In this document: piece after piece, positions 1 through 64,000 of the stretch
How positions within the stretch are numbered: position 1 is the first letter of the stretch
Layout: each line of letters begins with the position of its first letter
NCBI GenBank assembly: GCA_937927735.1
Contig: CALBRZ010000002.1
Location: forward strand, 37,800-101,799
DNA length: 64,000 nucleotides
Direction of reading: 5' to 3'
DNA from: an uncultured Planctomycetales bacterium
GTDB taxonomy: Bacteria > Planctomycetota > Planctomycetia > Pirellulales > S012-138
Made by a program: the position numbers and the translations under genes
Notes under the pieces: model-generated
Database searches by the model: none
What the model was told of the DNA's origin: nothing
Seen by the model: the letters and a program-made list of their open reading frames with translations, nothing else

Positions 1-336
1 AACCACGCGGCCGACGGCGTGCGGCTGATGGAGATGGTCAATCATCCCAACTGCCGGCTGCACCTGGACGTGAAGGCGATGAGCAGCGAAGGGCAGCCGA
101 TCCCCGACATCATCCGCGGCAACGCCCACGCCATGGCGCACTTCCACGCCAACGATGCCAACAAGCTCGGCCCGGGCTTCGGCGAGATCGACTTTGTGCC
201 GATCTTCCAGGCCCTCAAGGATGTGAACTATGACGGCTGGGTATCCGTCGAAGTGTTCGACTATAGCCCCGGCATCGAACGCCTGGCCAAGGACAGCATC
301 GACTACATGCGCCGCTGCGAAGAGCAGCTTCAGTAA
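1..336 (+). CDS. sugar phosphate isomerase/epimerase (xylose isomerase-like TIM barrel), 3' fragment; the 5' end lies outside the window
   Basis: Frame 1 is open from base 1 to TAA at 334-336. The product (...HLDVKAM...HFHANDANKLGPGFGEIDFVPIFQALKDVNYDGWVSVEVFDY) resembles the C-terminal metal-binding strands of xylose-isomerase-like TIM barrels. Confidence 0.7.
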   Translation, partial: NHAADGVRLMEMVNHPNCRLHLDVKAMSSEGQPIPDIIRGNAHAMAHFHANDANKLGPGFGEIDFVPIFQALKDVNYDGWVSVEVFDYSPGIERLAKDSIDYMRRCEEQLQ

Positions 337-341
337 GGGCA

Positions 342-376
342 CGCCGGGCGGACACGGCTCCGCCGGCGACGTTTAT
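342..376 (+). terminator. putative intrinsic terminator after the isomerase gene
   Basis: GC-rich hairpin cgccgggcgga / tccgccggcg (one bulge, 6-nt loop) followed by gtttatt, 6 nt after the stop codon. Confidence 0.45.
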
Positions 377-572
377 TGATGGTTGCGCTCAAAATGTCCG
401 CTGCAACGACCCGAAATGCCTACAAATTCAGGCTTCCGTTGGTCGCCTGCGGTCATTGGCGGTGCAACGATCAATATCATGTGGCACGCCGCTTACGGCT
501 GCGCGCAAAACGACCATGCGCGATCGGCAAAGAGCTCGCGTCACCCGCTAGACGCTGCAGCCTTTGGCGGCG

Positions 573-1598
573 CTATTGTTGGAGCGAGTACGGCGTGCCG
601 TCGTCGCGGACGCTCATGTAATACAGCGACATGGGATCTGCGCTGTTTTTCACGGCCACCACGCGGGTATCGCCGAACACAAACTGGCAACCCCCGAGGT
701 GCCAGCTCCCGAACTTCCAATAATCGCCGTTGGTGGCCGCCTTGGTTTCATCGGTGATCAGAGGATTGTCGGGACCTTGGGCGAGCCCCAGCCCTGCGAT
801 CTTGGTACCGCAGTGCGCCCCCCGAGCCGTGCGGCTGGTGGCCCGGGTGCCTGGGGGAATCGTGCGGATCGTCGCCCAACCTGACGGGATTGATGTGCTT
901 CTCACTGATCAGCGAGGTATAAGTCATCCCATCGGTGACTCGCCCGATGGTGACTTGTGAGCGAAAGATTGCCCCGCCGGGCACGTGAGGCGCCGGCTGA
1001 TAGTGCGACGTGGGGATGATCGCGCCCCGGATGTAGTTGCGGGCGGTAGCGCTTTGATCCAGGCCAGGTTCGATTTGTTGCTCGTATCGTTCTTGGCGCC
1101 AATGATCGAGCTGGGAAACTCCGTGGGATTGTTCGGATCCCCCGTCACCCCGGTGGGCACATAATCCAGGCACTGTCCGGCGTTGTTATTCTTGTTGATC
1201 CGGAAGCCGCGCGTGGGGCAGTGATAGATGTCGGAGCGATCGGCGCAGCACGCCGCGATGTTCACGGCATGGTCGTAATCCAGGGTGAAATCAACGCCGG
1301 TGATCGAGGGGCCTTTTTCCATCACCGGCCACAGGAACACCACCCAGCCCAGCCCCTTGTGGTGCGAGGCGCCCCGGTTGCCCACCGAAGGCGGCAGCTC
1401 CTCGGAATGGGTATCGGCATAGATCTGAATGGTCGTGGCAAACTGTTTCAAGTTATTCGAGCAGGCGGAACGTCGCGCGGACTCCCGCGCTGCCTGGATG
1501 GCCGGTAACAGCAGCGCTATCAGGATGCCGATAATGGCCACGACGACCAGCAGTTCTACAAGCGTAAATCCACGGTTCCGATAGGTTGGCATCAACAT
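573..1598 (-). pseudogene. DUF1559 protein (prepilin-type N-terminal cleavage/methylation domain) with an interrupted reading frame
   Basis: The N-terminus [43 protein letters not shown] is in ORF 924..1598. The middle motif [17 protein letters not shown] (ITDGTSNT-like) exists only in another frame (ORF 748..1173). The C-terminal FGSWHLGGCQFVFGDTRVVAV (H-X9-D-like) is in ORF 573..905, which is in the same frame as 924..1598. This implies two compensating frameshifts, near 1050-1075 and 880-895. Confidence 0.6.
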
Positions 1599-2308
1599 AA
1601 GAAGCAGCCTTCCGTGATAGGTTTACACTCGGCACAGACTGTTTGGCGGTAACTTTCACGCGCAGCGTGGGTACGAAGAACGCGCTGGCGGTCCGATGGC
1701 ACGCCCAGGCAGCTCAATCGCCTGCATCGGAAGGAGCAGCGTTTTCCCAATCGCCGGAACGAGAACCGCTCTTGATCGAAGGCAAGAACCCTTCGCCGCT
1801 GCTGGTGAAGAATGCCCGAAGCGTCGGCTCGCTTTGACAGCGAGATGGCGTACTTCCGAGCTTGGATGCCCTGGGAGGTCATACGGCCTGCCCCAACCAA
1901 ACCGGTAGGTGCCCACGACGGCCAGATCGCGTCGATCTGGTCATGGGGCGAAACGGAGCAAACGAGGCGAGACGGTTCAGCCAAAGGCGTGCATGGCCAG
2001 TATAGATAGGGGGGGGTGTGCAGGCTGCAAAGGTTGAAAATGGCCCGGCTTCGCGCACAGTTGCCGTAGGCTTGGGCTTGCGGCCAGTGCGTCTGTGGTG
2101 GGCGCGCGCCCCGAAAGGTGGTTTTCTCGCTGCTCTTCCACACAGCTTTTGGGGTGCACGAGGGCGCGCGCCCGCCCCGGATCGGCCTAACCATGTGACG
2201 TGGGCCTGGGCCTGAATTACATTGGGCGCTTAACCGGACGCTGCGTGGCGCCGGCCTCGTAGCAAGGTTTGTTGCTTCATTGCGTTTGCATCTGAGCGAG
2301 GGACGTGC

Positions 2309-3463
2309 ATGCGGCTGCCAATCTTCCCCCTGATGGCGATTGCGGTGTTGTGCGTGGTGCCTGCGGTCGCGCTGGCACAACAGGATGGGCAGCGGCCCAC
2401 GTCGCCGCTGCCCCCGGAAACCATTGCGGCCATCGATGCCGTGATTGCCAGCCAGATGCAGGAGCAGGAGCTCGTCGGCGTAGCGCTGGGCGTGGTCCAC
2501 AACGGCCAGATCGCGTACCTCAAAGGCTATGGCCTGGCCGACGCCGAGCGGCAGATCCCGGTCACGCCGCAGACGGTGTTCAACTGGGCGTCCAACTCCA
2601 AGGTGGTCCTGGCCGTGGCCGCCATGCAGCTGGTCCAGCAGGGTAAGCTCGACCTCGATGCCGATATCCGCACCTACCTGCCGGAGTTTCCCGACAAGGG
2701 CCACGTCATCACCTCGCGGCACCTGCTCTGCCATCAAAGTGGCATCCCGCACTACGCCAACGGCCAGGTGCCGCTGGTAACGCAGCAGATGGCTCCCCTG
2801 GAAATCGAGCTCGATCCGTTGGCGGCACTCAACCGCTTTGCCGCCGCGCCGCTGCTCTTTCCGCCTGGCGAACGGATGGAATACTCGTCGTACGCCTATG
2901 TGGTACTGTCGGCGGTGGTCCAACGGGCAGGCAAGGAGCCGCTGTGGCAGCAGCTTCAAACGCGGATTCTCGGTCCGCTGGACTTGCGCAGCTTCCAGCT
3001 CGACATGCCGTACACGGGCCAGCCGGATTGGGCGGCCGGTTACAAGAAGAACGACGAAGGCATCGTGGCCCGGGTGCCCGACTACGCCCACTTCTGGAAG
3101 CACGGCGCTGGCGGTTACAAGTCGAACGTGACCGACTTTGCCAAGTGGGCCCAGGCCATCCTCAACCACAAGCTGATGGATGAGGCCACCGAGCAACTGA
3201 TGTGGACGCGGCAGAAAACCACCGACGGGCAGGAAACCCGGTATGGGCTGGGCATTGTCGTGGCCGGCAGCGGCAACGACCTGGAGGTATCGCACGGCGG
3301 CCGGCACGCCGAAACCCGGACGCACATGCGCATCCTGCCAGCCCGCAAGGTCGCCGTGGTGGTAATGACCAACTGCGGCCACGCCGATGCGAGCCTGATC
3401 ACCGGCCCCATTGCCGAACTGCTGCTGAAGCAGACGGCAAACGGTGCCAGGCAGGCCGAGTAA
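2309..3463 (+). CDS. secreted serine hydrolase, beta-lactamase/PBP4-like family
   Basis: Signal peptide MRLPIFPLMAIAVLCVVPAVALA. SxxK motif in FNWASNSKVVLAVAAMQL. C-terminal EVSHGGRHAE...VAVVVMTN is typical of class-C-like beta-lactamase-fold proteins. Confidence 0.85.
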   Translation: MRLPIFPLMAIAVLCVVPAVALAQQDGQRPTSPLPPETIAAIDAVIASQMQEQELVGVALGVVHNGQIAYLKGYGLADAERQIPVTPQTVFNWASNSKVVLAVAAMQLVQQGKLDLDADIRTYLPEFPDKGHVITSRHLLCHQSGIPHYANGQVPLVTQQMAPLEIELDPLAALNRFAAAPLLFPPGERMEYSSYAYVVLSAVVQRAGKEPLWQQLQTRILGPLDLRSFQLDMPYTGQPDWAAGYKKNDEGIVARVPDYAHFWKHGAGGYKSNVTDFAKWAQAILNHKLMDEATEQLMWTRQKTTDGQETRYGLGIVVAGSGNDLEVSHGGRHAETRTHMRILPARKVAVVVMTNCGHADASLITGPIAELLLKQTANGARQAE

Positions 3464-3474
3464 CCCGGCCGCGT

Positions 3475-5121
3475 TTACTCGCGGGTGTAGAGCGTCTCAA
3501 TCACGTCCGCGTATCGCTGGGCAATCTCGCCGCGGCGGAGCTTCAGCGTCGGTGTTAAGAGGCCGTTGTCGGGCGTGAACGGCTCGGCCAGCAGGGCGAA
3601 ACGGCCGACTTGTTCGTAGGAAGAGAGGTCGGCCAGGCGGGCTTTCACGCGTTCGGCGACGATGGCTCGGACGGTTTCGTCGGTCGTCCAGTTCTCCGGC
3701 AGCGTTTGGCCTTGGGCCGCGCGGGCCGCCGAGAGCGCGCCGCGGTCGATCACCAACAGGGCCGCCAGGTAATTGCGGCCATCGCCTACGACCATCGCCT
3801 GCTGGATGAGCGGGTCTTCGCACAACCGCGTTTCCAGGAGGACCGGCGCGATGTTTTTGCCGGCCGCGGTGACGATCAGTTCTTTCTTGCGGCCGGTGAT
3901 GTAGAGGTAGCCTTCTTCGTCGATGCGGCCCAAGTCGCCGGTGGCCAGCCAGCCGTCGCGGATGGTTTGGGCCGTTTCGTCCTCGCGCCGCCAGTAGCCC
4001 AGCATGACGTGCGGGCCGCGGGTCAGGATCTCGCCGTCGTCGGCAATGCGGATTTCCACGCCCTTGAGCGGCTGGCCCACGCTGCCGATCTTGTCCGGAT
4101 TGTCGGATACGGTGATGACCGGCGAAGTTTCGGTCAGGCCGTAGCCCTGCACCAGGTACAGGCCTTGCTTGCGGTAGAAGGCGGCCACGTGGTCGGGCAA
4201 TGCGGCTCCGCCCGAGCAGCACATGCGGATGCGTCCGCCCAGCAGTTGATTGGCGGCGCCGGGCGTATCGCCCACGCCCTGGTCGACCAGGAACCGCATC
4301 ACTTTTTCAAAGAAGTACGGCACGCCGTTGATCAGCGTCGGCTGCACCTGGCTGCAATCGCCCAGGATGGTATCGCGGCTCTCGGCCAGGGCCATGAGCA
4401 TATCGGGCCACACCAGCCAGGTGTACAGGTCGGCGGTTCGGGCAAACACGTGCGAGAGCGGCAGCCAGCACAACCGCAAATCGCCGGGCTCGATGTTGAA
4501 CCGCTCGCAAGCTGCTACGGCGTTGCTGGCCAGGTTGCCGTGGCTGAGCATCACGCCCTTGGGCTCGCCGGTCGTGCCCGAGGTGTACAGCACCGTGGCC
4601 AGCGAGTTCTCGTGGAGCGCGTCGACGGCGACGCGCAGCAGTTCTTCGCCGCGGCTGGGATCGGCCGCTTGCTGCAATGCCGCCAGGTGCCGCACCGGCC
4701 GGCCGGCCAGCGGCTGATGGATCGGATCGAACGACACCAGCGGCAGCGGATCCGGCAGCGCCAGGGCGAGCAGTTTTTCCGCCTGCACGGGGCCCGAGAG
4801 CAGCAGCAGCGACGGCTCGCAGTCGCGGATTTGCCAGGCGATCTGCTGGCCTGAGAGCGAAGCGTGGATCGGCACGTGGACGGCCTGACAGAGGTAGGCC
4901 GCCAGGTCGCTTACGATCCATTCCAGGCGATTGGGCGAAACCTGGGCGATGCGGTCGCCGGGCTTCACACCCAGCGCTTCGAAGGCGGCCGCCGTGCGAA
5001 AGACCTGTTCGCCCAGCTCTTGCCAGGAGAGCGTCTGGAAGTCGTCGTGGTCGTCCTTGACTTGCAAGGCCGGCTTGGCCCCCTCCTGGAGGCGCTGTTG
5101 CAGGAAAGTGAGCAGGTTCAC
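3475..5121 (-). CDS. long-chain acyl-CoA synthetase (AMP-dependent synthetase/ligase, ANL family)
   Basis: AMP-binding motifs LYTSGTTGEPKGVMLSH, GYGLTETS and WLATGDLGRIDEEGYLYITGRKKELI. GTG start at 5121 overlaps the upstream stop codon (GTGA). Confidence 0.9.
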   Translation of the reverse strand: MNLLTFLQQRLQEGAKPALQVKDDHDDFQTLSWQELGEQVFRTAAAFEALGVKPGDRIAQVSPNRLEWIVSDLAAYLCQAVHVPIHASLSGQQIAWQIRDCEPSLLLLSGPVQAEKLLALALPDPLPLVSFDPIHQPLAGRPVRHLAALQQAADPSRGEELLRVAVDALHENSLATVLYTSGTTGEPKGVMLSHGNLASNAVAACERFNIEPGDLRLCWLPLSHVFARTADLYTWLVWPDMLMALAESRDTILGDCSQVQPTLINGVPYFFEKVMRFLVDQGVGDTPGAANQLLGGRIRMCCSGGAALPDHVAAFYRKQGLYLVQGYGLTETSPVITVSDNPDKIGSVGQPLKGVEIRIADDGEILTRGPHVMLGYWRREDETAQTIRDGWLATGDLGRIDEEGYLYITGRKKELIVTAAGKNIAPVLLETRLCEDPLIQQAMVVGDGRNYLAALLVIDRGALSAARAAQGQTLPENWTTDETVRAIVAERVKARLADLSSYEQVGRFALLAEPFTPDNGLLTPTLKLRRGEIAQRYADVIETLYTRE

Positions 5122-6284
5122 GGCTGGGCCTTGTGATGCTTGCGAAGTACTTCGGCCACGCCGTCGAACATCTTGGCCTCGGCGATTTCAAGCGGGGTAC
5201 GGCCGCGCCCGTCCTTGGCCGCGGCGTCGGCTCCGGCGGCCAGGAGTGCCGCTGCGGCCTTGGGGCGGTCGCCGGCCGCCGCCAGATGCAGGGGCGTGGC
5301 ACCGGTGCGGTCTTGCGCGTCTGCCTTGGCCTGGTGCTTCAGCAGCAAGACGCATAGTGCATCGTAACCCAAGTAAGCCGCGACGTGCAGCGGGGTACGG
5401 CCATCGCTATCGGCGGCATCCACGTCGGCTTTGCCGACTTTCAGCAGAACGGTTGCCGCCGGCGCGTTTTGTTCGTACACGGCCACGTACAGCGGCGTGA
5501 GCCGGTCGCCGTTGACCGCGTTGACGTTGGCCTTGTGCTCCAGCAGCAGCTTGATGATCTCGGTGCGGTTTTCCGAAGCGGCCACGTGCAGTGGCGTATC
5601 GCCCGAGCGCGACGGCGCATCGACCTTGGCCCCGGCTTTCAGGAGCAGCCGCACGATGTCGGCATAGCCCTTGGCGGCAGGCACGTGCAGCGGCGTAAAG
5701 CCCAGCGCGTTGGCGGCGTTGACGTCGGCCTTATGCTCGAGCAACAGTTCAACGAGCTTGGCCTGACGATAAATGGCGGCCATGTGCAGCGCGGTATCGC
5801 CCTCGCGATCGGCCGCGTTGAGGTTGGCTCCGCGCTTGAGCAGGGCCGTCGCCAGGTCGGCATGGCCATCGGCGGCGGCAAAGTACAACGGCGTGCGGCC
5901 TTCCTCATCGGCTACGGTGGTGCTGGCGCCCTGTTCGACGAGAAACCTGGCGACGTCGACCCGTCCGGCAGCCACCGCGGTGAGCAGCGGCGTCGAGTCG
6001 TCGACCTTGGCGTCGATCTGGGCGCCACGCTCCAGCAGCAGTTTGACCGCGGCAAGCTGCCCGCGGTTGGCGGCCACAAACAGCGGCGTTTCGCCCGTCT
6101 CACTCCGGGCGTTGGCTGCCTGGGCGTCCTCGTCCAAAAGCTGCTTCAACAGCGCCAGGTTACCGGCCGCGGCAGCCCGATGGATCTCGCCCGCCGCGGC
6201 TTCCACCGCTGCCAGGCAAACGGCCACGGCGACCAGCATCGCCAGGGACGACGCTGCGGCGCGGCGAAAAATGCTGCGGATCAT
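5118..6284 (-). CDS. secreted ankyrin-repeat protein (about 10-11 repeats)
   Basis: Repeated TPLHxAAxxGxxxxVxLLLxxGAxVNA units. Start placed at the internal ATG (6282-6284), which gives the signal peptide MIRSIFRRAAASSLAMLVAVAVCLAAVEA. The ORF in the track begins 24 codons earlier. Confidence 0.85.
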   Translation of the reverse strand: MIRSIFRRAAASSLAMLVAVAVCLAAVEAAAGEIHRAAAAGNLALLKQLLDEDAQAANARSETGETPLFVAANRGQLAAVKLLLERGAQIDAKVDDSTPLLTAVAAGRVDVARFLVEQGASTTVADEEGRTPLYFAAADGHADLATALLKRGANLNAADREGDTALHMAAIYRQAKLVELLLEHKADVNAANALGFTPLHVPAAKGYADIVRLLLKAGAKVDAPSRSGDTPLHVAASENRTEIIKLLLEHKANVNAVNGDRLTPLYVAVYEQNAPAATVLLKVGKADVDAADSDGRTPLHVAAYLGYDALCVLLLKHQAKADAQDRTGATPLHLAAAGDRPKAAAALLAAGADAAAKDGRGRTPLEIAEAKMFDGVAEVLRKHHKAQP

Positions 6285-6435
6285 GGCCGTTGCTCGCAAG
6301 CAGGGTAGGGGGGCATGCGGGAGCGTGCGGAGGCGTGCCGGCTGCGCCGAGGCCACTCAGCCGTACGAGGGGACATATGGCAAGGAGCGCGCCGAAGCAG
6401 CGCTGCCGAGCTGGCTATCCACCGGGCTGTGGTCG

Positions 6436-7278
6436 CTACTTCGATGCGTTCGCCGGCTTCACCTGGACCAGCAGCCAGGACCAGAACTCGGGATTGTTGT
6501 AGGTAGCGGTCCAGGAGTCGTGGCCCACGCCTTCGTAGGTGGTGAACTTCACGTTGCCGCCGACTTCTTTCAGGGCGGCGACCATCTTTTCGGTGGCCGC
6601 GTACGGCACGGCCCGGTCGGCGGTGCCATGGAACGTCCAAATCGGGATGTGCTTGATCTTGGCGGCCGTGGCCGGATCGCCCACGCCACAGATCGGCGCG
6701 GCGGCGGCGAAGCGGTCGGGCTGGTGGGCGATCAGGTTCCAGGTGCCGGCGCCGCCCATCGACAGGCCGGTGACGTAGATCCGTCGCGGATCCACCCGCA
6801 GCTCCTTCTCCACGTGATCCAAGAGGCCCGCCAGGGCTTCAACGTCCCACCGCTGGCCGGCCGGACATTGGGGCGAAACCACGATCGCCGGCAGGTCTTT
6901 CTGCTCGGCCAGCTGGGGAGGGCCGTGCCGCTTGACCTGCTCGAGGTTCGAGCCACGTTCGCCAGCCCCGTGCAGGAACAGGATCAGCGGGAACTTTTGC
7001 TCGCTTTGCTGGTGATATTGGGGCGGCAGGTAGAGCAGGTAGCCCAGCTCCATTTCGCCCGCGGCGCCCTTCACCTTGACCGATTTTTCCGCCTGGCGGG
7101 GGGGCTGGTCGGCGGCCAGCAGCGGCTGGCTGAGGACCAGCCCGGCACAGGCAAACGTCGCGGCCAGCAGCAGACCGCCGGCACGGATAGCCTGGCGGAG
7201 GGGGCTCAAACGGCGAAGCGGCAAAGCATGATGGAAAATCGTTGTCATGGGCGGTGCGCCTTCGCTTGTTCGTTGCAT
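6436..7278 (-). CDS. secreted alpha/beta hydrolase (carboxylesterase / phospholipase-like)
   Basis: LILFLHGAGERG..., nucleophile elbow GLSMGG, late His in GVGHDSW, and an N-terminal hydrophobic signal. The alternative start ATG at 7248 is equally possible. Confidence 0.8.
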   Translation of the reverse strand: MQRTSEGAPPMTTIFHHALPLRRLSPLRQAIRAGGLLLAATFACAGLVLSQPLLAADQPPRQAEKSVKVKGAAGEMELGYLLYLPPQYHQQSEQKFPLILFLHGAGERGSNLEQVKRHGPPQLAEQKDLPAIVVSPQCPAGQRWDVEALAGLLDHVEKELRVDPRRIYVTGLSMGGAGTWNLIAHQPDRFAAAAPICGVGDPATAAKIKHIPIWTFHGTADRAVPYAATEKMVAALKEVGGNVKFTTYEGVGHDSWTATYNNPEFWSWLLVQVKPANASK

Positions 7279-7676
7279 GGGGGGGCAGGAAGTTACTCAG
7301 CCTCCAATCGCCCCAGGCGTGGCGCAGGGTAAGCTGGGCCACGTGCGAGGCGTGCGGGCGGCAGGGGGCTGGCGAGGGTTGATTTTCGTTGGCCCGCGCG
7401 GCGTGTGCAAGAGTTTGCTGGCCCGGGTCTTACAGCGGTCGGCGACCTGCGCGTGGAGCCGTCGCGGATAGCATCCGCGGCCGGGCAACGATGAAGGATC
7501 GGTGAACTTCGGCCCGTTTTTCTCCGCCAGGGTTGCCAAGGTGCGGGCCAAAAGTGGAAACTTGCCCGAAGATGCCTGGAGGGCTTCACCTTACGGCCGC
7601 CTGTCGGCGTGGGGTTGGGGTGCCGCCAGGAATTGGGGTGTCGTAACTTGGGGCCGCTTAGCTCGTACAGCACGCT

Positions 7677-8111
7677 ATGTCCAACCTGCGTCCGAAGATC
7701 ACGCGCGAACAATTGCCGCCGGGCGAGAGTCTTTGCTCGTACTGCACGGCCAAGTGCTGCAAGTACTTTGCGCTGCCGATCGATACCCCCAAAACGCCGC
7801 AGGACTTCGACTACATCCGCTGGTATCTGCTGCACGAGGGGGCCACGGTCTTTACCGAGGACGACACCTGGTACCTGCTGGTCCATACCACGTGCAAACA
7901 CCTGCAACCGGACAACCGCTGCGGCATCTACCACACGCGGCCGCAGATTTGCCGCGATTATTCCACCCACAACTGCGAGTACGACGATACTTGGGTATAC
8001 GACCGGTACTTCGAAACGCCCGAGCAGATCACCGAGTACGTCGAGGCCATGTACCCGAGCAAGGGTTCAATCCGCAGCCCCAAGCCCGAGTTGCTGCCCG
8101 TGCTGAGCTGA
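7677..8111 (+). CDS. YkgJ-family cysteine-cluster (putative Zn/Fe-S) protein
   Basis: CSYCTAKCCKYF (CxxCxxCC) plus CKHL...NRCGIYHTRPQICRDY, characteristic of the UPF0153/YkgJ family. Confidence 0.8.
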   Translation: MSNLRPKITREQLPPGESLCSYCTAKCCKYFALPIDTPKTPQDFDYIRWYLLHEGATVFTEDDTWYLLVHTTCKHLQPDNRCGIYHTRPQICRDYSTHNCEYDDTWVYDRYFETPEQITEYVEAMYPSKGSIRSPKPELLPVLS

Positions 8112-8209
8112 CCGGCTGAATACGGCGCGGCCTGGACACCGCGGCGGCGTACCGCGCGAAATCACCACGTACTGTTTCCCTCCTTCACTGCATCCAAACA
8201 ATCGTTTCC

Positions 8210-9535
8210 ATGAGCGGTTTGATTGAGCCTCGCACGTTGAAAGGATTCCGGGACTATCCGCCCGAGGCGATGCTGCCACGTGAGTGGCTGCTGGAAACCG
8301 CCCGCCGCGTGTACCGCAGTTACGGTTTCGCGCCCATCGACACGCCCGCCCTGGAGTACTTGGAGATCCTCTTGGGCAAGGGCAGCGAGGAAACCGACAA
8401 GCAACTGTACAAGTTCGAGGATCACGGCGGCCGGATGGTCGGCCTGCGGTTCGATCTGACCGTGCCGTTTGCCCGCTTCGCCGCCCAGCACATCGGCCAG
8501 TTGGGAACGCCGTTCAAACGCTACCACATGGCCACGGTGTGGCGGGGTGAGAACACGCAGCGAGGCCGTTACCGCGAGTTCATGCAGTGCGATTTCGACA
8601 CCATCGGCACCGACGCCCTGGCCGCCGATATCGAAACCGCCCTGGTGATCCACGATTTGCTGCTGGCCATCGGCTTTGATCAGTTCACCATCCGCATCAA
8701 TAACCGCCGCGTGCTCAACGGCCTGCTGAGCCGGTTGGGCCTGGCCGAGAAATCGACCGAGATCCTGCGGGCATTGGACAAGTTGGCCAAGATCGGCCCC
8801 GAAAAGGTCGAGGCCGAAATGTGTACCGCCGCCAGTGCCACGCCCCAGCAGGCGGCCGACGTGCTCAAGATGGCTTCGCTTACCGGCAGCAACGAAGAAA
8901 TCCTGAGCCAACTGGACCCGCTGGTGCGCGGCAGCGAAGTCGGTGAACGCGGCGTGGCCGAACTGGCCGAGTTGCTCAAGGCCGCGGCGGCTGCCGGTGT
9001 GCCGGAAGAACGGTTGCGGCTGGATGTCTCGATCGCCCGCGGCCTGGACTACTACACCGGCACCATCTACGAAACCTTCCTGAACGAGCTGCCTACGATC
9101 GGCAGCATCTGCTCGGGCGGCCGTTACGACAACCTGGCCGGGCTGTACACCAAGCAGGAACTGCCGGGCGTGGGCGCCTCGCTGGGCTTGGACCGGCTGC
9201 TGGCCGCGATGGAAGAACTGGGCCGCATCGAAAAGGTGTCGACGCCGGCCGAACTGTTCATCCCTTACTTCGATGCCAGCCGACTGGGCGAATATCTGCG
9301 GCTAGCCCGCGAATTGCGCGCACTAGGGCTGGGCGTCGAGGTCTATCCCGAGCCGCGTAAGCTGGGCCAGCAACTCAAGTACGCCGACCGCCGTGGCTAC
9401 CGTTTTGCTTTGGTGATCGGCGAGGACGAGTTCGCCGCCGGCAAGGGGCTGCTCAAAGACCTCACGCAGCGCACGCAGGTAGAAGTCCCGCTGGCCGATC
9501 CGACCGCTGTGGTGAAGGTGATCCGCGGCGAGTAA
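8210..9535 (+). CDS. hisS: histidine--tRNA ligase
   Basis: Class II aaRS of HisRS type: PRTLKGFRDYPPEAMLPREWLLETARRVYRSYGFAPIDTPALEYLEIL, MATVWRGENTQRGRYREFMQCDFD, GGRYDNL, and a C-terminal anticodon-binding domain. Confidence 0.95.
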   Translation: MSGLIEPRTLKGFRDYPPEAMLPREWLLETARRVYRSYGFAPIDTPALEYLEILLGKGSEETDKQLYKFEDHGGRMVGLRFDLTVPFARFAAQHIGQLGTPFKRYHMATVWRGENTQRGRYREFMQCDFDTIGTDALAADIETALVIHDLLLAIGFDQFTIRINNRRVLNGLLSRLGLAEKSTEILRALDKLAKIGPEKVEAEMCTAASATPQQAADVLKMASLTGSNEEILSQLDPLVRGSEVGERGVAELAELLKAAAAAGVPEERLRLDVSIARGLDYYTGTIYETFLNELPTIGSICSGGRYDNLAGLYTKQELPGVGASLGLDRLLAAMEELGRIEKVSTPAELFIPYFDASRLGEYLRLARELRALGLGVEVYPEPRKLGQQLKYADRRGYRFALVIGEDEFAAGKGLLKDLTQRTQVEVPLADPTAVVKVIRGE

Positions 9536-9598
9536 GCTGGCCGCGTTGGCCTGATCGCATGGGCCGCTTAAGCCCATCCCAACGGTAAACGTGGTGGC

Positions 9599-10420
9599 AT
9601 GCCGCTGGTTCTCAAGTACAAAGCCGCGACGACGATCCCCGTCGAACTGTATGGCCTCACGCCCGACGCGGCGGCCCAGCGGTCGCTGGCCGAGGTGGAG
9701 CGGCTGCCCATCCAGCACGGTAACCGCCAGGTGCCGCTGGCCGAGTTTTTCGATGTTTCGGGCAGCGTGTCTGACGGGGAATTGCGTCTGGAAGGCGACC
9801 TGCGCGGCGTGCATGGCATCGGTGCCCAGATGGCCGCAGGCATCATCCGCATCGAGGGCGATGCCGGCCGGCACCTGGGCAGCCAGATGACCGGCGGCGA
9901 AATCCACGTTTCCGGTAGTGCCGGCGACTGGGTGGGCGCCGAGATGCGTGGAGGCCTGATCCACGTGCGCGGCGATGCCGGCAACCAGGTTGGCGGAGCG
10001 TACCCAGGCAGCCGCCGCGGTATAAGAGGCGGTACGATTCTGATCGGTGGCCGGGCAGGCGATGAGGTAGGCCACACCATGCGGCGCGGCACGGTGGTCG
10101 TGGGCGGCGACGCGGGCGCCGGCGCCGGCTTCAACATGATCGCCGGCAGCATCTACGTTTTTGGCCGCTGTGGCGCGCAACCAGGGGCAGGCATGCGGCG
10201 TGGAACCATTGGCCTGTTTGGGCCGGAGCGGCCAACGCTGCTGCCCACGTTCCGCCAGGCTTCGACGTACCAGCCGACGTTCTTGCGGTTCACGTTCCTG
10301 GAACTACGGCGACTAGGCTTCGACGTGCCTGAGCCGCTGCTGGCTCGCCGCTTCACGCTCTACCATGGCGACTTTCTGGCCCTGGGCCGCGGCGAGATTT
10401 TGATGGTGGAAGACCATTAA
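9599..10420 (+). CDS. fhcC: formylmethanofuran dehydrogenase subunit C family protein (FwdC/FhcC, GXGXG-repeat beta-helix)
   Basis: Repeated GDAGxxxGxxMxGGxIxVxGxAG units: IRIEGDAGRHLGSQMTGGEIHVSGSAGDWVGAEMRGGLIHVRGDAGNQVG...ILIGGRAGDEVGHTMRRGTVVVGGDAG. Confidence 0.75.
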   Translation: MPLVLKYKAATTIPVELYGLTPDAAAQRSLAEVERLPIQHGNRQVPLAEFFDVSGSVSDGELRLEGDLRGVHGIGAQMAAGIIRIEGDAGRHLGSQMTGGEIHVSGSAGDWVGAEMRGGLIHVRGDAGNQVGGAYPGSRRGIRGGTILIGGRAGDEVGHTMRRGTVVVGGDAGAGAGFNMIAGSIYVFGRCGAQPGAGMRRGTIGLFGPERPTLLPTFRQASTYQPTFLRFTFLELRRLGFDVPEPLLARRFTLYHGDFLALGRGEILMVEDH

Positions 10421-10863
10421 CCGGTCCCCGTCTTGTTCCAGTGTTCGGCGACGGCCGCCAGCAGCGGATCGATCGTGAACTGTTGGATCTGGTGGGGCGG
10501 CGACCAGGCGATCCACTCAAACCCTTCGTGCTCGGTGGGAGCCACCACGGCATCTGCCGGCACCCGGCCCAGGAACACCACCAGCGTTTTCTCGACCTGC
10601 TGATTATTGAGCCACTTATAGCGTGGGTAGTAGACGTGCTCGAATCGGAAGTCGGGATCGAGCTCGATCTGCTGGCTGGGGATGCCGGTTTCTTCCTCGG
10701 TCTCGCGCAGAGCGCACGTGACTTCGTCCTCGCCCTCCTCAACGTGCCCTTTGGGGATGTCCCAGCGGTCCGGGTGACGCATGAGCAGCACCATCCGCCG
10801 TGGGGCGTCCTTGTAGAGCAGCACGCCGCACGCTTTGAACTTGGGAAGGCCCTCGGTTGCCAT
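10417..10863 (-). CDS. NUDIX hydrolase
   Basis: Nudix box GHVEEGEDEVTCALRETEEETGI. Start trimmed to ATG at 10861-10863 (MATEGLPKF...) because the longer ORF would overlap truB. Confidence 0.85.
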   Translation of the reverse strand: MATEGLPKFKACGVLLYKDAPRRMVLLMRHPDRWDIPKGHVEEGEDEVTCALRETEEETGIPSQQIELDPDFRFEHVYYPRYKWLNNQQVEKTLVVFLGRVPADAVVAPTEHEGFEWIAWSPPHQIQQFTIDPLLAAVAEHWNKTGTG

Positions 10864-10921
10864 GATGTTCTTGTTGTACTTGGGGGGCGTGTGATGGAAG
10901 TCCGCGAAGGTGGCCAGCGGC

Positions 10922-11851
10922 TCAGCGGGCTGCGAAGTTGCGAACCACTTTGAGCTGCCGGCCCCGCAGGACCAGAATCGCGGCCAGGTCGCCGGCTTGT
11001 TCGCAGTGTGGGCCAAAGACGCCTGCCACTTCCTGGCCTTGGTCAAGCTGCAGCGTGGACGCGATGGCCGCGTCCAGCGGGTGTCCATTGGCGAGACGCT
11101 TGAGTTCGTCCGGGCCGAGGGAAACCGTCGGCAGATCGGCCACGGCGGTTGTGGCCGGCTGTAGGTGCGACTGCCAGGTGTCGGCCGTGAGTTCGTCCAG
11201 CGGCACGGCTTTCTCGACCGTAAACTGGCCCACCGCGGTACGTTCCAGGGCCGACATCACCGCGGCGGTGCCCAACGATTCGGCAATATCGCGCCCCAGC
11301 GAACGGACGTAGGTGCCGGCGCTACAAGCAATGTCGAGTTGAAACAGTGGGTAGGCATAGGCCAGCAGCTTGAGCGAATACACCGTCACCGGCCGTGGTT
11401 TCAGCTCTACTTGCTGACCCTGCCGGGCAAGGTCGTAAGCCCTTTTGCCGTCGACCTTTAATGCGGAGAAAGCCGGCGGCCGCTGTTGGATCTCGCCTAC
11501 GAAGTTGGCCAGCGCGGCTTCCAACTGCTCGCTCGTTGGCACGGGCGGGGATGGTAGTTCTTCGACCTGGCCCTCGATGTCTTCGGTATCGCTGCGACGG
11601 CCCAGCAGGAAGGTGCCCCGGTACCGCTTGGTTTGCTGCTGCACGTACTCGATCAGCCGTGTTGCCTGGCCCACGCACACGACCAGCACGCCCGAGGCCA
11701 GCGGGTCCAGGGTGCCGGCGTGACCGGCCTTGGCGGGGCGGACCAGACGCTGCACGTGATCGACCACGCGGCGCGAGGTGATGCCCTGCGGCTTGTAAGC
11801 ATTGATGATGCCGCTGGGCGAAGCGGCGGACTTGGGGCGAGCGACAGCCAT
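10922..11851 (-). CDS. truB: tRNA pseudouridine(55) synthase
   Basis: GIINAYKPQGITSRRVVDHVQRL...GHAGTLDPLASGVLVVCVGQATRL with the catalytic Asp motif, and a C-terminal PUA-like region. Confidence 0.95.
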   Translation of the reverse strand: MAVARPKSAASPSGIINAYKPQGITSRRVVDHVQRLVRPAKAGHAGTLDPLASGVLVVCVGQATRLIEYVQQQTKRYRGTFLLGRRSDTEDIEGQVEELPSPPVPTSEQLEAALANFVGEIQQRPPAFSALKVDGKRAYDLARQGQQVELKPRPVTVYSLKLLAYAYPLFQLDIACSAGTYVRSLGRDIAESLGTAAVMSALERTAVGQFTVEKAVPLDELTADTWQSHLQPATTAVADLPTVSLGPDELKRLANGHPLDAAIASTLQLDQGQEVAGVFGPHCEQAGDLAAILVLRGRQLKVVRNFAAR

Positions 11852-11970
11852 CAGCGAGAAACCGTGGGGTCCGCTGGGCGGACCGTATTAAACCGACGCA
11901 CCGGTTGGGGCCGCTATGCGGACCACCGCATTCCGCACCGGTGCAAACCAGACAGCAAACCGAGCAACCA

Positions 11971-12016
11971 GCAAAAAGCAAACAGGGGGCGGGGCAGCCA
12001 AGGCCCTTCCCCCTGT
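11971..12016 (-). terminator. putative intrinsic terminator downstream of the DUF1571-like gene
   Basis: On the minus strand, ACAGGGGG...CCCCCTGT forms a GC-rich hairpin (11982-12016) followed by TTGCTTTTTGC. Confidence 0.55.
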
Positions 12017-12088
12017 CGGTTCAATGTGGCAAGTGGGGGCGGCCGCCGTCAAACGGTACCCGCCCGCCGTGTAAGGTGTGGCGCGTGC

Positions 12089-12994
12089 TTAGTCGGCGTC
12101 TTGCACCCGGCCGCGGAAACCGTAATCCGGATTGGTGACGCTGAAATCGCGGTCGGTCAGGCCGACGTTCAGCTTCACGTCCAGGTAAGTGTATTCCTCA
12201 ACCAGGACCGGTTTGCCGCCTTTTTCCTTGGGCCAGGTGTAGGCTTCGTACCGAATGGGGATCCGGTTCTCTTCGTCGATGAACACCCGGGCGATGTGGT
12301 AACGGAACTGCTGCCGCGGCTCCGGATGCACGAACTGCATGCAGGTGCAGAGGCGGCCGTTGATCTTGGCGTTTTCAAAGAACTGCACTTCGCACTCGCC
12401 GTATTGCAGCTCCGACAGGCCCACCTCGACCAGGCGGCGAATCAGGTTCGCCATGCCGACCTCATAGATCGGGTAGCGGTTGTCTTCCATTGCCCGGCGG
12501 CTGTTGGGATCGAGCGTGACCGTGCCGATGTTGGGCACGCTGGCCACGATCCGGCCGCGGTTCTCGCTGGGCACGTACAGGGCTTCGCGTCCGCGCTTCT
12601 CGGTCGGAGCGCGGAAGTACAGGTACGCGCCAAAGGGCTGATGCCGGACCTTCAGTTCGATGTATTCCGGCGGCAAAAGCTCGCCGTCCACCCGCTCGCG
12701 TTCTACCAGCGTGCAGGTGTAATCGCGAATCTCCTTCATCCGCTCCATACCTTCGTAGGCGCGGCGCAGGGCCGGCATCAGCGGATGATTTTCCGGGCCC
12801 ACCAGCGGGGGCAGATCGAACATGTTGTCGTCTGTGGGCGGCGGCGCGGGCAGCGCCGTCTTGAACGTTTCATAGGTGGTGCCCGCCCGACCGGCGGCCT
12901 GCTGCGCACCGGCAGCTACCGTCAACGAGGTCCAGGTCACCGTTGCCAAAACCAGCAGCAAACAAGCGCGCATAACCCACCTCAACAGGATCAT
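12089..12994 (-). CDS. secreted hypothetical protein, DUF1571-like (family recalled from memory, unverified)
   Basis: Signal peptide MILLRWVMRACLLLVLATVTWTSLTVAAGA. Clear coding composition, and its length and sequence style match the planctomycete DUF1571 family. No catalytic motif recognised. Confidence 0.55.
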   Translation of the reverse strand: MILLRWVMRACLLLVLATVTWTSLTVAAGAQQAAGRAGTTYETFKTALPAPPPTDDNMFDLPPLVGPENHPLMPALRRAYEGMERMKEIRDYTCTLVERERVDGELLPPEYIELKVRHQPFGAYLYFRAPTEKRGREALYVPSENRGRIVASVPNIGTVTLDPNSRRAMEDNRYPIYEVGMANLIRRLVEVGLSELQYGECEVQFFENAKINGRLCTCMQFVHPEPRQQFRYHIARVFIDEENRIPIRYEAYTWPKEKGGKPVLVEEYTYLDVKLNVGLTDRDFSVTNPDYGFRGRVQDAD

Positions 12995-13457
12995 TTTGCC
13001 GCTTACGGGGCTGGTTGCCAGTTGCCCGCAGTGGCGTTCTGGAGTGCTTCTTTTCTGTTCCGGCTTGCTCCCGTGGGCCGCGGCGACGAGGGGGAGCGAG
13101 CCATTATAGGAGCGGCCTTTCGGGAGGACTGGGGTGGCAGGCCCTCTGGCAATGCCAGCGCCGGCACGCTAACGAGCCGGCTCGGCTTGTCTTACGGAGG
13201 GTGCCAACCTCACCGCGGCGCGTGACCACGACAGTTAGTCCTGGTACGCAACCATGCCATCGTGCCACACAAATCATGCGCTATGCGTTCGTTCATGCCG
13301 CAAAAATCAAGCCCAAGGCAGCCAATCGCCCGCACATTCGTTGCGACCCGCCCATTTCCTCTAGATAGGCCATGCGATCGCCGGCACAATGATGGGCTAC
13401 CCGCGTACACTGCCCGCCGCGCGTTCCAATCGCGCACCTGTCAGGGAGGAGGATCCC

Positions 13458-15137
13458 ATGGCACGTAGGCCTCATGCCTGCCTCGACATGTTCTTGCAAT
13501 GCCTGCCGCTCTCGGTCGCGCTGCTGGCCCTGGTTGTGGTGGCCGGTTGTGGATCCAGCAGCGAGCCTGCGCCGCAAGCGGGCGATCCCACGCCGGCTGC
13601 CAGTGCCACGCCTGCTGCTGGCGACACGGCTCCGGCCGGCACGCTGGTGCTCACCGCGAATCCCGCGGCCGCCACGGCTCCGCGCGACATCTGGGAAGCC
13701 GTGTTGTTCGATGGCGAACACATCGGCCACGCGCATACGGTCGTTCAGCCCACGGACGAACCTGATCGCATAAGCGTGGATTACACGCTTTCGTTACAGC
13801 TTCAGCGGTTTGGCGACGACACGCAGCCGGCCATGAAGGTGCAGTCTATCCAGACCACCAGCGGTAAGCCGATCAGCTTCACGGTCGAAACGGCGCTGGG
13901 CGAGCAGCCCATGACCTGCCGCGGCCAGGTGAAAGATGGCCGCCTGGTGCTGGAACGGTCGGGCATGCCGCAGCCGCAGGAGATTCCGCTGGAGGACGAT
14001 GTGCTGGGCTTCTGGGGCGTGGAAGCCAACCTGCTCACCAGGCCGATGCAGCCGGGCGAGAAGCGGCAGCTGCGGGCATTGGATCCGACGTTGCTGACCG
14101 TGATGAACCACGAGCTGACCGCCACCGAGTACCAGAACATTGAACTGTTCAATACTTCGCACCGGTTGCTGCAAATCGACCTGGTATCGCGCTGGCCGGG
14201 GCGCCTGGAGCTGAAGTTCCGGCTGTGGGCCGATGAACTGGGGCAGATCTTCAAACGCGAAAGCATCGGCCTGGGCGTGCAGCAGACGTTGATCGTTACC
14301 TCGCAGCAGCGCGCCACCGGAACTACGGGTAAGTTCGATCTGGGCAGCCGTTCGGTGGTGCGGGTAAGCCAACCGCTGACTAACGCCCATGCCTTGCGTC
14401 AGGCGCGTTATCGCGTGCGGCTCACGTCAGGCGATCCGGCGCAGGTCTTCAAGGCGACGCCGCTGCAGCAGGTGCAGCCGATCGATCAGAACCGGGCCGA
14501 GATCGTGGTCACGGCTCCGGACTGGCAGCAGGTGCGCCAGGCCGCCAGCAGCTTGCCTGGCGCTACCGTGGGGCCGGCGCCACCGGCATCACCTGACGAT
14601 GGCCGTGACGTCCCCACGCCGGCCGATCTGCAACCGGGCCGGCTGATTGTGAGCGACAACCCGGAGATCGTTCGCCTGGCCCAACAGGCAGCTCCGGCCG
14701 AAGCATCGCCGGTCGATGTCGCGTTGGCTTTGGAACGCTTTGTTCACCGCTCGATCCAGCAGGTGAACTACAAGACCGTGCTCGGTTCGGCGGCCGACGT
14801 GGTGCAGCGGATGGAAGGCGACTGCACCGAACACGCCGTGCTGCTGGCCGCCATGGCCAGGGCTCGCGGCATTCCTGCTCGCGTGGCGGTGGGCCTGGTG
14901 TATGTACCGAGCCTGAGAGGATTTGCCTTCCACATGTGGAACGAGGTGTACGTGGCCGATCGCTGGTTGCCGCTGGATGCGACGCTAGGGCAGGGCGGCA
15001 TTGGGCCGGCGCACCTGACACTGCTGACCACCAACCTGGCCGACGATGCCAGCGGCGGCGACAGTCTGGCCGCACTACTGCCGGTTGCTCAGGTGATGGG
15101 GCAACTGGAGATCGAAGTGCTGCAAACTAGCCCGTAA
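13458..15137 (+). CDS. transglutaminase-like cysteine protease domain lipoprotein
   Basis: AGGGAGGAGG lies 5 nt upstream of ATG 13458. Lipobox LVVVAGC. Cys-His-Asp core EGDCTEHAVLLAAMARARGIPAR...FHMWNEVYV...WLPLDAT. Confidence 0.85.
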   Translation: MARRPHACLDMFLQCLPLSVALLALVVVAGCGSSSEPAPQAGDPTPAASATPAAGDTAPAGTLVLTANPAAATAPRDIWEAVLFDGEHIGHAHTVVQPTDEPDRISVDYTLSLQLQRFGDDTQPAMKVQSIQTTSGKPISFTVETALGEQPMTCRGQVKDGRLVLERSGMPQPQEIPLEDDVLGFWGVEANLLTRPMQPGEKRQLRALDPTLLTVMNHELTATEYQNIELFNTSHRLLQIDLVSRWPGRLELKFRLWADELGQIFKRESIGLGVQQTLIVTSQQRATGTTGKFDLGSRSVVRVSQPLTNAHALRQARYRVRLTSGDPAQVFKATPLQQVQPIDQNRAEIVVTAPDWQQVRQAASSLPGATVGPAPPASPDDGRDVPTPADLQPGRLIVSDNPEIVRLAQQAAPAEASPVDVALALERFVHRSIQQVNYKTVLGSAADVVQRMEGDCTEHAVLLAAMARARGIPARVAVGLVYVPSLRGFAFHMWNEVYVADRWLPLDATLGQGGIGPAHLTLLTTNLADDASGGDSLAALLPVAQVMGQLEIEVLQTSP

Positions 15138-15293
15138 GTGCGGCCGGCGTGCGGTTGGCCGCGGGCCGGGCGGCAAATTTTCTTTGCCTCACTCAGGGAC
15201 TTTGCGCAAACTCGCTATATTATCACACCGCCGGTAATCAGCCCGGTGATCTACCGCTGGCAACAACCCTCCGAACGTTTGGGGCCGATTCAT

Positions 15294-17453
15294 ATGAAGC
15301 TCTCGTCTGGTTTGTTGATGCGCACGTTGGCATGGGCGCTGGTAGTCGCCGGACTGCTGGGCGGCGCTGCGGCGACCGCGGCGGACCCCAAGAAGCCATC
15401 CGGGCCGGACACCAGCCGCGGCGACAAGATGCTCGCCGATTACTTCCGCCACGAGACGAAGCGGCTGGCCGATCGCTGCCTGACCGACGTCAAGTCGCTG
15501 GAAGATTGGGAGAAGCAGCGCGAAGTCTATCGCCAGCAACTTCGCGAGATGCTGGGGCTGGAGCCCTGGCCGGAAAAGACCGATCTGCACGCCACGGTCA
15601 CCGGCCGCGTCCACCACAATGAGTTCGTGGTCGAGAAGATCCACTTCCAATCGAGGCCGGGGTTGTACGTTACGGCCAACCTGTATCTGCCCCGGAAGAT
15701 TGACAAGCCGCTGCCGGCGATTCTGTACGTGTGCGGTCACGGCCGGGTGAAGAAGGACGGCATCAGCTACGGCAACAAGGCCACCTACCAGCACCATGGC
15801 GGCTGGTTTGCCCGCAACGGTTACGCGTGCCTGATCATCGACACGCTCCAGTTGGGCGAGATCGAAGGTATCCATCACGGCACCTACGGTCTGGCCGACG
15901 GCAAGGGCGGTTACGAGAAGCGCTGGTGGTGGAACTCGCTGGGGTACACGCCCGCCGGCGTGGAAGCCTGGAACTGTGTCCGGGCGATCGATTACTTGCA
16001 GTCGCGCAAGGAAGTGGACCCCGAGCGGATCGGCGTGACGGGCCGTTCGGGCGGCGGCGCCTATAGCTGGTGGATCGCCGCGCTCGACGAGCGGATCAAG
16101 GCCGCCGTACCGGTCGCCGGCATCACCGACCTGGAGAATCACGTGGTCGATGGCTGCGTGGAAGGCCATTGCGACTGCATGTTCATGGTCAACACCTATC
16201 GCTGGGATTACCCGCTGCTGGCCGCTCTGGTGGCTCCGCGGCCGCTGCTGATTTCCAACACCGACAAGGACCGGATCTTCCCGTTGGAGGGCGTGGTTCG
16301 CACGCATGCCAAGACGCGTGAGATCTACCGGCTGTATGGCGTGCCCAAGCACCTGGGCCTGCAAATCACCGAAGGCCCGCACCTCGATACGCAAGAGCTG
16401 CACATTCACGCCTTCGTGTGGTTCAACCGGTTCTTGAAGAAGCAGGAAGAGCCGATCGACGACGTGGCCGTGAAGTTTTTCGAGCCCGAGGAGTTGCGGG
16501 TGTTTGAAAAGCTGCCGCCCGATCAGCTCAATACCACGATCGACGATCGCTTCGTAAGCCGGGCTGAAGTGAAGGAGCCCCGCAACGCCGCAGAATGGTG
16601 TGCGATGCGTGATCAGTGGTTGAATGCGCTGCGCGAGAAAACGTTCCGCGGCTGGCCCGAGGACGCGCCCGAGTTGAAACTGACGCGAGTCTTCCGCACT
16701 ACCGCCGATGGCGTGGAACTGACCGCCTATGACTTCCCCAGCCAGGAGCATGTCAACCTGCGGCTCTATGTGGCCCGGTCGGCGGATCTGAAGAAGGCCG
16801 ACCTGATGGTGCTCAACGTGCTCGACGATCAGGGCTGGCAGCAATTCATGGCCACCTATGGCGAGAAGTTCGCCAAGGACTTGTCCGCCGAAGCCAAGGC
16901 CACCGGAACCTTCCAGCCCGACGCTGAAAGCTTCCAGCGGACCAGGCAGATGCTCGCCAACAACTCCTGGGTGATGGCGTACGTGGCGCCGCGCGGCGTG
17001 GGGCTCACCATCTGGAACCAGAATGAGCGCAAGCAAACCCACATTCGCCGGCGGTTCGCCCTGCTGGGCCAGACGCTCGACGGCATGCGTGTCTGGGATA
17101 CCGTCCAGGCCGCGAAGGCTTTGCGGCAGGTGTCCGGCCTGAGCAACACGCAGCTTTGGCTGCAGGGGGAACGCGACGCGGCGGGGATGGCGCTCTACGC
17201 CTCGCTGTTTGTGCCCAACGTACACCGCATCGATCTGCACGGGTTGGCGCATAGCCACCGCCACGGCGGGCTGGAGTTGCTCAACGTGCTGCGGTACCTC
17301 GACGTTCCGCAGGCCGTGGCACTGGCGGCCGAGAAAACCCAGGTGCGGATCTACCAGGAGACGCCCGGCGGCTGGGAGTACCCGCTGAACGTGGTGAAGA
17401 ACCTGAACTGGAATCCCAAGCAATGTTCTGTGTTAACGTACTGCTCCAAGTGA
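15294..17453 (+). CDS. secreted alpha/beta hydrolase (acetyl-xylan-esterase / dienelactone-hydrolase-like) with a C-terminal extension
   Basis: Start set at ATG 15294, giving the signal MKLSSGLLMRTLAWALVVAGLLGGAAATAA. Nucleophile elbow GVTGRSGGGAYSWW followed by VPVAGITD. Confidence 0.8.
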   Translation: MKLSSGLLMRTLAWALVVAGLLGGAAATAADPKKPSGPDTSRGDKMLADYFRHETKRLADRCLTDVKSLEDWEKQREVYRQQLREMLGLEPWPEKTDLHATVTGRVHHNEFVVEKIHFQSRPGLYVTANLYLPRKIDKPLPAILYVCGHGRVKKDGISYGNKATYQHHGGWFARNGYACLIIDTLQLGEIEGIHHGTYGLADGKGGYEKRWWWNSLGYTPAGVEAWNCVRAIDYLQSRKEVDPERIGVTGRSGGGAYSWWIAALDERIKAAVPVAGITDLENHVVDGCVEGHCDCMFMVNTYRWDYPLLAALVAPRPLLISNTDKDRIFPLEGVVRTHAKTREIYRLYGVPKHLGLQITEGPHLDTQELHIHAFVWFNRFLKKQEEPIDDVAVKFFEPEELRVFEKLPPDQLNTTIDDRFVSRAEVKEPRNAAEWCAMRDQWLNALREKTFRGWPEDAPELKLTRVFRTTADGVELTAYDFPSQEHVNLRLYVARSADLKKADLMVLNVLDDQGWQQFMATYGEKFAKDLSAEAKATGTFQPDAESFQRTRQMLANNSWVMAYVAPRGVGLTIWNQNERKQTHIRRRFALLGQTLDGMRVWDTVQAAKALRQVSGLSNTQLWLQGERDAAGMALYASLFVPNVHRIDLHGLAHSHRHGGLELLNVLRYLDVPQAVALAAEKTQVRIYQETPGGWEYPLNVVKNLNWNPKQCSVLTYCSK

Positions 17454-17710
17454 AGAACCCGGCCGACGTGGACGAGGTGGCGCGGCTGCTCACCGAGGCC
17501 GGCCGCTTGAGCCGCCAGGAGCCGGGCTGTCTGCGGTTCGAGGTCTACCACTCGCAGAGCGATCCGAACGTGTTCTTGCTGTGCGAACGGTGGGAGTCCG
17601 AAGCCGCCTGGCAGGCCCACCGCGAGGAAAAAGCGTTCCGCGAAATCTACCAGCCGCTGGTGCTGCCGAAGGTGGAACGCACACCCCACATCAGCACGCT
17701 CTTGGAGTAA
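17423..17710 (+). CDS. antibiotic-biosynthesis-monooxygenase (ABM) domain protein, YgiN-like
   Basis: 95 aa ferredoxin-like ABM pattern: VNVLLQVKNPADVDEV...EPGCLRFEVYHSQSDPNVFLLCERWESEAAWQAHREEKAF. Overlaps the upstream gene by 31 nt. Confidence 0.8.
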   Translation: MFCVNVLLQVKNPADVDEVARLLTEAGRLSRQEPGCLRFEVYHSQSDPNVFLLCERWESEAAWQAHREEKAFREIYQPLVLPKVERTPHISTLLE

Positions 17711-17949
17711 GCCGGCGGTTCGCCTGTTCCTTTGATCTAATCGCCACAGGCCGTCGATGCCCGCTGGGGCATGCACCCGCTGGGGCCCCGTGTGGCGGTC
17801 TGCGCATTTACTTTCCCCCCTCCTAGCGGTTACGATCGCCGCTGTCAGGCACGACGCAGATTGCTCGTGCGTTGGGGCCGCCGCTTGCCCTCTGCTGTTT
17901 CTCTCCCCTAGCCAGGGATCCGCAGCGCGGATCTGCCGGAAGGCTTCTC

Positions 17950-20211
17950 ATGAGCACGTTCGACTGGGTGATTCTGATCGGCTACCTGGTAATGATGGCG
18001 CTGATCGGCCTGTACTCGATGTTCAAGGTCAAAGTCCAGGAAGATTACTTCATGGGCGGCCGATCGTTCGGCAAGCTGATCCAAGCCTTCGCCGCGTTCG
18101 GCGCCGGCACCGGGGCCAACGATCCCGTGGTGCTGGGCCGCACCACGTTTACCTCAGGGCTCTCCGGCATCTGGAGCGTGCTGCTGTGGCTGTTCGTCAC
18201 GCCGTTCTACTGGATCTTCGGCGTGTGGTACCGCCGCATGCGGCATCTTACGTTGGGCGACTGGTGGGTGGAGCGGTACGAAAGTAAAGGCCTGGGCGCT
18301 GCCTACGCCCTGTTTGCCCTGTACTTCTATGTGATTTACCTGTCGGTGGCGTTCGCGGCCGTGGGCAAGGTGTGCGTGGGCCTGATCGGCAGCGAAACCG
18401 TTACCATCTTCGGCCAGGAGTACAACGCCTATCACGTCTTTCTGCCGCTGATCGCCCTGACCGTGATCGTGTACGGCGTGCTGGGCGGGTTGCGGGCGGC
18501 TTACCTCACGGACCTGATCCAGGGCATCTTCATCATCCTGCTTTCGCTGATCCTGATTCCCGTGGGACTGCGGGCCCTGGTCGACCGCTACGAGCCGGAA
18601 ACGGCCAGCGAGACCAGCACCCTGGAAGGCTTCCGCATCATGCACGAGCAGGTGCCGGCCGATTACTTCGAGATCATCGAAAGCCCCGTCGGCGGCGAGT
18701 TCCCGCTGTACTACATCATCGCCATCACGGTGATTAACCTGCTGGGCATCGTGGTGCAGCCGCACTTCATCGCCACCGGCGGCGGTTCGGCCAAGACCGA
18801 GAACAGTGCCCGGGTTGGCCTGGTGGCCGGCAACTTTCTCAAGCGGTTCTGCACGGTGGGCTGGGCGCTCACCGGCCTGATCGTGCTGGCCCTGCTGGCC
18901 GACAACACCGAAATTGCCGGCGACCCCGACCGCGTGTGGGGCGTGGCCTCGCGCCAGATTCTCGGGCCGCTGAACCTGGGGCTCGTGGGCCTGATGCTGG
19001 CCTGCTTGTTGGCGGCGCTGATGTCCTCGGCCGACTGCTACATGATCGTCAGTTCGGCCCTCGTGGTGCGGAACATCTATGCCGCGTACATCAAGCCCGA
19101 CGCCACCGAGAAACAGTACGTGCTGCTGGGGCGGTTGATCGGCGTTGTGCTGATCGCCGGAGCCACGATCACGGCGCTGATCTCGCCCAGCGTGTTCGAC
19201 AACCTGAAGGATACCTGGTTCATCACCACGATCTTCATGGCCACGTTCTGGCTGGGCATGTTCTGGCGCCGCGCCACCCGGCTGGCCGCCTGGGTGACGG
19301 TGATCACGGCCACGCTGCTGTTCTTCGTGCTGCCCAAGCTGATTCCGATGGTGGCGCCCGGGATCTACGAGAGCGAGCACTTCACCCGGGCGACGCTCAT
19401 CAAGGAAACGTACATCACCCGCGAAGCCCGGCAGGCCGACGTCGCCAAGCGCGATGCCGGCCTGGAGCTCATCAAGCAGGAAGAAGAAAAGATCGCCAAG
19501 ATCAAGGCCGCCGGCGGCACGGTGCCCGAGGGCGACAACGCGGGCATCAAGGCCCTGCGCGATACGTTCGGGTTCCGCACGTCCAACTACCAGTTCGGGC
19601 CCGAAGCGTACGACTTTAAAGTGGGCGACCCCATCACGGTGCTGGCTGCCCGGACCGGCGGCAAGCCGGTATTCTTTACCGGCGGCGTGAAGCCGCTGGA
19701 GGGCGAACCGCAGTTCAAGACGTTGAGCATCGAGCGCGAAGTCTCGCCCAACCGCACTGTGATCGTGGTGACCAAGCAGTTCACGTCACCGCTGAAGGCC
19801 AGCGGCGATTTCCGGCTGGAGTACCTGCTGTTTGACTGGTTGGGTCTGCCGCTGGAAACGTACTCCGATCAGTTGCTCGAAACGCTCAAGTTCCCGGCGC
19901 TGATCCTCACGCCGTTCTTGGTGATGCTGGTGGTGAGCCTGGTCACGCCGCGCAACTCGAAGCAGGCGCTCGACTGGTACTACGCCAAGATGAAGACTCC
20001 GGTCGATCCCGACCACGCCGCCGACGCGGCCGAGCTGGAGAAGTCGTACGCCGATCCCCGGCGGTTCGACCACAAGAAGCTGCTGGGGCCCGATAGCAGT
20101 TGGGAGTTCCAGAAGCCGACGTTCACCGACGTTGTAGGCTTTATCGTCAGCGTGTTGATCTGCTTTGCGATCATCTTCCTGACGGTGTGGGTGGCCAAGA
20201 TCGGCGCGTAG
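17950..20211 (+). CDS. sodium:solute symporter family (SSF) transporter with a roughly 175-aa soluble insertion near the C-terminus
   Basis: Start at ATG 17950 (MSTFDWVILIGYLVMMALIG). Multiple TM helices and SSF-type segments (EDYFMGGRSFG, LAALMSSADCYMIVSSALVVRNIY). The hydrophilic block is at residues about 470-645. Confidence 0.85.
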   Translation: MSTFDWVILIGYLVMMALIGLYSMFKVKVQEDYFMGGRSFGKLIQAFAAFGAGTGANDPVVLGRTTFTSGLSGIWSVLLWLFVTPFYWIFGVWYRRMRHLTLGDWWVERYESKGLGAAYALFALYFYVIYLSVAFAAVGKVCVGLIGSETVTIFGQEYNAYHVFLPLIALTVIVYGVLGGLRAAYLTDLIQGIFIILLSLILIPVGLRALVDRYEPETASETSTLEGFRIMHEQVPADYFEIIESPVGGEFPLYYIIAITVINLLGIVVQPHFIATGGGSAKTENSARVGLVAGNFLKRFCTVGWALTGLIVLALLADNTEIAGDPDRVWGVASRQILGPLNLGLVGLMLACLLAALMSSADCYMIVSSALVVRNIYAAYIKPDATEKQYVLLGRLIGVVLIAGATITALISPSVFDNLKDTWFITTIFMATFWLGMFWRRATRLAAWVTVITATLLFFVLPKLIPMVAPGIYESEHFTRATLIKETYITREARQADVAKRDAGLELIKQEEEKIAKIKAAGGTVPEGDNAGIKALRDTFGFRTSNYQFGPEAYDFKVGDPITVLAARTGGKPVFFTGGVKPLEGEPQFKTLSIEREVSPNRTVIVVTKQFTSPLKASGDFRLEYLLFDWLGLPLETYSDQLLETLKFPALILTPFLVMLVVSLVTPRNSKQALDWYYAKMKTPVDPDHAADAAELEKSYADPRRFDHKKLLGPDSSWEFQKPTFTDVVGFIVSVLICFAIIFLTVWVAKIGA

Positions 20212-20370
20212 TCGGGGCAGGAGAGCGGCTTGGGGTGAACCTCGCCCTGTGGATGCCCGTGAGATGCACGCGGCTATGGGCCGTGGGCCAGCTGCCGGAT
20301 CTGGCGGCTGGTTGCCTCCATTGACGAGTCTACGGGCCACACCTAAGTTGAACTTCGCGTAGCGGTACTC

Positions 20371-20475
20371 GCTGGGAGTGCCACTGGCTCCGCCAGTGCC
20401 AGTGTGGCTGTGTGGTATGCGTGGCCCTGGTAATGCTGGACTGCAGGCGATGGTGGGCTGCACAGCGGACCCTAC
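20371..20475 (+). repeat. copy A of a roughly 110-nt intergenic repeat with a hairpin core (REP/MITE-like, or a leader element)
   Basis: Core gtgCCACTGGCtccGCCAGTGcc at 20378-20400 (7-bp stem, 3-nt loop) and 3' box cacagcggaccctac at 20461-20475. Ends 52 nt upstream of the gltX start. Confidence 0.6.
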
Positions 20476-20527
20476 GTAATAGCCCCGACACGGCCCGTTC
20501 ACTTTCCCCCCACCCACGACGAGCTTC

Positions 20528-22090
20528 ATGACGGTTCGCACCCGATTTGCCCCCAGCCCCACCGGTTATCTGCACATCGGCGGGGTTCGCACGGCGTTGT
20601 TTTGTTGGCTGTTTGCGCGCAAGCACGGCGGGCAATTCATCCTGCGGATCGACGACACCGACCAGCAGCGGAACCTCGAGGCCACGTTGGCCCCCATTCT
20701 CAACGGTTTTCGCTGGCTGGGCATCGACTGGGACGAAGGCCCTGAGGTTGGCGGTCCCCATGCGCCGTACTATCAGTCACAGCGGTTGGAACGCTACCAG
20801 GCGGCCGTCGAAAAGCTGCTGGCGTCGGGGCACGCCTACCGCGATTACGCCCGACCCGAGGAGCTGGCCGAGGAACGTGCTGCCGCCGAGGCCGAGAAGC
20901 GGACTTTTGTCTACAGCCGCCGCTGGATGGCCGACACGCCGGAGAAGCAGGCCCAGTTCGAAGCCGAGGGCCGGCAAGGCGTGGTGCGGCTGAAGATGCC
21001 GCGCGAAGGCAAGATCGTGGTCGATGACATGATTCGCGGGCCGGTGGAGTTCGATCTGGCCCAGGAACAGGATCACGTCATCCAGCGCACCGACGGCACT
21101 TGCCTGTACCACCTGGCCAGCGTGGTCGACGACCACGAGTTCGGCATCACGCATGTGATTCGGGCGGAGGAGCATCTCTCCAATACGCCGCGGCAGATTT
21201 TCATCGCCCAGGCGCTGGGGTACGAACTGCCCCGCTTTGCGCACCTGCCGGTGGTGGCCGAGCCGGGCAGCAAGACCAAGCTGAGCAAGCGCAAGATTGC
21301 CAAGTACCTGAAGAATCCCGAGTTCAAGCAGCTCTACGATCACGGCTGCGCGATCGCCCGGCGGTTGGGGCTGGAGATCTCCGACGATACGTTCAACCCG
21401 GTGGTGGTCGACTTCTACGAGCAGGTGGGCTACCTGCCCGAGGCCATCGTCAACTACCTGCTGCTACTGGGCTGGTCGTACGACGACAAGACCGAGTTCT
21501 TCACCCGCGAGGAAATGATTGAGCATTTCACGCTGGACCGGGTGAACAAGTCGTCGGCCAGTTTCGACCCGGCCAAGCTGCGGGCGTTCCAGGAGCATTA
21601 CTTCCGGGCGTTGCCGGCCGAGCAGAAGGTGGAAAAGGTGCTGCCGTTTTTGGTGAAGGCGGGGCTAGTCGCCGAACCGATTCAGCCCGAGACGCAGCAG
21701 TTTGTGGCCCGAGTGGTCGAGGCCGCCGGCGACCGGCTGAAGGTGGCGGGCGACATCCTGGACTTCGACGAGTTCTTCGTGGCCGACGACGCCCTGGCGT
21801 ATGATGAAAAGGACTTTGAAAAGCGCCTGCGGGGCGACCAGACTGCGGTCGGATTGCTCCGGCAGTTCCGCGAGCGGTTGGCGGCCGCCGAGCCGTTCGA
21901 GCCGTCCGCTCTGGAAGCGGCGCTCAAGGGGTTCGTCGAAGAGCAGGGAGTGAAGATTGGACAGATCATCCATGCCTTGCGGGTGGCGACCACCGGCAAG
22001 GGGGTAGGGCTCGGCATGTTCGACGCCCTGGCCCTGCTGGGCCGCGAGCGGTGCCTGGCCCGGATCGATCGGGCATTGGCCCAGGTGTAA
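20528..22090 (+). CDS. gltX: glutamate--tRNA ligase
   Basis: [40 protein letters not shown] (HIGH-type motif) and [10 protein letters not shown] (KMSKS-type motif). Confidence 0.95.
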
Positions 22091-22148
22091 CGAATGCCGG
22101 GAGCCGGCGGGTGCCAAGGCGGCCACCGGCTCCGGCTGGGGGCCACTA

Positions 22149-22178
22149 CTGGGTGCCACTGGCTCCGCCAGTGCCAAA
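22149..22178 (+). repeat. copy B (hairpin core only) of the repeat
   Basis: gtgccactggctccgccagtgcc at 22153-22175 is identical to the core of copy A. It lies 60 nt after the gltX stop and could act as its terminator hairpin. Confidence 0.55.
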
Positions 22179-22282
22179 TCGTCCGGACGAAACCACCGCC
22201 GGCGCAAAATCGGTTGATTCCACCAGCCAAAACGTAAGTACAATCTAGATTCCTTGTTGGTCCGCGTGGCTGAGCGGCCCTG

Positions 22283-22402
22283 GCTGGGTGCCACTGGCTC
22301 TGCCAGTGCGAGTGCGGAACCGGCGCCGGGTTGCACTGGCTTTGCCCGTGGGGAACAGGTGGCAGCAACGAGCTTCGTTGTGGCCCGCACAGCGGACTCT
22401 AC
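22283..22402 (+). repeat. copy C of the roughly 110-nt repeat (with an internal degenerate core at 22328-22354)
   Basis: Core gtgccactggctctgccagtgcg at 22288-22310 and 3' box cacagcggactctac at 22388-22402. Same orientation as copy A. Ends about 117 nt upstream of the glnS start. Confidence 0.6.
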
Positions 22403-22518
22403 CAATGCTGCCGGGCCGAACCACAAACCAACCGAGGCCGCGGACCAGAAACGTACACGCCCGCTGGATAGCCGTTTAACGATTCACCACTTTGTTCGCG
22501 CAGGAGTCGCGAAACATC

Positions 22519-24234
22519 ATGGCCGACGAAAAAACTGATCGTTCTTTGGATTTTGTGCGGGCAATCGTGGCCGAGGATAACCGCACCGGCAAGTACGGCG
22601 GTAAGGTCATTACGCGGTTCCCGCCCGAACCCAACGGCTATCTGCACATCGGGCATGCCAAGAGCATTTGCCTGAACTTCGGCATCGCTCAGGAGAACGG
22701 CGGCAAGTGCAACCTGCGGTTTGACGACACCAACCCCGTCAAAGAAGAGCAGGAGTACATCGACAGCATCAAGGAGGACGTCCGCTGGCTGGGCTTCCAG
22801 TGGGATAACGAGTTCTACGCCTCGGACTACTTCGAGCAGCTTTACGAGTGGGCGGTGCTGTTGATCAAGGCCGGCAAGGCCTACGTCTGCGATCTCACGC
22901 CCGAACAAATCCGCGAGTATCGCGGCACGCTGACCGAGCCGGGCAAGAACAGCCCTTACCGCGACCGCAGCGTGGAAGAAAACCTCGACCTGTTTGAGCG
23001 GATGCGCAAGGGCGAGTTCCCCGATGGTTCGCGGACGTTGCGGGCCAAGATCGACATGGCCTCGCCCAACCTCAACCTGCGCGATCCGGTGATGTACCGC
23101 ATCCTGCACGCGCACCATCACCGCACCGGCGACAAGTGGTGCATCTACCCGATGTACGACTGGGCGCACGGCCAGAGCGACTGGATCGAAGGCATCACGC
23201 ACTCGATCTGCACGCTGGAGTTCGAGAATCACCGCCCGCTGTACGACTGGTTCATCGACGCCATCCGCGAGGCCGGCGGCAGCCCGCCGGGCGTGACGTA
23301 CCGGCCGCAGCAGATCGAGTTTGCGCGACTGAATCTCACCAACACGGTGATGAGCAAGCGCAAGCTGCTGGAGCTGGTCCGCAGCAAGTACGTGCGCGGC
23401 TGGGACGACCCGCGGATGCCGACGATCAGCGGCCTGCGTCGCCGCGGCTACACGCCCGAGGCCATCCGCGAGTTTTGCCGCCGGATCGGCGTCACCAAGT
23501 ACAACAGCACGACGGAAATCGCGCTGCTGGAGCAGTGCGTGCGCGAGGATTTGAACCTCCGCGCGCCGCGGGTGATGGGCGTGCTCAAGCCGCTCAAGGT
23601 GGTCATCACCAACTACCCGGCCGGCCAGACCGAAATGCTCGAAGCCGTGAACAACCCCGAGGATCCTTCGGCGGGCACGCGCCAGGTGCCGTTCTCGGGC
23701 ACGCTGTACATCGAGCAGGACGACTTCATGGAGAATCCGCCCAAGAAGTTCTACCGGCTCGCGCCCGGCGCCGAGGTGCGGCTGCGGTACGCGTACTTCA
23801 TCAAGTGCAACGAGGTGGTGAAGAACGACGCCGGCGAGGTGGTCGAGCTGCGTTGCACGTACGATCCGGAAACTCGGGGCGGCAACGCGCCCGATGGCCG
23901 CAAGGTGAAGGCGACCATCCACTGGGTGTCGGCCGATCACGCCCTGAAGGCCGAGGTCCGGCTGTACGATCACCTGTTCACCCAGGCCGATCCGGACGAC
24001 GTGCCGGAAGGGGCCGACTGGAAGGCGAACCTCAACCCGGACTCGCTCCAGGTGCTCAGCCCTTGCTACGTGGAGCCGAGCCTGGGCAAGGCGGCCGCGC
24101 TGGACTTCTTCCAGTTTGAGCGGCAAGGATATTTCTGTGTGGACCCCGACAGCCAGCCCGGGGCCCTAGTGTTCAACCGTACGGTATCGCTCAAGGACAC
24201 TTGGCGAAAGATCCAGCAGCAGGAGCAGGCGTAG
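22519..24234 (+). CDS. glnS: glutamine--tRNA ligase
   Basis: Start at ATG 22519 ([17 protein letters not shown]). [23 protein letters not shown] (HIGH), [11 protein letters not shown] (KMSKS-type), and a C-terminal GlnRS beta-barrel region. Confidence 0.95.
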
Positions 24235-24237
24235 CCG

Positions 24238-24260
24238 ACGGCGGGGCAGGGCCCCGCCGT
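24238..24260 (+). terminator. GC-rich hairpin immediately after glnS (possible terminator without a U-tract)
   Basis: acggcggggc agg gccccgccgt forms a perfect 10-bp stem with a 3-nt loop, starting 4 nt after the stop codon. No T-run follows. Confidence 0.45.
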
Positions 24261-24571
24261 AGCGGGCGAGCCGTGCGAAGGAACGGGTTGAGCGGCCGGT
24301 CCGGGCGGCGCGGGGCTTGCGCATGCGCGTTTTTCAGCAATTACGCGGGGGTAAAGGGGTTACAACCGCCGCTGGCCGATTTATAGTGGAAGTTCCCTTC
24401 TAGCTCGCTTCCGTGGCGAATCCCCCGAACCGGTTTCGCCAGCGGTGCGTAAACGATAGCGTTGGATTGCCTGCGCGGGCGTTCGCCCCGCGGGGGTCCT
24501 GTACATTGGTCGTGGTGGGCGCGGTGCTGCACGTTTCGGCCCGGTCCCGCCGGTTGCTGCTCCCCGACGAG

Positions 24572-25501
24572 GTGTTCACCGTGTCGCAGGCTCCCGAAGT
24601 TGTCATCCGAACTCGTAACCTCCAAAAGGTTTACCGCGATTTCTGGGGCCGACAGAAAGTCCGGGCGCTCAAGTCGCTGGACTTGGAGATCCATCGCGGC
24701 GAGTTGTTCGGGCTGCTAGGTCCCAACGGCTCGGGCAAGACCACCACCATCAAGCTGATTCTGGGGCTGCTGTTCCCCACCGAGGGCGAGGTCACCGTCT
24801 TTGGCCGCCCGGCCACCGATGTCCGCAAGAACGAGCGGATCGGCTACCTGCCCGAGGAATCGTACCTGTACCGCTTCCTCAACGCGGAAGAGACGCTCGA
24901 CTTCTACGGCCGGCTGTTCAACATCCCGGCCAAGGAGCGCAAGAAGCGGGTCGATGAGCTGATCAAGCTGGTGCGGATCGAGCATGCCCGCCGCCGGCAG
25001 TTGAAAGAGTACTCCAAGGGTATGGCCCGGCGTATCGGCCTGGCCCAGGCCCTGATCAACGACCCGGAGCTGATTATTTTGGACGAACCGACGACCGGTT
25101 TGGACCCGATCGGCGTACGGGAAATGAAGGACATGATTTTGAAGCTGCGCGAGCAGGGCAAAACGATCCTGATGTGCAGCCACCGTTTGGACGACGTGCA
25201 GGACGTGTGCGACCGCATCGCCATCCTGCACCAGGGCGAACTGAAGGAGCTCGGCCGGGTCGACAGCCTGCTCAAGGTGGCCGACGTGACCGAGATCCGC
25301 GCCACCGGGCTGAGCGACGAGGCCAAGCAGGCCATCCGCAAGGTCATTGCCGAGCATCACGGCGACCTGCTCACGATGGACAACCCCACGACCACGCTGG
25401 AAGAGCTGTTCCTCAACATCGTGCAGGACAGCGAGGCCCGGCCTGGCCGGCGTTCCATCCGCGATGGTCAGCCGCCGGTCGCTACCAAGGAACCGGTGTA
25501 A
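24572..25501 (+). CDS. ABC transporter ATP-binding protein (ABC-2 exporter type)
   Basis: Walker [10 protein letters not shown], signature-like [15 protein letters not shown], Walker [14 protein letters not shown]-loop MCSHRL. Start is uncertain. GTG 24572 or 24581 gives a normal N-terminus, while the track ORF (24413) adds 53 atypical residues. Confidence 0.85.
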
Positions 25502-25615
25502 GCGCTCCGCCGCGGGGATGGCACCGCCGCAATCGGGACGTGCCGTTGAACAACACATCTAGCCAACATCATCGGGGATGCCACAGCCGTCCCCGGAGCC
25601 CGTTCTGGATTGGCC

Positions 25616-27532
25616 ATGGTAATTGAGAACGAACTGCCTCCGTTTTGGGAATGGCTGCCCGGGGCCCTGGGAACCTGGGCGCTCGGCTGTTTGATCCTGG
25701 CGGTGGCGGTGGTGGCGATAACGCTGCTGTTTGGGATGGTGGTTTCAGGGCCGGCGGTTGCCTGGCGCCAAACCCGCTATCGCCTGGCCGCGGTCGTTAA
25801 GGATCTGCTCTTGTTTTCGCCCCGCCGGGCCTTGGCCATTGCCGGTCTGGCGATGCGTGAATCGATCCGCCGCCGCGTGCTGGTGGTGTTCGTGCTCTAT
25901 GTGCTGATCCTGCTCTTCGCGGCCTGGTTCCTCGACCCGGCCGACCAGGAAGCCGCCCGCACGTACCTCTCGTTCGTGCTGTTCACCAGCGCGTTTCTGG
26001 TGCTGGTGGTGATGCTGCTGCTCTCGGCCTTGAGCCTGCCCACCGATATCGCCGGCCGCACCGTGTACACGGTGGTCACCAAACCGGTCCGCACCAGCGA
26101 GATCGTGCTGGGGCGGATCATCGGCTTTACGGCCATCGGTACCATGCTGCTGGCCCTGATGTCGGTGGTCAGCTACGTGTTCGTGGTCCGGGCGTTCGAT
26201 CACCGGCACGAGATCGATCCCGAACAGGTGCGCGAGGTGAAGGTGTACGCCGATACCGGCGACCGCATCGACCTCCGCGGCGAAACGAACGACGCGTTCC
26301 GCCACCGGCACCAGTTCAGCATCCGCAAGGGGAGCGAGCACGGCGTGACCGACATGCCGCTGGTCGATACCCCGCGCAACGACGAAGAACTCAACCCGCA
26401 CCGCGGCGTGGTCCAGGGCCACTGGCACAAGGTTACCCGCCGCGAGCGTAACGGCCAGGTGAGCTACGAGGTCGGCCCGCCCGAAGGGCAACTGGTCGCC
26501 CGCATCCCGATCTACGCCCGGCACGATAACCCCGCGCAGGGCCGCTACGGCCTGACGTTCCTCGATCGCAACGGCACGCCCACCCTCAAGGGCATCAACG
26601 TCGGTAACGAGTGGACGTACCGCAGCTACATCGAAGGGCAGACCGGCGCCGCCGCCATCTGGCACTTCGAGGGCATCACGCCCGAGCGGTTCCCCAACGG
26701 CCTGCCGCTGCAAATGACGCTCCGCGTGTTCCGCACCCACAAGGGCACGATCACCGAGGGCGTCAACGGCAGCATCCGCCTGGTGAACCCCAAGAACCCC
26801 AATATCCGGTCGACATTCATCGACTTCCGGGCCAAAGAGTACTCGATCTACGAGCACTTCATTCCCCGCACGCTCCGCGGCGTGGACCCCAACAACCCGG
26901 CCAACACCATCGAGCTGGACCTGTTCGCCGGTTTGTATCCGCTGGTCGAAGACGGCGAGCTGAAGATCGAGATCCGCTGCAACGACCGCGCCCAGTACTT
27001 CGGCATGGCCAAGCCCGACCTGTACATCATGGCCGCCGAAGGCTCGTTCCTGATGAACTTTGCCAAGGGCTACTTCGGCATCTGGATGCAGTTGGTGCTG
27101 ATCGTGTCGCTGGCCGTGATGTTCAGCACGTTCCTCAACGGCGCCGTGGCCATCCTGGCGGCGGCCGCCGGCGGCATCAGCGGCTACTTCACCCGCATGA
27201 TCGAGGAGATTGCGGCCGGACCCGAGTATGGCGGTGGGCCGATCGAGTCGTTCTACCGCATCGTCACCCGCCGGCCGATGGCAACCGAATTGGAACCCAG
27301 CCTCACCGCCACGGTGGTGCAGTCCTTGGACTACGGGATCGAAGCCGTCCTGGGCGTGGTAGCGCGCATGCTGCCCAACATGGGCGGGCTGTCCGACGCC
27401 GACTGGGTCACGTCGGGCTTTGATGTGCCGACCGACGTGCTGCTGATCCAGTTCTGCACGGTGATCGGCTTTGCCATCCCGCTCTACGTGCTGGGACACT
27501 ATATCCTGAGAGGTCGCGAGGTGGCCGCATGA
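25616..27532 (+). CDS. ABC-2 family permease with a roughly 270-aa extracytoplasmic insertion
   Basis: N-terminal TM bundle with LPTDIAGRTVYTVVTKPVRTSEIVLGRIIG, resembling the SIAGERExGTLE...LGK motif of ABC-2/NosY-like permeases. The hydrophilic block is at residues about 200-470, followed by C-terminal TM helices. The stop overlaps the next start (ATGA at 27529-27532). Confidence 0.7.
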   Translation: MVIENELPPFWEWLPGALGTWALGCLILAVAVVAITLLFGMVVSGPAVAWRQTRYRLAAVVKDLLLFSPRRALAIAGLAMRESIRRRVLVVFVLYVLILLFAAWFLDPADQEAARTYLSFVLFTSAFLVLVVMLLLSALSLPTDIAGRTVYTVVTKPVRTSEIVLGRIIGFTAIGTMLLALMSVVSYVFVVRAFDHRHEIDPEQVREVKVYADTGDRIDLRGETNDAFRHRHQFSIRKGSEHGVTDMPLVDTPRNDEELNPHRGVVQGHWHKVTRRERNGQVSYEVGPPEGQLVARIPIYARHDNPAQGRYGLTFLDRNGTPTLKGINVGNEWTYRSYIEGQTGAAAIWHFEGITPERFPNGLPLQMTLRVFRTHKGTITEGVNGSIRLVNPKNPNIRSTFIDFRAKEYSIYEHFIPRTLRGVDPNNPANTIELDLFAGLYPLVEDGELKIEIRCNDRAQYFGMAKPDLYIMAAEGSFLMNFAKGYFGIWMQLVLIVSLAVMFSTFLNGAVAILAAAAGGISGYFTRMIEEIAAGPEYGGGPIESFYRIVTRRPMATELEPSLTATVVQSLDYGIEAVLGVVARMLPNMGGLSDADWVTSGFDVPTDVLLIQFCTVIGFAIPLYVLGHYILRGREVAA

Positions 27533-29298
27533 ATCGCACACTCCGCAACAAGGCGATCTACCTGGTGCTCATGGCGTTGTTGCTGGTGCCGCTCTCGTGG
27601 CTGGGCCAGCCGGCCACGGTGGCCACCGAAAGCGACTCCAGCGGCGGCAGCTCCGGCGGCACCCTGGCCCAGTTGCGCGCCGAGTACGATCTGAGCCACG
27701 GCAACCTGGGCGAGATCGACCCCACCAGCGAAGCCCTCAAGTTGGCCCTCTTTGGTATGCGGGGCCTGGCCGCGACCATCACCTGGGAGCAGGCCCGCGA
27801 ATACCAGATGAAAGAGGACTGGACCAACCTCGACCTGAAGCTTGAGCAGATCGCCCGCCTGCAACCGCACTTTGTGATGGTCTGGCGGCACCAGGCCTGG
27901 AACCTGTCGTACAACGTTTCGGCCGAGTGGGACGACTACCGCGACCGGTATTACTGGGTGATTCGCGGTCTGAAGTACCTGATGCGCGGCCAGCCGTACA
28001 ACCGGCACGATACGCGGCTGGTGTGGGACGAAGGCTGGTTCATCGGGCAGAAGATCGGCAAGTCCGACGAATACCGACAGTTTCGCATCCTGTTCCGCGA
28101 GAACGCCATTAACCCGATCCATCCCGAGGATCGTCCGGCTCGCGACGAGGACCGCGACAACTGGCAGGTGGCCCGTCAGGCATTCCTCCGCGGCCTGCAA
28201 ATGTACGAACGCGGCGACGAGCTGCGTGGTGCCAACCCGCTGATCTTCTTCTCTGAGCCGTCGCGTTGCTCGATCCGCTTTGCCGCGGCCAAGGAAGAAG
28301 AAGGCGACTTCGAAGGTGACCGGCCCCGCTCGCGCTGGGAGCGTGCCCGCGAGGAATGGCACGAGTTCACCCATCGCAGCATCCCGGCCGCCGGCATGGC
28401 CAATGTGTTCATCACCGTGGCCGGCTTTGAGGAGTATGCCCGCGAGCAGGCGGCCGCCGAACAGGAGTTCTACGCACTGCAGCCCGGCTTGCAGCAGCAA
28501 CTGGAGGCCCAGAAGCGGGCTGCCCTGACCGACGAAGAACGCCAACTGCTGGAAACGCCCGCGGACTCGCTCTCCGACGAGCAGATCGAGGAGCAGGGTA
28601 AGCTCCGGCAGCGCATTCAGGTGACGCTGCAAGACTTCATCAACGCCTTGCCCGAGGACAAACGCCCCCTGGCCAACGAGTTGGCCAAGAAGGTGAATCT
28701 GGCCCGGTCGCTGGCCCAGGCAGGCTCGGCCGCGCGGTACACGGTGAACTACGACTACTGGGAGAAACGCTGCGAGGCTGAGCAATCGGTACTGGTGCGC
28801 ACCGTCGATGGCCAGGAAGTGGTGGGCGTGGAGCAGAGCAATACGCTGCTGCTGCCGATTGCCGCCGCCACCGACGAAGAAGAACGCGAAACCACCATTC
28901 GCGGCCTGGTGGGCGGTGTGGCTGCCTGGAACCCCTCGGGCGAGATTCGCATCCTCACGCCCAACGGGGATGTGGCGATCATCCAGGCCGAGGGCGTGCG
29001 TGAAGTGATCGACCTGGGCGTGGGGGCCCGCCGCGACCTGTATCACGCCTACCAGGCGTATCGCATCGATCCGTTCACGGCCAAGCCGTACTACGAAACG
29101 GCCTTTCAGAAGTGGCGGAAGATTCTCGATGCTTACCCGGTGCTGGTGGGCGACGGCGACATCAACGACGATCTGACGATGGCCAGCCGCCGTTACGACG
29201 TGTCGTTGCAGCGCCGCAACCTGCCGTTCCCCAAGGACGATTACATCCTCAACGACGTGCTTGAGGCGCGGCCGCCCGATCCGCCGATTGGCGAGTAA
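27529..29298 (+). CDS. membrane-anchored hypothetical protein (589 aa), translationally coupled to the ABC-2 permease
   Basis: N-terminal anchor MNRTLRNKAIYLVLMALLLVPLSWL, then a Trp/Arg/Glu-rich soluble region (WEQAREYQMKEDWTNLDLKLEQIARLQPHFVMVWRHQAWNLSYNVSAEWDDYRDRYYW). I recognise no family. Confidence 0.65.
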   Translation: MNRTLRNKAIYLVLMALLLVPLSWLGQPATVATESDSSGGSSGGTLAQLRAEYDLSHGNLGEIDPTSEALKLALFGMRGLAATITWEQAREYQMKEDWTNLDLKLEQIARLQPHFVMVWRHQAWNLSYNVSAEWDDYRDRYYWVIRGLKYLMRGQPYNRHDTRLVWDEGWFIGQKIGKSDEYRQFRILFRENAINPIHPEDRPARDEDRDNWQVARQAFLRGLQMYERGDELRGANPLIFFSEPSRCSIRFAAAKEEEGDFEGDRPRSRWERAREEWHEFTHRSIPAAGMANVFITVAGFEEYAREQAAAEQEFYALQPGLQQQLEAQKRAALTDEERQLLETPADSLSDEQIEEQGKLRQRIQVTLQDFINALPEDKRPLANELAKKVNLARSLAQAGSAARYTVNYDYWEKRCEAEQSVLVRTVDGQEVVGVEQSNTLLLPIAAATDEEERETTIRGLVGGVAAWNPSGEIRILTPNGDVAIIQAEGVREVIDLGVGARRDLYHAYQAYRIDPFTAKPYYETAFQKWRKILDAYPVLVGDGDINDDLTMASRRYDVSLQRRNLPFPKDDYILNDVLEARPPDPPIGE

Positions 29299-29327
29299 CG
29301 CCGGCTCGTGGCACCAGGGAAGCGTTC

Positions 29328-30065
29328 TTGAGTACCACGTGGACTGTCGCCGCCACCCCGCCGGAGTTGCCGCCAGGGCACGTACACGTGTGGCGTGCCC
29401 GGCTCCAGGGGCGGCGCGACCGCATCGCCCTCTGGGGCTGTCTGGACGACGAAGAACGCCGCCGGGCCCAGGCTTTCTTTCGCCCCGAGCACGGCGAACG
29501 GTTTGCCTCCGCCCGGGGGCTGTTGCGTCGGCTGGTGGCCGCGTACACCGGCTTGTTACCGCGCGAGGTCCGTTTTACCGCCGGCACGTACGGCAAGCCG
29601 GAGCTTCTGACGCCGCCGGTGCCGCTGGCGTTCAATCTTTCGCACTCCAAGGACTTCGCCCTGGTGGCGTTTGCCCGCAGCGGCCGGCTGGGCGTGGATG
29701 TCGAGCAGGTACGCACGCTTTCCGATGCGCTGTCGCTGGCCGAGCGGAACTTTGCCGCCGACGAAGTGCAGTGGCTGAGTTCCACGCCGCCTGAGCAGCA
29801 GCCGGAGGTATTCTTCCGCATCTGGACCCGCAAGGAAGCAGTGCTCAAAGCCGTGGGGGCGGGCCTGTGGATCGATCTGCACGGCTTCAGCGTGGTGCCG
29901 GTGAAGGGGGCCGGCGAGCTGCTGCCGATGGCCCTCACGCCTGGCGCCGAGCCGGATCCCTGGCGCTGGTACGATTTGGAGCCGGCCGCCGGCTTCCAAG
30001 GCTGCGTGGTGTACGATGAGGATGTGACGTCGCTGGCTACCTTTGAAGCCGCCGACCTGGGCTGA
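29328..30065 (+). CDS. 4'-phosphopantetheinyl transferase, Sfp type
   Basis: FNLSHSKDFALVAFARSGRLGVDVEQV and FFRIWTRKEAVLKAVGAGL (the PPTase G-x-D and W-x-x-KEA-x-x-K motifs). TTG start. Confidence 0.85.
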   Translation: MSTTWTVAATPPELPPGHVHVWRARLQGRRDRIALWGCLDDEERRRAQAFFRPEHGERFASARGLLRRLVAAYTGLLPREVRFTAGTYGKPELLTPPVPLAFNLSHSKDFALVAFARSGRLGVDVEQVRTLSDALSLAERNFAADEVQWLSSTPPEQQPEVFFRIWTRKEAVLKAVGAGLWIDLHGFSVVPVKGAGELLPMALTPGAEPDPWRWYDLEPAAGFQGCVVYDEDVTSLATFEAADLG

Positions 30066-30475
30066 TCCAGGGACACGCTGGCTGTCAGTTGGATGTGACC
30101 ATCTCAGTTGAGGCCGCGGTGCGGACCACCCACGAACAGATCGAACCACGTGGGTACGGTTCGAAGCATTGGCGAAGGACTGGTGGCGAAGCCTTCAAGA
30201 GGTCTAAGCCGCTCGTGCCGCGGTTCCGCACGCCGTGTGCCGTTTCAGCTCCACCGGCCGCAACCGTAAGCGGGCTACTTGCTCGTCGCAGGTGCGATGG
30301 CCGGCTGCACATGCCCGGTCTAGCACGATCGCTTGCTGTCGTGGCTGAGTGATTGCCCCGTTGCGGTGCCCAAGCGGGTGACCGATAATTTTACGTAAGT
30401 ACCGAAATACCCGATATTCCGGCGCCGCGACCGTGGCGGGCGTCGACACATGCGGGGCAGAAAGCAGACGGGCCG

Positions 30476-31399
30476 ATGGCTGAGCGTCACGCCGAACTCG
30501 ATACGCGCATCTCCATCAGCACGCCGGAGAATATCGCGTTCGATTACCGCATCGCCGGGCCTTTCCAGCGGTTGCCGGCTTACCTGCTCGACCTGCTGAT
30601 CCGCAGCACCGTGTTCTTCGTGGCGGCGATCGCGGTGCTGGTGGTCGCCGGCTGGGAGATCGGCCTGGCCTGGGCCCTGATCCTGTTTTTTGCTCTGGAT
30701 ATCTTCTACGGCGGCTTCTTTGAAACCGTGTGGAACGGCCAGACGCCGGGCAAGCGGATCCTCAACCTGCGCGTGGTCACCATCCAGGGCGAACCGATCA
30801 GCCCTTACCAGGCCGTGCTGCGAAACATCCTGCGGATCGCGGATGGGTTCCCGTACATCGGTGTCGAGACGGCCGGCTTCCCGCTGTTCCAGGTCGGCCT
30901 GTTTTCCATGATGGCCAGCCGCCGTTATCAGAGGGTGGGCGATCTGGTGTGCGGCACGATCGTCGTGTCGGAAGAACAGCAATCGGCCTTCGGCGTGCTG
31001 CAAACGGTGCCGCCCGAGGCCTTGGCCCTGGCCGCCGAGATTCCCGCCGGTTTCGAGGTGACCCGCTCGTTGGGCCTGGCCCTCAGCACCTATGCGCACC
31101 GCCGGTCGATGTTCGGCTGGGCGCGACGCGAGGAGATCGCCCGGCACCTGGGCGAGCCGCTGCGGCAGCGGCTAGGGCTGACGCTGCAACAGATCGGCAG
31201 TTACGACACACTGCTGTGCGCGCTGTATCATAAGACATTTGTCGAAACGCGCCCGGGGCAGGAGTTGGCCGGCCACACGCCCGCCTCGCCGTTTGCCCCG
31301 GCCCCCCTTGCTCCGCCCGGCCCTCCGTGGCAAACGTGGCCGCAGCCGCCCGAGCAATACGCGTATGGCGGTTATGGTCCGCCCGGCGGTGCCCGGTGA
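30476..31399 (+). CDS. RDD-family membrane protein
   Basis: FQRLPAYLLDLLIRSTVFFV...WNGQTPGKRILNLRVVTIQGEPISPYQAVLRNILRIAD matches the RDD domain pattern. Pro-rich C-terminal tail. Confidence 0.85.
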   Translation: MAERHAELDTRISISTPENIAFDYRIAGPFQRLPAYLLDLLIRSTVFFVAAIAVLVVAGWEIGLAWALILFFALDIFYGGFFETVWNGQTPGKRILNLRVVTIQGEPISPYQAVLRNILRIADGFPYIGVETAGFPLFQVGLFSMMASRRYQRVGDLVCGTIVVSEEQQSAFGVLQTVPPEALALAAEIPAGFEVTRSLGLALSTYAHRRSMFGWARREEIARHLGEPLRQRLGLTLQQIGSYDTLLCALYHKTFVETRPGQELAGHTPASPFAPAPLAPPGPPWQTWPQPPEQYAYGGYGPPGGAR

Positions 31400-31565
31400 T
31401 TGTTTCAGCACACAAGTTCAGGCGGCTGCCGTGCATACGTCGCAGGCGAGGTATCTGCACTCGTTGCGATCGCGCAGGCGTGTGGCCGCCATGCCGCGGA
31501 TCAGCTAGGGCGACTACGTACGCAGATGCGGTCGGTTTCCTCGTAGCCTCGAATCATCAGCAATC

Positions 31566-32606
31566 ATGAAAGTTGCCGAGCTGCTGGCCCATCGTCAGAG
31601 CAATTGGAGCGAGTTGCAGCATTTGTGCGCGCAGATGGAAACGAGGTCCCGCCGCAAGATTCCGCCCGAGATGCTCACGCGGATGGCGTCGCTTTACCGT
31701 TCGGCCTGTGCCGACTTGGCTTTGGCCGACGCCTACCAGCTTCCGCCCAGCACCGTGCGGTACCTGCACCAACTGGTGGCCAACGCTCACAATCAGCTTT
31801 ATCGCAGCCGCAGCTTCAACTACAGCGGCTGGCTGCGGAGTCTGTTTGTCGAAGTGCCGCAGCGGCTGTTTCATGACAACGCCCTGCGGGCTTCGTTCCT
31901 GCTGTTCTTTGGGTTGTTCATCGCGTCGTACTACCTGGCGTCGAACAATCGCGCGCTGGCTGAGATCCTGGTGGGCGAAGATTTCATCTCCGCCCTTGAA
32001 AGCATGTACGCTGCGCCGCCCAATAGTTCCGGCCTCTCGATGGGGCTTGCCCGAACCGGCTTCTACATCCAGCACAACGCCACCATCGGTTTTCGCTGCT
32101 TTGCGATGGGCGTGTTGCTATTGGGGCTGGGAGGGCTGTTCGAAGTGAGCTTCAACGGCATCGTGCTGGGCGGTGCATTCGGCTACATGGCCAGCCTGCA
32201 AACCTCGGCCAAGGAGCATTTTTTCGAGTTCGTCACGGCGCACGGGCCGTTCGAGCTGACGGCGATCGTGTTGTCGGCGGCGGCCGGCATCCGGCTGGGC
32301 TTTTCCATCGTCCACACGCGAGGACTAACGCGGCTGGCCTCGCTGCGGCTGGCCGGACGCGAAACGCTGCCGGTGATGATGGCCGCCGCGATCCTGTTTT
32401 GCCTGGCGGCGTTCATCGAAGGTTACATTTCGCCCTCGCAACTGCCTTATGTGGTAAAAGCCAGCGTGGGGGCACTGTCGTGCCTGGCATTGATGGTGTA
32501 CTTCGTGCTGCTGGGCTTGCCGACGGGGCCGCGGCCGGCTCCCGCCGACGAATCCGCCGCAGCCGCCGGCACCTGGGAAGCCGCTTTAGTCGCCGACGAA
32601 GATTGA
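31566..32606 (+). CDS. stage II sporulation protein M-like (DUF95) integral membrane protein
   Basis: N-terminal helical region (ASLYRSACADLALADAY) followed by an HNATIGFRCFAMGVLLLGLGGLFEVSFNGIVLGGAFGY...FVTAHGPFELTAIVLSAAAG core typical of the SpoIIM/DUF95 family. Confidence 0.8.
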   Translation: MKVAELLAHRQSNWSELQHLCAQMETRSRRKIPPEMLTRMASLYRSACADLALADAYQLPPSTVRYLHQLVANAHNQLYRSRSFNYSGWLRSLFVEVPQRLFHDNALRASFLLFFGLFIASYYLASNNRALAEILVGEDFISALESMYAAPPNSSGLSMGLARTGFYIQHNATIGFRCFAMGVLLLGLGGLFEVSFNGIVLGGAFGYMASLQTSAKEHFFEFVTAHGPFELTAIVLSAAAGIRLGFSIVHTRGLTRLASLRLAGRETLPVMMAAAILFCLAAFIEGYISPSQLPYVVKASVGALSCLALMVYFVLLGLPTGPRPAPADESAAAAGTWEAALVADED

Positions 32607-32698
32607 TATTGCCCGCGGCGGCGAACAACCGCCGCGGCACCGGTGACCTTTCATCCATACGCAATGATCCGGCGCGAATCGCCGGCCACACGTTCCCT

Positions 32699-33598
32699 AT
32701 GCAGCTTGACGTTACCCGCATCACCATTCGCGAGCGAGGGATCTTCGATCTGCTCGATCTCGGCCTGCGCGTGATGTGGGTGTATGCCGGGCCGCTGCTG
32801 GCGGCTGCGGCCCTGGGCATCCTGCCGCTGATGCTGCTCAACACGCTATTGCTGGCGCCGATTGTGCCGGACGCATCGCAGTACGACCTGAACGACTACT
32901 ACGAGGAGTCGATCTACACTGAAGACGTGGCGTACTACCTGTACTGTGCGCTACTGCTGGTGATGATCGAAGTGCCGCTGGCGACGGCGCCCATGACACT
33001 CTACCTGGGCCGGGCCGTGTTTGAAGAACGCCCCTCGTTCCGCAGCTTGTGGCAGAACTACTGGGAGATGTTTCCGCAGTTGTTCCTGTCGCGGGTAGTG
33101 CTGAGAACGCTGTGGCTGACGCCGTCCATCCTGGTGCTCTTGAGCAACGAACCTGGGATGATCTTCCTGGGGACGTTGTTTTTGCCGCTGCCGTTTCTGG
33201 TGCGGCCGTTCACGACCGAGGTCATCCTGCTGGAGCGGAACCCGATCCGGGCACGGAGCTCCGATACCGTCAGCACGTACCGCCGCAATACGATGCTGCA
33301 CGCCGGTTCGTTTGGCGATTTGTTTGGCCGCTGGTTCGTGGTGCTGCTGCTGACCGGGTTCTGGTTGCTGACTCTGTGGGCAGCCACGACAGAAGTGTAC
33401 AAGCTGCTGACGGGCGTAGAGGCCAGCGAGTATTTCGATTACGCCTGGTTGTTTCCCGCGGTGTTGTGGTTCGTGGTCGCCTACGCCACCGTGGTTCGGT
33501 TTTTGAGCTACCTCGACCTGCGCATCCGCCGCGAAGGCTGGGAGGTAGAGCTGCGCATGCGGGCGGAAGGTAGCCGCCTGGCACGGCAGCTCACGTGA
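32699..33598 (+). CDS. polytopic membrane protein of unknown function
   Basis: Start trimmed to ATG 32699 (MQLDVTRITIRERGIFDLLDLGL). About six hydrophobic helices. The C-terminal YLDLRIRREGWEVELRM resembles the Y-x-DLR-x-R-x-EG-x-(D/E) tail seen in membrane proteins that accompany MoxR/DUF58 clusters (from memory). Confidence 0.7.
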   Translation: MQLDVTRITIRERGIFDLLDLGLRVMWVYAGPLLAAAALGILPLMLLNTLLLAPIVPDASQYDLNDYYEESIYTEDVAYYLYCALLLVMIEVPLATAPMTLYLGRAVFEERPSFRSLWQNYWEMFPQLFLSRVVLRTLWLTPSILVLLSNEPGMIFLGTLFLPLPFLVRPFTTEVILLERNPIRARSSDTVSTYRRNTMLHAGSFGDLFGRWFVVLLLTGFWLLTLWAATTEVYKLLTGVEASEYFDYAWLFPAVLWFVVAYATVVRFLSYLDLRIRREGWEVELRMRAEGSRLARQLT

Positions 33599-33693
33599 TC
33601 CGTTTGCAGGTGGTGATCCGGTTTGTCGTCAACGCGGTGAGCTGAAAGAGGTAACCAACCGCCCGTCACCGACCGCGGCCAATGTGATCCATC

Positions 33694-34497
33694 ATGATGA
33701 AAGCGCGCGAGTTCACCCGATGGCTGCTGCTGATGCTGGCTCTGTTGACGTGGCCAGCCGGGCAGCGCTGCGCGCTGGCTGACCTGACGCCCGACGGGGC
33801 GGTGGAACTGGGCCGGGAAACGCTTTCTAAGGGAGTGCTGAATCGTCACCCCTGGTACGACAGCAGCACCGACGATGTGAAGCTGGTGCCGCTCAGGCAA
33901 CAAGCGCAGTCGCAATCATCGAGCTGGGACTGGGATTGGGAGTGGCCCGACTGGACCTGGGAGTTCAACCTCTTTGGCTCCACGTTTTCGGTGAATCTGT
34001 TCACGCTGTTGATGTGGGCCGTGGCGCTGATTCTGGCGTTCTTCCTGGTCCGCTACTTGATCCGGCTGTACGAACGCCGCGAGATCGAAGATGCCAACGG
34101 CGATGACGAAGAAGCCGTCCAGACCACCGACGCCGATCGGGTTGAAGCCCTGCCGGTTGTGGTCAAACGCGAGGTGAGCGATCTGCGCGGCGAAGCCCGC
34201 CGCCTGGCCGACGCGGGCCGGTACTCCGAAGCCATCGTGTACTTGTACAGCCATCTGCTGGTGCAGTTGGACCGCCACCAGGCGATCCGGCTGGCCAAGG
34301 GCAAGACCAATCGTCAGTATCTCGGCGAGGCCGCGGCGACCAGCGGCGACCTCGGGCCGATTGTGGAACGCACGATGACGGCCTTTGAGGACGCGTACTT
34401 CGGCCATCACGAACTGCCGGCAGCCGCGTTTGAAGCCTGCTGGGGCGACGTGCAGCGGCTCGATACCATCGTCCGGCCGCAGGAGGTGATGGTATGA
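33694..34497 (+). CDS. DUF4129 domain membrane protein
   Basis: Signal or anchor, then a Trp/Asp-rich stretch SSWDWDWEWPDWTWEF, one TM helix, and a C-terminal domain (GRYSEAIVYLYSHLLVQLDRHQAIRLAKGKTNRQYL...FEDAYFG) typical of DUF4129. Confidence 0.75.
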   Translation: MMKAREFTRWLLLMLALLTWPAGQRCALADLTPDGAVELGRETLSKGVLNRHPWYDSSTDDVKLVPLRQQAQSQSSSWDWDWEWPDWTWEFNLFGSTFSVNLFTLLMWAVALILAFFLVRYLIRLYERREIEDANGDDEEAVQTTDADRVEALPVVVKREVSDLRGEARRLADAGRYSEAIVYLYSHLLVQLDRHQAIRLAKGKTNRQYLGEAAATSGDLGPIVERTMTAFEDAYFGHHELPAAAFEACWGDVQRLDTIVRPQEVMV

Positions 34498-35720
34498 AAC
34501 CGCGGATCACCTGGGCCATGGCAGCGCTGGCATTGATGGTCGGCGGCTGCGGTTTGGACGCCACCGAACTGGAAACCGAGTACGGCTCGCGGATGTCGAT
34601 ACGGGGCGGCAACAGCAGCGTGAACGGCACCGGCGTGCTGGCCGAGATGTACGAAGCCCAGGGCAATACCGTCAGCAGCGCGCGGCGGTTGTCGCCTCGG
34701 GTGGAACATGCCGACACGATCGTCTGGTTTGTCGAAGACGGCAACCCGCCGAGCGAGGCCGCTATCGACTGGCTGGACAACTGGCTGTATTGGCCGGACC
34801 ACACGCTGGTCATCGTGCTGCGCGATTTCGACGCGGCGCCCTTGTACTGGCGGAAGGTGCTGTCGCAAGCTCCGGCGGCCCAGCAGCAGGAGATTCTCAA
34901 CCGCCAGGCGGAAGCCGACACCGAGTTTGCCCGGCTGCGGCTTTCGTTTCCGCCGGGCGTGAGCGATTGGACGTGGTTCGAATACGACTCGACCAATAAG
35001 CCCCGCCAGGTGACGACTCTGGCCGGCGATCCTCAGTGGATCCGCGGCGTCGATCCGTCCAAGGTGGAGATCGAATTGCACGGCCGGTTGGTGCCCGACC
35101 TGGCCGAGGACCGCATCCTGCTGCGTTCGGAAGACGATCCCATCGTGATCGAGCGCAATGTGCATGGCAACAAGGTGATCGTGGTCGCCAACGGTTCGTT
35201 CCTGCTCAACCTGCCGCTGGTGAACAAGGAACACCGCAAGCTGGCTGGCGCGTTGATCAACGCATCGACCTCAGGGCAGGGCGACGAGGTGGTTTTCCTG
35301 GAAGCCGGCGGCGACGTGGCCGTGAGCGATAGCGACGAGCCCGAGGGGCTGCCCTCGGCCTGGCGCTACCTCAATACGCCGCCGCTCAGCTACCTGCTGC
35401 GCTCGATCATCTTCTTTTCGATGGTGATGATCTTTGCCATGTGGCCGATCTTTGGCGTGCCCCGCGAGGAGTCGCAGCGGCACCTGATGGACTTTGGCCG
35501 GCATGTCGAAGCGCTGGGCAGGCTGCTGGCTCGTACCCGTAACGCCCGCTACGCCTGGAGCCGGATCGCGCTGTATCGCCAACTGACCGAAGGTTCGCGC
35601 CGCCCCGGTGAGCCATCTTCGCAGCCGCCAAGCGGTGGTTCCGAAGTGACGAGTGCCGCAAGCACGAGCCGACAACCGCCGGGCGAAGCCACGCCGCCGG
35701 CGAGCGGACTCTACGGATAA
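34494..35720 (+). CDS. DUF4350 domain protein (GldG/ABC-auxiliary-like fold), lipoprotein-like N-terminus
   Basis: AGGAGG at 34481-34486. ATG overlaps the upstream stop (ATGA). N-terminus MKPRITWAMAALALMVGGCG. VNGTGVLAEMYEAQGNTV...TIVWFVEDGNP is DUF4350-like. There is a late TM helix and a Ser/Pro-rich tail. Confidence 0.75.
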   Translation: MKPRITWAMAALALMVGGCGLDATELETEYGSRMSIRGGNSSVNGTGVLAEMYEAQGNTVSSARRLSPRVEHADTIVWFVEDGNPPSEAAIDWLDNWLYWPDHTLVIVLRDFDAAPLYWRKVLSQAPAAQQQEILNRQAEADTEFARLRLSFPPGVSDWTWFEYDSTNKPRQVTTLAGDPQWIRGVDPSKVEIELHGRLVPDLAEDRILLRSEDDPIVIERNVHGNKVIVVANGSFLLNLPLVNKEHRKLAGALINASTSGQGDEVVFLEAGGDVAVSDSDEPEGLPSAWRYLNTPPLSYLLRSIIFFSMVMIFAMWPIFGVPREESQRHLMDFGRHVEALGRLLARTRNARYAWSRIALYRQLTEGSRRPGEPSSQPPSGGSEVTSAASTSRQPPGEATPPASGLYG

Positions 35721-35796
35721 TGGGCCAACGAACACACGCCGCCCCTGGATAAATAAAGAACGCCCCCCATCGACTCTCAGGGAGAGCCGCAAATCC

Positions 35797-37287
35797 ATGA
35801 ACGAAGCATTCCGACCGCCGGCGGGCGGGGACACGATCGAGTTCCGCTGCCATCAGTGCGGCAAGCTGCTCCGCTCGGGCGGGGCGTTCGCCGGCAAGCA
35901 ATCCAAGTGCCCCAACTGCGGCGCGATGGTCGATATTCCCGCCGCCGATGCCGGGCAGCCGCCTGGGCCGCCTTCGGGGCCGATGCCCGATCAACCGGTG
36001 CCAGGCATGCTGCAAGGGACGCCCGGCTATGCGCAGCCCTGGGGGCAGACACCACAGCCCAGTCCGGTGGAGCAGGGCGGATACGGCCAGGGCCCCTGGG
36101 CCAACCCGGTGGGGCCTGCTGCTGCGCCTCCGCCTGTCCCTCCGCAGACGCCACCACAAGTGCCGCCGCCCACGTCCGGTGCGTACCCCGGCGGAGCGTA
36201 TCAACAGCCGTATCCCGGCCCGGTTCAAGGCACGCCTGTCGGCATGCCCCTGGGCACACCTGTGGCCGCGGCCCCGCAGCAACGTTTTGACCGATTGCCC
36301 AAGATTTCGACTCATAGCCCCGGTGGCGGCCGCGAAACGCCGATTCGCCGGGTCTTCGAGCGGATCATGGCCCAGGTCCGCAAGATCTACGTCGGCCAGG
36401 ATGAGCTGGTGTTGGGCAGCCTGGTGGCGCTGTTCTCCGGCGGTCACGTGCTGATCGAGAGCTTCCCCGGCCTGGGCAAGACGCTCTTTGTGCGCACGCT
36501 GGGTCAGGTGCTGGGCTGCAAGTTTGGCCGCATTCAATTCACGGCCGACTTGATGCCTTCAGACATTACCGGCTCGCCGCTGTTTGACATGAAGACGCAG
36601 GAGTTCCGGTTCCGGCCGGGCCCGGTGTTCACGCAACTGCTGCTGGCCGACGAGATCAACCGCTCGCCGGCCAAGGCCCATGCCGCGCTTTTGGAAATCA
36701 TGCAGGAGCGGAACGTCACCGTCGATGGCGTCACGCACAAGCTCGAACGGCCGTTCCTGGTACTGGCCACGCAAAACCCGATCGAGTCGGAAGGCACCTA
36801 CAACCTGCCCGAGGCTCAACTCGACCGCTTCATGTTCAAGCTGATCGTGGAGTATCCGCACGAGCAGGAAGAAGCCGAGATCCTGCGGATGCACAGCCAG
36901 CAGGTGGACGTGGAGCGGCGGTTCCGCGAGGAACTGGAGACGGTCACGTCGCCTGAGGAGATCGTCCAACTGACCGAGGAGTGCGGCAAGGTTCGCGTCG
37001 ACGACAAGCTGGTCGACTACATCAACAAGCTGGTCCGGCTCACGCGGCAGTGGCCGCAGTTCTACATGGGCGCTTCGCCCCGGGCGGGTATTACGCTCAT
37101 GCAGGGGGCGCGCACGTTGGCGGCGTTCCGGGGACGCGATTACGCCGTGCCCGACGACGTGGTGGAACTGGCCCTGCCGGCGCTGCGGCACCGCGTGGTG
37201 CTGACGGCCGAGGCCGAGGTGGAAGGCCGCCAGGTGGACGAAGTGCTCACGCAAATGATCCGCACCGTGGAGGTTCCCCGGCTTTGA
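35797..37287 (+). CDS. MoxR-family AAA+ ATPase with an N-terminal zinc ribbon and a Pro/Gln/Gly-rich linker
   Basis: AGGGAGAG lies upstream of ATG 35797. Zinc ribbon CHQCGK-x16-CPNCG. Low-complexity residues about 49-162. MoxR core IYVGQDELVLGSLVALFSGGHVLIESFPGLGKT (Walker A), LLADEINRSPAK (Walker B), ATQNPIESEGTYNLPEAQLDRF. Confidence 0.9.
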   Translation: MNEAFRPPAGGDTIEFRCHQCGKLLRSGGAFAGKQSKCPNCGAMVDIPAADAGQPPGPPSGPMPDQPVPGMLQGTPGYAQPWGQTPQPSPVEQGGYGQGPWANPVGPAAAPPPVPPQTPPQVPPPTSGAYPGGAYQQPYPGPVQGTPVGMPLGTPVAAAPQQRFDRLPKISTHSPGGGRETPIRRVFERIMAQVRKIYVGQDELVLGSLVALFSGGHVLIESFPGLGKTLFVRTLGQVLGCKFGRIQFTADLMPSDITGSPLFDMKTQEFRFRPGPVFTQLLLADEINRSPAKAHAALLEIMQERNVTVDGVTHKLERPFLVLATQNPIESEGTYNLPEAQLDRFMFKLIVEYPHEQEEAEILRMHSQQVDVERRFREELETVTSPEEIVQLTEECGKVRVDDKLVDYINKLVRLTRQWPQFYMGASPRAGITLMQGARTLAAFRGRDYAVPDDVVELALPALRHRVVLTAEAEVEGRQVDEVLTQMIRTVEVPRL

Positions 37288-38708
37288 TCACGCTGGCCCT
37301 GCTGCTCGTGCCGCCGCTGGCCGCGCTGATCGCGCTGGCCAGGCTGGGGCGGATCTATCCCACGCGGCTCCTGGCGGGGCTGGCGGCGCTGCCCATTGTG
37401 CTCAGCGTGCCGGGGATCTTCTGGGAGTCGCTCCATCGGCCGCTGATCCAACTGCGGCTGGGCGGCTGGGAACTGGAGGTCGGCGCGGTGCTGCTGGTCG
37501 GGCTGGCCGTGGCCGCGCTGGCGGCCGTCGATGCCTTCTCGCTGCCCAAGCGCGACACGTTTTCGGCCGAGCGGCAGATGGGCCGCGTGGCCTCGCTCAA
37601 GCAGAAACACGACGTCGAGCTGACGCTGCTCAACCATTCCAGCCGCGACTGGACGGTCAACGTCCGCGACGGCGTGCCGCCCGACCTGCATCCCACGCCG
37701 CAACAGTTCGCGCTGCGGGTGCCTGCCCGCAGCCGGGCCACCAAACGTTATCAGCTCCGCAGCACGCGCCGCGGGGCGTTTGAACTGACGCAGGTTTTTC
37801 TGCGGGCGGTGAGCCGGCTACGGCTCTGGCAGCGGCTGCTGTCCTATCCGGTGAAAAACACGCTGCACGTGTACCCGGACATGAAGCAGCTCTCGGAGTA
37901 CGCCGTGCTGGCGCGGCTCAACCGGCTGAACCTGCTGGGCGTACGGCGCACTCGGCGGATCGGGCAGGACAACGAGTTTGAACGTCTGCGCGATTACATC
38001 GTGGGCGACAATTACAAGCACATCGACTGGCGCACCACGTCACGTCGCCGCAAGCTCACGGTGAAGGAGTTCCAGCGGAACCAAAGCCAGACGCTGGTCT
38101 TCATGGTCGATTGCGGCCGCATGATGACCAACCAGGCCGAGAACCTGTCGCTGCTCGATCATGCCTTCAACGCCATGTTGATGCTCTCGTACGTGGCGCT
38201 CAGTCACGGCGACGCGGTGGGCCTGATCTGCTTCTCCGACGAGATCCATACCTACGTGCCGCCCAAGGCGGGCCGCAGCCAGATGAACCGGCTGCTGCAC
38301 GCCTCGTTCGACCGGTTCCCGCGGCTGGTCGAGTCGCGCTACGACCAGGCGTTCTTGTATCTCAACGCCCATTGCCGCAAACGCTCGCTGGTGATCTTCA
38401 TCTCCAACGTGATCGACGAGGTGAACTCGCACCAGATCCAGCGGTACCTGGCCAACATGGTCGGACGGCATTTGCCGCTGGCGGCGCTGCTCCGCGACCG
38501 CAGCTTGTTCAAGGCGGTCGACGAGCCTGCGCCCTCGGGCGAAGCGCTATATCGCGCGGCGGCCGCGGCCGACATTCTCATCTGGCGGCACCAGGTGTTG
38601 GCCGATCTGCAGGCGCGGGGCGTGCTTTCGGTAGATACCTTCCCCGAGGATCTGACCGCGCCCTTGATCAATCGCTACCTGGATGTGAAAGCGCGTCATC
38701 TGCTGTGA
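37284..38708 (+). CDS. DUF58 domain protein with N-terminal TM helices
   Basis: TTG start overlaps the moxR stop (TTGA at 37284-37287). Hallmark GQDNEFERLRDYIVGDNYKHIDWRTTSRRRKLTVKEFQ, and a VWA-like degenerate fold region LVFMVDCGRMM. Confidence 0.9.
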   Translation: MITLALLLVPPLAALIALARLGRIYPTRLLAGLAALPIVLSVPGIFWESLHRPLIQLRLGGWELEVGAVLLVGLAVAALAAVDAFSLPKRDTFSAERQMGRVASLKQKHDVELTLLNHSSRDWTVNVRDGVPPDLHPTPQQFALRVPARSRATKRYQLRSTRRGAFELTQVFLRAVSRLRLWQRLLSYPVKNTLHVYPDMKQLSEYAVLARLNRLNLLGVRRTRRIGQDNEFERLRDYIVGDNYKHIDWRTTSRRRKLTVKEFQRNQSQTLVFMVDCGRMMTNQAENLSLLDHAFNAMLMLSYVALSHGDAVGLICFSDEIHTYVPPKAGRSQMNRLLHASFDRFPRLVESRYDQAFLYLNAHCRKRSLVIFISNVIDEVNSHQIQRYLANMVGRHLPLAALLRDRSLFKAVDEPAPSGEALYRAAAAADILIWRHQVLADLQARGVLSVDTFPEDLTAPLINRYLDVKARHLL

Positions 38709-39345
38709 GCGGCGTCACCCGGCCGCCGTCCACTCGTAGTACCTGCGCAGCCAGGCGGCGCACTTGCGCCAGATGGTGTGTCACCAGCAGCGTCGGCAGC
38801 GGATACTCGGCCAGCACGCGTTCCAGGTAGGTGATGATCCGGTCTTGCAGCGGCTGATCGAGGGCCGAGAGCGGCTCGTCAAGCAGCAACAGCTCCGGGC
38901 CTCGCAGCAGTGCCCGACCTAACGCCACCCGCTGCCGCTGGCCGCCGCTGAGCGTGTGCGGCTGCCGGGCAAGCAGGTCGTCGATCTCGAGCATCTCGAC
39001 CACGCGGTCAAAGCTCAGATGCCCCGAGCCACACCAGCGCGTGCCGTATTGCAGGTTTTGCCGCACGCTCAGGTGAGGGAACAGGCACAGGTCCTGAAAC
39101 ACCATGCCGATGCCGCGTTGCTCGGGCTTCACGTGGATACTTCGCTCGGTATCGCACAAGACGCGGTCGCCCAGGCGGATGAACGCCTGACGCGGCCGTA
39201 GCAGCCCCGCCAGAATCGACAGAATGGTGGTCTTGCCGCTGCCCGAGGGACCTACCAGCGCGGTGACTCCGCCGGGCACGGTGAACTGGGCCCGGAGTTG
39301 AAAACCGGTCGGGTAATCGTGCTGGCAATCGAAGCTGAGTACCAT
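38668..39345 (-). CDS. modC: molybdate ABC transporter ATP-binding protein (short form, no TOBE domain)
   Basis: Walker A GPSGSGKTT, LSGGQRQRVALGRALL, LLLLDEPLSALD. Last gene of the modA-modB-modC run. Confidence 0.8.
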   Translation of the reverse strand: MVLSFDCQHDYPTGFQLRAQFTVPGGVTALVGPSGSGKTTILSILAGLLRPRQAFIRLGDRVLCDTERSIHVKPEQRGIGMVFQDLCLFPHLSVRQNLQYGTRWCGSGHLSFDRVVEMLEIDDLLARQPHTLSGGQRQRVALGRALLRGPELLLLDEPLSALDQPLQDRIITYLERVLAEYPLPTLLVTHHLAQVRRLAAQVLRVDGGRVTPLTADDALSHPGSD

Positions 39346-39360
39346 GGTGCGGCCCGCCGG

Positions 39361-40056
39361 TCAGTCGTGGATGGTGCCCAGTCGAGCGCGGCCGCGGCGC
39401 TCCAGATACTCGCCCACCGCCAGCGCGCTGGCGGCCAGAGCGATGGAAACGATCACAATCCCCCGGGCTTGCTCCAAGCCGCCGGGCGTTTCCAATTCGC
39501 TGTACACCAGCAGCGGAATGGTTTGCGTCACGCCGGGGATGTTGCCGGCGATCATGATCGTGGCGCCGAACTCGCCCAGGCTGCGGGCGAACGCCAGCAC
39601 CACGCCGGCCACGATACCGTGGCTGGCCAGTGGCAGCGTCACCGTGCGGAAGGCGTTCCACCGCGAGGCTCCCAGCGTGCGTGCTGCCTGCACCAGCCGC
39701 GGATCCACGCCGCTGAACGCCAGGCGGATCGAGCGAACCATCAGCGGAAAGGCCGACACCGCCGCGGCTAGAGCCGCACCCTTCCAGTCGAACACCAGAC
39801 GTAAGCCCAACCAGCGTTCCAGCGGTTCGCCCAGCCAGCCGTGCCGTCCGAACAGCACCAACAGCAGGTAGCCGGTCACCACCGGCGGCAACACCAGCGG
39901 CAGGTGCAGCAGCGTTTCCACCAGGCTTTTGCCGCGAAATTGTCGCCGCGCGAGCAGCCAGCCCAGCCCGATGCCCAGCGGCAAGCTGGCAGCCACGGCA
40001 ACCGTGGCCACGAGCAGGCTCAGCCGGATGGCATCGAGTTCGGCGGCGGTGAACAT
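39361..40056 (-). CDS. modB: molybdate ABC transporter permease
   Basis: MFTAAELDAIRLSLLVATVAVAASLPLGIGLGWLLARRQFRGKSLVETLLHLPLVLPPVVTGYLLL and ARTLGASRWNAFRTVTLPLA (EAA loop) match the ModB/CysTW type. Confidence 0.9.
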   Translation of the reverse strand: MFTAAELDAIRLSLLVATVAVAASLPLGIGLGWLLARRQFRGKSLVETLLHLPLVLPPVVTGYLLLVLFGRHGWLGEPLERWLGLRLVFDWKGAALAAAVSAFPLMVRSIRLAFSGVDPRLVQAARTLGASRWNAFRTVTLPLASHGIVAGVVLAFARSLGEFGATIMIAGNIPGVTQTIPLLVYSELETPGGLEQARGIVIVSIALAASALAVGEYLERRGRARLGTIHD

Positions 40057-40062
40057 CGCGGT

Positions 40063-40896
40063 TCAATCGTGGGCAGCGTTGGTCGATGGTGGTGCCGGCT
40101 CGAAACCGTGCCGGCGAAAGACGGCGGCCGCTTCGTCGGAGGTCAGGTAGTCGTACAATTGCCGCGCGGCAAGCCGCGCCGGCTTGCGATCGATCAGCAC
40201 CAGCGGATAGCGAATCGGTTCGTGTGTGCTGACATCGAGCGTGGCAACCGTTTCTACGGCGTCGGAGCTAAGCGCATCGGTGGCGTAGACGATCGCCGCC
40301 TCGGCTTCGCCGCGTTCGACGTACGTCAGGGCGATGCGTACGTCCTGCCCTCGCACGATCTTCTTCTGCTGGACCAAGGGTTGCATAAGGCCGGCGGCTT
40401 CCAACGCTTCGCCGGCGTACATACCGGCCGGAACCTGCTCGCCGGCCAGAGCCACAAACCGCACGCGGTCGCTCAGGAGGTCTTCCAGGCTGCGGACGCC
40501 GGCCGGGTTGCCACGCGGTACGACCAGCACCAGGCGGTTCTGTAGCAGCGTCTTGCGATCGGCGGCCAGGTTGGCCTGCGAAATCGCATCGGCCCAGTGC
40601 TCGCTGGCCGAGAGATACAAGTCCGCCGGCGCACCCGCCAGAATCTGTTGTGCCAGCGCATTGGATGGCCCGGCGGCGAGCCGTACGGTAAGGCCGGTGG
40701 CGCTGCGAAAACCTTGCACAGCTTCGTCCACGGCGTCGCGTGTGCTGGCGGCCACCAGTATCGTGAGCGGTTCCGCCGTTTCACCACCGGTTGCGTTCCC
40801 CTCGGTGGTCGATGCGCTGGCGCCGCAGCCGGCAGCTATGAGCGCCGACAGCGTGAGGATCACGCCTGCGAACCGAGGACATGAGAGGAACATCAT
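40063..40896 (-). CDS. modA: molybdate-binding periplasmic lipoprotein
   Basis: Lipobox LIAAGC. LTILVAASTRDAVDEAVQGFRSATGLTVRLAAGPSNALAQQILAGAPADLYLSAS matches the ModA pattern. Confidence 0.9.
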   Translation of the reverse strand: MMFLSCPRFAGVILTLSALIAAGCGASASTTEGNATGGETAEPLTILVAASTRDAVDEAVQGFRSATGLTVRLAAGPSNALAQQILAGAPADLYLSASEHWADAISQANLAADRKTLLQNRLVLVVPRGNPAGVRSLEDLLSDRVRFVALAGEQVPAGMYAGEALEAAGLMQPLVQQKKIVRGQDVRIALTYVERGEAEAAIVYATDALSSDAVETVATLDVSTHEPIRYPLVLIDRKPARLAARQLYDYLTSDEAAAVFRRHGFEPAPPSTNAAHD

Positions 40897-40941
40897 CGTG
40901 GTGCGCTGCCAAGGTTTCCGGGAAGAGGTTCGGCCGGCACT

Positions 40942-42036
40942 TTAGGTCACGCTGGTGAGCGAGCCGGTTTGCCGGACCTGGTAGCCGGGCATGGCTCCCA
41001 GAAGTTCGCGCCACGCGGGCGAACGCACCAGCTTGACCAAGGCGGTCAGACGCGGATCGCCTTCCAGCGCAGCCGGGTAGCACAGGTCGTAGCTTTCCCA
41101 GCGGATCGGCACAAAGCCCAAGCCCGCTTCTTCACTGACCAGGCGAATGCACACGCCGGCATCGGCCCAGCCGGAGCGAATGGCCGCGGCCACCGTGCGA
41201 TGGTCGGCGGCGATGCGACGCCAGGGGCGAGGACGGCCGAACAGTTCGTCGAGACACTGCCGGGCCCCGGAGCCGGGCTCGCGCGCCACCCAGCGGAGCC
41301 TGGCACGCACCAGCGCGTGTAATCGGGGCGGCTTGGTATGCGGGCTGAGGGCGACTCCTTGTTCCCAGTCGGCCAGTCGCAGCAGATGAAAGCCGGGACC
41401 CAGCGCTTGCAACACGGCTCGTTCGTTGCCGGTGCTCTCGGCCGGACCCAAATGAACGCCAGCCACGTGCACCCGGCCCGCCTTAAGCAGCTCGAGTGCC
41501 TGGTGACTGGAGCGGGCCAGCGCAATCATGCGAAACGGTGTTTGCCGCTGGTACTCGGCGGCCAGAAGCGATGCCGCCGGATCGCAACCGGCAAGGACCA
41601 ACGTGGCGCTGGCCGTGTGCTGAGCCGTGGGGGTAGGTTGCCAGCCCGGCGGGCCCGAACCGCCAGGAGCGGCCGGGGCGAGGCCGTCGTGTGCCACCAG
41701 ACCTTGGCAGGTGGTTTCGGCCGGATAGAGCCACTGTTGCCCTGCCACTTCGGCCAACCAATAGCGGCAGGCCTGTTGTGCGGAGTGCGGGGAACTTGGT
41801 TCCCAGGCCCAGCGGGCAGAAGGCGTGTCGGCCGCGGCTGGTTCGAACAACTCCTCGACCGTGCAGCCCAGGACGCGCGCCAGGGCTAGGGCCGCCGCGA
41901 CGCTAGGCACCAGGCGACCGCCTTCAATGGCGCTGACCGCCGTGCGCGAAATGCCGGCGCGAGCGGCCAGTTCACCCTGCGACCAGCCTTGCGCCTGGCG
42001 AAATTGACGAACCCGATTGTGCGCGCTGTGTGTCAT
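40942..42036 (-). CDS. XRE-family HTH regulator fused to a periplasmic-binding-protein-like (PBP, molybdate/anion-binding type) domain
   Basis: N-terminal HTH VRQFRQAQGWSQGELAARAGISRTAVSAIEGGRLVPSVAAALALARVLGCTVEELF and a C-terminal PBP-like domain. Lies 45 nt upstream of modA on the same strand. Confidence 0.8.
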   Translation of the reverse strand: MTHSAHNRVRQFRQAQGWSQGELAARAGISRTAVSAIEGGRLVPSVAAALALARVLGCTVEELFEPAAADTPSARWAWEPSSPHSAQQACRYWLAEVAGQQWLYPAETTCQGLVAHDGLAPAAPGGSGPPGWQPTPTAQHTASATLVLAGCDPAASLLAAEYQRQTPFRMIALARSSHQALELLKAGRVHVAGVHLGPAESTGNERAVLQALGPGFHLLRLADWEQGVALSPHTKPPRLHALVRARLRWVAREPGSGARQCLDELFGRPRPWRRIAADHRTVAAAIRSGWADAGVCIRLVSEEAGLGFVPIRWESYDLCYPAALEGDPRLTALVKLVRSPAWRELLGAMPGYQVRQTGSLTSVT

Positions 42037-42064
42037 GATCCTGCCATGCTAGGTCAGGATCATG
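42034..42064 (-). promoter_or_regulatory. perfect 10-bp inverted repeat overlapping the regulator start codon (candidate operator or translational hairpin)
   Basis: catgatcctg - 11 nt - caggatcatg. The regulator ATG (42036-42034) is inside one arm. Confidence 0.4.
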
Positions 42065-42235
42065 GCTCGGTCAAACGGTTAAAGACCGAAAAACGCCGAG
42101 GGATGGATTCGGTGGATGGGGGTTAGCGCACCGCCGGGATGCGCGGGTCGGGGAGGATGACCGTGCCAACGATAGGAACAACCCGCGGCTTGGACTTTAC
42201 GGCGTTTGAAGAGTTCGCGCCCCGCATAGCGGTTC

Positions 42236-42898
42236 CTACGAGGGCTGCGCGTTACGCCGCTTGGTGACTTCGGCTTCCAGGATCGCTACCACTTCGTCGA
42301 TGGTCAGATCATCGGTGGCGACGATCACCGCGTCGGCAGCCGGTTTCAGCGGCCCGACTTCGCGGCGGCTGTCGCGGGCATCGCGCTGTTGCTGTTGCGA
42401 CAACACTTCTTCAAACGTGATGTCGCTGCCGCGTGCCCGCAGCTCCTCCCAGCGGCGGCGTGCCCGGGTTTCTGGGCTGGCGGTGACAAAGAACTTGCAC
42501 GCCGCGTCGGGGAACACCACGGTGCCCTGGTCGCGGCCTTCGGTGACAATGTCGCGGCCCTCGCCGATCTGCCGTTGCAGGGCGACCATGTGCTCCCGCA
42601 CGCCCGGGTTGTCGGCCGCGTAGCGGGTGAGCGCGGTGATTTCGGGCGTGCGGATCTCGGCGGTGACGTCCTGCCCGTCGACCAGCACGGTGTCGTTGAC
42701 CAGTTCGATCTTGATCCGGCTGGCGACCTCCACAATGGCGGCCGGATCGTTCCAGTCGATGCCGTCGCGGCGCGCGGCCCAAGCCACGCTGCGGTACATG
42801 GCGCCGGTGTCGAGCATGCGAAAGCCCAACCGTTCTGCCAGTCGCCGGGCAACGGTGCTTTTGCCGGCGCCAGCCGGTCCGTCAATGCAAATGATCAT
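42236..42898 (-). CDS. cmk: cytidylate kinase
   Basis: Start at ATG 42898 (MIICIDGPAGAGKSTVARRLAERLGFRMLDTGAMYRSVAWAA), a typical Cmk P-loop and NMP-binding region. Confidence 0.9.
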   Translation of the reverse strand: MIICIDGPAGAGKSTVARRLAERLGFRMLDTGAMYRSVAWAARRDGIDWNDPAAIVEVASRIKIELVNDTVLVDGQDVTAEIRTPEITALTRYAADNPGVREHMVALQRQIGEGRDIVTEGRDQGTVVFPDAACKFFVTASPETRARRRWEELRARGSDITFEEVLSQQQQRDARDSRREVGPLKPAADAVIVATDDLTIDEVVAILEAEVTKRRNAQPS

Positions 42899-43114
42899 CG
42901 CAAGCTCAAACGAATATGGCGCAAGTCGATCGGGACGCAGCGACACGCCCCTTCGGCGCTACCAGGAAACGGAAAGGGCCAGATACCACCACTGACGGCG
43001 GCGCCACGCGGTGGGCCAGCCGCCATTTAACCGGACCGACCGCCTGGCCGACAAGCGGGCAAGGGGCGCGTGGGGCGTGCGGGGCGTGCAAAGGCGCTCG
43101 CACGAACGAGAACG

Positions 43115-46100
43115 CTACGAGTGCGTCGAGCGGTGGTCGGTGCGCAGTCGCCGATCGTGCGGAGCGTTCTCCAGGCCGTGCGGACGATGGGGCCCTTCGA
43201 TGGTGCGGGCTGGGTGATCCTCTTCCGGAGCCCGCAGCGGTTCGCCGGTCCGCCGGCCGAACATCTTGCCCAACCACGAAGTGAGGGCCGCCGGCAGCAT
43301 CAGCAGGTCGCCGATCAGGGCGGTCACCATCAGCGGCACCATCAGGATGCCGAAGCGAGCGGTGGGCGTGAACGAACTGGCGGCAAAGACAAACATGGCT
43401 ACGCCGGCGATCAGCGTGGTTTGGGTCATGGCCGCCGCGCAGTGGCCGTAGGCCGCCCAGGCCGCTTCACGCCGTGAAAGGCCGCTGCGCACCCCGCGGT
43501 TGAACCACGTGACGTAGTGCAAGGTATCGTCCACCGCTACGCCCAGGGCCACGCTGGCCGTCATCATCGTGCCGATATCGATCAGCACGCCCGACCAGGT
43601 CATGGTGCCAAACACTACGGCCGTGGGGAAGAAGTTGGGAATCATCAAGAACGCCGCGGCAGGCAGCGCGAAGATCGGGCCGACCATGCTCCAGGTCAGC
43701 ACCAGCATCACCAGGCCGATTAATACAAATGCCAGGGCATAGCTTTCCAGCAGGCCCCGCAGCAGTTCGTTTTGCGCCTTGTACACCAGCGGCACCACGC
43801 CGGTGTAGGTGGCCGCGGTGGCCAGGGCCTGGCGGCGGCCGGAAAAGATCTCCTGGCCATCGACCGTCACGGTGCATTGCCCGTTGTCGTCGTGGACGAC
43901 GGCCACGCTGCCATCGGGGTGGTGATAGTGGTAATCGGTACTGATGTTGGCATTGTGCGGCAGCGGGACGGCTTTCCAGCCTTGCTTGCCGGTCAGCGGC
44001 TCCAACATCACGATCGGATCGACGGCTTTTTTGATCTCGGAGACAAAGACGCTGTAGTCGATGTCGTCAAACGCGCTCATCCGCAGGCTGATCCGGTACA
44101 GCTCCTCGCCGGTTTCCGGATCGTAGGCCAGGTAGCCGCCTCGCTTGAACTGGTCCACCGCCCGCCGCAGTTGGAAGTCCACTTCCTGATCGACCAGGTA
44201 GCTGGCCGGGGCTTCGACCTCGCGCGGCGTGAAGGTGGCGATCGAAAGCGTGGTGTTGATGTGCTCCAACGATTCCAGTGCGTGGCGGATGCGGTTGAGC
44301 AGCCGCACGTTGTCGAGCATGGGCGGCCGGTTCTCGAGCTGCACTTCGCCGCCGGTGACGTTGGCGGTCAGGTCGAACCACGGCAGCGGGTGCGCCGCCG
44401 AGATGCGGTGCACCACGTTAGGCGGCTGCCCTGTGGTGATCACTTTGGCTTCTTTCAAACCGGCGCGATGCAACGCCCGCTCCAATTGCCGGCCGGTGAC
44501 GTTGTACGGCAGCGGTTCGGTCTGCCGAACGATGGGCAGGCCGGTTTCGTCGGTGGCCGTGTCTTCAAACTCAAGCTGGAAGGTGCCGCCATTCGGTTCG
44601 CCGTGCAGCGTGATCACCGCCTGGTTCGAGGTATGGATCACCACTTCCATCGGCACCAGGTCGGCCAGCTTCGATTCGATCCAGGCATAGTCGCGGATGA
44701 TGCGGGCATTGGGATCGAACAGCTTCATCAGCTTGACGGTGGTTTTCATCTGCGTGGCGGCGCCATAGCCCAGCACGGCCGTGCCGGCCAGCATGAACCC
44801 AAACACCAATCCGCCACGATTGAGGACGAAACGCCCGCCACTGCCCAGCCAGCGATGCCAGATGGTTCGCCGGGACGGACGCAGGGCCGCCAGCCGCAGG
44901 GCGTCGGCCTCGGACTGCTTGAGCGGCCAGACTTGCAGGGCCGCCGGCAGCAGCACAAACAGCCAGACCAGAGCGGCCATCACCGCAATGGCCGAATACA
45001 CGCCGAACTTGCGGATCGGCACCAGGTCGCTGATGTACAGCGAAGCCAAGCCCACGGCGGTAGTCAGGTTGGCCAGCGTGCATGGCACCAGCGCCTTGCC
45101 GATGGCTCGGACGGGCGCGCCGGCCAGGCCTTCCTCGGCCACGGCGTCGCGATAGTAGTTGACGATATGGATCGCGCCGGAGACCGTCAGCACGTAGATC
45201 AGCGAGGGCATCGTCAGCAGGATGGCGTCGACCTTGGCCCCGCTGTACCACACGATGGCCAGGCTGGTCAGCTCGCTGAAGATCGACGTAAAGAACACGA
45301 TCAGTGTGAGCTTCAAATTGCGGAAGCAGATCAGGCAGAATAAAAAGCCCACGCCAAACGACAGCATCGCCAACCGGCGGAGCGATTCCTCGCCCTCGCG
45401 GTCGATGGCCATGTTGTCGACCGGCGGACCGCCCATGTGTAACTGGCTGGCCGGGATATCGCATTCCTCGACGGCGATCCGGTGCAACTCGCCGACGGTG
45501 TTGATGAGTTCTTTCTTGGTCTTGAGCCGGCGCTCCTTGGCTTGCTTTTCCCAGTAGGCTTCGCGCAGTTCGCGGTCGGCCAGCGGGATGACCACGCACG
45601 TGAGCCGCTCCTGGAACGGTTCGTTCCACTGCCAGCGGTAAGGTTCGCCCCGGCCGGCTACCTGGATCACCAGTTCGCCGCGATCGACGCGGTAGGTTTG
45701 CGCCAACTGACGCACGGCTTCGGCCAGCGTGGGCGTCGGCACGCCGTTGATGCTCTCAACGACTTCGCCCGGCTGCACGCCGGCCGCGGCTGCCGCGGTT
45801 TCGATTTCGACTTCGTCGATCACCGGGCGGCCGGTGTCGTGGTCTTCGCGCAAGCGCAACCCGTGCAGAAACTGCGGCCCGAACACGGTGCCTTGCAGGC
45901 GGGCCATGGCTTCTTCAGGCGGCAGGTTCAGCGGCGGACCCGTGAGCTGCATGAGCAGTTGCGGGCCGGTGATCACGCCTTTGAAGAGCTCCGGCTTTTC
46001 CAGCACCTTGCGGGCCAGCAGGTCCAGCCGCTGGTCGGCCAGGGGAGCCGCCATGAACAATTGCCGGCGAAGCTCCAGTTGCGCCGGATCCTCGGGCAGC

Positions 46101-46456
46101 ACCTCGCGGTTGAGCCGCAGATATTCTTCCCACTCGGCGGCGCGCTGCTGCTGCCATTGCGGGCTGGCCATCTCGCGCCAGTTGGGTTGTTCGTTGTTGC
46201 CTGCGGTGAGCCGGGCCCCCGGCCAGGTAAGCACCACGGCGTGATCGCTGCCGGCTCCGAAATGCTCCTGGTACCAGAGCAGGTCGGTGGTTTCTTGATA
46301 GGCGTCGGGCAGCCAATCCTTCACATCGTTGGTATTGCTGCGGACCGCAAGGATGGCGCCGGGAACGACCAGCCCCAACAGCGCGGCAAACACGCAGAAG
46401 ATGGCGAACGCGTGCCGCTCAATCAGCCCCTGGTAGAACGCAAACAACTTCTTCAT
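43115..46456 (-). CDS. RND-superfamily (MMPL/HpnN-like) exporter with a PDZ-like insertion in the first extracytoplasmic domain
   Basis: Start at ATG 46456 (MKKLFAFYQGLIERHAFAIF). Two 6-TM bundles (e.g. LTLIVFFTSIFSELTSLAIVWYSGAKVDAILLTMPSLIYVLTVSGAIHIVNYY and the second bundle LVYKAQNELL...VAVDDTLHYV). PDZ-like EIETAAAAAGVQPGEVVESINGVPTPTLAEAVRQL. Confidence 0.85.
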   Translation of the reverse strand: MKKLFAFYQGLIERHAFAIFCVFAALLGLVVPGAILAVRSNTNDVKDWLPDAYQETTDLLWYQEHFGAGSDHAVVLTWPGARLTAGNNEQPNWREMASPQWQQQRAAEWEEYLRLNREVLPEDPAQLELRRQLFMAAPLADQRLDLLARKVLEKPELFKGVITGPQLLMQLTGPPLNLPPEEAMARLQGTVFGPQFLHGLRLREDHDTGRPVIDEVEIETAAAAAGVQPGEVVESINGVPTPTLAEAVRQLAQTYRVDRGELVIQVAGRGEPYRWQWNEPFQERLTCVVIPLADRELREAYWEKQAKERRLKTKKELINTVGELHRIAVEECDIPASQLHMGGPPVDNMAIDREGEESLRRLAMLSFGVGFLFCLICFRNLKLTLIVFFTSIFSELTSLAIVWYSGAKVDAILLTMPSLIYVLTVSGAIHIVNYYRDAVAEEGLAGAPVRAIGKALVPCTLANLTTAVGLASLYISDLVPIRKFGVYSAIAVMAALVWLFVLLPAALQVWPLKQSEADALRLAALRPSRRTIWHRWLGSGGRFVLNRGGLVFGFMLAGTAVLGYGAATQMKTTVKLMKLFDPNARIIRDYAWIESKLADLVPMEVVIHTSNQAVITLHGEPNGGTFQLEFEDTATDETGLPIVRQTEPLPYNVTGRQLERALHRAGLKEAKVITTGQPPNVVHRISAAHPLPWFDLTANVTGGEVQLENRPPMLDNVRLLNRIRHALESLEHINTTLSIATFTPREVEAPASYLVDQEVDFQLRRAVDQFKRGGYLAYDPETGEELYRISLRMSAFDDIDYSVFVSEIKKAVDPIVMLEPLTGKQGWKAVPLPHNANISTDYHYHHPDGSVAVVHDDNGQCTVTVDGQEIFSGRRQALATAATYTGVVPLVYKAQNELLRGLLESYALAFVLIGLVMLVLTWSMVGPIFALPAAAFLMIPNFFPTAVVFGTMTWSGVLIDIGTMMTASVALGVAVDDTLHYVTWFNRGVRSGLSRREAAWAAYGHCAAAMTQTTLIAGVAMFVFAASSFTPTARFGILMVPLMVTALIGDLLMLPAALTSWLGKMFGRRTGEPLRAPEEDHPARTIEGPHRPHGLENAPHDRRLRTDHRSTHS

Positions 46457-46997
46457 GAGGGCTTGTTGGTGATTGACAGGAGGTGACAAGTGGGACTTCG
46501 GGGCGGTGCGCCGCCGGAACCTGCATCCCAAGACGCCGGCACGGCGCGGACCTGGCGCGCAAAGGACCGCTCAGGGTACCGAAAGGCCATTTTAGCGCCT
46601 ACGCCGATCGGGCGAGGGCATCGCTGGGCCAGCGCAGCGAGTTCACCAAGCTGCCCAGCTTGACGACGCCACGGGGCTAACTGCCGTAGTCCACCTCGTT
46701 TACCAAGCACTCTAATCGCCGCAGGCGGATGATGAAGCGGAATCGTTCCCAGGTTTTGCGCCCTCATTGGGAAAGGTGCTGATCGCCAGGGCGGGCGGTT
46801 CCCTCGCCGGTGGGGGGGGCGGTGGGCGCCAACATCGATGTTCAACGGGTGGTTCGCTGACGCGGCCGGCGTATTCAGTGCTTGTCGCCGGTGCGGCAGC
46901 ATACGTGCCAGCCCCTTTGCGCTAGCGGCGGGAACCGATATTTTGGCAGTTCTTCCCCTAACTTCCGCTGTTTCTCGTGATGCCTGCCGAGTGAACC

Positions 46998-48581
46998 ATG
47001 AGTGCTGCCAAGAACGCCTTGATCAGTGTCAGCGATAAGAACGGCTTGAGCGAGTTCGCCCGCCGTCTGGCAGCCGCAAAGTTCAACATTTACAGCACCG
47101 GCGGCACGCGTAAGTATCTGGAAGATGAAGGCTTAAAGGTTCGCGACATCGCCGAGTACACCGGCTTCCCGGAGATGATGGACGGCCGGGTGAAGACCCT
47201 GCACCCCAAGGTCTTTGGCGGCATTCTCTGCCGGCGCGACAATCCCGAGGACATGGTCTCGGTCGACGAGCACGGCATGGTGCCGTTTGACCTGGTGGTG
47301 GTGAACCTGTACCCGTTCGAAGCCACGATTGCCCGCGAAGGCGTCACGCCGGAAGAGGCGATCGAGCAGATCGATATTGGCGGGCCGAGCCTGGTTCGGG
47401 CGGCGGCCAAGAACCACGCCTTCACGGCGATTGCCACCTCGCCGTCGCAGTACGACGAAATTCTGCAAGAGATCGAAGCCAACGGCAGCATCAGCCTGGC
47501 CTTGCGGCGGCGGTTAGCCGCGGCGGCCTTTGCCCACACGGCAGCCTACGATGCGGCCATTTCTGCCTGGTTTGCCAAGCAGGTGACGCCGGCGGCTGAA
47601 ACGCCCGCCGAGGAATTGCCGGCGACCTGGACGCTGAGCCTGCGGCGCAAGACCTCGCTCCGTTACGGCGAAAACCCGCACCAATCGGCCGCGGTGTACG
47701 AGGTGGCCGGGCAAAACACCGCTCACACGTTGCTGTCCGCCCGGCAGCTTAACGGCAAAGAACTGTCGTACAACAACCTGCTCGACCTGGACAGCGCGCT
47801 GGCGATTGTCCGCGGCTGGGCGGAGCCGGCGGCTTCGGTCATCAAGCACAACAACCCGTGCGGCGCGGCCTCGGCCGACAACCTGGCCCAGGCGGCACGC
47901 AACGCCCTGGACGGCGACCCGGTGAGCGCTTTTGGCTCGGTGCTGGCGTTCAACCGCCCGGTCGACGTGGCCACGGCCGAAGTGCTGGCCGAGCCGGGCC
48001 GGTTCATCGAAGCGATCGCCGCGCCCTCGTTTGAGCCGGCCGCCCTGGAGATCCTCACCACGCGTCCTAAGTGGAAGGCCAACGTCCGGCTCTTGGAGCT
48101 GGGCGAAGTGGCCCCGTTGGCTCCGGAAGTTCAATTGCGGGCCATCGAGGGCGGCTATCTGGCCCAGCTTGCCGATACCCAGACCGACGATCCCAGCGAG
48201 TGGAAGCTCGTCACTTCGCACGCGATTGAGCCGGGCCTGGAACGCGAGCTCCGCTTTGCCTGGCATGTAGTGCGGTTTGTGAAGTCCAACGCCATCGTCG
48301 TGGCCAAGGATCAATCGCTGCTGGGTGCCGGCGCTGGGCAGATGAGCCGCGTAGACTCCGTCAAAATCGCCATCGAGAAGGCAGGCGATCGCGTGGCCAG
48401 TGCCGTTCTGGCGTCTGATGCTTTCTTCCCCTTCCCCGACTCGATCGAACTGGCCGCGCAAGCCGGCATCAAGGCCGTGATCCAGCCCGGCGGCTCGGTC
48501 CGCGACGAGGAAGTGATCGCCGCCTGCAATCAGCACGGCATCCCGATGATCTTCACGGGCCGGCGGCACTTCCGACACTAA
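46998..48581 (+). CDS. purH: bifunctional AICAR transformylase / IMP cyclohydrolase
   Basis: [66 protein letters not shown] (MGS-like domain) and C-terminal ...[35 protein letters not shown]. Confidence 0.95.
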
Positions 48582-48845
48582 ACTGCGGCCCCCTGCGATA
48601 GCATCATCCTTGGCTGCAAGGTCTTGCGCTGAGGTGCTGCGCTTGCACGCTCCTCGTCCGCAGACATGCCATGCCCCCCCACCCAAGTCGACAGGCCGGT
48701 GGGGTTTTGTCTGGCCAAACTCTATGTTTGGCGTCTTGGCGAACAAGTTTTTGGTTAATCAAAAACTCGGTTTTGCTCGATGAAATAGGCAGGCGTAACC
48801 CCGATAAGTAGATGCCTCATCACCAGAAAGGGAAGGGGGCTAACG

Positions 48846-49667
48846 TTGAAATGCCTTGCCTGGTGGCCTGTTTGGGCTTGTCTGACCATGCTGACGGCGT
48901 TGCCGGCGGTGGGCCGCGGCCAAGAGGCGGAGCCGCTGCAGTCGGACCGGCCGGACTTCACCGAGTCCAGTTCTACGGTGGGCCGAGGCCGGGTGCAGCT
49001 CGAAGCCGGTTATACGTTCAGCTACGACGATGCCGGTGGCCAGATCGCCCGCGCGCATAACTTGCCGGAAACGCTATTGCGCGTCGGTCTGACCGACGAG
49101 ATCGAGTTTCGGATCGCCTGGAGCTACCTGGTCGAAGAAACGACCTCGCGATCGACCGAGGATGGCGCGATCGACCTGACGCTAGGTACCAAACTGTTTC
49201 TGATGGAGCAGGATGGTTGGATTCCCGAGTCGGCGATCATCCTGCAATTGACGATACCGACCGGCGCCGATGTCTTCTGTGGCGACGAGGTGTTTTACGG
49301 TTTCAACCTGTTGTACGGCTGGGACCTGGCAGGCGATTGGACACTGGGGACGTCCACCGGCGTGAACACCGGCGCTGAAGATCTGGTCGTCACCGGGGCC
49401 ATCCCGGTGCTCAATCGCGATGGGCACGTGATCATCCATCAGTCGGTCACGCTGGGAATCCCGCTGACGGATCGGCTCGGCAGCTTCGTCGAATACTTTG
49501 GCGTGTACTCGGTGGGGCGCGAGAGCAATTTTCCCGAGAACTACCTCGATACCGGTTTCACCTACCTGGTGACCGACGATTTTCAGCTCGACTGGCGGAT
49601 CGGCATCGGGCTGAACGATCAGGCTCAGGATTTCTTCACCGGTGCTGGCTTTACCTTGCGTTTGTAA
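48846..49667 (+). CDS. outer-membrane beta-barrel protein, MetA-pathway/phenol-degradation-like transporter family
   Basis: TTG start preceded by AAGGGAAGGGGG. Signal peptide. QSDRPDFTESSSTVGRGRVQLEAGYTFSYDD and alternating beta-strand pattern. C-terminal aromatic-rich strand GAGFTLRL. Confidence 0.7.
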   Translation: MKCLAWWPVWACLTMLTALPAVGRGQEAEPLQSDRPDFTESSSTVGRGRVQLEAGYTFSYDDAGGQIARAHNLPETLLRVGLTDEIEFRIAWSYLVEETTSRSTEDGAIDLTLGTKLFLMEQDGWIPESAIILQLTIPTGADVFCGDEVFYGFNLLYGWDLAGDWTLGTSTGVNTGAEDLVVTGAIPVLNRDGHVIIHQSVTLGIPLTDRLGSFVEYFGVYSVGRESNFPENYLDTGFTYLVTDDFQLDWRIGIGLNDQAQDFFTGAGFTLRL

Positions 49668-49786
49668 GCGAACCGGGGCATCGCAGCGCGGCACTGTCAG
49701 ATAACGGGGCGCCCCTTGTATCGGATCGCTTGCGCGCGAAGATAACGGGGTATCATCATCCTCTAGCCTGCGAGGCCGCGCTGCCG

Positions 49787-50506
49787 ATGAGCCCAACCGA
49801 AGCCATTCTGGCATCCATCCAAGTTGGGGTGCCGCGTACCTTGGGCCAAGACGGTGCGGCCGCCCCCATGGACCGCCGCTGGACCACCGCCTTCTTCAAA
49901 GAACCTGTGAGCGGGCCGGTCCAGGTGAGCCACACGCAGGTTGAAGGCGATGGGCAGGCCGACCGCGTACATCACGGCGGACCGGAGAAGGCCATCCTGG
50001 CGTACTCAGCCGATCACTATGCGGCGTGGCGGCAGGAGCTGAATCTGCCGGAGTTTCCACACGGCGCATTGGCCGAGAACTTCACCATCCAAGGGCTGAC
50101 CGAAGCCGATGTCTGCATCGGCGATACCTGGCAGGTAGGTCCCGACCTGTTGGTACAAGTCTCGCAGCCGCGGCAACCCTGCTGGAAGATTGCCCGGCGG
50201 TGGCGGATCAAGAACCTCACGTTACAGGTCGAGCGGACGGGGCGAACCGGCTGGTACTTGCGCGTCCTTCAGCCAGGCGCTGTACAAGCCGGCATGAAGC
50301 TGGTGCTCGTTGAACGGCCGTATCCCCAGTGGTCGGTTGCCAGGGCCAACGAGGTCATGCACGTCCGCCGCCACGATCTTGACCTGGCCGCGGAACTGGC
50401 AGCGATTCCACTCTTGTCCGAGAGCTGGCAGTCCACCTTGCGGCGCCGCGTTCAGGAAGGCCGGCCCGGCGATACCACCGCGCGGCTGGTGGGCGACAAC
50501 GGTTAA
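49787..50506 (+). CDS. MOSC domain protein (YiiM-like)
   Basis: EGDGQADRVHHGGPEKAILAYS...ENFTIQGLTEADVCIGDTWQVGPDLLVQVSQPRQPCWKIARRW with the conserved MOSC Cys. Start set at ATG 49787. Confidence 0.85.
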   Translation: MSPTEAILASIQVGVPRTLGQDGAAAPMDRRWTTAFFKEPVSGPVQVSHTQVEGDGQADRVHHGGPEKAILAYSADHYAAWRQELNLPEFPHGALAENFTIQGLTEADVCIGDTWQVGPDLLVQVSQPRQPCWKIARRWRIKNLTLQVERTGRTGWYLRVLQPGAVQAGMKLVLVERPYPQWSVARANEVMHVRRHDLDLAAELAAIPLLSESWQSTLRRRVQEGRPGDTTARLVGDNG

Positions 50507-50553
50507 CGCGCCGCGCGGCGACTCGCGTTTGCCGGTTACCGCCAAGCGCCGGC

Positions 50554-50898
50554 TCAGTGATGCTCCAAGTATTCTTTGAGCACCACGGCGCTGTTGTGCT
50601 GCTCGTCTTTCGCGGCAAAGACAAAGGTCACGGGGCCTTGGGCGATGTGCCGCTTGAGATCTTCCAGCAGTTCGCCTCGCTGCTTCAGCTCCGCCTGGTA
50701 GCGTTGGCGGAACTCAGGCCACTTCTCGAGATCGTGGTTGTACCACTTCCGGAGCTCGGTGCTGGGGGCGATCTCTTTAAGCCACAGGTCGATGGCCGCC
50801 TTTTCCTTCTTCACCCCACGCGGCCACAACCGTTCCACGAGAATCCGCAGACCATCGTCGGGCGAGGGCGGCTCGTACGCGCGTTTGAGTCGGATCAT
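50554..50898 (-). CDS. DUF488 family protein (YeaO-like)
   Basis: [56 protein letters not shown]...[22 protein letters not shown] is a typical DUF488 sequence. Confidence 0.85.
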
Positions 50899-50960
50899 GG
50901 CATCGGCCCCTGCCTGATGGAGGTTGCCTGGTCAGCATGTTTTGCCATAAGCGCAGAAAG

Positions 50961-50992
50961 AGAACGCCGGAGACGATTGCCCCCGGCGTTCT
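50961..50992 (-). terminator. putative terminator hairpin downstream of the small lipoprotein gene
   Basis: agaacgccgg - 12 nt - ccggcgttct forms a perfect 10-bp stem. On the minus strand it is followed by CTTTCT. Confidence 0.4.
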
Positions 50993-51064
50993 TGCAACTT
51001 CCATCTTAGCTGTTTTGCCCGGCAAGCGGGCCTGGGCCGGTTCGATTCCTCGCGTGCCTTGCGG

Positions 51065-51454
51065 TTACAGACCTTCCTGCTCGGCGAGGGCCCGGAGGTT
51101 CACAAACACGCGCGGGTCTTCATCCGTCCAGTGATGATCGGGCTCGACCATCACGGTGAACTCCACCGTGCCGTCGGCAAAATGGTACTGCCACTTCTGC
51201 TGCTTCTCATCGAGCTGGACGATGTCGTGTGGCTCGCTGACGATGCCTTGCAGCGTGGAGAGCCGCATGGGGGCGGGCGTCATTCTCGATTGCGACCGCC
51301 GGCATTCGGCGAACAGCCTCGCCAGCAGTTCATCCTTGCTCGAGATTTCCGCACCGCAACCGGTGAAGGTCAGCAGTGCCAGCAACATTGCCCCCATGAT
51401 CTGCCGGTTTATGGTTGTCCATTTCACGGCCGATTTCCTCAACATCTCTCCCAT
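51065..51454 (-). CDS. small hypothetical lipoprotein
   Basis: MGEMLRKSAVKWTTINRQIMGAMLLALLTFTGCG has a lipobox-like FTGC. Coding-like composition. The start is ambiguous (51454, 51445 or 51397). Upstream ORF codons overlap the LtaS-family gene and were trimmed. Confidence 0.55.
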   Translation of the reverse strand: MGEMLRKSAVKWTTINRQIMGAMLLALLTFTGCGAEISSKDELLARLFAECRRSQSRMTPAPMRLSTLQGIVSEPHDIVQLDEKQQKWQYHFADGTVEFTVMVEPDHHWTDEDPRVFVNLRALAEQEGL

Positions 51455-51549
51455 CCAATTTGGTGCGACGGAAGCGGCCACCCCGGCCAGCTTCCCGGCG
51501 AACTGCCCGCGGCGCCGTGCACAGCGCCGCCTCACGCCTGCGTCGCGGT

Positions 51550-53556
51550 TCACTGTGCGCCACGTTCGGCAAGGAACTGTTTCTGGTATCGCACGAACCC
51601 GGCCACTTTGCGGCGATACTCGGTGCAAAGCTCGGGATGGCGGTCGGCCAGGTTCTTCCTCTCGTGCGGGTCTTTGCTCAGGTCGAACAGCTCCTGCTTT
51701 CCGCTATTGATGTAAAAGTGGTACTTGAAGTTCCCATCGCGGAGGCCAAAAACCGGACGGCGGAACAGCGAGAAAAAGTACAGGTGCGCGTCCTCGCGGT
51801 CGTGCAGCAGGTTGCGTCCCTGCCAGTCATCCGGCGGCTGCTGGCCCAGCAGCTGCGCGATGGTATACGGCAGGTCGACCGCCTGGCACGGCTGCTCCAT
51901 CCGCCGCGGATACTGCTCGAGCGACGGGTGGATCATGATCAGCGGCACGTGCACCGCCGTGTTGTACACGCTGTAACCGTGCAGCCACTGGTTGTGCTGA
52001 CCGAAGAACTCGCCGTGATCGCCCAGGATCACCACCAGCGTCGATTCGTCCAGCTTGCGACGCTTCAGTTCCTCAAGCAGCTCGACAATCTGGCGGTCGG
52101 CATTGCGGATCGCATTGAGATAGCGGTTGTGCATCCGCGTCGTTTCTTCGTCTTTGTGGATGGGGCCCATCGGCAACGGATTGGGGCCACCCACGTACGG
52201 ATGGTGCGTTTCGATGGTGAACGCCATCGCGAAGAACGGCTGATCGCTCTGCTCGATCCACTCCAGCGCCGCCGAGTACATGGCCGCGTCAGACACGCCC
52301 CAGGAGTTGACGAACGGGCCGGGCAGCGTTTCGGCGTCGATCAGCGTGCTGTCCGGACGGCGGCCGAAATAACCGTCGCGGTGCTTCCAGCTCCAGTAGC
52401 CGGCGTGCAGGTAGCAAGACCGGTATCCGGCCCGGTCGGCCAGCCACTCGCTCAGCAGCGGCACGCGGAAGTTGGGGTTGTCGCGCACGATCAGACCCCA
52501 GTCGGGACGCGGATACACGCCCGTGGTGATCGCCACCAGGCTTTTGCAGCTATAAGGGCATTGGATGTAGAAGTTGTCGAACACAATGCCGCTGCGATTC
52601 TCGGCCAGGTAACGCTCCAACTGGGGCGTGGTGTCGTAATGAGAGCCGTACAGGCCCAGGTACTCGGCCGACACCGATTCCATCACGATCAGCAGCACGT
52701 TCTTGGGCGGTGTGACGTTGGGCGGCAGCAAAGGCGCCACCTCGTCCTCGTTTTCGGTGCGGCGGGCCACGATATCGCTGTCGTCGGCGTCTTCCATCGC
52801 CAACAGCGACGGCAGCGAGTCATCCACCACCAGTTCGCGGACCCATGAGTACAGGAACGTGGCGTGTGGGTTGACCGAGATCCGCCGTTCCCAGCGTTCT
52901 TCGTCGGTCCAGGTGTAATGCACGTACGCCTTGCACACGCCACCGTAGAACAGTACCAGCACCGTGGCCAGCGCGATCGACCTGGCCGATACGGCACCGA
53001 CGCGGCGCACCCAGCGCAGCTCGTTGCCGACAAAGAAGCCCAACAGCAGCACGATCGGCACCAGGATCATGCCGCGGATCACGTTACCGTTGACGTACGA
53101 CCACAGCGACGAGGCCATCACGTCCATGTGGCCCAGGAAGGCCAGCAGGCGGTACGTGATCATCTCCGAGGTCACTTGAAACACCCGGTGGCTGGCCACG
53201 GCATACACGCCCGCCAGCAGATAGATCGCCAGCAGCGCGAAACGCCACAACATGGCCGTCCAGCGATTGGCGGCGGCCACCCCGGTGAAGATCCAGCAGA
53301 TCAGACCCAGGCCGAACACAAAGCAGGCGTCGGCCGCATACACGATGGCCAACCGCAGCAGCCAGCGAACGAATTCGCCCACGGTTTCGACCGGGAACGG
53401 CAGCAGGGCGATTTTGACCACCAGGCAAATCAGTGCCAAACCGAGCGTCAGCGCAAAGACGGTGCCGCGGTCATGCGACAGCCGGGCTGCCTGAGCGCGA
53501 CTGGTATCGCTCGGCACTGGCACGTCCGGCGAGTGGGCCCCCCTTGCGACATCCAT
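51550..53556 (-). CDS. LTA-synthase-family / sulfatase-like membrane transferase (N-terminal TM domain plus alkaline-phosphatase-fold domain)
   Basis: About five N-terminal TM helices, then NVLLIVMESVSAEYLGLYGS...SCKSLVAITTGVYP...VVILGDHGEFFGQH. No CxPxR formylglycine motif, so it is closer to LtaS/phosphotransferases than to true sulfatases. Confidence 0.8.
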   Translation of the reverse strand: MDVARGAHSPDVPVPSDTSRAQAARLSHDRGTVFALTLGLALICLVVKIALLPFPVETVGEFVRWLLRLAIVYAADACFVFGLGLICWIFTGVAAANRWTAMLWRFALLAIYLLAGVYAVASHRVFQVTSEMITYRLLAFLGHMDVMASSLWSYVNGNVIRGMILVPIVLLLGFFVGNELRWVRRVGAVSARSIALATVLVLFYGGVCKAYVHYTWTDEERWERRISVNPHATFLYSWVRELVVDDSLPSLLAMEDADDSDIVARRTENEDEVAPLLPPNVTPPKNVLLIVMESVSAEYLGLYGSHYDTTPQLERYLAENRSGIVFDNFYIQCPYSCKSLVAITTGVYPRPDWGLIVRDNPNFRVPLLSEWLADRAGYRSCYLHAGYWSWKHRDGYFGRRPDSTLIDAETLPGPFVNSWGVSDAAMYSAALEWIEQSDQPFFAMAFTIETHHPYVGGPNPLPMGPIHKDEETTRMHNRYLNAIRNADRQIVELLEELKRRKLDESTLVVILGDHGEFFGQHNQWLHGYSVYNTAVHVPLIMIHPSLEQYPRRMEQPCQAVDLPYTIAQLLGQQPPDDWQGRNLLHDREDAHLYFFSLFRRPVFGLRDGNFKYHFYINSGKQELFDLSKDPHERKNLADRHPELCTEYRRKVAGFVRYQKQFLAERGAQ

Positions 53557-53866
53557 GTCGATTCTCCTGGCCTCGTGCGAATGAGGGTGCGGGTTGCTTC
53601 GTACAAAATGGGGACGTTAGCCGCAATGACGAGTTGCAGTCAACGCCGGTTTATGCCACCGGGGCGGTAAACGGCGTGGCGCGCGGTCCGGGGCGGCCAG
53701 TGCTATCACTACCTGAGGGTGATCGGGATTCCCGTGGCCCAATCGCCCTAGGTCAAGCTGCGGTGATCGCTTACAATGCCGACCGCATACCAGGGGGGCG
53801 GCGCTGCGCGCTACCGCTGCCGCCCGAGACCGCGAAATCATCATCCATCCTCAAGGAGCGGCAAGG

Positions 53867-56800
53867 ATGCCCAACCTTGGCAGGCATCGATACGGACCAA
53901 TCGGTCCGCTGGGCGTACAGCCGATCACCGCCACGGCCAACGCGGCCGCTGGTGACATCGCGGTTCGCTGCGGCTCTTGCTTGGCCTGGGCCTGGTTGGT
54001 GCTGAGCCTGGTCCTGGTTGGCAGTGCCGCCTTCATGCCCACGAAGGCTGTGGCCATGGAACCGCTGGTGAGCCGGGCGATGGCGCAGGACGCCACGCTG
54101 TGGGCGATCGATTTTGTCGATCAGCAGCATGGCTGGGCCGTCGGCGATCGCGGCACGATCTGGCACACAAACGATGGCGGCAACACCTGGGTACCGCAGC
54201 GTTCGCCCGTGGCGTGCCCTTTGACGGGCGTCGATTTTCTTGATGCCCGACATGGCTGGGCCGTTGGCGGCTGGTTCGATCCTTACACGCATACTTCGCG
54301 CGGCGTCATTCTCTTTACCAACGACGGCGGCAACACCTGGACCGAAATCGAACAGGCCGTGCTGCCCGCCCTGCGTTCGATCAAGATGATCGATGGCGTA
54401 CGCGGCTTTGCCTGGGGGCAGCCCTCGGGCTTGTACCCTTCTGCCGTGTTCGCGACCGATGACAGTGGGCGGACCTGGATTCCGCTTGCGTCGGCTGCGG
54501 TCCAAAGCTGGGAAGCGGCCGATTTTGTCGATGCCTTCAATGGCGCGGTGGCCGGGCAACGTGCCACGATGGCCGCGGTGCGACGCCGGGCCTTGGAGCC
54601 GGCCAGCTTTCCGACGGTTGGCCCGCGGCATGTCAAAGCGATCAAGCTGCAAGCCGCCGGTCCCGGCTGGCTGGTCGGCAGCGGAGGGCTGGTGCTGACC
54701 AGCGCCGATCAAGGGCGCACGTGGCAGCTTCCAGCTTCGCCGCTTCCGCCTGCGGCGTATCAGCAATTTGATTTCGAAAGTGTGACGGCCGTGGGCCAGC
54801 ACTGCTGGATCGCCGGCAGCCCCGGCTCGCGCATCCTGTACACGCCCGATGCGGGCCGTACCTGGCAATGGCTCGACACCGGGCAAAGCCTGCCGCTGCA
54901 CGACGTGCGGTTTGTCGACGCCCAGCACGGTTTTGCCTGCGGGGCGTTGGGAACGATCCTGGCAACCAACGATGGCGGCCGCACCTGGCGGCGGCAGCGA
55001 AGTGGCGGCGCGCGGCTGGCCGTGTTGGCGCTATTGAGCGATCAACGCGGCATTGGCTGGGAACTGTTTGCCCAGGCCGCCGCCGGCGAAGGCTACTTGA
55101 GCCATATCCATGTGATCGGCAGCCCGACCGTGGGCGATACGGTAACCGCGCAGCTTCCCTACCGGCTGCATCAAGCCAGCCTGGCCGTGGGAGCCAGTGG
55201 CGCGAGCATCGCCTGGCAGTTCCCGCTGCCGCCCGAGCAGATCACCACCGGGCCGGAACAGATCATTCAGGTTTGGGATCGCCTGCACCAGCGGCAAGGC
55301 TTAACGCGGCTCGAAGAACACCTGGTGCGGCAGATTCGCCTGTGGAAACCCGAGGTCATTGTCACCCATGCCGCCACGCCGGCAGGCGCCGATCCGTTGG
55401 ATCACATCTTGAGCCAGGTTGTGGTGCGGGCGGTCGACCTGGCGGCCAATCCCGAACAGTTCCCGCAGCAGATCGAAGGAGCGGGCCTCAAGCCGCACGA
55501 GGTCAAAAAGGTGGTCGGGGCGTTGCCGCCGGGGCAATCGGGCGATTTCACCGTGGCCACCTCGCAGATCGTGCCGCGATTGGCGCAATCGCTCATCGGC
55601 ATGGGCGAGCAGGCTCGGGCCTTGTTGAACGAACCGACCGATGTGCCGAACTCGTGGGGCTTCCGGCTTTCGCATAGCCAACTGCCCTCGGATGCTGCCC
55701 GACGCGATCTGATGGCCGGCGTGATGCTTCAGCCCGGCAGCGACGCGCGGCGCACCCTCGACGAAGCGGCCGGCAACACCGATCGCCTCCGCTACGTGCA
55801 GCAGTACCAGAACGTGCGCAACATCATCCGCCGCGCGGAAGCCAATCCGCAGCAGCGGGCGAGCCTGCTCTCGGGCTGGAGTCATCTGACGGCCGATCTG
55901 TCGCCGCACGCCAAAGGCCAATTGCTGTTCACGTTGGCCCAGCAGCATCGCGCGGCGGGGCGCTGGGCCGAAGCCGCCGAGGTGTACCAGACCCTGGTCC
56001 GCACGCATGCCAACCATGCGACGGTGCCGGCGGCCTTGGCGTGGCTCACACATTACTACTCCAGCCACGAAGTCGCGCACTGGATGGCAAGCGAAACGCC
56101 CGCCGCGGGCATCGAAACCGCCGGCGGACAAATGATTCTTGCGCCGGGCGTGCAGCCGGCCGTTGCCGAGGGCGAAGGTGGGCTGCTCGTCGAGAAACGC
56201 GAAGGGCAAATCGTCCTCGGCCAGGGCCAAGGACAAATCACCATCGAACATGGCCAGGGGACCGTCGTTCCCGGTCAGGTCACGTCGCCCGAGGCCGCGC
56301 AGGTGATCCGCGCGACGGCCGAAGCGCCGATCAACCCGGTGGCGGCCGCTAGCCCTCGGCTGGGCCAACTGGTCGAACTGGCGAGCCTGTTGGAGCGTCG
56401 TTACCCCACGCTGTATGCCGAGCCGAGCTTACGGCTGCCGCTGGCGATGGCGCTTGCCCGGGAGGGTAAGGCGGATGCGGCGCAGCACTACTTCCAACTG
56501 TTGATGAGCACGCGGCCCCGTGATAGCTGGTGGCGCTGCGCGGCCGCCGAACGTTGGCTGGCGGAACAGGCAGGTCTTGCTGCCGCGGGACCCGAACGCC
56601 AGCCGCCCAAGCCGGCGGTTCCGTGCGCGGCTGCCGCGAGCAAACCGTATCTGGATGGCAAGCTCGACGACGAGGTCTGGCTGGCTGCTCGGCCCATCGA
56701 ACTGGCAAGCCCGGCCCGCGACGATGGTGAATGGGGCGCGGTGGCCTACGTGGCCTACGACGACGAGTTCTTGTATCTGGCCGCCACGTGTCGCAAGGCA

Positions 56801-57193
56801 CCGGGCGTGGACTATGCCGATGCCGCCACGCCTCGCCCACGCGATGGTGACCTGAGCCGTCACGACCGGGTGGAGTTCTTCATCGACATCGATCGCGACG
56901 CGGCCAGCTATTATCACCTGGCGATCGACCATCGCGGCTGGCCGAACGATGCCTGTTGGGGCAGCAAGGCTTGGGACCCCTCGTGGTACATCGCCGTCGA
57001 GAAGAACGAGGCCAGTTGGACCGTAGAAGCGGCGATCCCACTGAAAGAGCTGACGCCGCAAACGCCTTCACCTGGCACGGCCTGGTCGCTGGGCGTGCAG
57101 CGGATTGTGCCCGGGGTAGGCTTCCAAAGCTGGACGCAGCCGGCCGCTCCAACGCCGCGGCCTGAAGGCTTCGGGCTGATGCTCTGGCAGTGA
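53867..57193 (+). CDS. 1108-aa secreted multidomain protein: Ycf48/BNR-like beta-propeller, LmbE(PIG-L)-like domain, helical/TPR-like region and CBM9-like C-terminal domain
   Basis: Repeats of the type GWAVGDRGTIWHTNDGGNTW / ILFTNDGGNTW / VFATDDSGRTW / VLTSADQGRTW / ILATNDGGRTW. IRLWKPEVIVTHAATPAGADPLDHILSQVV resembles the PIG-L second motif. The C-terminus (PYLDGKLDDEVW...YDDEFLYLAATC...DRVEFFIDIDRDAASYYHLAIDHRG...WTVEAAIPLKEL) is CBM9-like. Confidence 0.8.
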   Translation: MPNLGRHRYGPIGPLGVQPITATANAAAGDIAVRCGSCLAWAWLVLSLVLVGSAAFMPTKAVAMEPLVSRAMAQDATLWAIDFVDQQHGWAVGDRGTIWHTNDGGNTWVPQRSPVACPLTGVDFLDARHGWAVGGWFDPYTHTSRGVILFTNDGGNTWTEIEQAVLPALRSIKMIDGVRGFAWGQPSGLYPSAVFATDDSGRTWIPLASAAVQSWEAADFVDAFNGAVAGQRATMAAVRRRALEPASFPTVGPRHVKAIKLQAAGPGWLVGSGGLVLTSADQGRTWQLPASPLPPAAYQQFDFESVTAVGQHCWIAGSPGSRILYTPDAGRTWQWLDTGQSLPLHDVRFVDAQHGFACGALGTILATNDGGRTWRRQRSGGARLAVLALLSDQRGIGWELFAQAAAGEGYLSHIHVIGSPTVGDTVTAQLPYRLHQASLAVGASGASIAWQFPLPPEQITTGPEQIIQVWDRLHQRQGLTRLEEHLVRQIRLWKPEVIVTHAATPAGADPLDHILSQVVVRAVDLAANPEQFPQQIEGAGLKPHEVKKVVGALPPGQSGDFTVATSQIVPRLAQSLIGMGEQARALLNEPTDVPNSWGFRLSHSQLPSDAARRDLMAGVMLQPGSDARRTLDEAAGNTDRLRYVQQYQNVRNIIRRAEANPQQRASLLSGWSHLTADLSPHAKGQLLFTLAQQHRAAGRWAEAAEVYQTLVRTHANHATVPAALAWLTHYYSSHEVAHWMASETPAAGIETAGGQMILAPGVQPAVAEGEGGLLVEKREGQIVLGQGQGQITIEHGQGTVVPGQVTSPEAAQVIRATAEAPINPVAAASPRLGQLVELASLLERRYPTLYAEPSLRLPLAMALAREGKADAAQHYFQLLMSTRPRDSWWRCAAAERWLAEQAGLAAAGPERQPPKPAVPCAAAASKPYLDGKLDDEVWLAARPIELASPARDDGEWGAVAYVAYDDEFLYLAATCRKAPGVDYADAATPRPRDGDLSRHDRVEFFIDIDRDAASYYHLAIDHRGWPNDACWGSKAWDPSWYIAVEKNEASWTVEAAIPLKELTPQTPSPGTAWSLGVQRIVPGVGFQSWTQPAAPTPRPEGFGLMLWQ

Positions 57194-57248
57194 GCGTGGG
57201 GTAGGGGACTGCTGCTCGCGCGGTTTGCACCGGCCGCGTGGGCGACGC

Positions 57249-57443
57249 TTAGGCTTGCAGATCGAGTAGGCCGCCTTTGCCAACTTCGTGGCTGAGCCGG
57301 GCCGCCGATTCCAGCAGTTGATGGACGGCCTCGCCTTGGGCTTCGACCACGTCGAGCTGCTTGCGCAGTAGCGCCGTCGAAAGCTGGCTGGCAAATGCCG
57401 CCTGCTGCGCTGCGATCACTTGACCGATGGCCGGATCCAACAT
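57249..57443 (-). CDS. YjfB-like small protein (putative motility protein family)
   Basis: 64 aa. AAQQAAFASQLSTALLRKQLDVVEAQGEAVHQLLESAARLSHEVGKGGLLDLQA follows the YjfB pattern (...vavlkKalD.qe.qG.a...Ll......lG..iD...). Confidence 0.55.
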   Translation of the reverse strand: MLDPAIGQVIAAQQAAFASQLSTALLRKQLDVVEAQGEAVHQLLESAARLSHEVGKGGLLDLQA

Positions 57444-57680
57444 GGCATTTCGTCGCGGTTGTGCCGCCGGCAGGCTGGACCATATGTGACGAGACGGAGC
57501 GGCGGCTTTCCAACGTATAGGTCATCCATCGGCGCTACGCGCCACGGAATTTGCCAGCAACCGCCAAGGTCCGGTTAGCGCGATTGGGCGGGGGGCGCCA
57601 CCGGGCCGGACCACCTGCAGCAGGCGTTCGCACAGATGGGGGGACACCTTGGCCGTGTTCCTCTGAGCCAGCACGAGTGG

Positions 57681-58469
57681 TCACTGCCGCCGGGCAAGAA
57701 TCCAGCGGATCAGCCACGGGTAGTTGCGGTTGCTCCAGGTGATGAACCAGGCTGTGAAGCTGGCGAAGATTTCTTTCTTGTTTTTGCGGATCGCCTTGAT
57801 GATCCGGCTGGCGACCGTGGCCGCCGATGGCGGTTTGCGCTGCCGCCAGGGCGTGTCGCCCTTGGCTTCGATCATCACGTCGAAGATCTCCGTGGCCGTG
57901 GTGGCTGGGCTGACCACCAGCACGTCGACGCCGCCCTCGTGAGCCTGCTCGGCCCGGAACGCATCGCTGAACCCACGCAGGGCAAACTTGCTGGCGCTGT
58001 ATTCCGACAGCTTGGGCAGCCCCACGTGGCCCAGCGTAGAAGCCACGTTAACCACCATCGGTTGCTGACCGGCTTTCAGTTCCGGCAGCGCCTCGCGAAT
58101 GAACTCCACCGGCGCGAAGAAGTTGACTTCGAACAACCGCCGCAGCCTGGCCGGGTCGGCTGTGGCAAAGGGGCCCATCGCCCCGATGCCGGCGTTGTTG
58201 ATCAACAGGTCGAGCCCGCCGAACGCCTCCTTGGCTTTGGCCAATGCCGCCGCTCGGACGGCCTGATCGGTCACGTCGCCCGCCACGTAGTGGAACGTGC
58301 CCGGCATCGACGCGCAGGCTTGAGCCAAGGCTTCCAGCCGATCCACGCGCCGGGCGATGCCCACCACGTGGGCTCCCTGCTGCACAAGCTGCAACACCAG
58401 TTCGCGGCCGATGCCGCTGGAAACGCCCGTGACGATGGCTCGGATGCCGGGGATGTTGCGTTTGGCCAT
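57681..58469 (-). CDS. short-chain dehydrogenase/reductase (SDR) with a hydrophobic C-terminal tail
   Basis: TGVSSGIGRELV (TGxxxGIG), NNAG, and catalytic YSASKFAL (YxxxK). Confidence 0.9.
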   Translation of the reverse strand: MAKRNIPGIRAIVTGVSSGIGRELVLQLVQQGAHVVGIARRVDRLEALAQACASMPGTFHYVAGDVTDQAVRAAALAKAKEAFGGLDLLINNAGIGAMGPFATADPARLRRLFEVNFFAPVEFIREALPELKAGQQPMVVNVASTLGHVGLPKLSEYSASKFALRGFSDAFRAEQAHEGGVDVLVVSPATTATEIFDVMIEAKGDTPWRQRKPPSAATVASRIIKAIRKNKKEIFASFTAWFITWSNRNYPWLIRWILARRQ

Positions 58470-58557
58470 AACTTGCCGGTCGGAAAAAGGCGGGAAACCA
58501 TCAACCGATCACAGCGACCTATGGTAGCCGCCGGCCGGGTCACCGCCCAGGCGGCGC

Positions 58558-59160
58558 TTACAGCGCGGCAAAGTTGGCCAGGATGCGCAGGCCATCGGCC
58601 TGGCTTTTTTCGGGATGGAACTGCGTGGCAAAGAGGTTGTCGCGCCAGATCGACGACGTGAACGGCACGCCGTACTCGGTGATGGTAGCGACCACGCTTT
58701 CGTCCTCGGGCACCACATAGTACGAGTGGACGAAGTAAACGTGGGTGCCGGCGGCCAGGCCATTGAGCACCGGCGAGGGCCGACGAATCTGAAGCTGGTT
58801 CCAGCCCATGTGCGGCACCTTCAGGTCGCTGGTTTCAAACCGCACGACCTTGCCGGGCACGATACCCAGCCCCTGGTGTTCGCCGTCTTCGTAGCTGACA
58901 TCGAACAGCAGTTGCAGTCCCAGGCAGATGCCCAGGAACGGTTTACCCTGTTCGACGGCCCGCTTCAGCGGCTCCACCAGGTTGCGGCGGTGCAACTCGG
59001 CAATGGCATCGGCAAAAGCGCCCACGCCCGGCAGCACGATCTTGGAGGCGGCGTCGAGCTGTTCCGGCTCGTTGGTGATGGTGGCCTGATGGCCGACCTT
59101 CGCAAACGCCTTTTCCACGCTGCGAAGGTTTCCCATCCCGTAATCGACAATCGCAATCAT
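58558..59160 (-). CDS. hisH: imidazole glycerol phosphate synthase, glutamine amidotransferase subunit
   Basis: Start at ATG 59160: [24 protein letters not shown]...[11 protein letters not shown]...[14 protein letters not shown]...HSY...QFHPEKS (Cys-His-Glu triad context). Confidence 0.95.
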
Positions 59161-59600
59161 CCGTTGTTCTCGTTGCGGACCATCTTTCGGGTCCGCTGTG
59201 CGGACCGCCAATGGGTACGTGCTTTAAAGTAGGGCCCGCGCTGCGGACCGTTGGGGGTGAGTTTAGCGCTGGATCGCCGCGGGCCGGGCGCAGCGGGCAC
59301 GGCTCGCAGAGCCGTGGCACCCATGGACCACCACCGCACAGCGCACCGGGGCCGTGACACCCGAGTGCGTGGCACACGAGTAACGACACCGGCGGTTGCT
59401 GCGGCGTTCGCGTGAGGGTCCATTATCGAACGCAGGGGGGAAACCGTCTAGCTACACCCTGCCGCGATGCGGGGAGGATCGCCGGCCGTGGCGATACCGC
59501 CCCCGGCTGACCCTCACCGCTCGGCGTGTTAAGATGGCGGCCGTTCTTGCTCGCGGGGGGCGTGTCCCATTCCCCCCTTCCATCACGCTGTGCGGTAGCC

Positions 59601-60815
59601 ATGTTGACGGTTGAAGAAGCCCTGGCTCTGGTGGTTCAGCACACTCGTCCGTTGGCCCCCCAGGTGTGTGCCCTGGCTCGCTGCTTGGGGCTGCGGCTGG
59701 CGGAGACAATTGTGAGCGATGTCGACTCGCCCCCTTACGACAAAAGCCTGATGGACGGTTACGCGGTCCGCAGCGCCGACCTGGCGACCGGCTCGGCCGA
59801 GTTGCGTGTGGTCGACGAGGTGACTGCCGGCGACGTCCCGCACCGGGCCCTGATGCCCGGCGATGCCGCCCGTATCATGACCGGCGCCCCGCTGCCTGAG
59901 GGGGCCGACGCCGTGGTGATGATCGAAGAAAGCGAGCTGCTGGGCGGCGATCCGCCGCGTGTCCGGCTGACGTGCCCCGGCCCGGTCAGGCCCGAGCAGA
60001 ACATCCTTCGCACCGGCGTGTGCATGCGGCGGGGCGAAGAAGTGCTCAGCCCCGGCCATTTGCTGCGGCCGGGCGATGTGGGGCTGCTGGCCGAAGTGGG
60101 CCGCGACCGCGTGCAGGTTTATCCGCGGCCGCACGTGGCGGTGCTTTCGACCGGTAACGAGCTGGTGCCCGCGGGCACCAAGCCTGGTCCGGGGCAGATT
60201 CGCAACAGCAACGGCCCGATGCTGTTGGCGATGGCCGCTTCCGCCGGGGCCGAAACGCGCGACCTGGGCATCGCCCGGGACGATCCCGAGGAACTTTATC
60301 GCCGCATTTCCCAGGGTTTGGAAAGCGACGCCCTGGTGCTCTCGGGCGGCGTATCCGCAGGCAAGATGGATCTGATTCCGCAAACGCTTGAGCGGTGCGG
60401 CGTGCAGGCCATCTTCCACAAGGTGCTGCTGCGGCCCGGCAAGCCGCTCTGGTTTGGCGTGCATCCTGAGCGGGGCACCCTGGTGTTTGGTTTGCCTGGT
60501 AACCCCGTGAGCAGCTTCGTCTGCTTCCACCTGTTTGTGCGGCTGGCGTTGCTGCGGCTGGCCGGTTCAGAGGCGACCGCTCCGCCGCTGCGGCGGGCCA
60601 GACTGGCGCAAGCCTTCCAGCAGAAGGGCGACCGGCCCACCTGGCACCCGGCCGCTTTGAGCGACGATGGCGAAACGCTCACTGCCCAGCCGGTTCGCTG
60701 GCAAGGTTCGGCCGACTTGCGGGCGCTAGCGACCGCGCAAGGACTGATCTACTTCCCCGCCGGCACGCGTGCTTACGAGGCCGGCGAGGAAGTCCAAGTT
60801 CTGCCGTTCGCATGA
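59601..60815 (+). CDS. moeA: molybdopterin molybdenumtransferase
   Basis: Start at ATG 59601: MLTVEEALALV...SPPYDKSLMDGYAVRSADL...RIMTGAPLPEGADAVVMIE...VLSTGNELV...GQIRNSNGPML...VLSGGVSAGKMD...LPGNPVSSFVCF. Confidence 0.9.
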   Translation: MLTVEEALALVVQHTRPLAPQVCALARCLGLRLAETIVSDVDSPPYDKSLMDGYAVRSADLATGSAELRVVDEVTAGDVPHRALMPGDAARIMTGAPLPEGADAVVMIEESELLGGDPPRVRLTCPGPVRPEQNILRTGVCMRRGEEVLSPGHLLRPGDVGLLAEVGRDRVQVYPRPHVAVLSTGNELVPAGTKPGPGQIRNSNGPMLLAMAASAGAETRDLGIARDDPEELYRRISQGLESDALVLSGGVSAGKMDLIPQTLERCGVQAIFHKVLLRPGKPLWFGVHPERGTLVFGLPGNPVSSFVCFHLFVRLALLRLAGSEATAPPLRRARLAQAFQQKGDRPTWHPAALSDDGETLTAQPVRWQGSADLRALATAQGLIYFPAGTRAYEAGEEVQVLPFA

Positions 60816-60870
60816 ATCAATACTCGCCGGGCTATATAGATTCGGCGGGATCGCAAGCACATCACAAAAA

Positions 60871-60901
60871 TAGCCGCGTTAGCGAACGGCTAACGCGGCT
60901 A
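60871..60901. terminator. bidirectional intrinsic terminator between convergent moeA and the panF-like gene
   Basis: aaaaa-TAGCCGCGTTAGC-gaacg-GCTAACGCGGCTA-tttt forms a perfect 13-bp stem flanked by an A-run and a T-run. Confidence 0.75.
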
Positions 60902-60953
60902 TTTTGATGGGTTGCGCCGTTATGACGCGCGTTTTATCAATACGGCCGGCGAC

Positions 60954-63245
60954 CTAGGTTTGGGCCGCCGCCGGATTGTCATCGTTCTTGTAGAAGTACT
61001 TGCGGACCAGTTCTTCAGGCGGCTTGGGCGTGATCAGGCTCACGACCCACACCGTCAGGAACGAAGCGGCCAGCCCCACCAGCACCGGGTCGAAGCCCAG
61101 CAGCCAGATCGGCCGCGAGAGCGAGCCGTTGATGAAGTAGCCGAGAACATACATGGCCAGGTGGGTACCAAAGCCTGCCAGCATGCCCAGGATGGCGCCC
61201 TGCTTGGTCGTCCGCGGCCAGTAGATGGCAAAGAAGATCGGGCCGAGGAAGCAGGCTGCCACGCCGCTACCGCAGTATACGATGATGTTCTGCAAGAACT
61301 CCGGCGGATTGATCGCGCCCACGGCGGCCCCGGTGCCCACCAGCAGCGTGGCCAGGTAGCTCAGCCGCTTGATGGTTTTCTCCGAAGCATTGGGATTGAT
61401 GTTCCGCTGGTAGACGTCGCGCACCAGGGCCGACGAGGTCAGCAGCAGGAAGCTGTCCACCGTGGACATCACCGCCGCGAACGGGGCCGCCAGCAGAATG
61501 CCAGCCAGCCAGCCGTGACCGATCTGGTGCGTGAGGAACACGGCCGCATCGGGCATGATCTGGTCGGCGCTGCCTTCCATGCCGGGCAGCAGCACCCGGG
61601 CACAAACGAAGATCACCACCAGCGGGAAGTAAATCAGGCTGTAATAGATCGCCACGGTGAAGATCGACCGCCGCAGCGTGATCGAGTTCTTGAACGCCAT
61701 CAGCCGAACCATGCTCGCCGGCTGGCCGGCGCCGGAAATCGCCCACATGAAGAAGAACGACACCGCCAGGCTGAGCGGCAGAAAGCCCAGCACCTCGGTG
61801 CTGTGCGGGCCGGGCCCGCTGACGTAGTGCCCCTTCTCGTGGGCGCCCGTAACGTAATCGCGCATTTGCGGCTGGCTGACCACGAACGGGTAGTTCAGCA
61901 ACAGCGGGTTCTCGTGAAACCGCTCCTTTGACTCCAGTGCCGCGATCCGCTCGTTGAGGTGTTCTTTGCGGCGCAGCAGTTGTTCCCGCTGCTCATTGGC
62001 CGAGGAATCCAGGGCAGCCAGGTCGTTGTCGACATCGACCAATTGAGCCTGGGCTGCCCGCAGCGCGTGATCGCGCTGCTTTTCAAGCTGATCGACAATC
62101 TGCGCGGGCGTGGTCAACTCCACGGCGTCGATGGCCGCCTCGATCAGTTGGCCTTCGCCGTTGCGGGCTCGCGGCGCCGTCTGGCCCTGCGCGATCACTG
62201 ACTGGTGGACCACGCGGAACAGCCGGTAGGGCGGGCCTTGCTTGATTTCGTCATCGCGCTTTTCGAGGGCCTGCTCCAGCCGCTGGTATTGTCCTTGCGT
62301 GAGTTCGCCCCGTTGCAGGGCCTGGGCCAGACGCTGTTGTTCCGGGCCTTTCCACTGCTGGAACTCATCCAGGTAACGATCCGATGGCATCACCAGCCAC
62401 GTACCGGCCGGGATCACCATGGCATTCTTGGCGGGCTCGGTCAGCGCCACCTTGATGGTGCCGGTGCGCGGTGGCGTCATCTCGGCCAGTTGACGCGAGG
62501 CGGACTCGAGCCCACCGGCTTGCGAGATGGCCAGCGGGAGCATGATCAGCACGCCGGCGACCATCACAAAGCCTTGCAGCACGTCGGTCCACACCACGGC
62601 GTGAAAACCGCCGTACGTGGTGTACACAATCACCGAGACGGCAAACAGCAGCAGGCAGACCAGGTACTGCGAATTGACGCCTTCAAACAGCGGGATGGTC
62701 GCCAGCGACTGGAAGATCTCCACATCGCGCAGCAGCGACTGCAGAATCACCGCCCCGGCTTTGAACTGCGCCACCAGGTTGACCGTCATGAAGAAGATGA
62801 TCAACGACATCGACAACACGCCCAGCCCGGGACTGTGGAACCGGTCGCGGGCGACGTCGGGCACGGTGATGGAGCCGGAGATGCGGGCAACGTGATTGAG
62901 CCGTTTGCCCAACAGGCCCATGGCGCAGATCGGCACCACCATGTAACTGGCGATCCACAGCGCCACGATCCAGCCGTAGGTGTAGACCAGCGACGGAAAG
63001 CCGGTGAAGCTGCCGCCCGAGGCACTGGTGGCGGCGAACGTCAGGGCAAAGGCCCACATGCCCAGCCCTCGGCTGCCCAGGAAGTACTCGCTGACAAAGC
63101 TGCGGCTTTGCAGCAGCTTGTTGGAGAAGCCGGCGACGACAAACACGGCCGCGGTGTACAGGACGAACGTATACAGCGCGGCGTTGGAGGTGGTTTGCGC
63201 GAACAGCGGTACCAGCGAGGGGAAAAGCAAGACGGATTCACTCAT
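60954..63245 (-). CDS. panF: PanF-like sodium:solute symporter (SSF) with a roughly 200-aa coiled-coil-rich insertion
   Basis: SEYFLGSRGLGMWAFALTFAATSASGGSFTGFPSLVYTYGW and LAAPFAAVMSTVDSFLLLTSSALVRDVYQRNI align by eye with E. coli PanF (NEYFLGSRSMGG..., AAPMAAIMSTINAQLLQSSATIIKDLY). It is preceded by a YhdT-like gene with an ATGA overlap. The substrate is not established. Confidence 0.75.
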   Translation of the reverse strand: MSESVLLFPSLVPLFAQTTSNAALYTFVLYTAAVFVVAGFSNKLLQSRSFVSEYFLGSRGLGMWAFALTFAATSASGGSFTGFPSLVYTYGWIVALWIASYMVVPICAMGLLGKRLNHVARISGSITVPDVARDRFHSPGLGVLSMSLIIFFMTVNLVAQFKAGAVILQSLLRDVEIFQSLATIPLFEGVNSQYLVCLLLFAVSVIVYTTYGGFHAVVWTDVLQGFVMVAGVLIMLPLAISQAGGLESASRQLAEMTPPRTGTIKVALTEPAKNAMVIPAGTWLVMPSDRYLDEFQQWKGPEQQRLAQALQRGELTQGQYQRLEQALEKRDDEIKQGPPYRLFRVVHQSVIAQGQTAPRARNGEGQLIEAAIDAVELTTPAQIVDQLEKQRDHALRAAQAQLVDVDNDLAALDSSANEQREQLLRRKEHLNERIAALESKERFHENPLLLNYPFVVSQPQMRDYVTGAHEKGHYVSGPGPHSTEVLGFLPLSLAVSFFFMWAISGAGQPASMVRLMAFKNSITLRRSIFTVAIYYSLIYFPLVVIFVCARVLLPGMEGSADQIMPDAAVFLTHQIGHGWLAGILLAAPFAAVMSTVDSFLLLTSSALVRDVYQRNINPNASEKTIKRLSYLATLLVGTGAAVGAINPPEFLQNIIVYCGSGVAACFLGPIFFAIYWPRTTKQGAILGMLAGFGTHLAMYVLGYFINGSLSRPIWLLGFDPVLVGLAASFLTVWVVSLITPKPPEELVRKYFYKNDDNPAAAQT

Positions 63246-63610
63246 CGGCCCTGCTCCTCACGTGCTTGCATTTCGGCGATCTCTTCCGCGAGGTCGGCGC
63301 CTTCATGGGGCGGGCCCAGGTCATCGTCCTTCATAAAAAAGAAGCAAAAGAAGGTCGTGACGACGTTGGCCGCGATCCAGGGCACGACCACGCCCCAGAA
63401 CACCCACGAGGGCAGGCCCAGCACCGTCTCCAGCTTGTCCGGGCCGAAATCCTCGGCCTGATTGGGGTAGCCGTAGAGATAGCAATAGGGCACGGTCCAC
63501 AGCAGCGCGCCGAGGTACACCAGCACAATGAACACCATCTCGCGGCGTCCATGCAGGAATACCGGATGGTACTCCGGCTTCGCTGCGCGATCGTTCTTGG
63601 TCACAGACAT
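63242..63610 (-). CDS. YhdT-like (DUF997) small membrane protein, partner of the PanF-type symporter
   Basis: 122 aa with two TM helices (MVFIVLVYLGALLWTVPY; WVFWGVVVPWIAANVVTTFFCFFFM). Its position immediately upstream of, and overlapping, the panF-like gene mirrors the E. coli yhdT-panF arrangement. Confidence 0.65.
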   Translation of the reverse strand: MSVTKNDRAAKPEYHPVFLHGRREMVFIVLVYLGALLWTVPYCYLYGYPNQAEDFGPDKLETVLGLPSWVFWGVVVPWIAANVVTTFFCFFFMKDDDLGPPHEGADLAEEIAEMQAREEQGR

Positions 63611-64000
63611 AAGGCAAACTTGGGAACGAGGAACAAAACGGTCACCCTACCGGGCAGGGGCGCAGCGATCGTGGGCGACATTCTAGTGGCTCAGAAGTTG
63701 GCATGCAAAAGAAACGCTGCATGCGTTCGACCCAAGTGCGACAAAATGAATGGGTTACACCAACTGGGCATTCACCCGACTTGCGGGGTTACCCTAAGTG
63801 AGGCGCCGGGGGAACCCAAAGAATGCTGCGCGGGAGGCGGGCTGATCCGTGAGAAGCCTCGCTGCCAACCGCGTTTGGCACGTTGCCCGCTAAGCAGCGC
63901 TGGTGCAGCGCCATAGGCCGCTCCCGTGGTAGCGAGGGCGGTACCGTATGCATCGCGCGGCGCGGGCATCACCCCAGAAGGTCGTGGCCAGGCATTGACG

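Follow-up and report, generated by a model that had tools for sequence, protein, structure and literature searches.

A seven-gene MoxR-DUF58 membrane cluster of Planctomycetota and its relatives in other phyla

Introduction

The MoxR-DUF58-transglutaminase operon, known from Pseudomonas PA2875-PA2874-tgpA, the YebA-type operons, the Bifidobacterium PFNA core and Listeria (where we also saw the operon structure), places a MoxR and DUF58 pair beside a membrane protein. TgpA-type transglutaminases carry a DUF4129 domain at the C-terminus; PA2875 is presumably the MoxR protein and PA2874 the DUF58 protein. The Pseudomonas genes share a transcript, and their periplasmic transglutaminase, TgpA, is critical for viability. 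Another described relative is the moxR2 locus of Mycobacterium tuberculosis (Rv3689-Rv3695), whose gene set is listed in an M. chelonae/M. tuberculosis table. DUF4350+MoxR+vWA and SpoIIM+vWA+MoxR neighbourhoods were discussed by Makarova et al. (2015), who noted that the SpoIIM homologues of non-sporulating bacteria adjoin vWA and COG0714 genes and must act otherwise. In Bacillus, SpoIIM serves as a scaffold in the membrane to which cell-wall hydrolases are recruited.

Here we analyse a window of 64 kb (the whole stretch of DNA under study) from an uncultured Planctomycetales bacterium, which contains all seven families of Rv3689-Rv3695 and its counterparts. A first-pass annotation had regarded this cluster as an undescribed, envelope-embedded AAA+ machine without a VWA partner. 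That interpretation is partly supported.

Results

Gene layout

The seven open reading frames span positions 30476-38708 on the + strand (Table 1), in the order RDD, SpoIIM-like, polytopic protein, DUF4129, DUF4350, MoxR and DUF58. Strand, order and families all agree with the first-pass annotation: six families exceed their Pfam gathering scores, and the third gene has no Pfam match. The operon-like layout proposed there also holds, with an ATGA at 34494-34497 where the start of g5 overlaps the stop of g4, a TTGA at 37284-37287 where the start of g7 overlaps the stop of g6, an AGGAGG upstream of g5, and remaining intergenic gaps of 166, 92, 95 and 76 nt. For g3 to g7, the product lengths agree with those in independent public gene calls. 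As a weak sign of expression, there are RNA-Seq contigs with sequences identical to g1-g6, and one of them spans the gap between g1 and g2. Hydropathy places transmembrane (TM) segments or signal-like N-termini in every product but MoxR, as had been predicted.

Table 1. Positions of the cluster features in the window.
Feature	Position	Strand	Description
g1	30476-31399	+	RDD-family membrane protein, 307 aa
g2	31566-32606	+	SpoIIM-like (DUF95) polytopic protein, 346 aa
g3	32699-33598	+	Polytopic membrane protein, 299 aa; ATG start, ORF opens at 32399
g4	33694-34497	+	DUF4129 protein, 267 aa
AGGAGG ribosome-binding site	34481-34486	+	Read from sequence; 7 nt upstream of g5 ATG
g5	34494-35720	+	DUF4350 lipoprotein-like protein, 408 aa
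g6	35797-37287	+	MoxR AAA+ ATPase, 496 aa
g7	37284-38708	+	DUF58 protein, 474 aa; TTG start

The MoxR ATPase and its VWA partner

g6 matches AAA_3 (206.9 bits; core at about nt 36445-36837) and AAA_lid_2 (74.4 bits) in Pfam, as well as PDB 2r44 with an E value of 2.4e-75. Walker A K228/T229, Walker B D285/E286, N327, R344 and R429 show no variation among 53 orthologues, and judged from the sequence the ATPase motifs are intact. The first-pass annotation had overlooked an N-terminal zinc ribbon (Zn_ribbon_Com, 24.2 bits against a cut-off of 22.9; CxxC-x16-CxxC, C18-C41, nt 35848-35919) and the linker of about 140 residues (27% proline). Both are additions relative to the moxR2-type loci.

The claim that the MoxR ATPase has no VWA partner is wrong, because the DUF58 protein is itself a VWA protein. 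In addition to DUF58 (94.4 bits, above the gathering score), g7 scores 28.3 bits for VWA_2 (cut-off 27), a match that had been overlooked, and many of its homologues carry PF13519 in precomputed annotation. Three N-terminal TM helices are followed by an Ig-like β sandwich (residues ~90-200), the DUF58 core motif and the VWA domain (about nt 38094-38396). The AF2 model likewise shows an Ig-like sandwich and then an alternating α/β region, with a pLDDT of about 90 at residues 1-200 and low values over the VWA part; its Foldseek matches are TRAP subunits, complement MG domains and a CARDB domain. The Pfam score, the annotation of the homologues and the AF2 model identify g7 as the VWA partner of MoxR, and a profile search found neither a second DUF58-type VWA gene nor a second MoxR gene in the window.

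D-C-G-R-M-M replaces the DxSxS motif in the VWA domain of g7 and varies little or not at all across 50 sequences. Its counterparts are DTGRT in Nonomuraea, DSGRL in Rhizobium and DSGKR in Catenovulum, so that D-x-G-[RK] is common to the window and the moxR2-locus counterparts. The MIDAS serines are absent from all of them, so the VWA domain may not bind peptides through a metal in the classical way. An AAA_3-type MoxR gene directly followed by DUF58 is also found in Bat/aerotolerance and MRP-type MoxR operons; unlike the Bat operon, however, the cluster yielded neither BatA/BatB-type TM-VWA genes nor TPR BatC/D genes in Pfam and window profile searches.

Single-pass and polytopic membrane proteins

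g4 has a signal-like N-terminus, an acidic, Trp-rich outside segment and one TM segment (101-123), as read from hydropathy and charge distribution, and its C-terminal DUF4129 domain (38.3 bits at residues 184-250, above the gathering score) is predicted to be cytoplasmic. g5 (DUF4350, 38.3 bits, above the gathering score) keeps G18-C19 and consists of an α/β domain (residues ~45-290), one TM segment (298-322) and a conserved helical tail with an SDFGxH motif. By predicted topology, the α/β domain would face the periplasm and the tail the cytoplasm. In the AF2 model, 10-residue blocks over residues ~51-280 have an average pLDDT of 76-97, mostly above 90. The top Foldseek matches, all of them weak (E 4e-4, TM 0.25-0.40), are the class-I glutamine-amidotransferase-like structures 3soz and 2gk3 and GH42 trimerisation domains.

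g1 (RDD, 74.4 bits, above the gathering score) has two to three TM segments by hydropathy and a soluble C-terminal region with a Pro-rich tail at its end. A profile of its planctomycete orthologues matches the RDD genes that adjoin MoxR-DUF58 in Nonomuraea, Nocardia, Catenovulum and Rhizobium. g2 (SpoIIM, 95.1 bits, above the gathering score) carries an N-terminal soluble domain of about 100 residues that is DUF8413 in public annotation; its orthologues are annotated DUF8413+SpoIIM, and it matches the cluster members of actinobacteria and proteobacteria over the full length. Bacillus SpoIIM of the SpoIID-SpoIIM-SpoIIP engulfment complex belongs to the same Pfam family, whereas SpoIID/SpoIIP homologues are not in the cluster.

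More than 1200 homologues of g3 were found, all without a Pfam domain, and their alignment shows that an N-terminal MQLDxTRIxIRERG motif and a C-terminal YLDLRIRREGWEVEL motif are kept. With hhalign, g3 matches the Nonomuraea polytopic protein (Pfam GPDPase_memb/DUF7847) at a probability of 94.3% (E 1e-7, 252 columns) and the N-terminal half of a 515-residue Catenovulum protein at 92.4% (E 5e-7). These profile alignments relate g3 distantly to the GPDPase_memb/DUF7847 membrane family.

Conservation in Planctomycetota and occurrence in other phyla

A relative of g5 is encoded in 218 GTDB species loci, and gene linkage was counted over the 48 Planctomycetota species loci with enough flank on both sides. 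The full set in the same order is present in 30 of the 48, and a further four lack one detectable ATPase-module gene and nothing else. The genes flanking the cluster are shared with the closest relative only; the order being kept in these 30 loci while the flanks are not, the arrangement goes beyond chance. Gene content is uniform across species, and g7 is the most conserved product (58-80% identity, versus ~40-45% for g5). MoxR/DUF58 are not within 4.5 kb of g3-g5 (or g1-g5) in 8/48 loci; g1 and g2 are absent upstream of g5 in 6/48, five of which lack g3 too; and g1-g3 are inverted in one locus (L035). The loci with missing modules indicate that the modules are separable and may not always act together.

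The first-pass annotation expected similar neighbourhoods in other phyla, and these exist. The Nonomuraea cluster comprises a polytopic protein, a DUF4129-like protein, DUF4350, MoxR, DUF58, SpoIIM and RDD, and Nocardia has a variant of this set. Catenovulum follows the order of the window (RDD, SpoIIM, a g3-like fusion protein, DUF4350, MoxR, DUF58), and Rhizobium and Paracoccus have DUF4129, DUF4350, MoxR, DUF58, SpoIIM and RDD. Compared with the window, the moxR2-type loci differ in gene order and orientation: the actinomycete SpoIIM and RDD genes come after DUF58 and are divergently oriented, and Alphaproteobacteria have DUF805 genes at the place of g3. Among the best MoxR matches in a plasmid collection, membrane genes are also present in five of the six inspected matches in such clusters; in the sixth, on a Streptomyces plasmid, only DUF4129 adjoins MoxR-DUF58. 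The MoxR-DUF58 membrane system therefore occurs in at least three phyla (Planctomycetota, Actinomycetota and Pseudomonadota). To call it undescribed was an overstatement, given the RefSeq annotation of the set in Catenovulum, Rhizobium and Paracoccus, the mycobacterial Rv3689-Rv3695 and the neighbourhoods of Makarova et al. (2015).

Gene fusions add to this linkage. DUF4129 is fused to DUF4350 in P0323 and P0361, and a complete Catenovulum genome encodes a g3-like N-terminal half fused to a g4-like architecture. The cluster of a planctomycete relative has eight genes; one of them, located between DUF4350 and MoxR, encodes a DUF4350 paralogue in which an inserted transglutaminase core precedes the shared TM segment and tail. 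The DUF4129-DUF4350 fusions and this paralogue tie the cluster to the MoxR-DUF58-TgpA operon. In contrast to that operon, the window has no transglutaminase core, carries DUF4129 alone, fills the periplasmic position with a non-enzymatic-looking DUF4350 domain, and has RDD, SpoIIM-like and g3 proteins in addition.

Discussion

Family identities, intact ATPase motifs, linkage in three phyla and gene fusions are the observations behind our best reading, which we hold at about an even chance: all seven genes belong to a single conserved functional unit, in which a cytoplasmic MoxR/DUF58 pair acts on the cytoplasmic portions of membrane proteins whose other domain is exposed to the periplasm, for envelope remodelling. 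That the cluster is the planctomycete version of the MoxR-DUF58 membrane system of the Rv3689-Rv3695 type is part of this reading and is just as evenly balanced. MoxR and DUF58 would be a chaperone and VWA co-chaperone pair, DUF4129 and DUF4350 a module of two single-pass proteins, and the RDD, SpoIIM-like and GPDPase_memb-like proteins a polytopic membrane platform. The predicted topology puts four parts in the cytoplasm: the MoxR hexamer, the Ig-VWA portion of DUF58 (which three TM helices would anchor in the membrane), the domain of DUF4129 and the DUF4350 tail. The large amidotransferase-like DUF4350 domain would be periplasmic. This topology was derived from hydropathy and the positive-inside rule only, and archaeal Ig-vWA proteins have been placed otherwise, as "likely secreted" (Makarova et al., 2015). 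DUF58 may dock onto the cytoplasmic DUF4129 domain or the DUF4350 tail, and MoxR with ATP may drive assembly or a conformational switch of the single-pass proteins inside the platform. The outcome would be control of an envelope-remodelling activity in the periplasm; in the sister systems, the periplasmic domain is a TgpA-type transglutaminase. In Pfam and window profile searches, the cluster of the window showed no enzyme domain, and "remodelling" here therefore carries no assigned chemistry.

Two alternatives are unlikely but retain some weight, and to a similar degree. MoxR ATPases are, to our knowledge, not known as translocation motors, which counts against a novel protein secretion system, in which MoxR assembles or gates a conduit made of the membrane proteins and the GldG-like domain of DUF4350. 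This model was put forward for the archaeal arCOG01314-MoxR-vWA clusters, a predicted secretion/membrane-remodelling complex, by Makarova et al. (2015), who reported an HHpred similarity of 99.24% between DUF4350 (arCOG01314) and GldG. The window shares with these clusters a DUF4350 protein with a signal peptide and C-terminal TM segment, a COG0714 MoxR ATPase and an Ig-like plus vWA protein; the Catenovulum DUF4350 weakly matches ABC_transp_aux (GldG family), and most products are membrane or extracytoplasmic proteins. The archaeal clusters, however, contain S-layer and Ig-like membrane proteins (arCOG02884 and others) instead of RDD, SpoIIM-like, g3 and DUF4129. Pfam and NCBIfam revealed no secretin, channel-forming ATPase, substrate gene or archaeal S-layer/Ig-like partner in our cluster, and the adjoining ABC genes are not conserved with it.

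Equally improbable is membrane-proximal quality control, proposed for MoxR-vWA-YebA/TGL by Zhang and Aravind (2012), in which a membrane-protein substrate is brought in by the VWA domain, unfolded by MoxR and cut by a transglutaminase-like peptidase whose gene lies elsewhere. The intact motifs of g6, the MoxR-DUF58-transglutaminase operon as closest sister and the planctomycete paralogue described above are consistent with this model. Nevertheless, no peptidase or transglutaminase was found in the cluster or the 64-kb window by profile search; the transglutaminase of P0286 shares its side of the membrane with the DUF4350 domain that follows the signal peptide, which puts it outside the cell and apart from MoxR, and that of TgpA has been mapped to the periplasm.

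The three polytopic proteins, together with an RDD protein that is reportedly a cation/proton antiporter, could point to ion or small-solute homeostasis, with RDD, SpoIIM-like and g3 as transporters merely matured by MoxR/DUF58. This is very unlikely: Pfam and NCBIfam gave no transporter family signature, and the conserved periplasmic DUF4350 domain and the transglutaminase link would be left unexplained. Still less probable is a MoxR-vWA "ternary" conflict system (Kaur et al., 2020), in which the ATPase-VWA pair sets the threshold for an effector against invaders: such systems employ MoxR-vWA pairs and g6 weakly matches bpMoxR (29.6 bits, cut-off 27), but beneath a far stronger AAA_3 match, Pfam detected no VMAP, iSTAND, FtsH or β-propeller third component and no effector domain in the seven proteins, PADLOC matched 0/7, and the uniform gene content and highly conserved DUF58 argue against it. 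Two or three unrelated operons side by side, such as a membrane-protein operon and a generic MoxR-DUF58 pair, are just as improbable: the loci without nearby MoxR/DUF58, the inversion, the divergent actinomycete genes and the gaps of 76-166 nt, which could house internal promoters, fit such a layout, whereas co-localisation in three phyla with rearranged order and differing flanks, the fusions and the membrane genes of the plasmid clusters do not.

The envelope-embedded AAA+ machine of the first-pass annotation is close to the functional unit that we favour and is plausible, and its statement that such clusters have no demonstrated function agrees with the literature searched, in which we found none. 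The gene set itself is not new; it is a known yet experimentally uncharacterised one, and relatives of the tuberculosis bacterium are among its carriers.

Gene layout and protein families

The limits of the seven genes are given in the table, and the product lengths of g3 to g7 are identical in the gene calls of independent public assemblies of the same organism. The sequence marks reported in the first-pass annotation are all present: two start/stop overlaps, ATGA (34494–34497) and TTGA (37284–37287), and an AGGAGG (34481–34486). The other intergenic gaps measure 166, 92, 95 and 76 nt. A scan of the intergenic gaps for sigma-70 promoters and terminators was empty, and neither Rfam families nor tRNA genes were found anywhere in the window, whose GC content is ~64%. 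The families named from sequence also hold, as RDD, SpoIIM, DUF4129, DUF4350, AAA_3/AAA_lid_2 and DUF58 all exceed the Pfam gathering scores; a search of NCBIfam returned nothing specific beyond them. Membrane association is supported by a Kyte-Doolittle scan, which places transmembrane (TM) segments or signal-like N-termini in all products except MoxR.

Genes of the MoxR/DUF58 cluster and the basis of their start assignment
Gene	Product	Position	Strand	Start
g1	RDD protein	30476–31399	+	start-codon inspection
g2	SpoIIM-like protein	31566–32606	+	start-codon inspection
g3	polytopic membrane protein	32699–33598	+	ATG; ORF opens at 32399
g4	DUF4129 protein	33694–34497	+	start-codon inspection
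g5	DUF4350 protein	34494–35720	+	start-codon inspection
g6	MoxR AAA+ ATPase	35797–37287	+	start-codon inspection
g7	DUF58 protein	37284–38708	+	TTG start

The upstream boundary is formed by a phosphopantetheinyl transferase gene, which is followed by a 410-nt non-coding gap (30066–30475) ahead of g1. This gap is a candidate promoter region and contains an AT-rich patch at ~30383–30420, GATAATTTTACGTAAGTACCGAAATACCCGATATTCC. The downstream boundary is a convergent molybdate-type ABC operon (modABC; 38668–42036, minus strand) that encodes the ATPase, the permease and an SBP_bac_11 binding protein, accompanied by a gene for an HTH/PBP_like regulator; the 3′ ends of the ABC ATPase gene and the DUF58 gene overlap by 41 nt (38668–38708). 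Further upstream, positions 24413–29298 hold genes for an ABC ATPase, for a membrane protein of 640 aa and for a protein of 589 aa that looks secreted. The latter two proteins have no Pfam match, and their genes overlap by 4 nt. These ABC-type genes were rejected as part of the MoxR system because they are conserved only in the closest related locus, L007. Upstream of them, genes for a glutamyl-tRNA synthetase and a glutaminyl-tRNA synthetase, both named from their translations only, are adjacent at 20528–24234.

The MoxR ATPase

g6 matches AAA_3 (206.9 bits) and AAA_lid_2 (74.4 bits) in Pfam, with a weak bpMoxR match beneath AAA_3, and aligns with PDB entry 2r44 at an E-value of 2.4e-75. Since the Walker A/B, sensor and arginine-finger residues are invariant among 53 orthologues, g6 is expected to be an active ATPase; the first residue of the P-loop is Ser, not Gly, in 52 of these sequences. 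The N-terminal part (35797–36350), which was overlooked in the first-pass annotation, encodes a CxxC-x16-CxxC zinc ribbon (Zn_ribbon_Com, 24.2 bits; cut-off 22.9) followed by a ~140-aa linker with 27% Pro. Only a few of ~55 MoxR orthologues carry the ribbon (loci L007, L074, L075, L078 and L080), and most are 314–370 aa long. g6 is adjoined by the gene of a VWA-fold co-chaperone, g7, with which it shares a 4-nt overlap. The pair is distinct from RavA-ViaA by family: neither RavA nor ViaA is matched in Pfam or NCBIfam, and the best ATPase family is AAA_3.

A VWA domain within DUF58

The cluster had been described as lacking a VWA partner. This is not the case, as g7 matches VWA_2 (28.3 bits; cut-off 27) besides DUF58, and PF13519 appears in the precomputed annotation of many g7 homologues. 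In the AlphaFold2 model of g7, three N-terminal helices are followed by a beta sandwich (~90–200, pLDDT ~95) that resembles Ig-like domains of TRAP subunits, complement MG domains and a CARDB domain, and then by an alternating alpha/beta region of low confidence. This architecture corresponds to the “Ig-like plus vWA” partner of MoxR in DUF4350 clusters (Makarova et al., 2015). The VWA_2 match and the shared architecture together therefore place a VWA partner in the cluster; a second VWA gene of the BatA/B type is absent from it. A sequence search of g7 against the PDB gave no meaningful match.

DUF58 is the most conserved product (58–80% identity). The canonical MIDAS motif DxSxS is absent from g7 and is replaced by D276-C-G-R-M-M, which is essentially invariant in 50 planctomycete DUF58 sequences. 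The same position reads DTGRT in Nonomuraea, DSGRL in Rhizobium and DSGKR in Catenovulum, so that D-x-G-[RK] is common to three phyla. At the place of the strand-4 Asp of Nonomuraea, g7 has N375, and the planctomycete proteins have Asn. The vWA metal site is defined by two aspartates (Kaur et al., 2020), and by this definition the DUF58 subfamily retains the first of the two only in part, with the serines gone. Ligand binding may therefore be non-canonical.

The polytopic protein and the DUF4350 protein

More than 1200 homologues of g3 were found, none with a Pfam domain, and neither g3 nor 22 of its homologues match GPDPase_memb/DUF7847 directly. A profile of g3 built from the 22 homologues aligns with the Nonomuraea polytopic protein that occupies the corresponding place (94.3% probability, E 1e-7, 252 columns), which is itself GPDPase_memb/DUF7847 (PF10110, PF25231) by Pfam, making the link to g3 an indirect one.

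g5 has a conserved lipobox-like G-C pair, a confidently modelled alpha/beta domain and a conserved FG...DFGxH motif after the TM segment. Its best structural matches, to class-I amidotransferase-like proteins and GH42 trimerisation domains, are weak; they fit the flavodoxin-like/GldG-like classification given by Makarova et al. (2015). Searching the PDB with the g5 sequence gave no meaningful match.

Conservation in Planctomycetota

The closest relatives of g3, g5 and g7 all belong to Planctomycetota, mostly to Pirellulales. A DUF4350 alignment searched against one genome per GTDB species returned 218 loci, the best 80 of which (33–65% identity) were kept and annotated with the seven window proteins; 48 have enough sequence on both sides. 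Synteny, for which the first-pass annotation had proposed a neighbourhood survey, is found in 30 of these 48 loci, where all seven genes occur in the window's order and strand; in other phyla the families also cluster, with partly rearranged order. Four further loci lack a detectable copy of one gene of the MoxR/DUF58 pair and retain the rest. Eight contain g(1-)3 to g5 with no MoxR/DUF58 within 4.5 kb, and in six g1 and g2 are missing upstream of g5, together with g3 in five of them. At locus L035, the g3-g2-g1 block is inverted. The flanking genes of the window are present only in L007. The shared order, the unshared flanks and the partial loci argue that the cluster is a unit under selection for linkage, and that it is built from three modules: [RDD, SpoIIM-like, g3], [DUF4129, DUF4350] and [MoxR, DUF58].

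Word-index, exhaustive representative and GTDB searches with DUF4350 retrieved only Planctomycetota-labelled relatives, bar one probably mis-binned contig. Locus L063, labelled Candidatus Nealsonbacteria, holds a full planctomycete-type cluster with 41% identity in g5 and has probably been mis-binned in that MAG. Cluster genes are split or fused by frameshifts in the MAGs of L003, L030, L057, L061, L066 and L071, which are suspected to be long-read assemblies. An RDD::SpoIIM fusion (L003) and a MoxR::DUF58 fusion (L061) were discounted, since neighbouring genes are fragmented by frameshifts.

Counterparts in other phyla

Loci outside Planctomycetota were obtained by tblastn of the MoxR core against a plasmid collection that includes some whole chromosomes; tblastn of g5 against this collection gave no match. 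Nonomuraea gerenzanensis (Actinomycetota) encodes a polytopic GPDPase_memb-like protein, a DUF4129-like protein, DUF4350 (104 bits), MoxR, DUF58 (hhalign 99.9% against g7), SpoIIM in reverse orientation and RDD; the DUF4129-like ORF is a weak match (hhalign probability 41.6%, E 2.7e-4). Nocardia farcinica has a variant with no detectable DUF4350, and a Streptomyces plasmid carries DUF4129, a hypothetical gene, MoxR and DUF58. Catenovulum adriaticum (Gammaproteobacteria) follows the window's order with RDD, SpoIIM, a 515-aa protein, DUF4350, MoxR and DUF58. The 515-aa protein resembles g3 in its N-terminal half (92.4%, E 5e-7), and its C-terminal half has the layout of g4: a TM segment, an outside loop, a second TM segment and a helical domain. 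Rhizobium and Paracoccus plasmids (Alphaproteobacteria) encode DUF805, DUF4129, DUF4350, MoxR, DUF58, SpoIIM and RDD, with the Rhizobium DUF4129 and DUF4350 matches at or just under the Pfam cut-offs. In these alphaproteobacterial versions, DUF805 genes (L093, 2884–3955; L096, 3505–3945) occupy the place of g3 and may replace it functionally. The MoxR gene of a Halogeometricum plasmid lies outside any such cluster.

The same products appear in a published table for Mycobacterium chelonae, with the M. tuberculosis orthologues Rv3689, Rv3691, Rv3692 (MoxR), Rv3693 (DUF58), Rv3694c (SpoIIM) and Rv3695 (RDD). About 15 contiguous genes are down by 6–9 log2 units in that RNA-seq, a pattern that a deletion or a regional effect might explain; the block was set aside as evidence of co-regulation and used for gene content only. 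All seven families are thus co-located (Rv3689-Rv3695 type) in the window, Nonomuraea and Catenovulum and, from the literature, in Mycobacterium.

Fusions and the link to transglutaminase operons

DUF4129 and DUF4350 are joined in one chain in P0323 and P0361, representatives of different 50%-identity clusters, and one such fusion lies in the context RDD?-SpoIIM-g3-fusion. The g5 paralogue P0286 (759 aa) shares the C-terminal TM segment and tail, but between these and its DUF4350 domain it has acquired a TgpA_N fragment and a transglutaminase core. Its gene (8001–10280) sits between DUF4350 and MoxR in an eight-gene version of the cluster, otherwise identical, on a metagenomic planctomycete contig (L091). 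Listeria has a three-gene MoxR-DUF58-transglutaminase operon, and in Pseudomonas aeruginosa PA2875-PA2874-tgpA are co-transcribed, TgpA being a periplasmic transglutaminase critical for viability. MoxR-vWA-YebA/TGL is a very common operon of unexplained function (Zhang and Aravind, 2012). The cluster thus falls within a wider MoxR-DUF58 group centred on membrane proteins, single-pass or polytopic, that carry an extracytoplasmic domain. The MoxR-DUF58-transglutaminase feature is found in L091, whereas the window's cluster lacks it: Transglut_core is absent from all seven proteins (Pfam), and the transglutaminase region of P0286 has no relative in the 64-kb window.

Comparison with Bat/aerotolerance operons shows that BatA/BatB TM-VWA proteins and TPR BatC/BatD are absent from the cluster; modABC lies next to it. 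The arCOG01314-type systems share with the window a DUF4350 protein with a signal peptide and C-terminal TM segment, a COG0714 ATPase and an Ig-like plus vWA protein, and their associated membrane proteins of S-layer or Ig-like type (arCOG02884 and others) have no counterpart by Pfam among the seven products.

Transcription

Runs X10, X11 and X13, public data labelled METATRANSCRIPTOMIC WGS, were rejected as RNA: the depth is flat at ~20 over 19 kb on both strands and contigs reach 136 kb, as in metagenomic DNA, so that these runs are uninformative on expression. Two true RNA-Seq bioreactor metatranscriptomes yield sparse contigs identical to parts of g1 to g6, at a depth of 3–7 versus ~17 for the upstream gene. 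One contig (31278–31576) bridges the entire g1-g2 gap, and another (29990–31020) runs from the upstream gene through the 410-nt gap into g1. These contigs, in which DNA carry-over is possible, are weak evidence for low-level transcription and for co-transcription of g1 and g2.

A proposed model for the MoxR/DUF58 cluster

From the charge distribution around TM segments, the Ig-VWA part of DUF58, the DUF4129 domain and the DUF4350 tail are predicted to lie in the cytoplasm, the compartment in which MoxR must reside. Two parts are predicted to lie outside: the DUF4350 domain, and the N-terminal segment of g4, which is acidic and rich in Trp. DUF58 would dock on the cytoplasmic DUF4129 domain or the DUF4350 tail. 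MoxR, using ATP, would drive the assembly or switching of the single-pass proteins inside a platform of three polytopic proteins, and an extracytoplasmic activity would thereby be controlled. Envelope remodelling is the activity to which the relatives point, because TgpA is a periplasmic transglutaminase adjoining MoxR-DUF58 and SpoIIM is a scaffold for wall hydrolases. We tentatively propose, at low confidence, an ancient unnamed trans-membrane machine that occurs in no fewer than three phyla of bacteria and, as a core of three genes, in archaea. In it a cytoplasmic MoxR ring would act via DUF58 with a metal-independent “D-x-G-R” VWA and mechanically switch DUF4129/DUF4350 in an RDD/SpoIIM-like/GPDPase_memb-like platform to control an extracytoplasmic activity.

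A secretion system, as modelled by Makarova et al. for such neighbourhoods, is possible; however, the cluster contains no channel, substrate or translocation ATPase. The membrane-proximal degradation system of Zhang and Aravind has a low probability: the cluster encodes no peptidase, and the transglutaminase of the relatives appears to face away from MoxR, across the membrane. There is little to favour a conflict system: the components of the ternary system of Kaur et al. (2020), namely VMAP, inactive STAND, FtsH, beta-propeller and effectors, are absent by Pfam, so that a third sensor component and an effector are lacking; the seven proteins have no match in PADLOC, and gene content is uniform across species. 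The co-location in several phyla and the fusions contradict an adjacency by chance.

Significance

Few AAA+ proteins are as widespread as the MoxR ATPases, whose known substrates are few. The seven-family cluster is among the most conserved contexts of MoxR, with copies in M. tuberculosis (Rv3689-Rv3695) and on plant-associated Rhizobium plasmids. The first-pass annotation had named it the window's best candidate for an undescribed system. This stands for function, as the full-text literature contains no functional study of the seven-gene set that we could find, but not for the neighbourhood, parts of which were described in 2015 (Makarova et al.) and which RefSeq annotates routinely. The window's copy is therefore a further case of a known, uncharacterised cluster. 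Its interest lies in the role of a widespread MoxR context, and the planctomycete copy offers little beyond the others. The three separable modules, the D-x-G-[RK] signature of DUF58, the DUF4129+DUF4350 and g3+g4-like fusions and a direct evolutionary connection with the operon of the TgpA transglutaminase are testable leads that mark the protein pairs of priority and genetically tractable hosts. If the proposed switching machine is real, it would found a new class of devices that remodel the envelope from the inside out, and the operons with a TgpA transglutaminase would form a specialised branch of that class.
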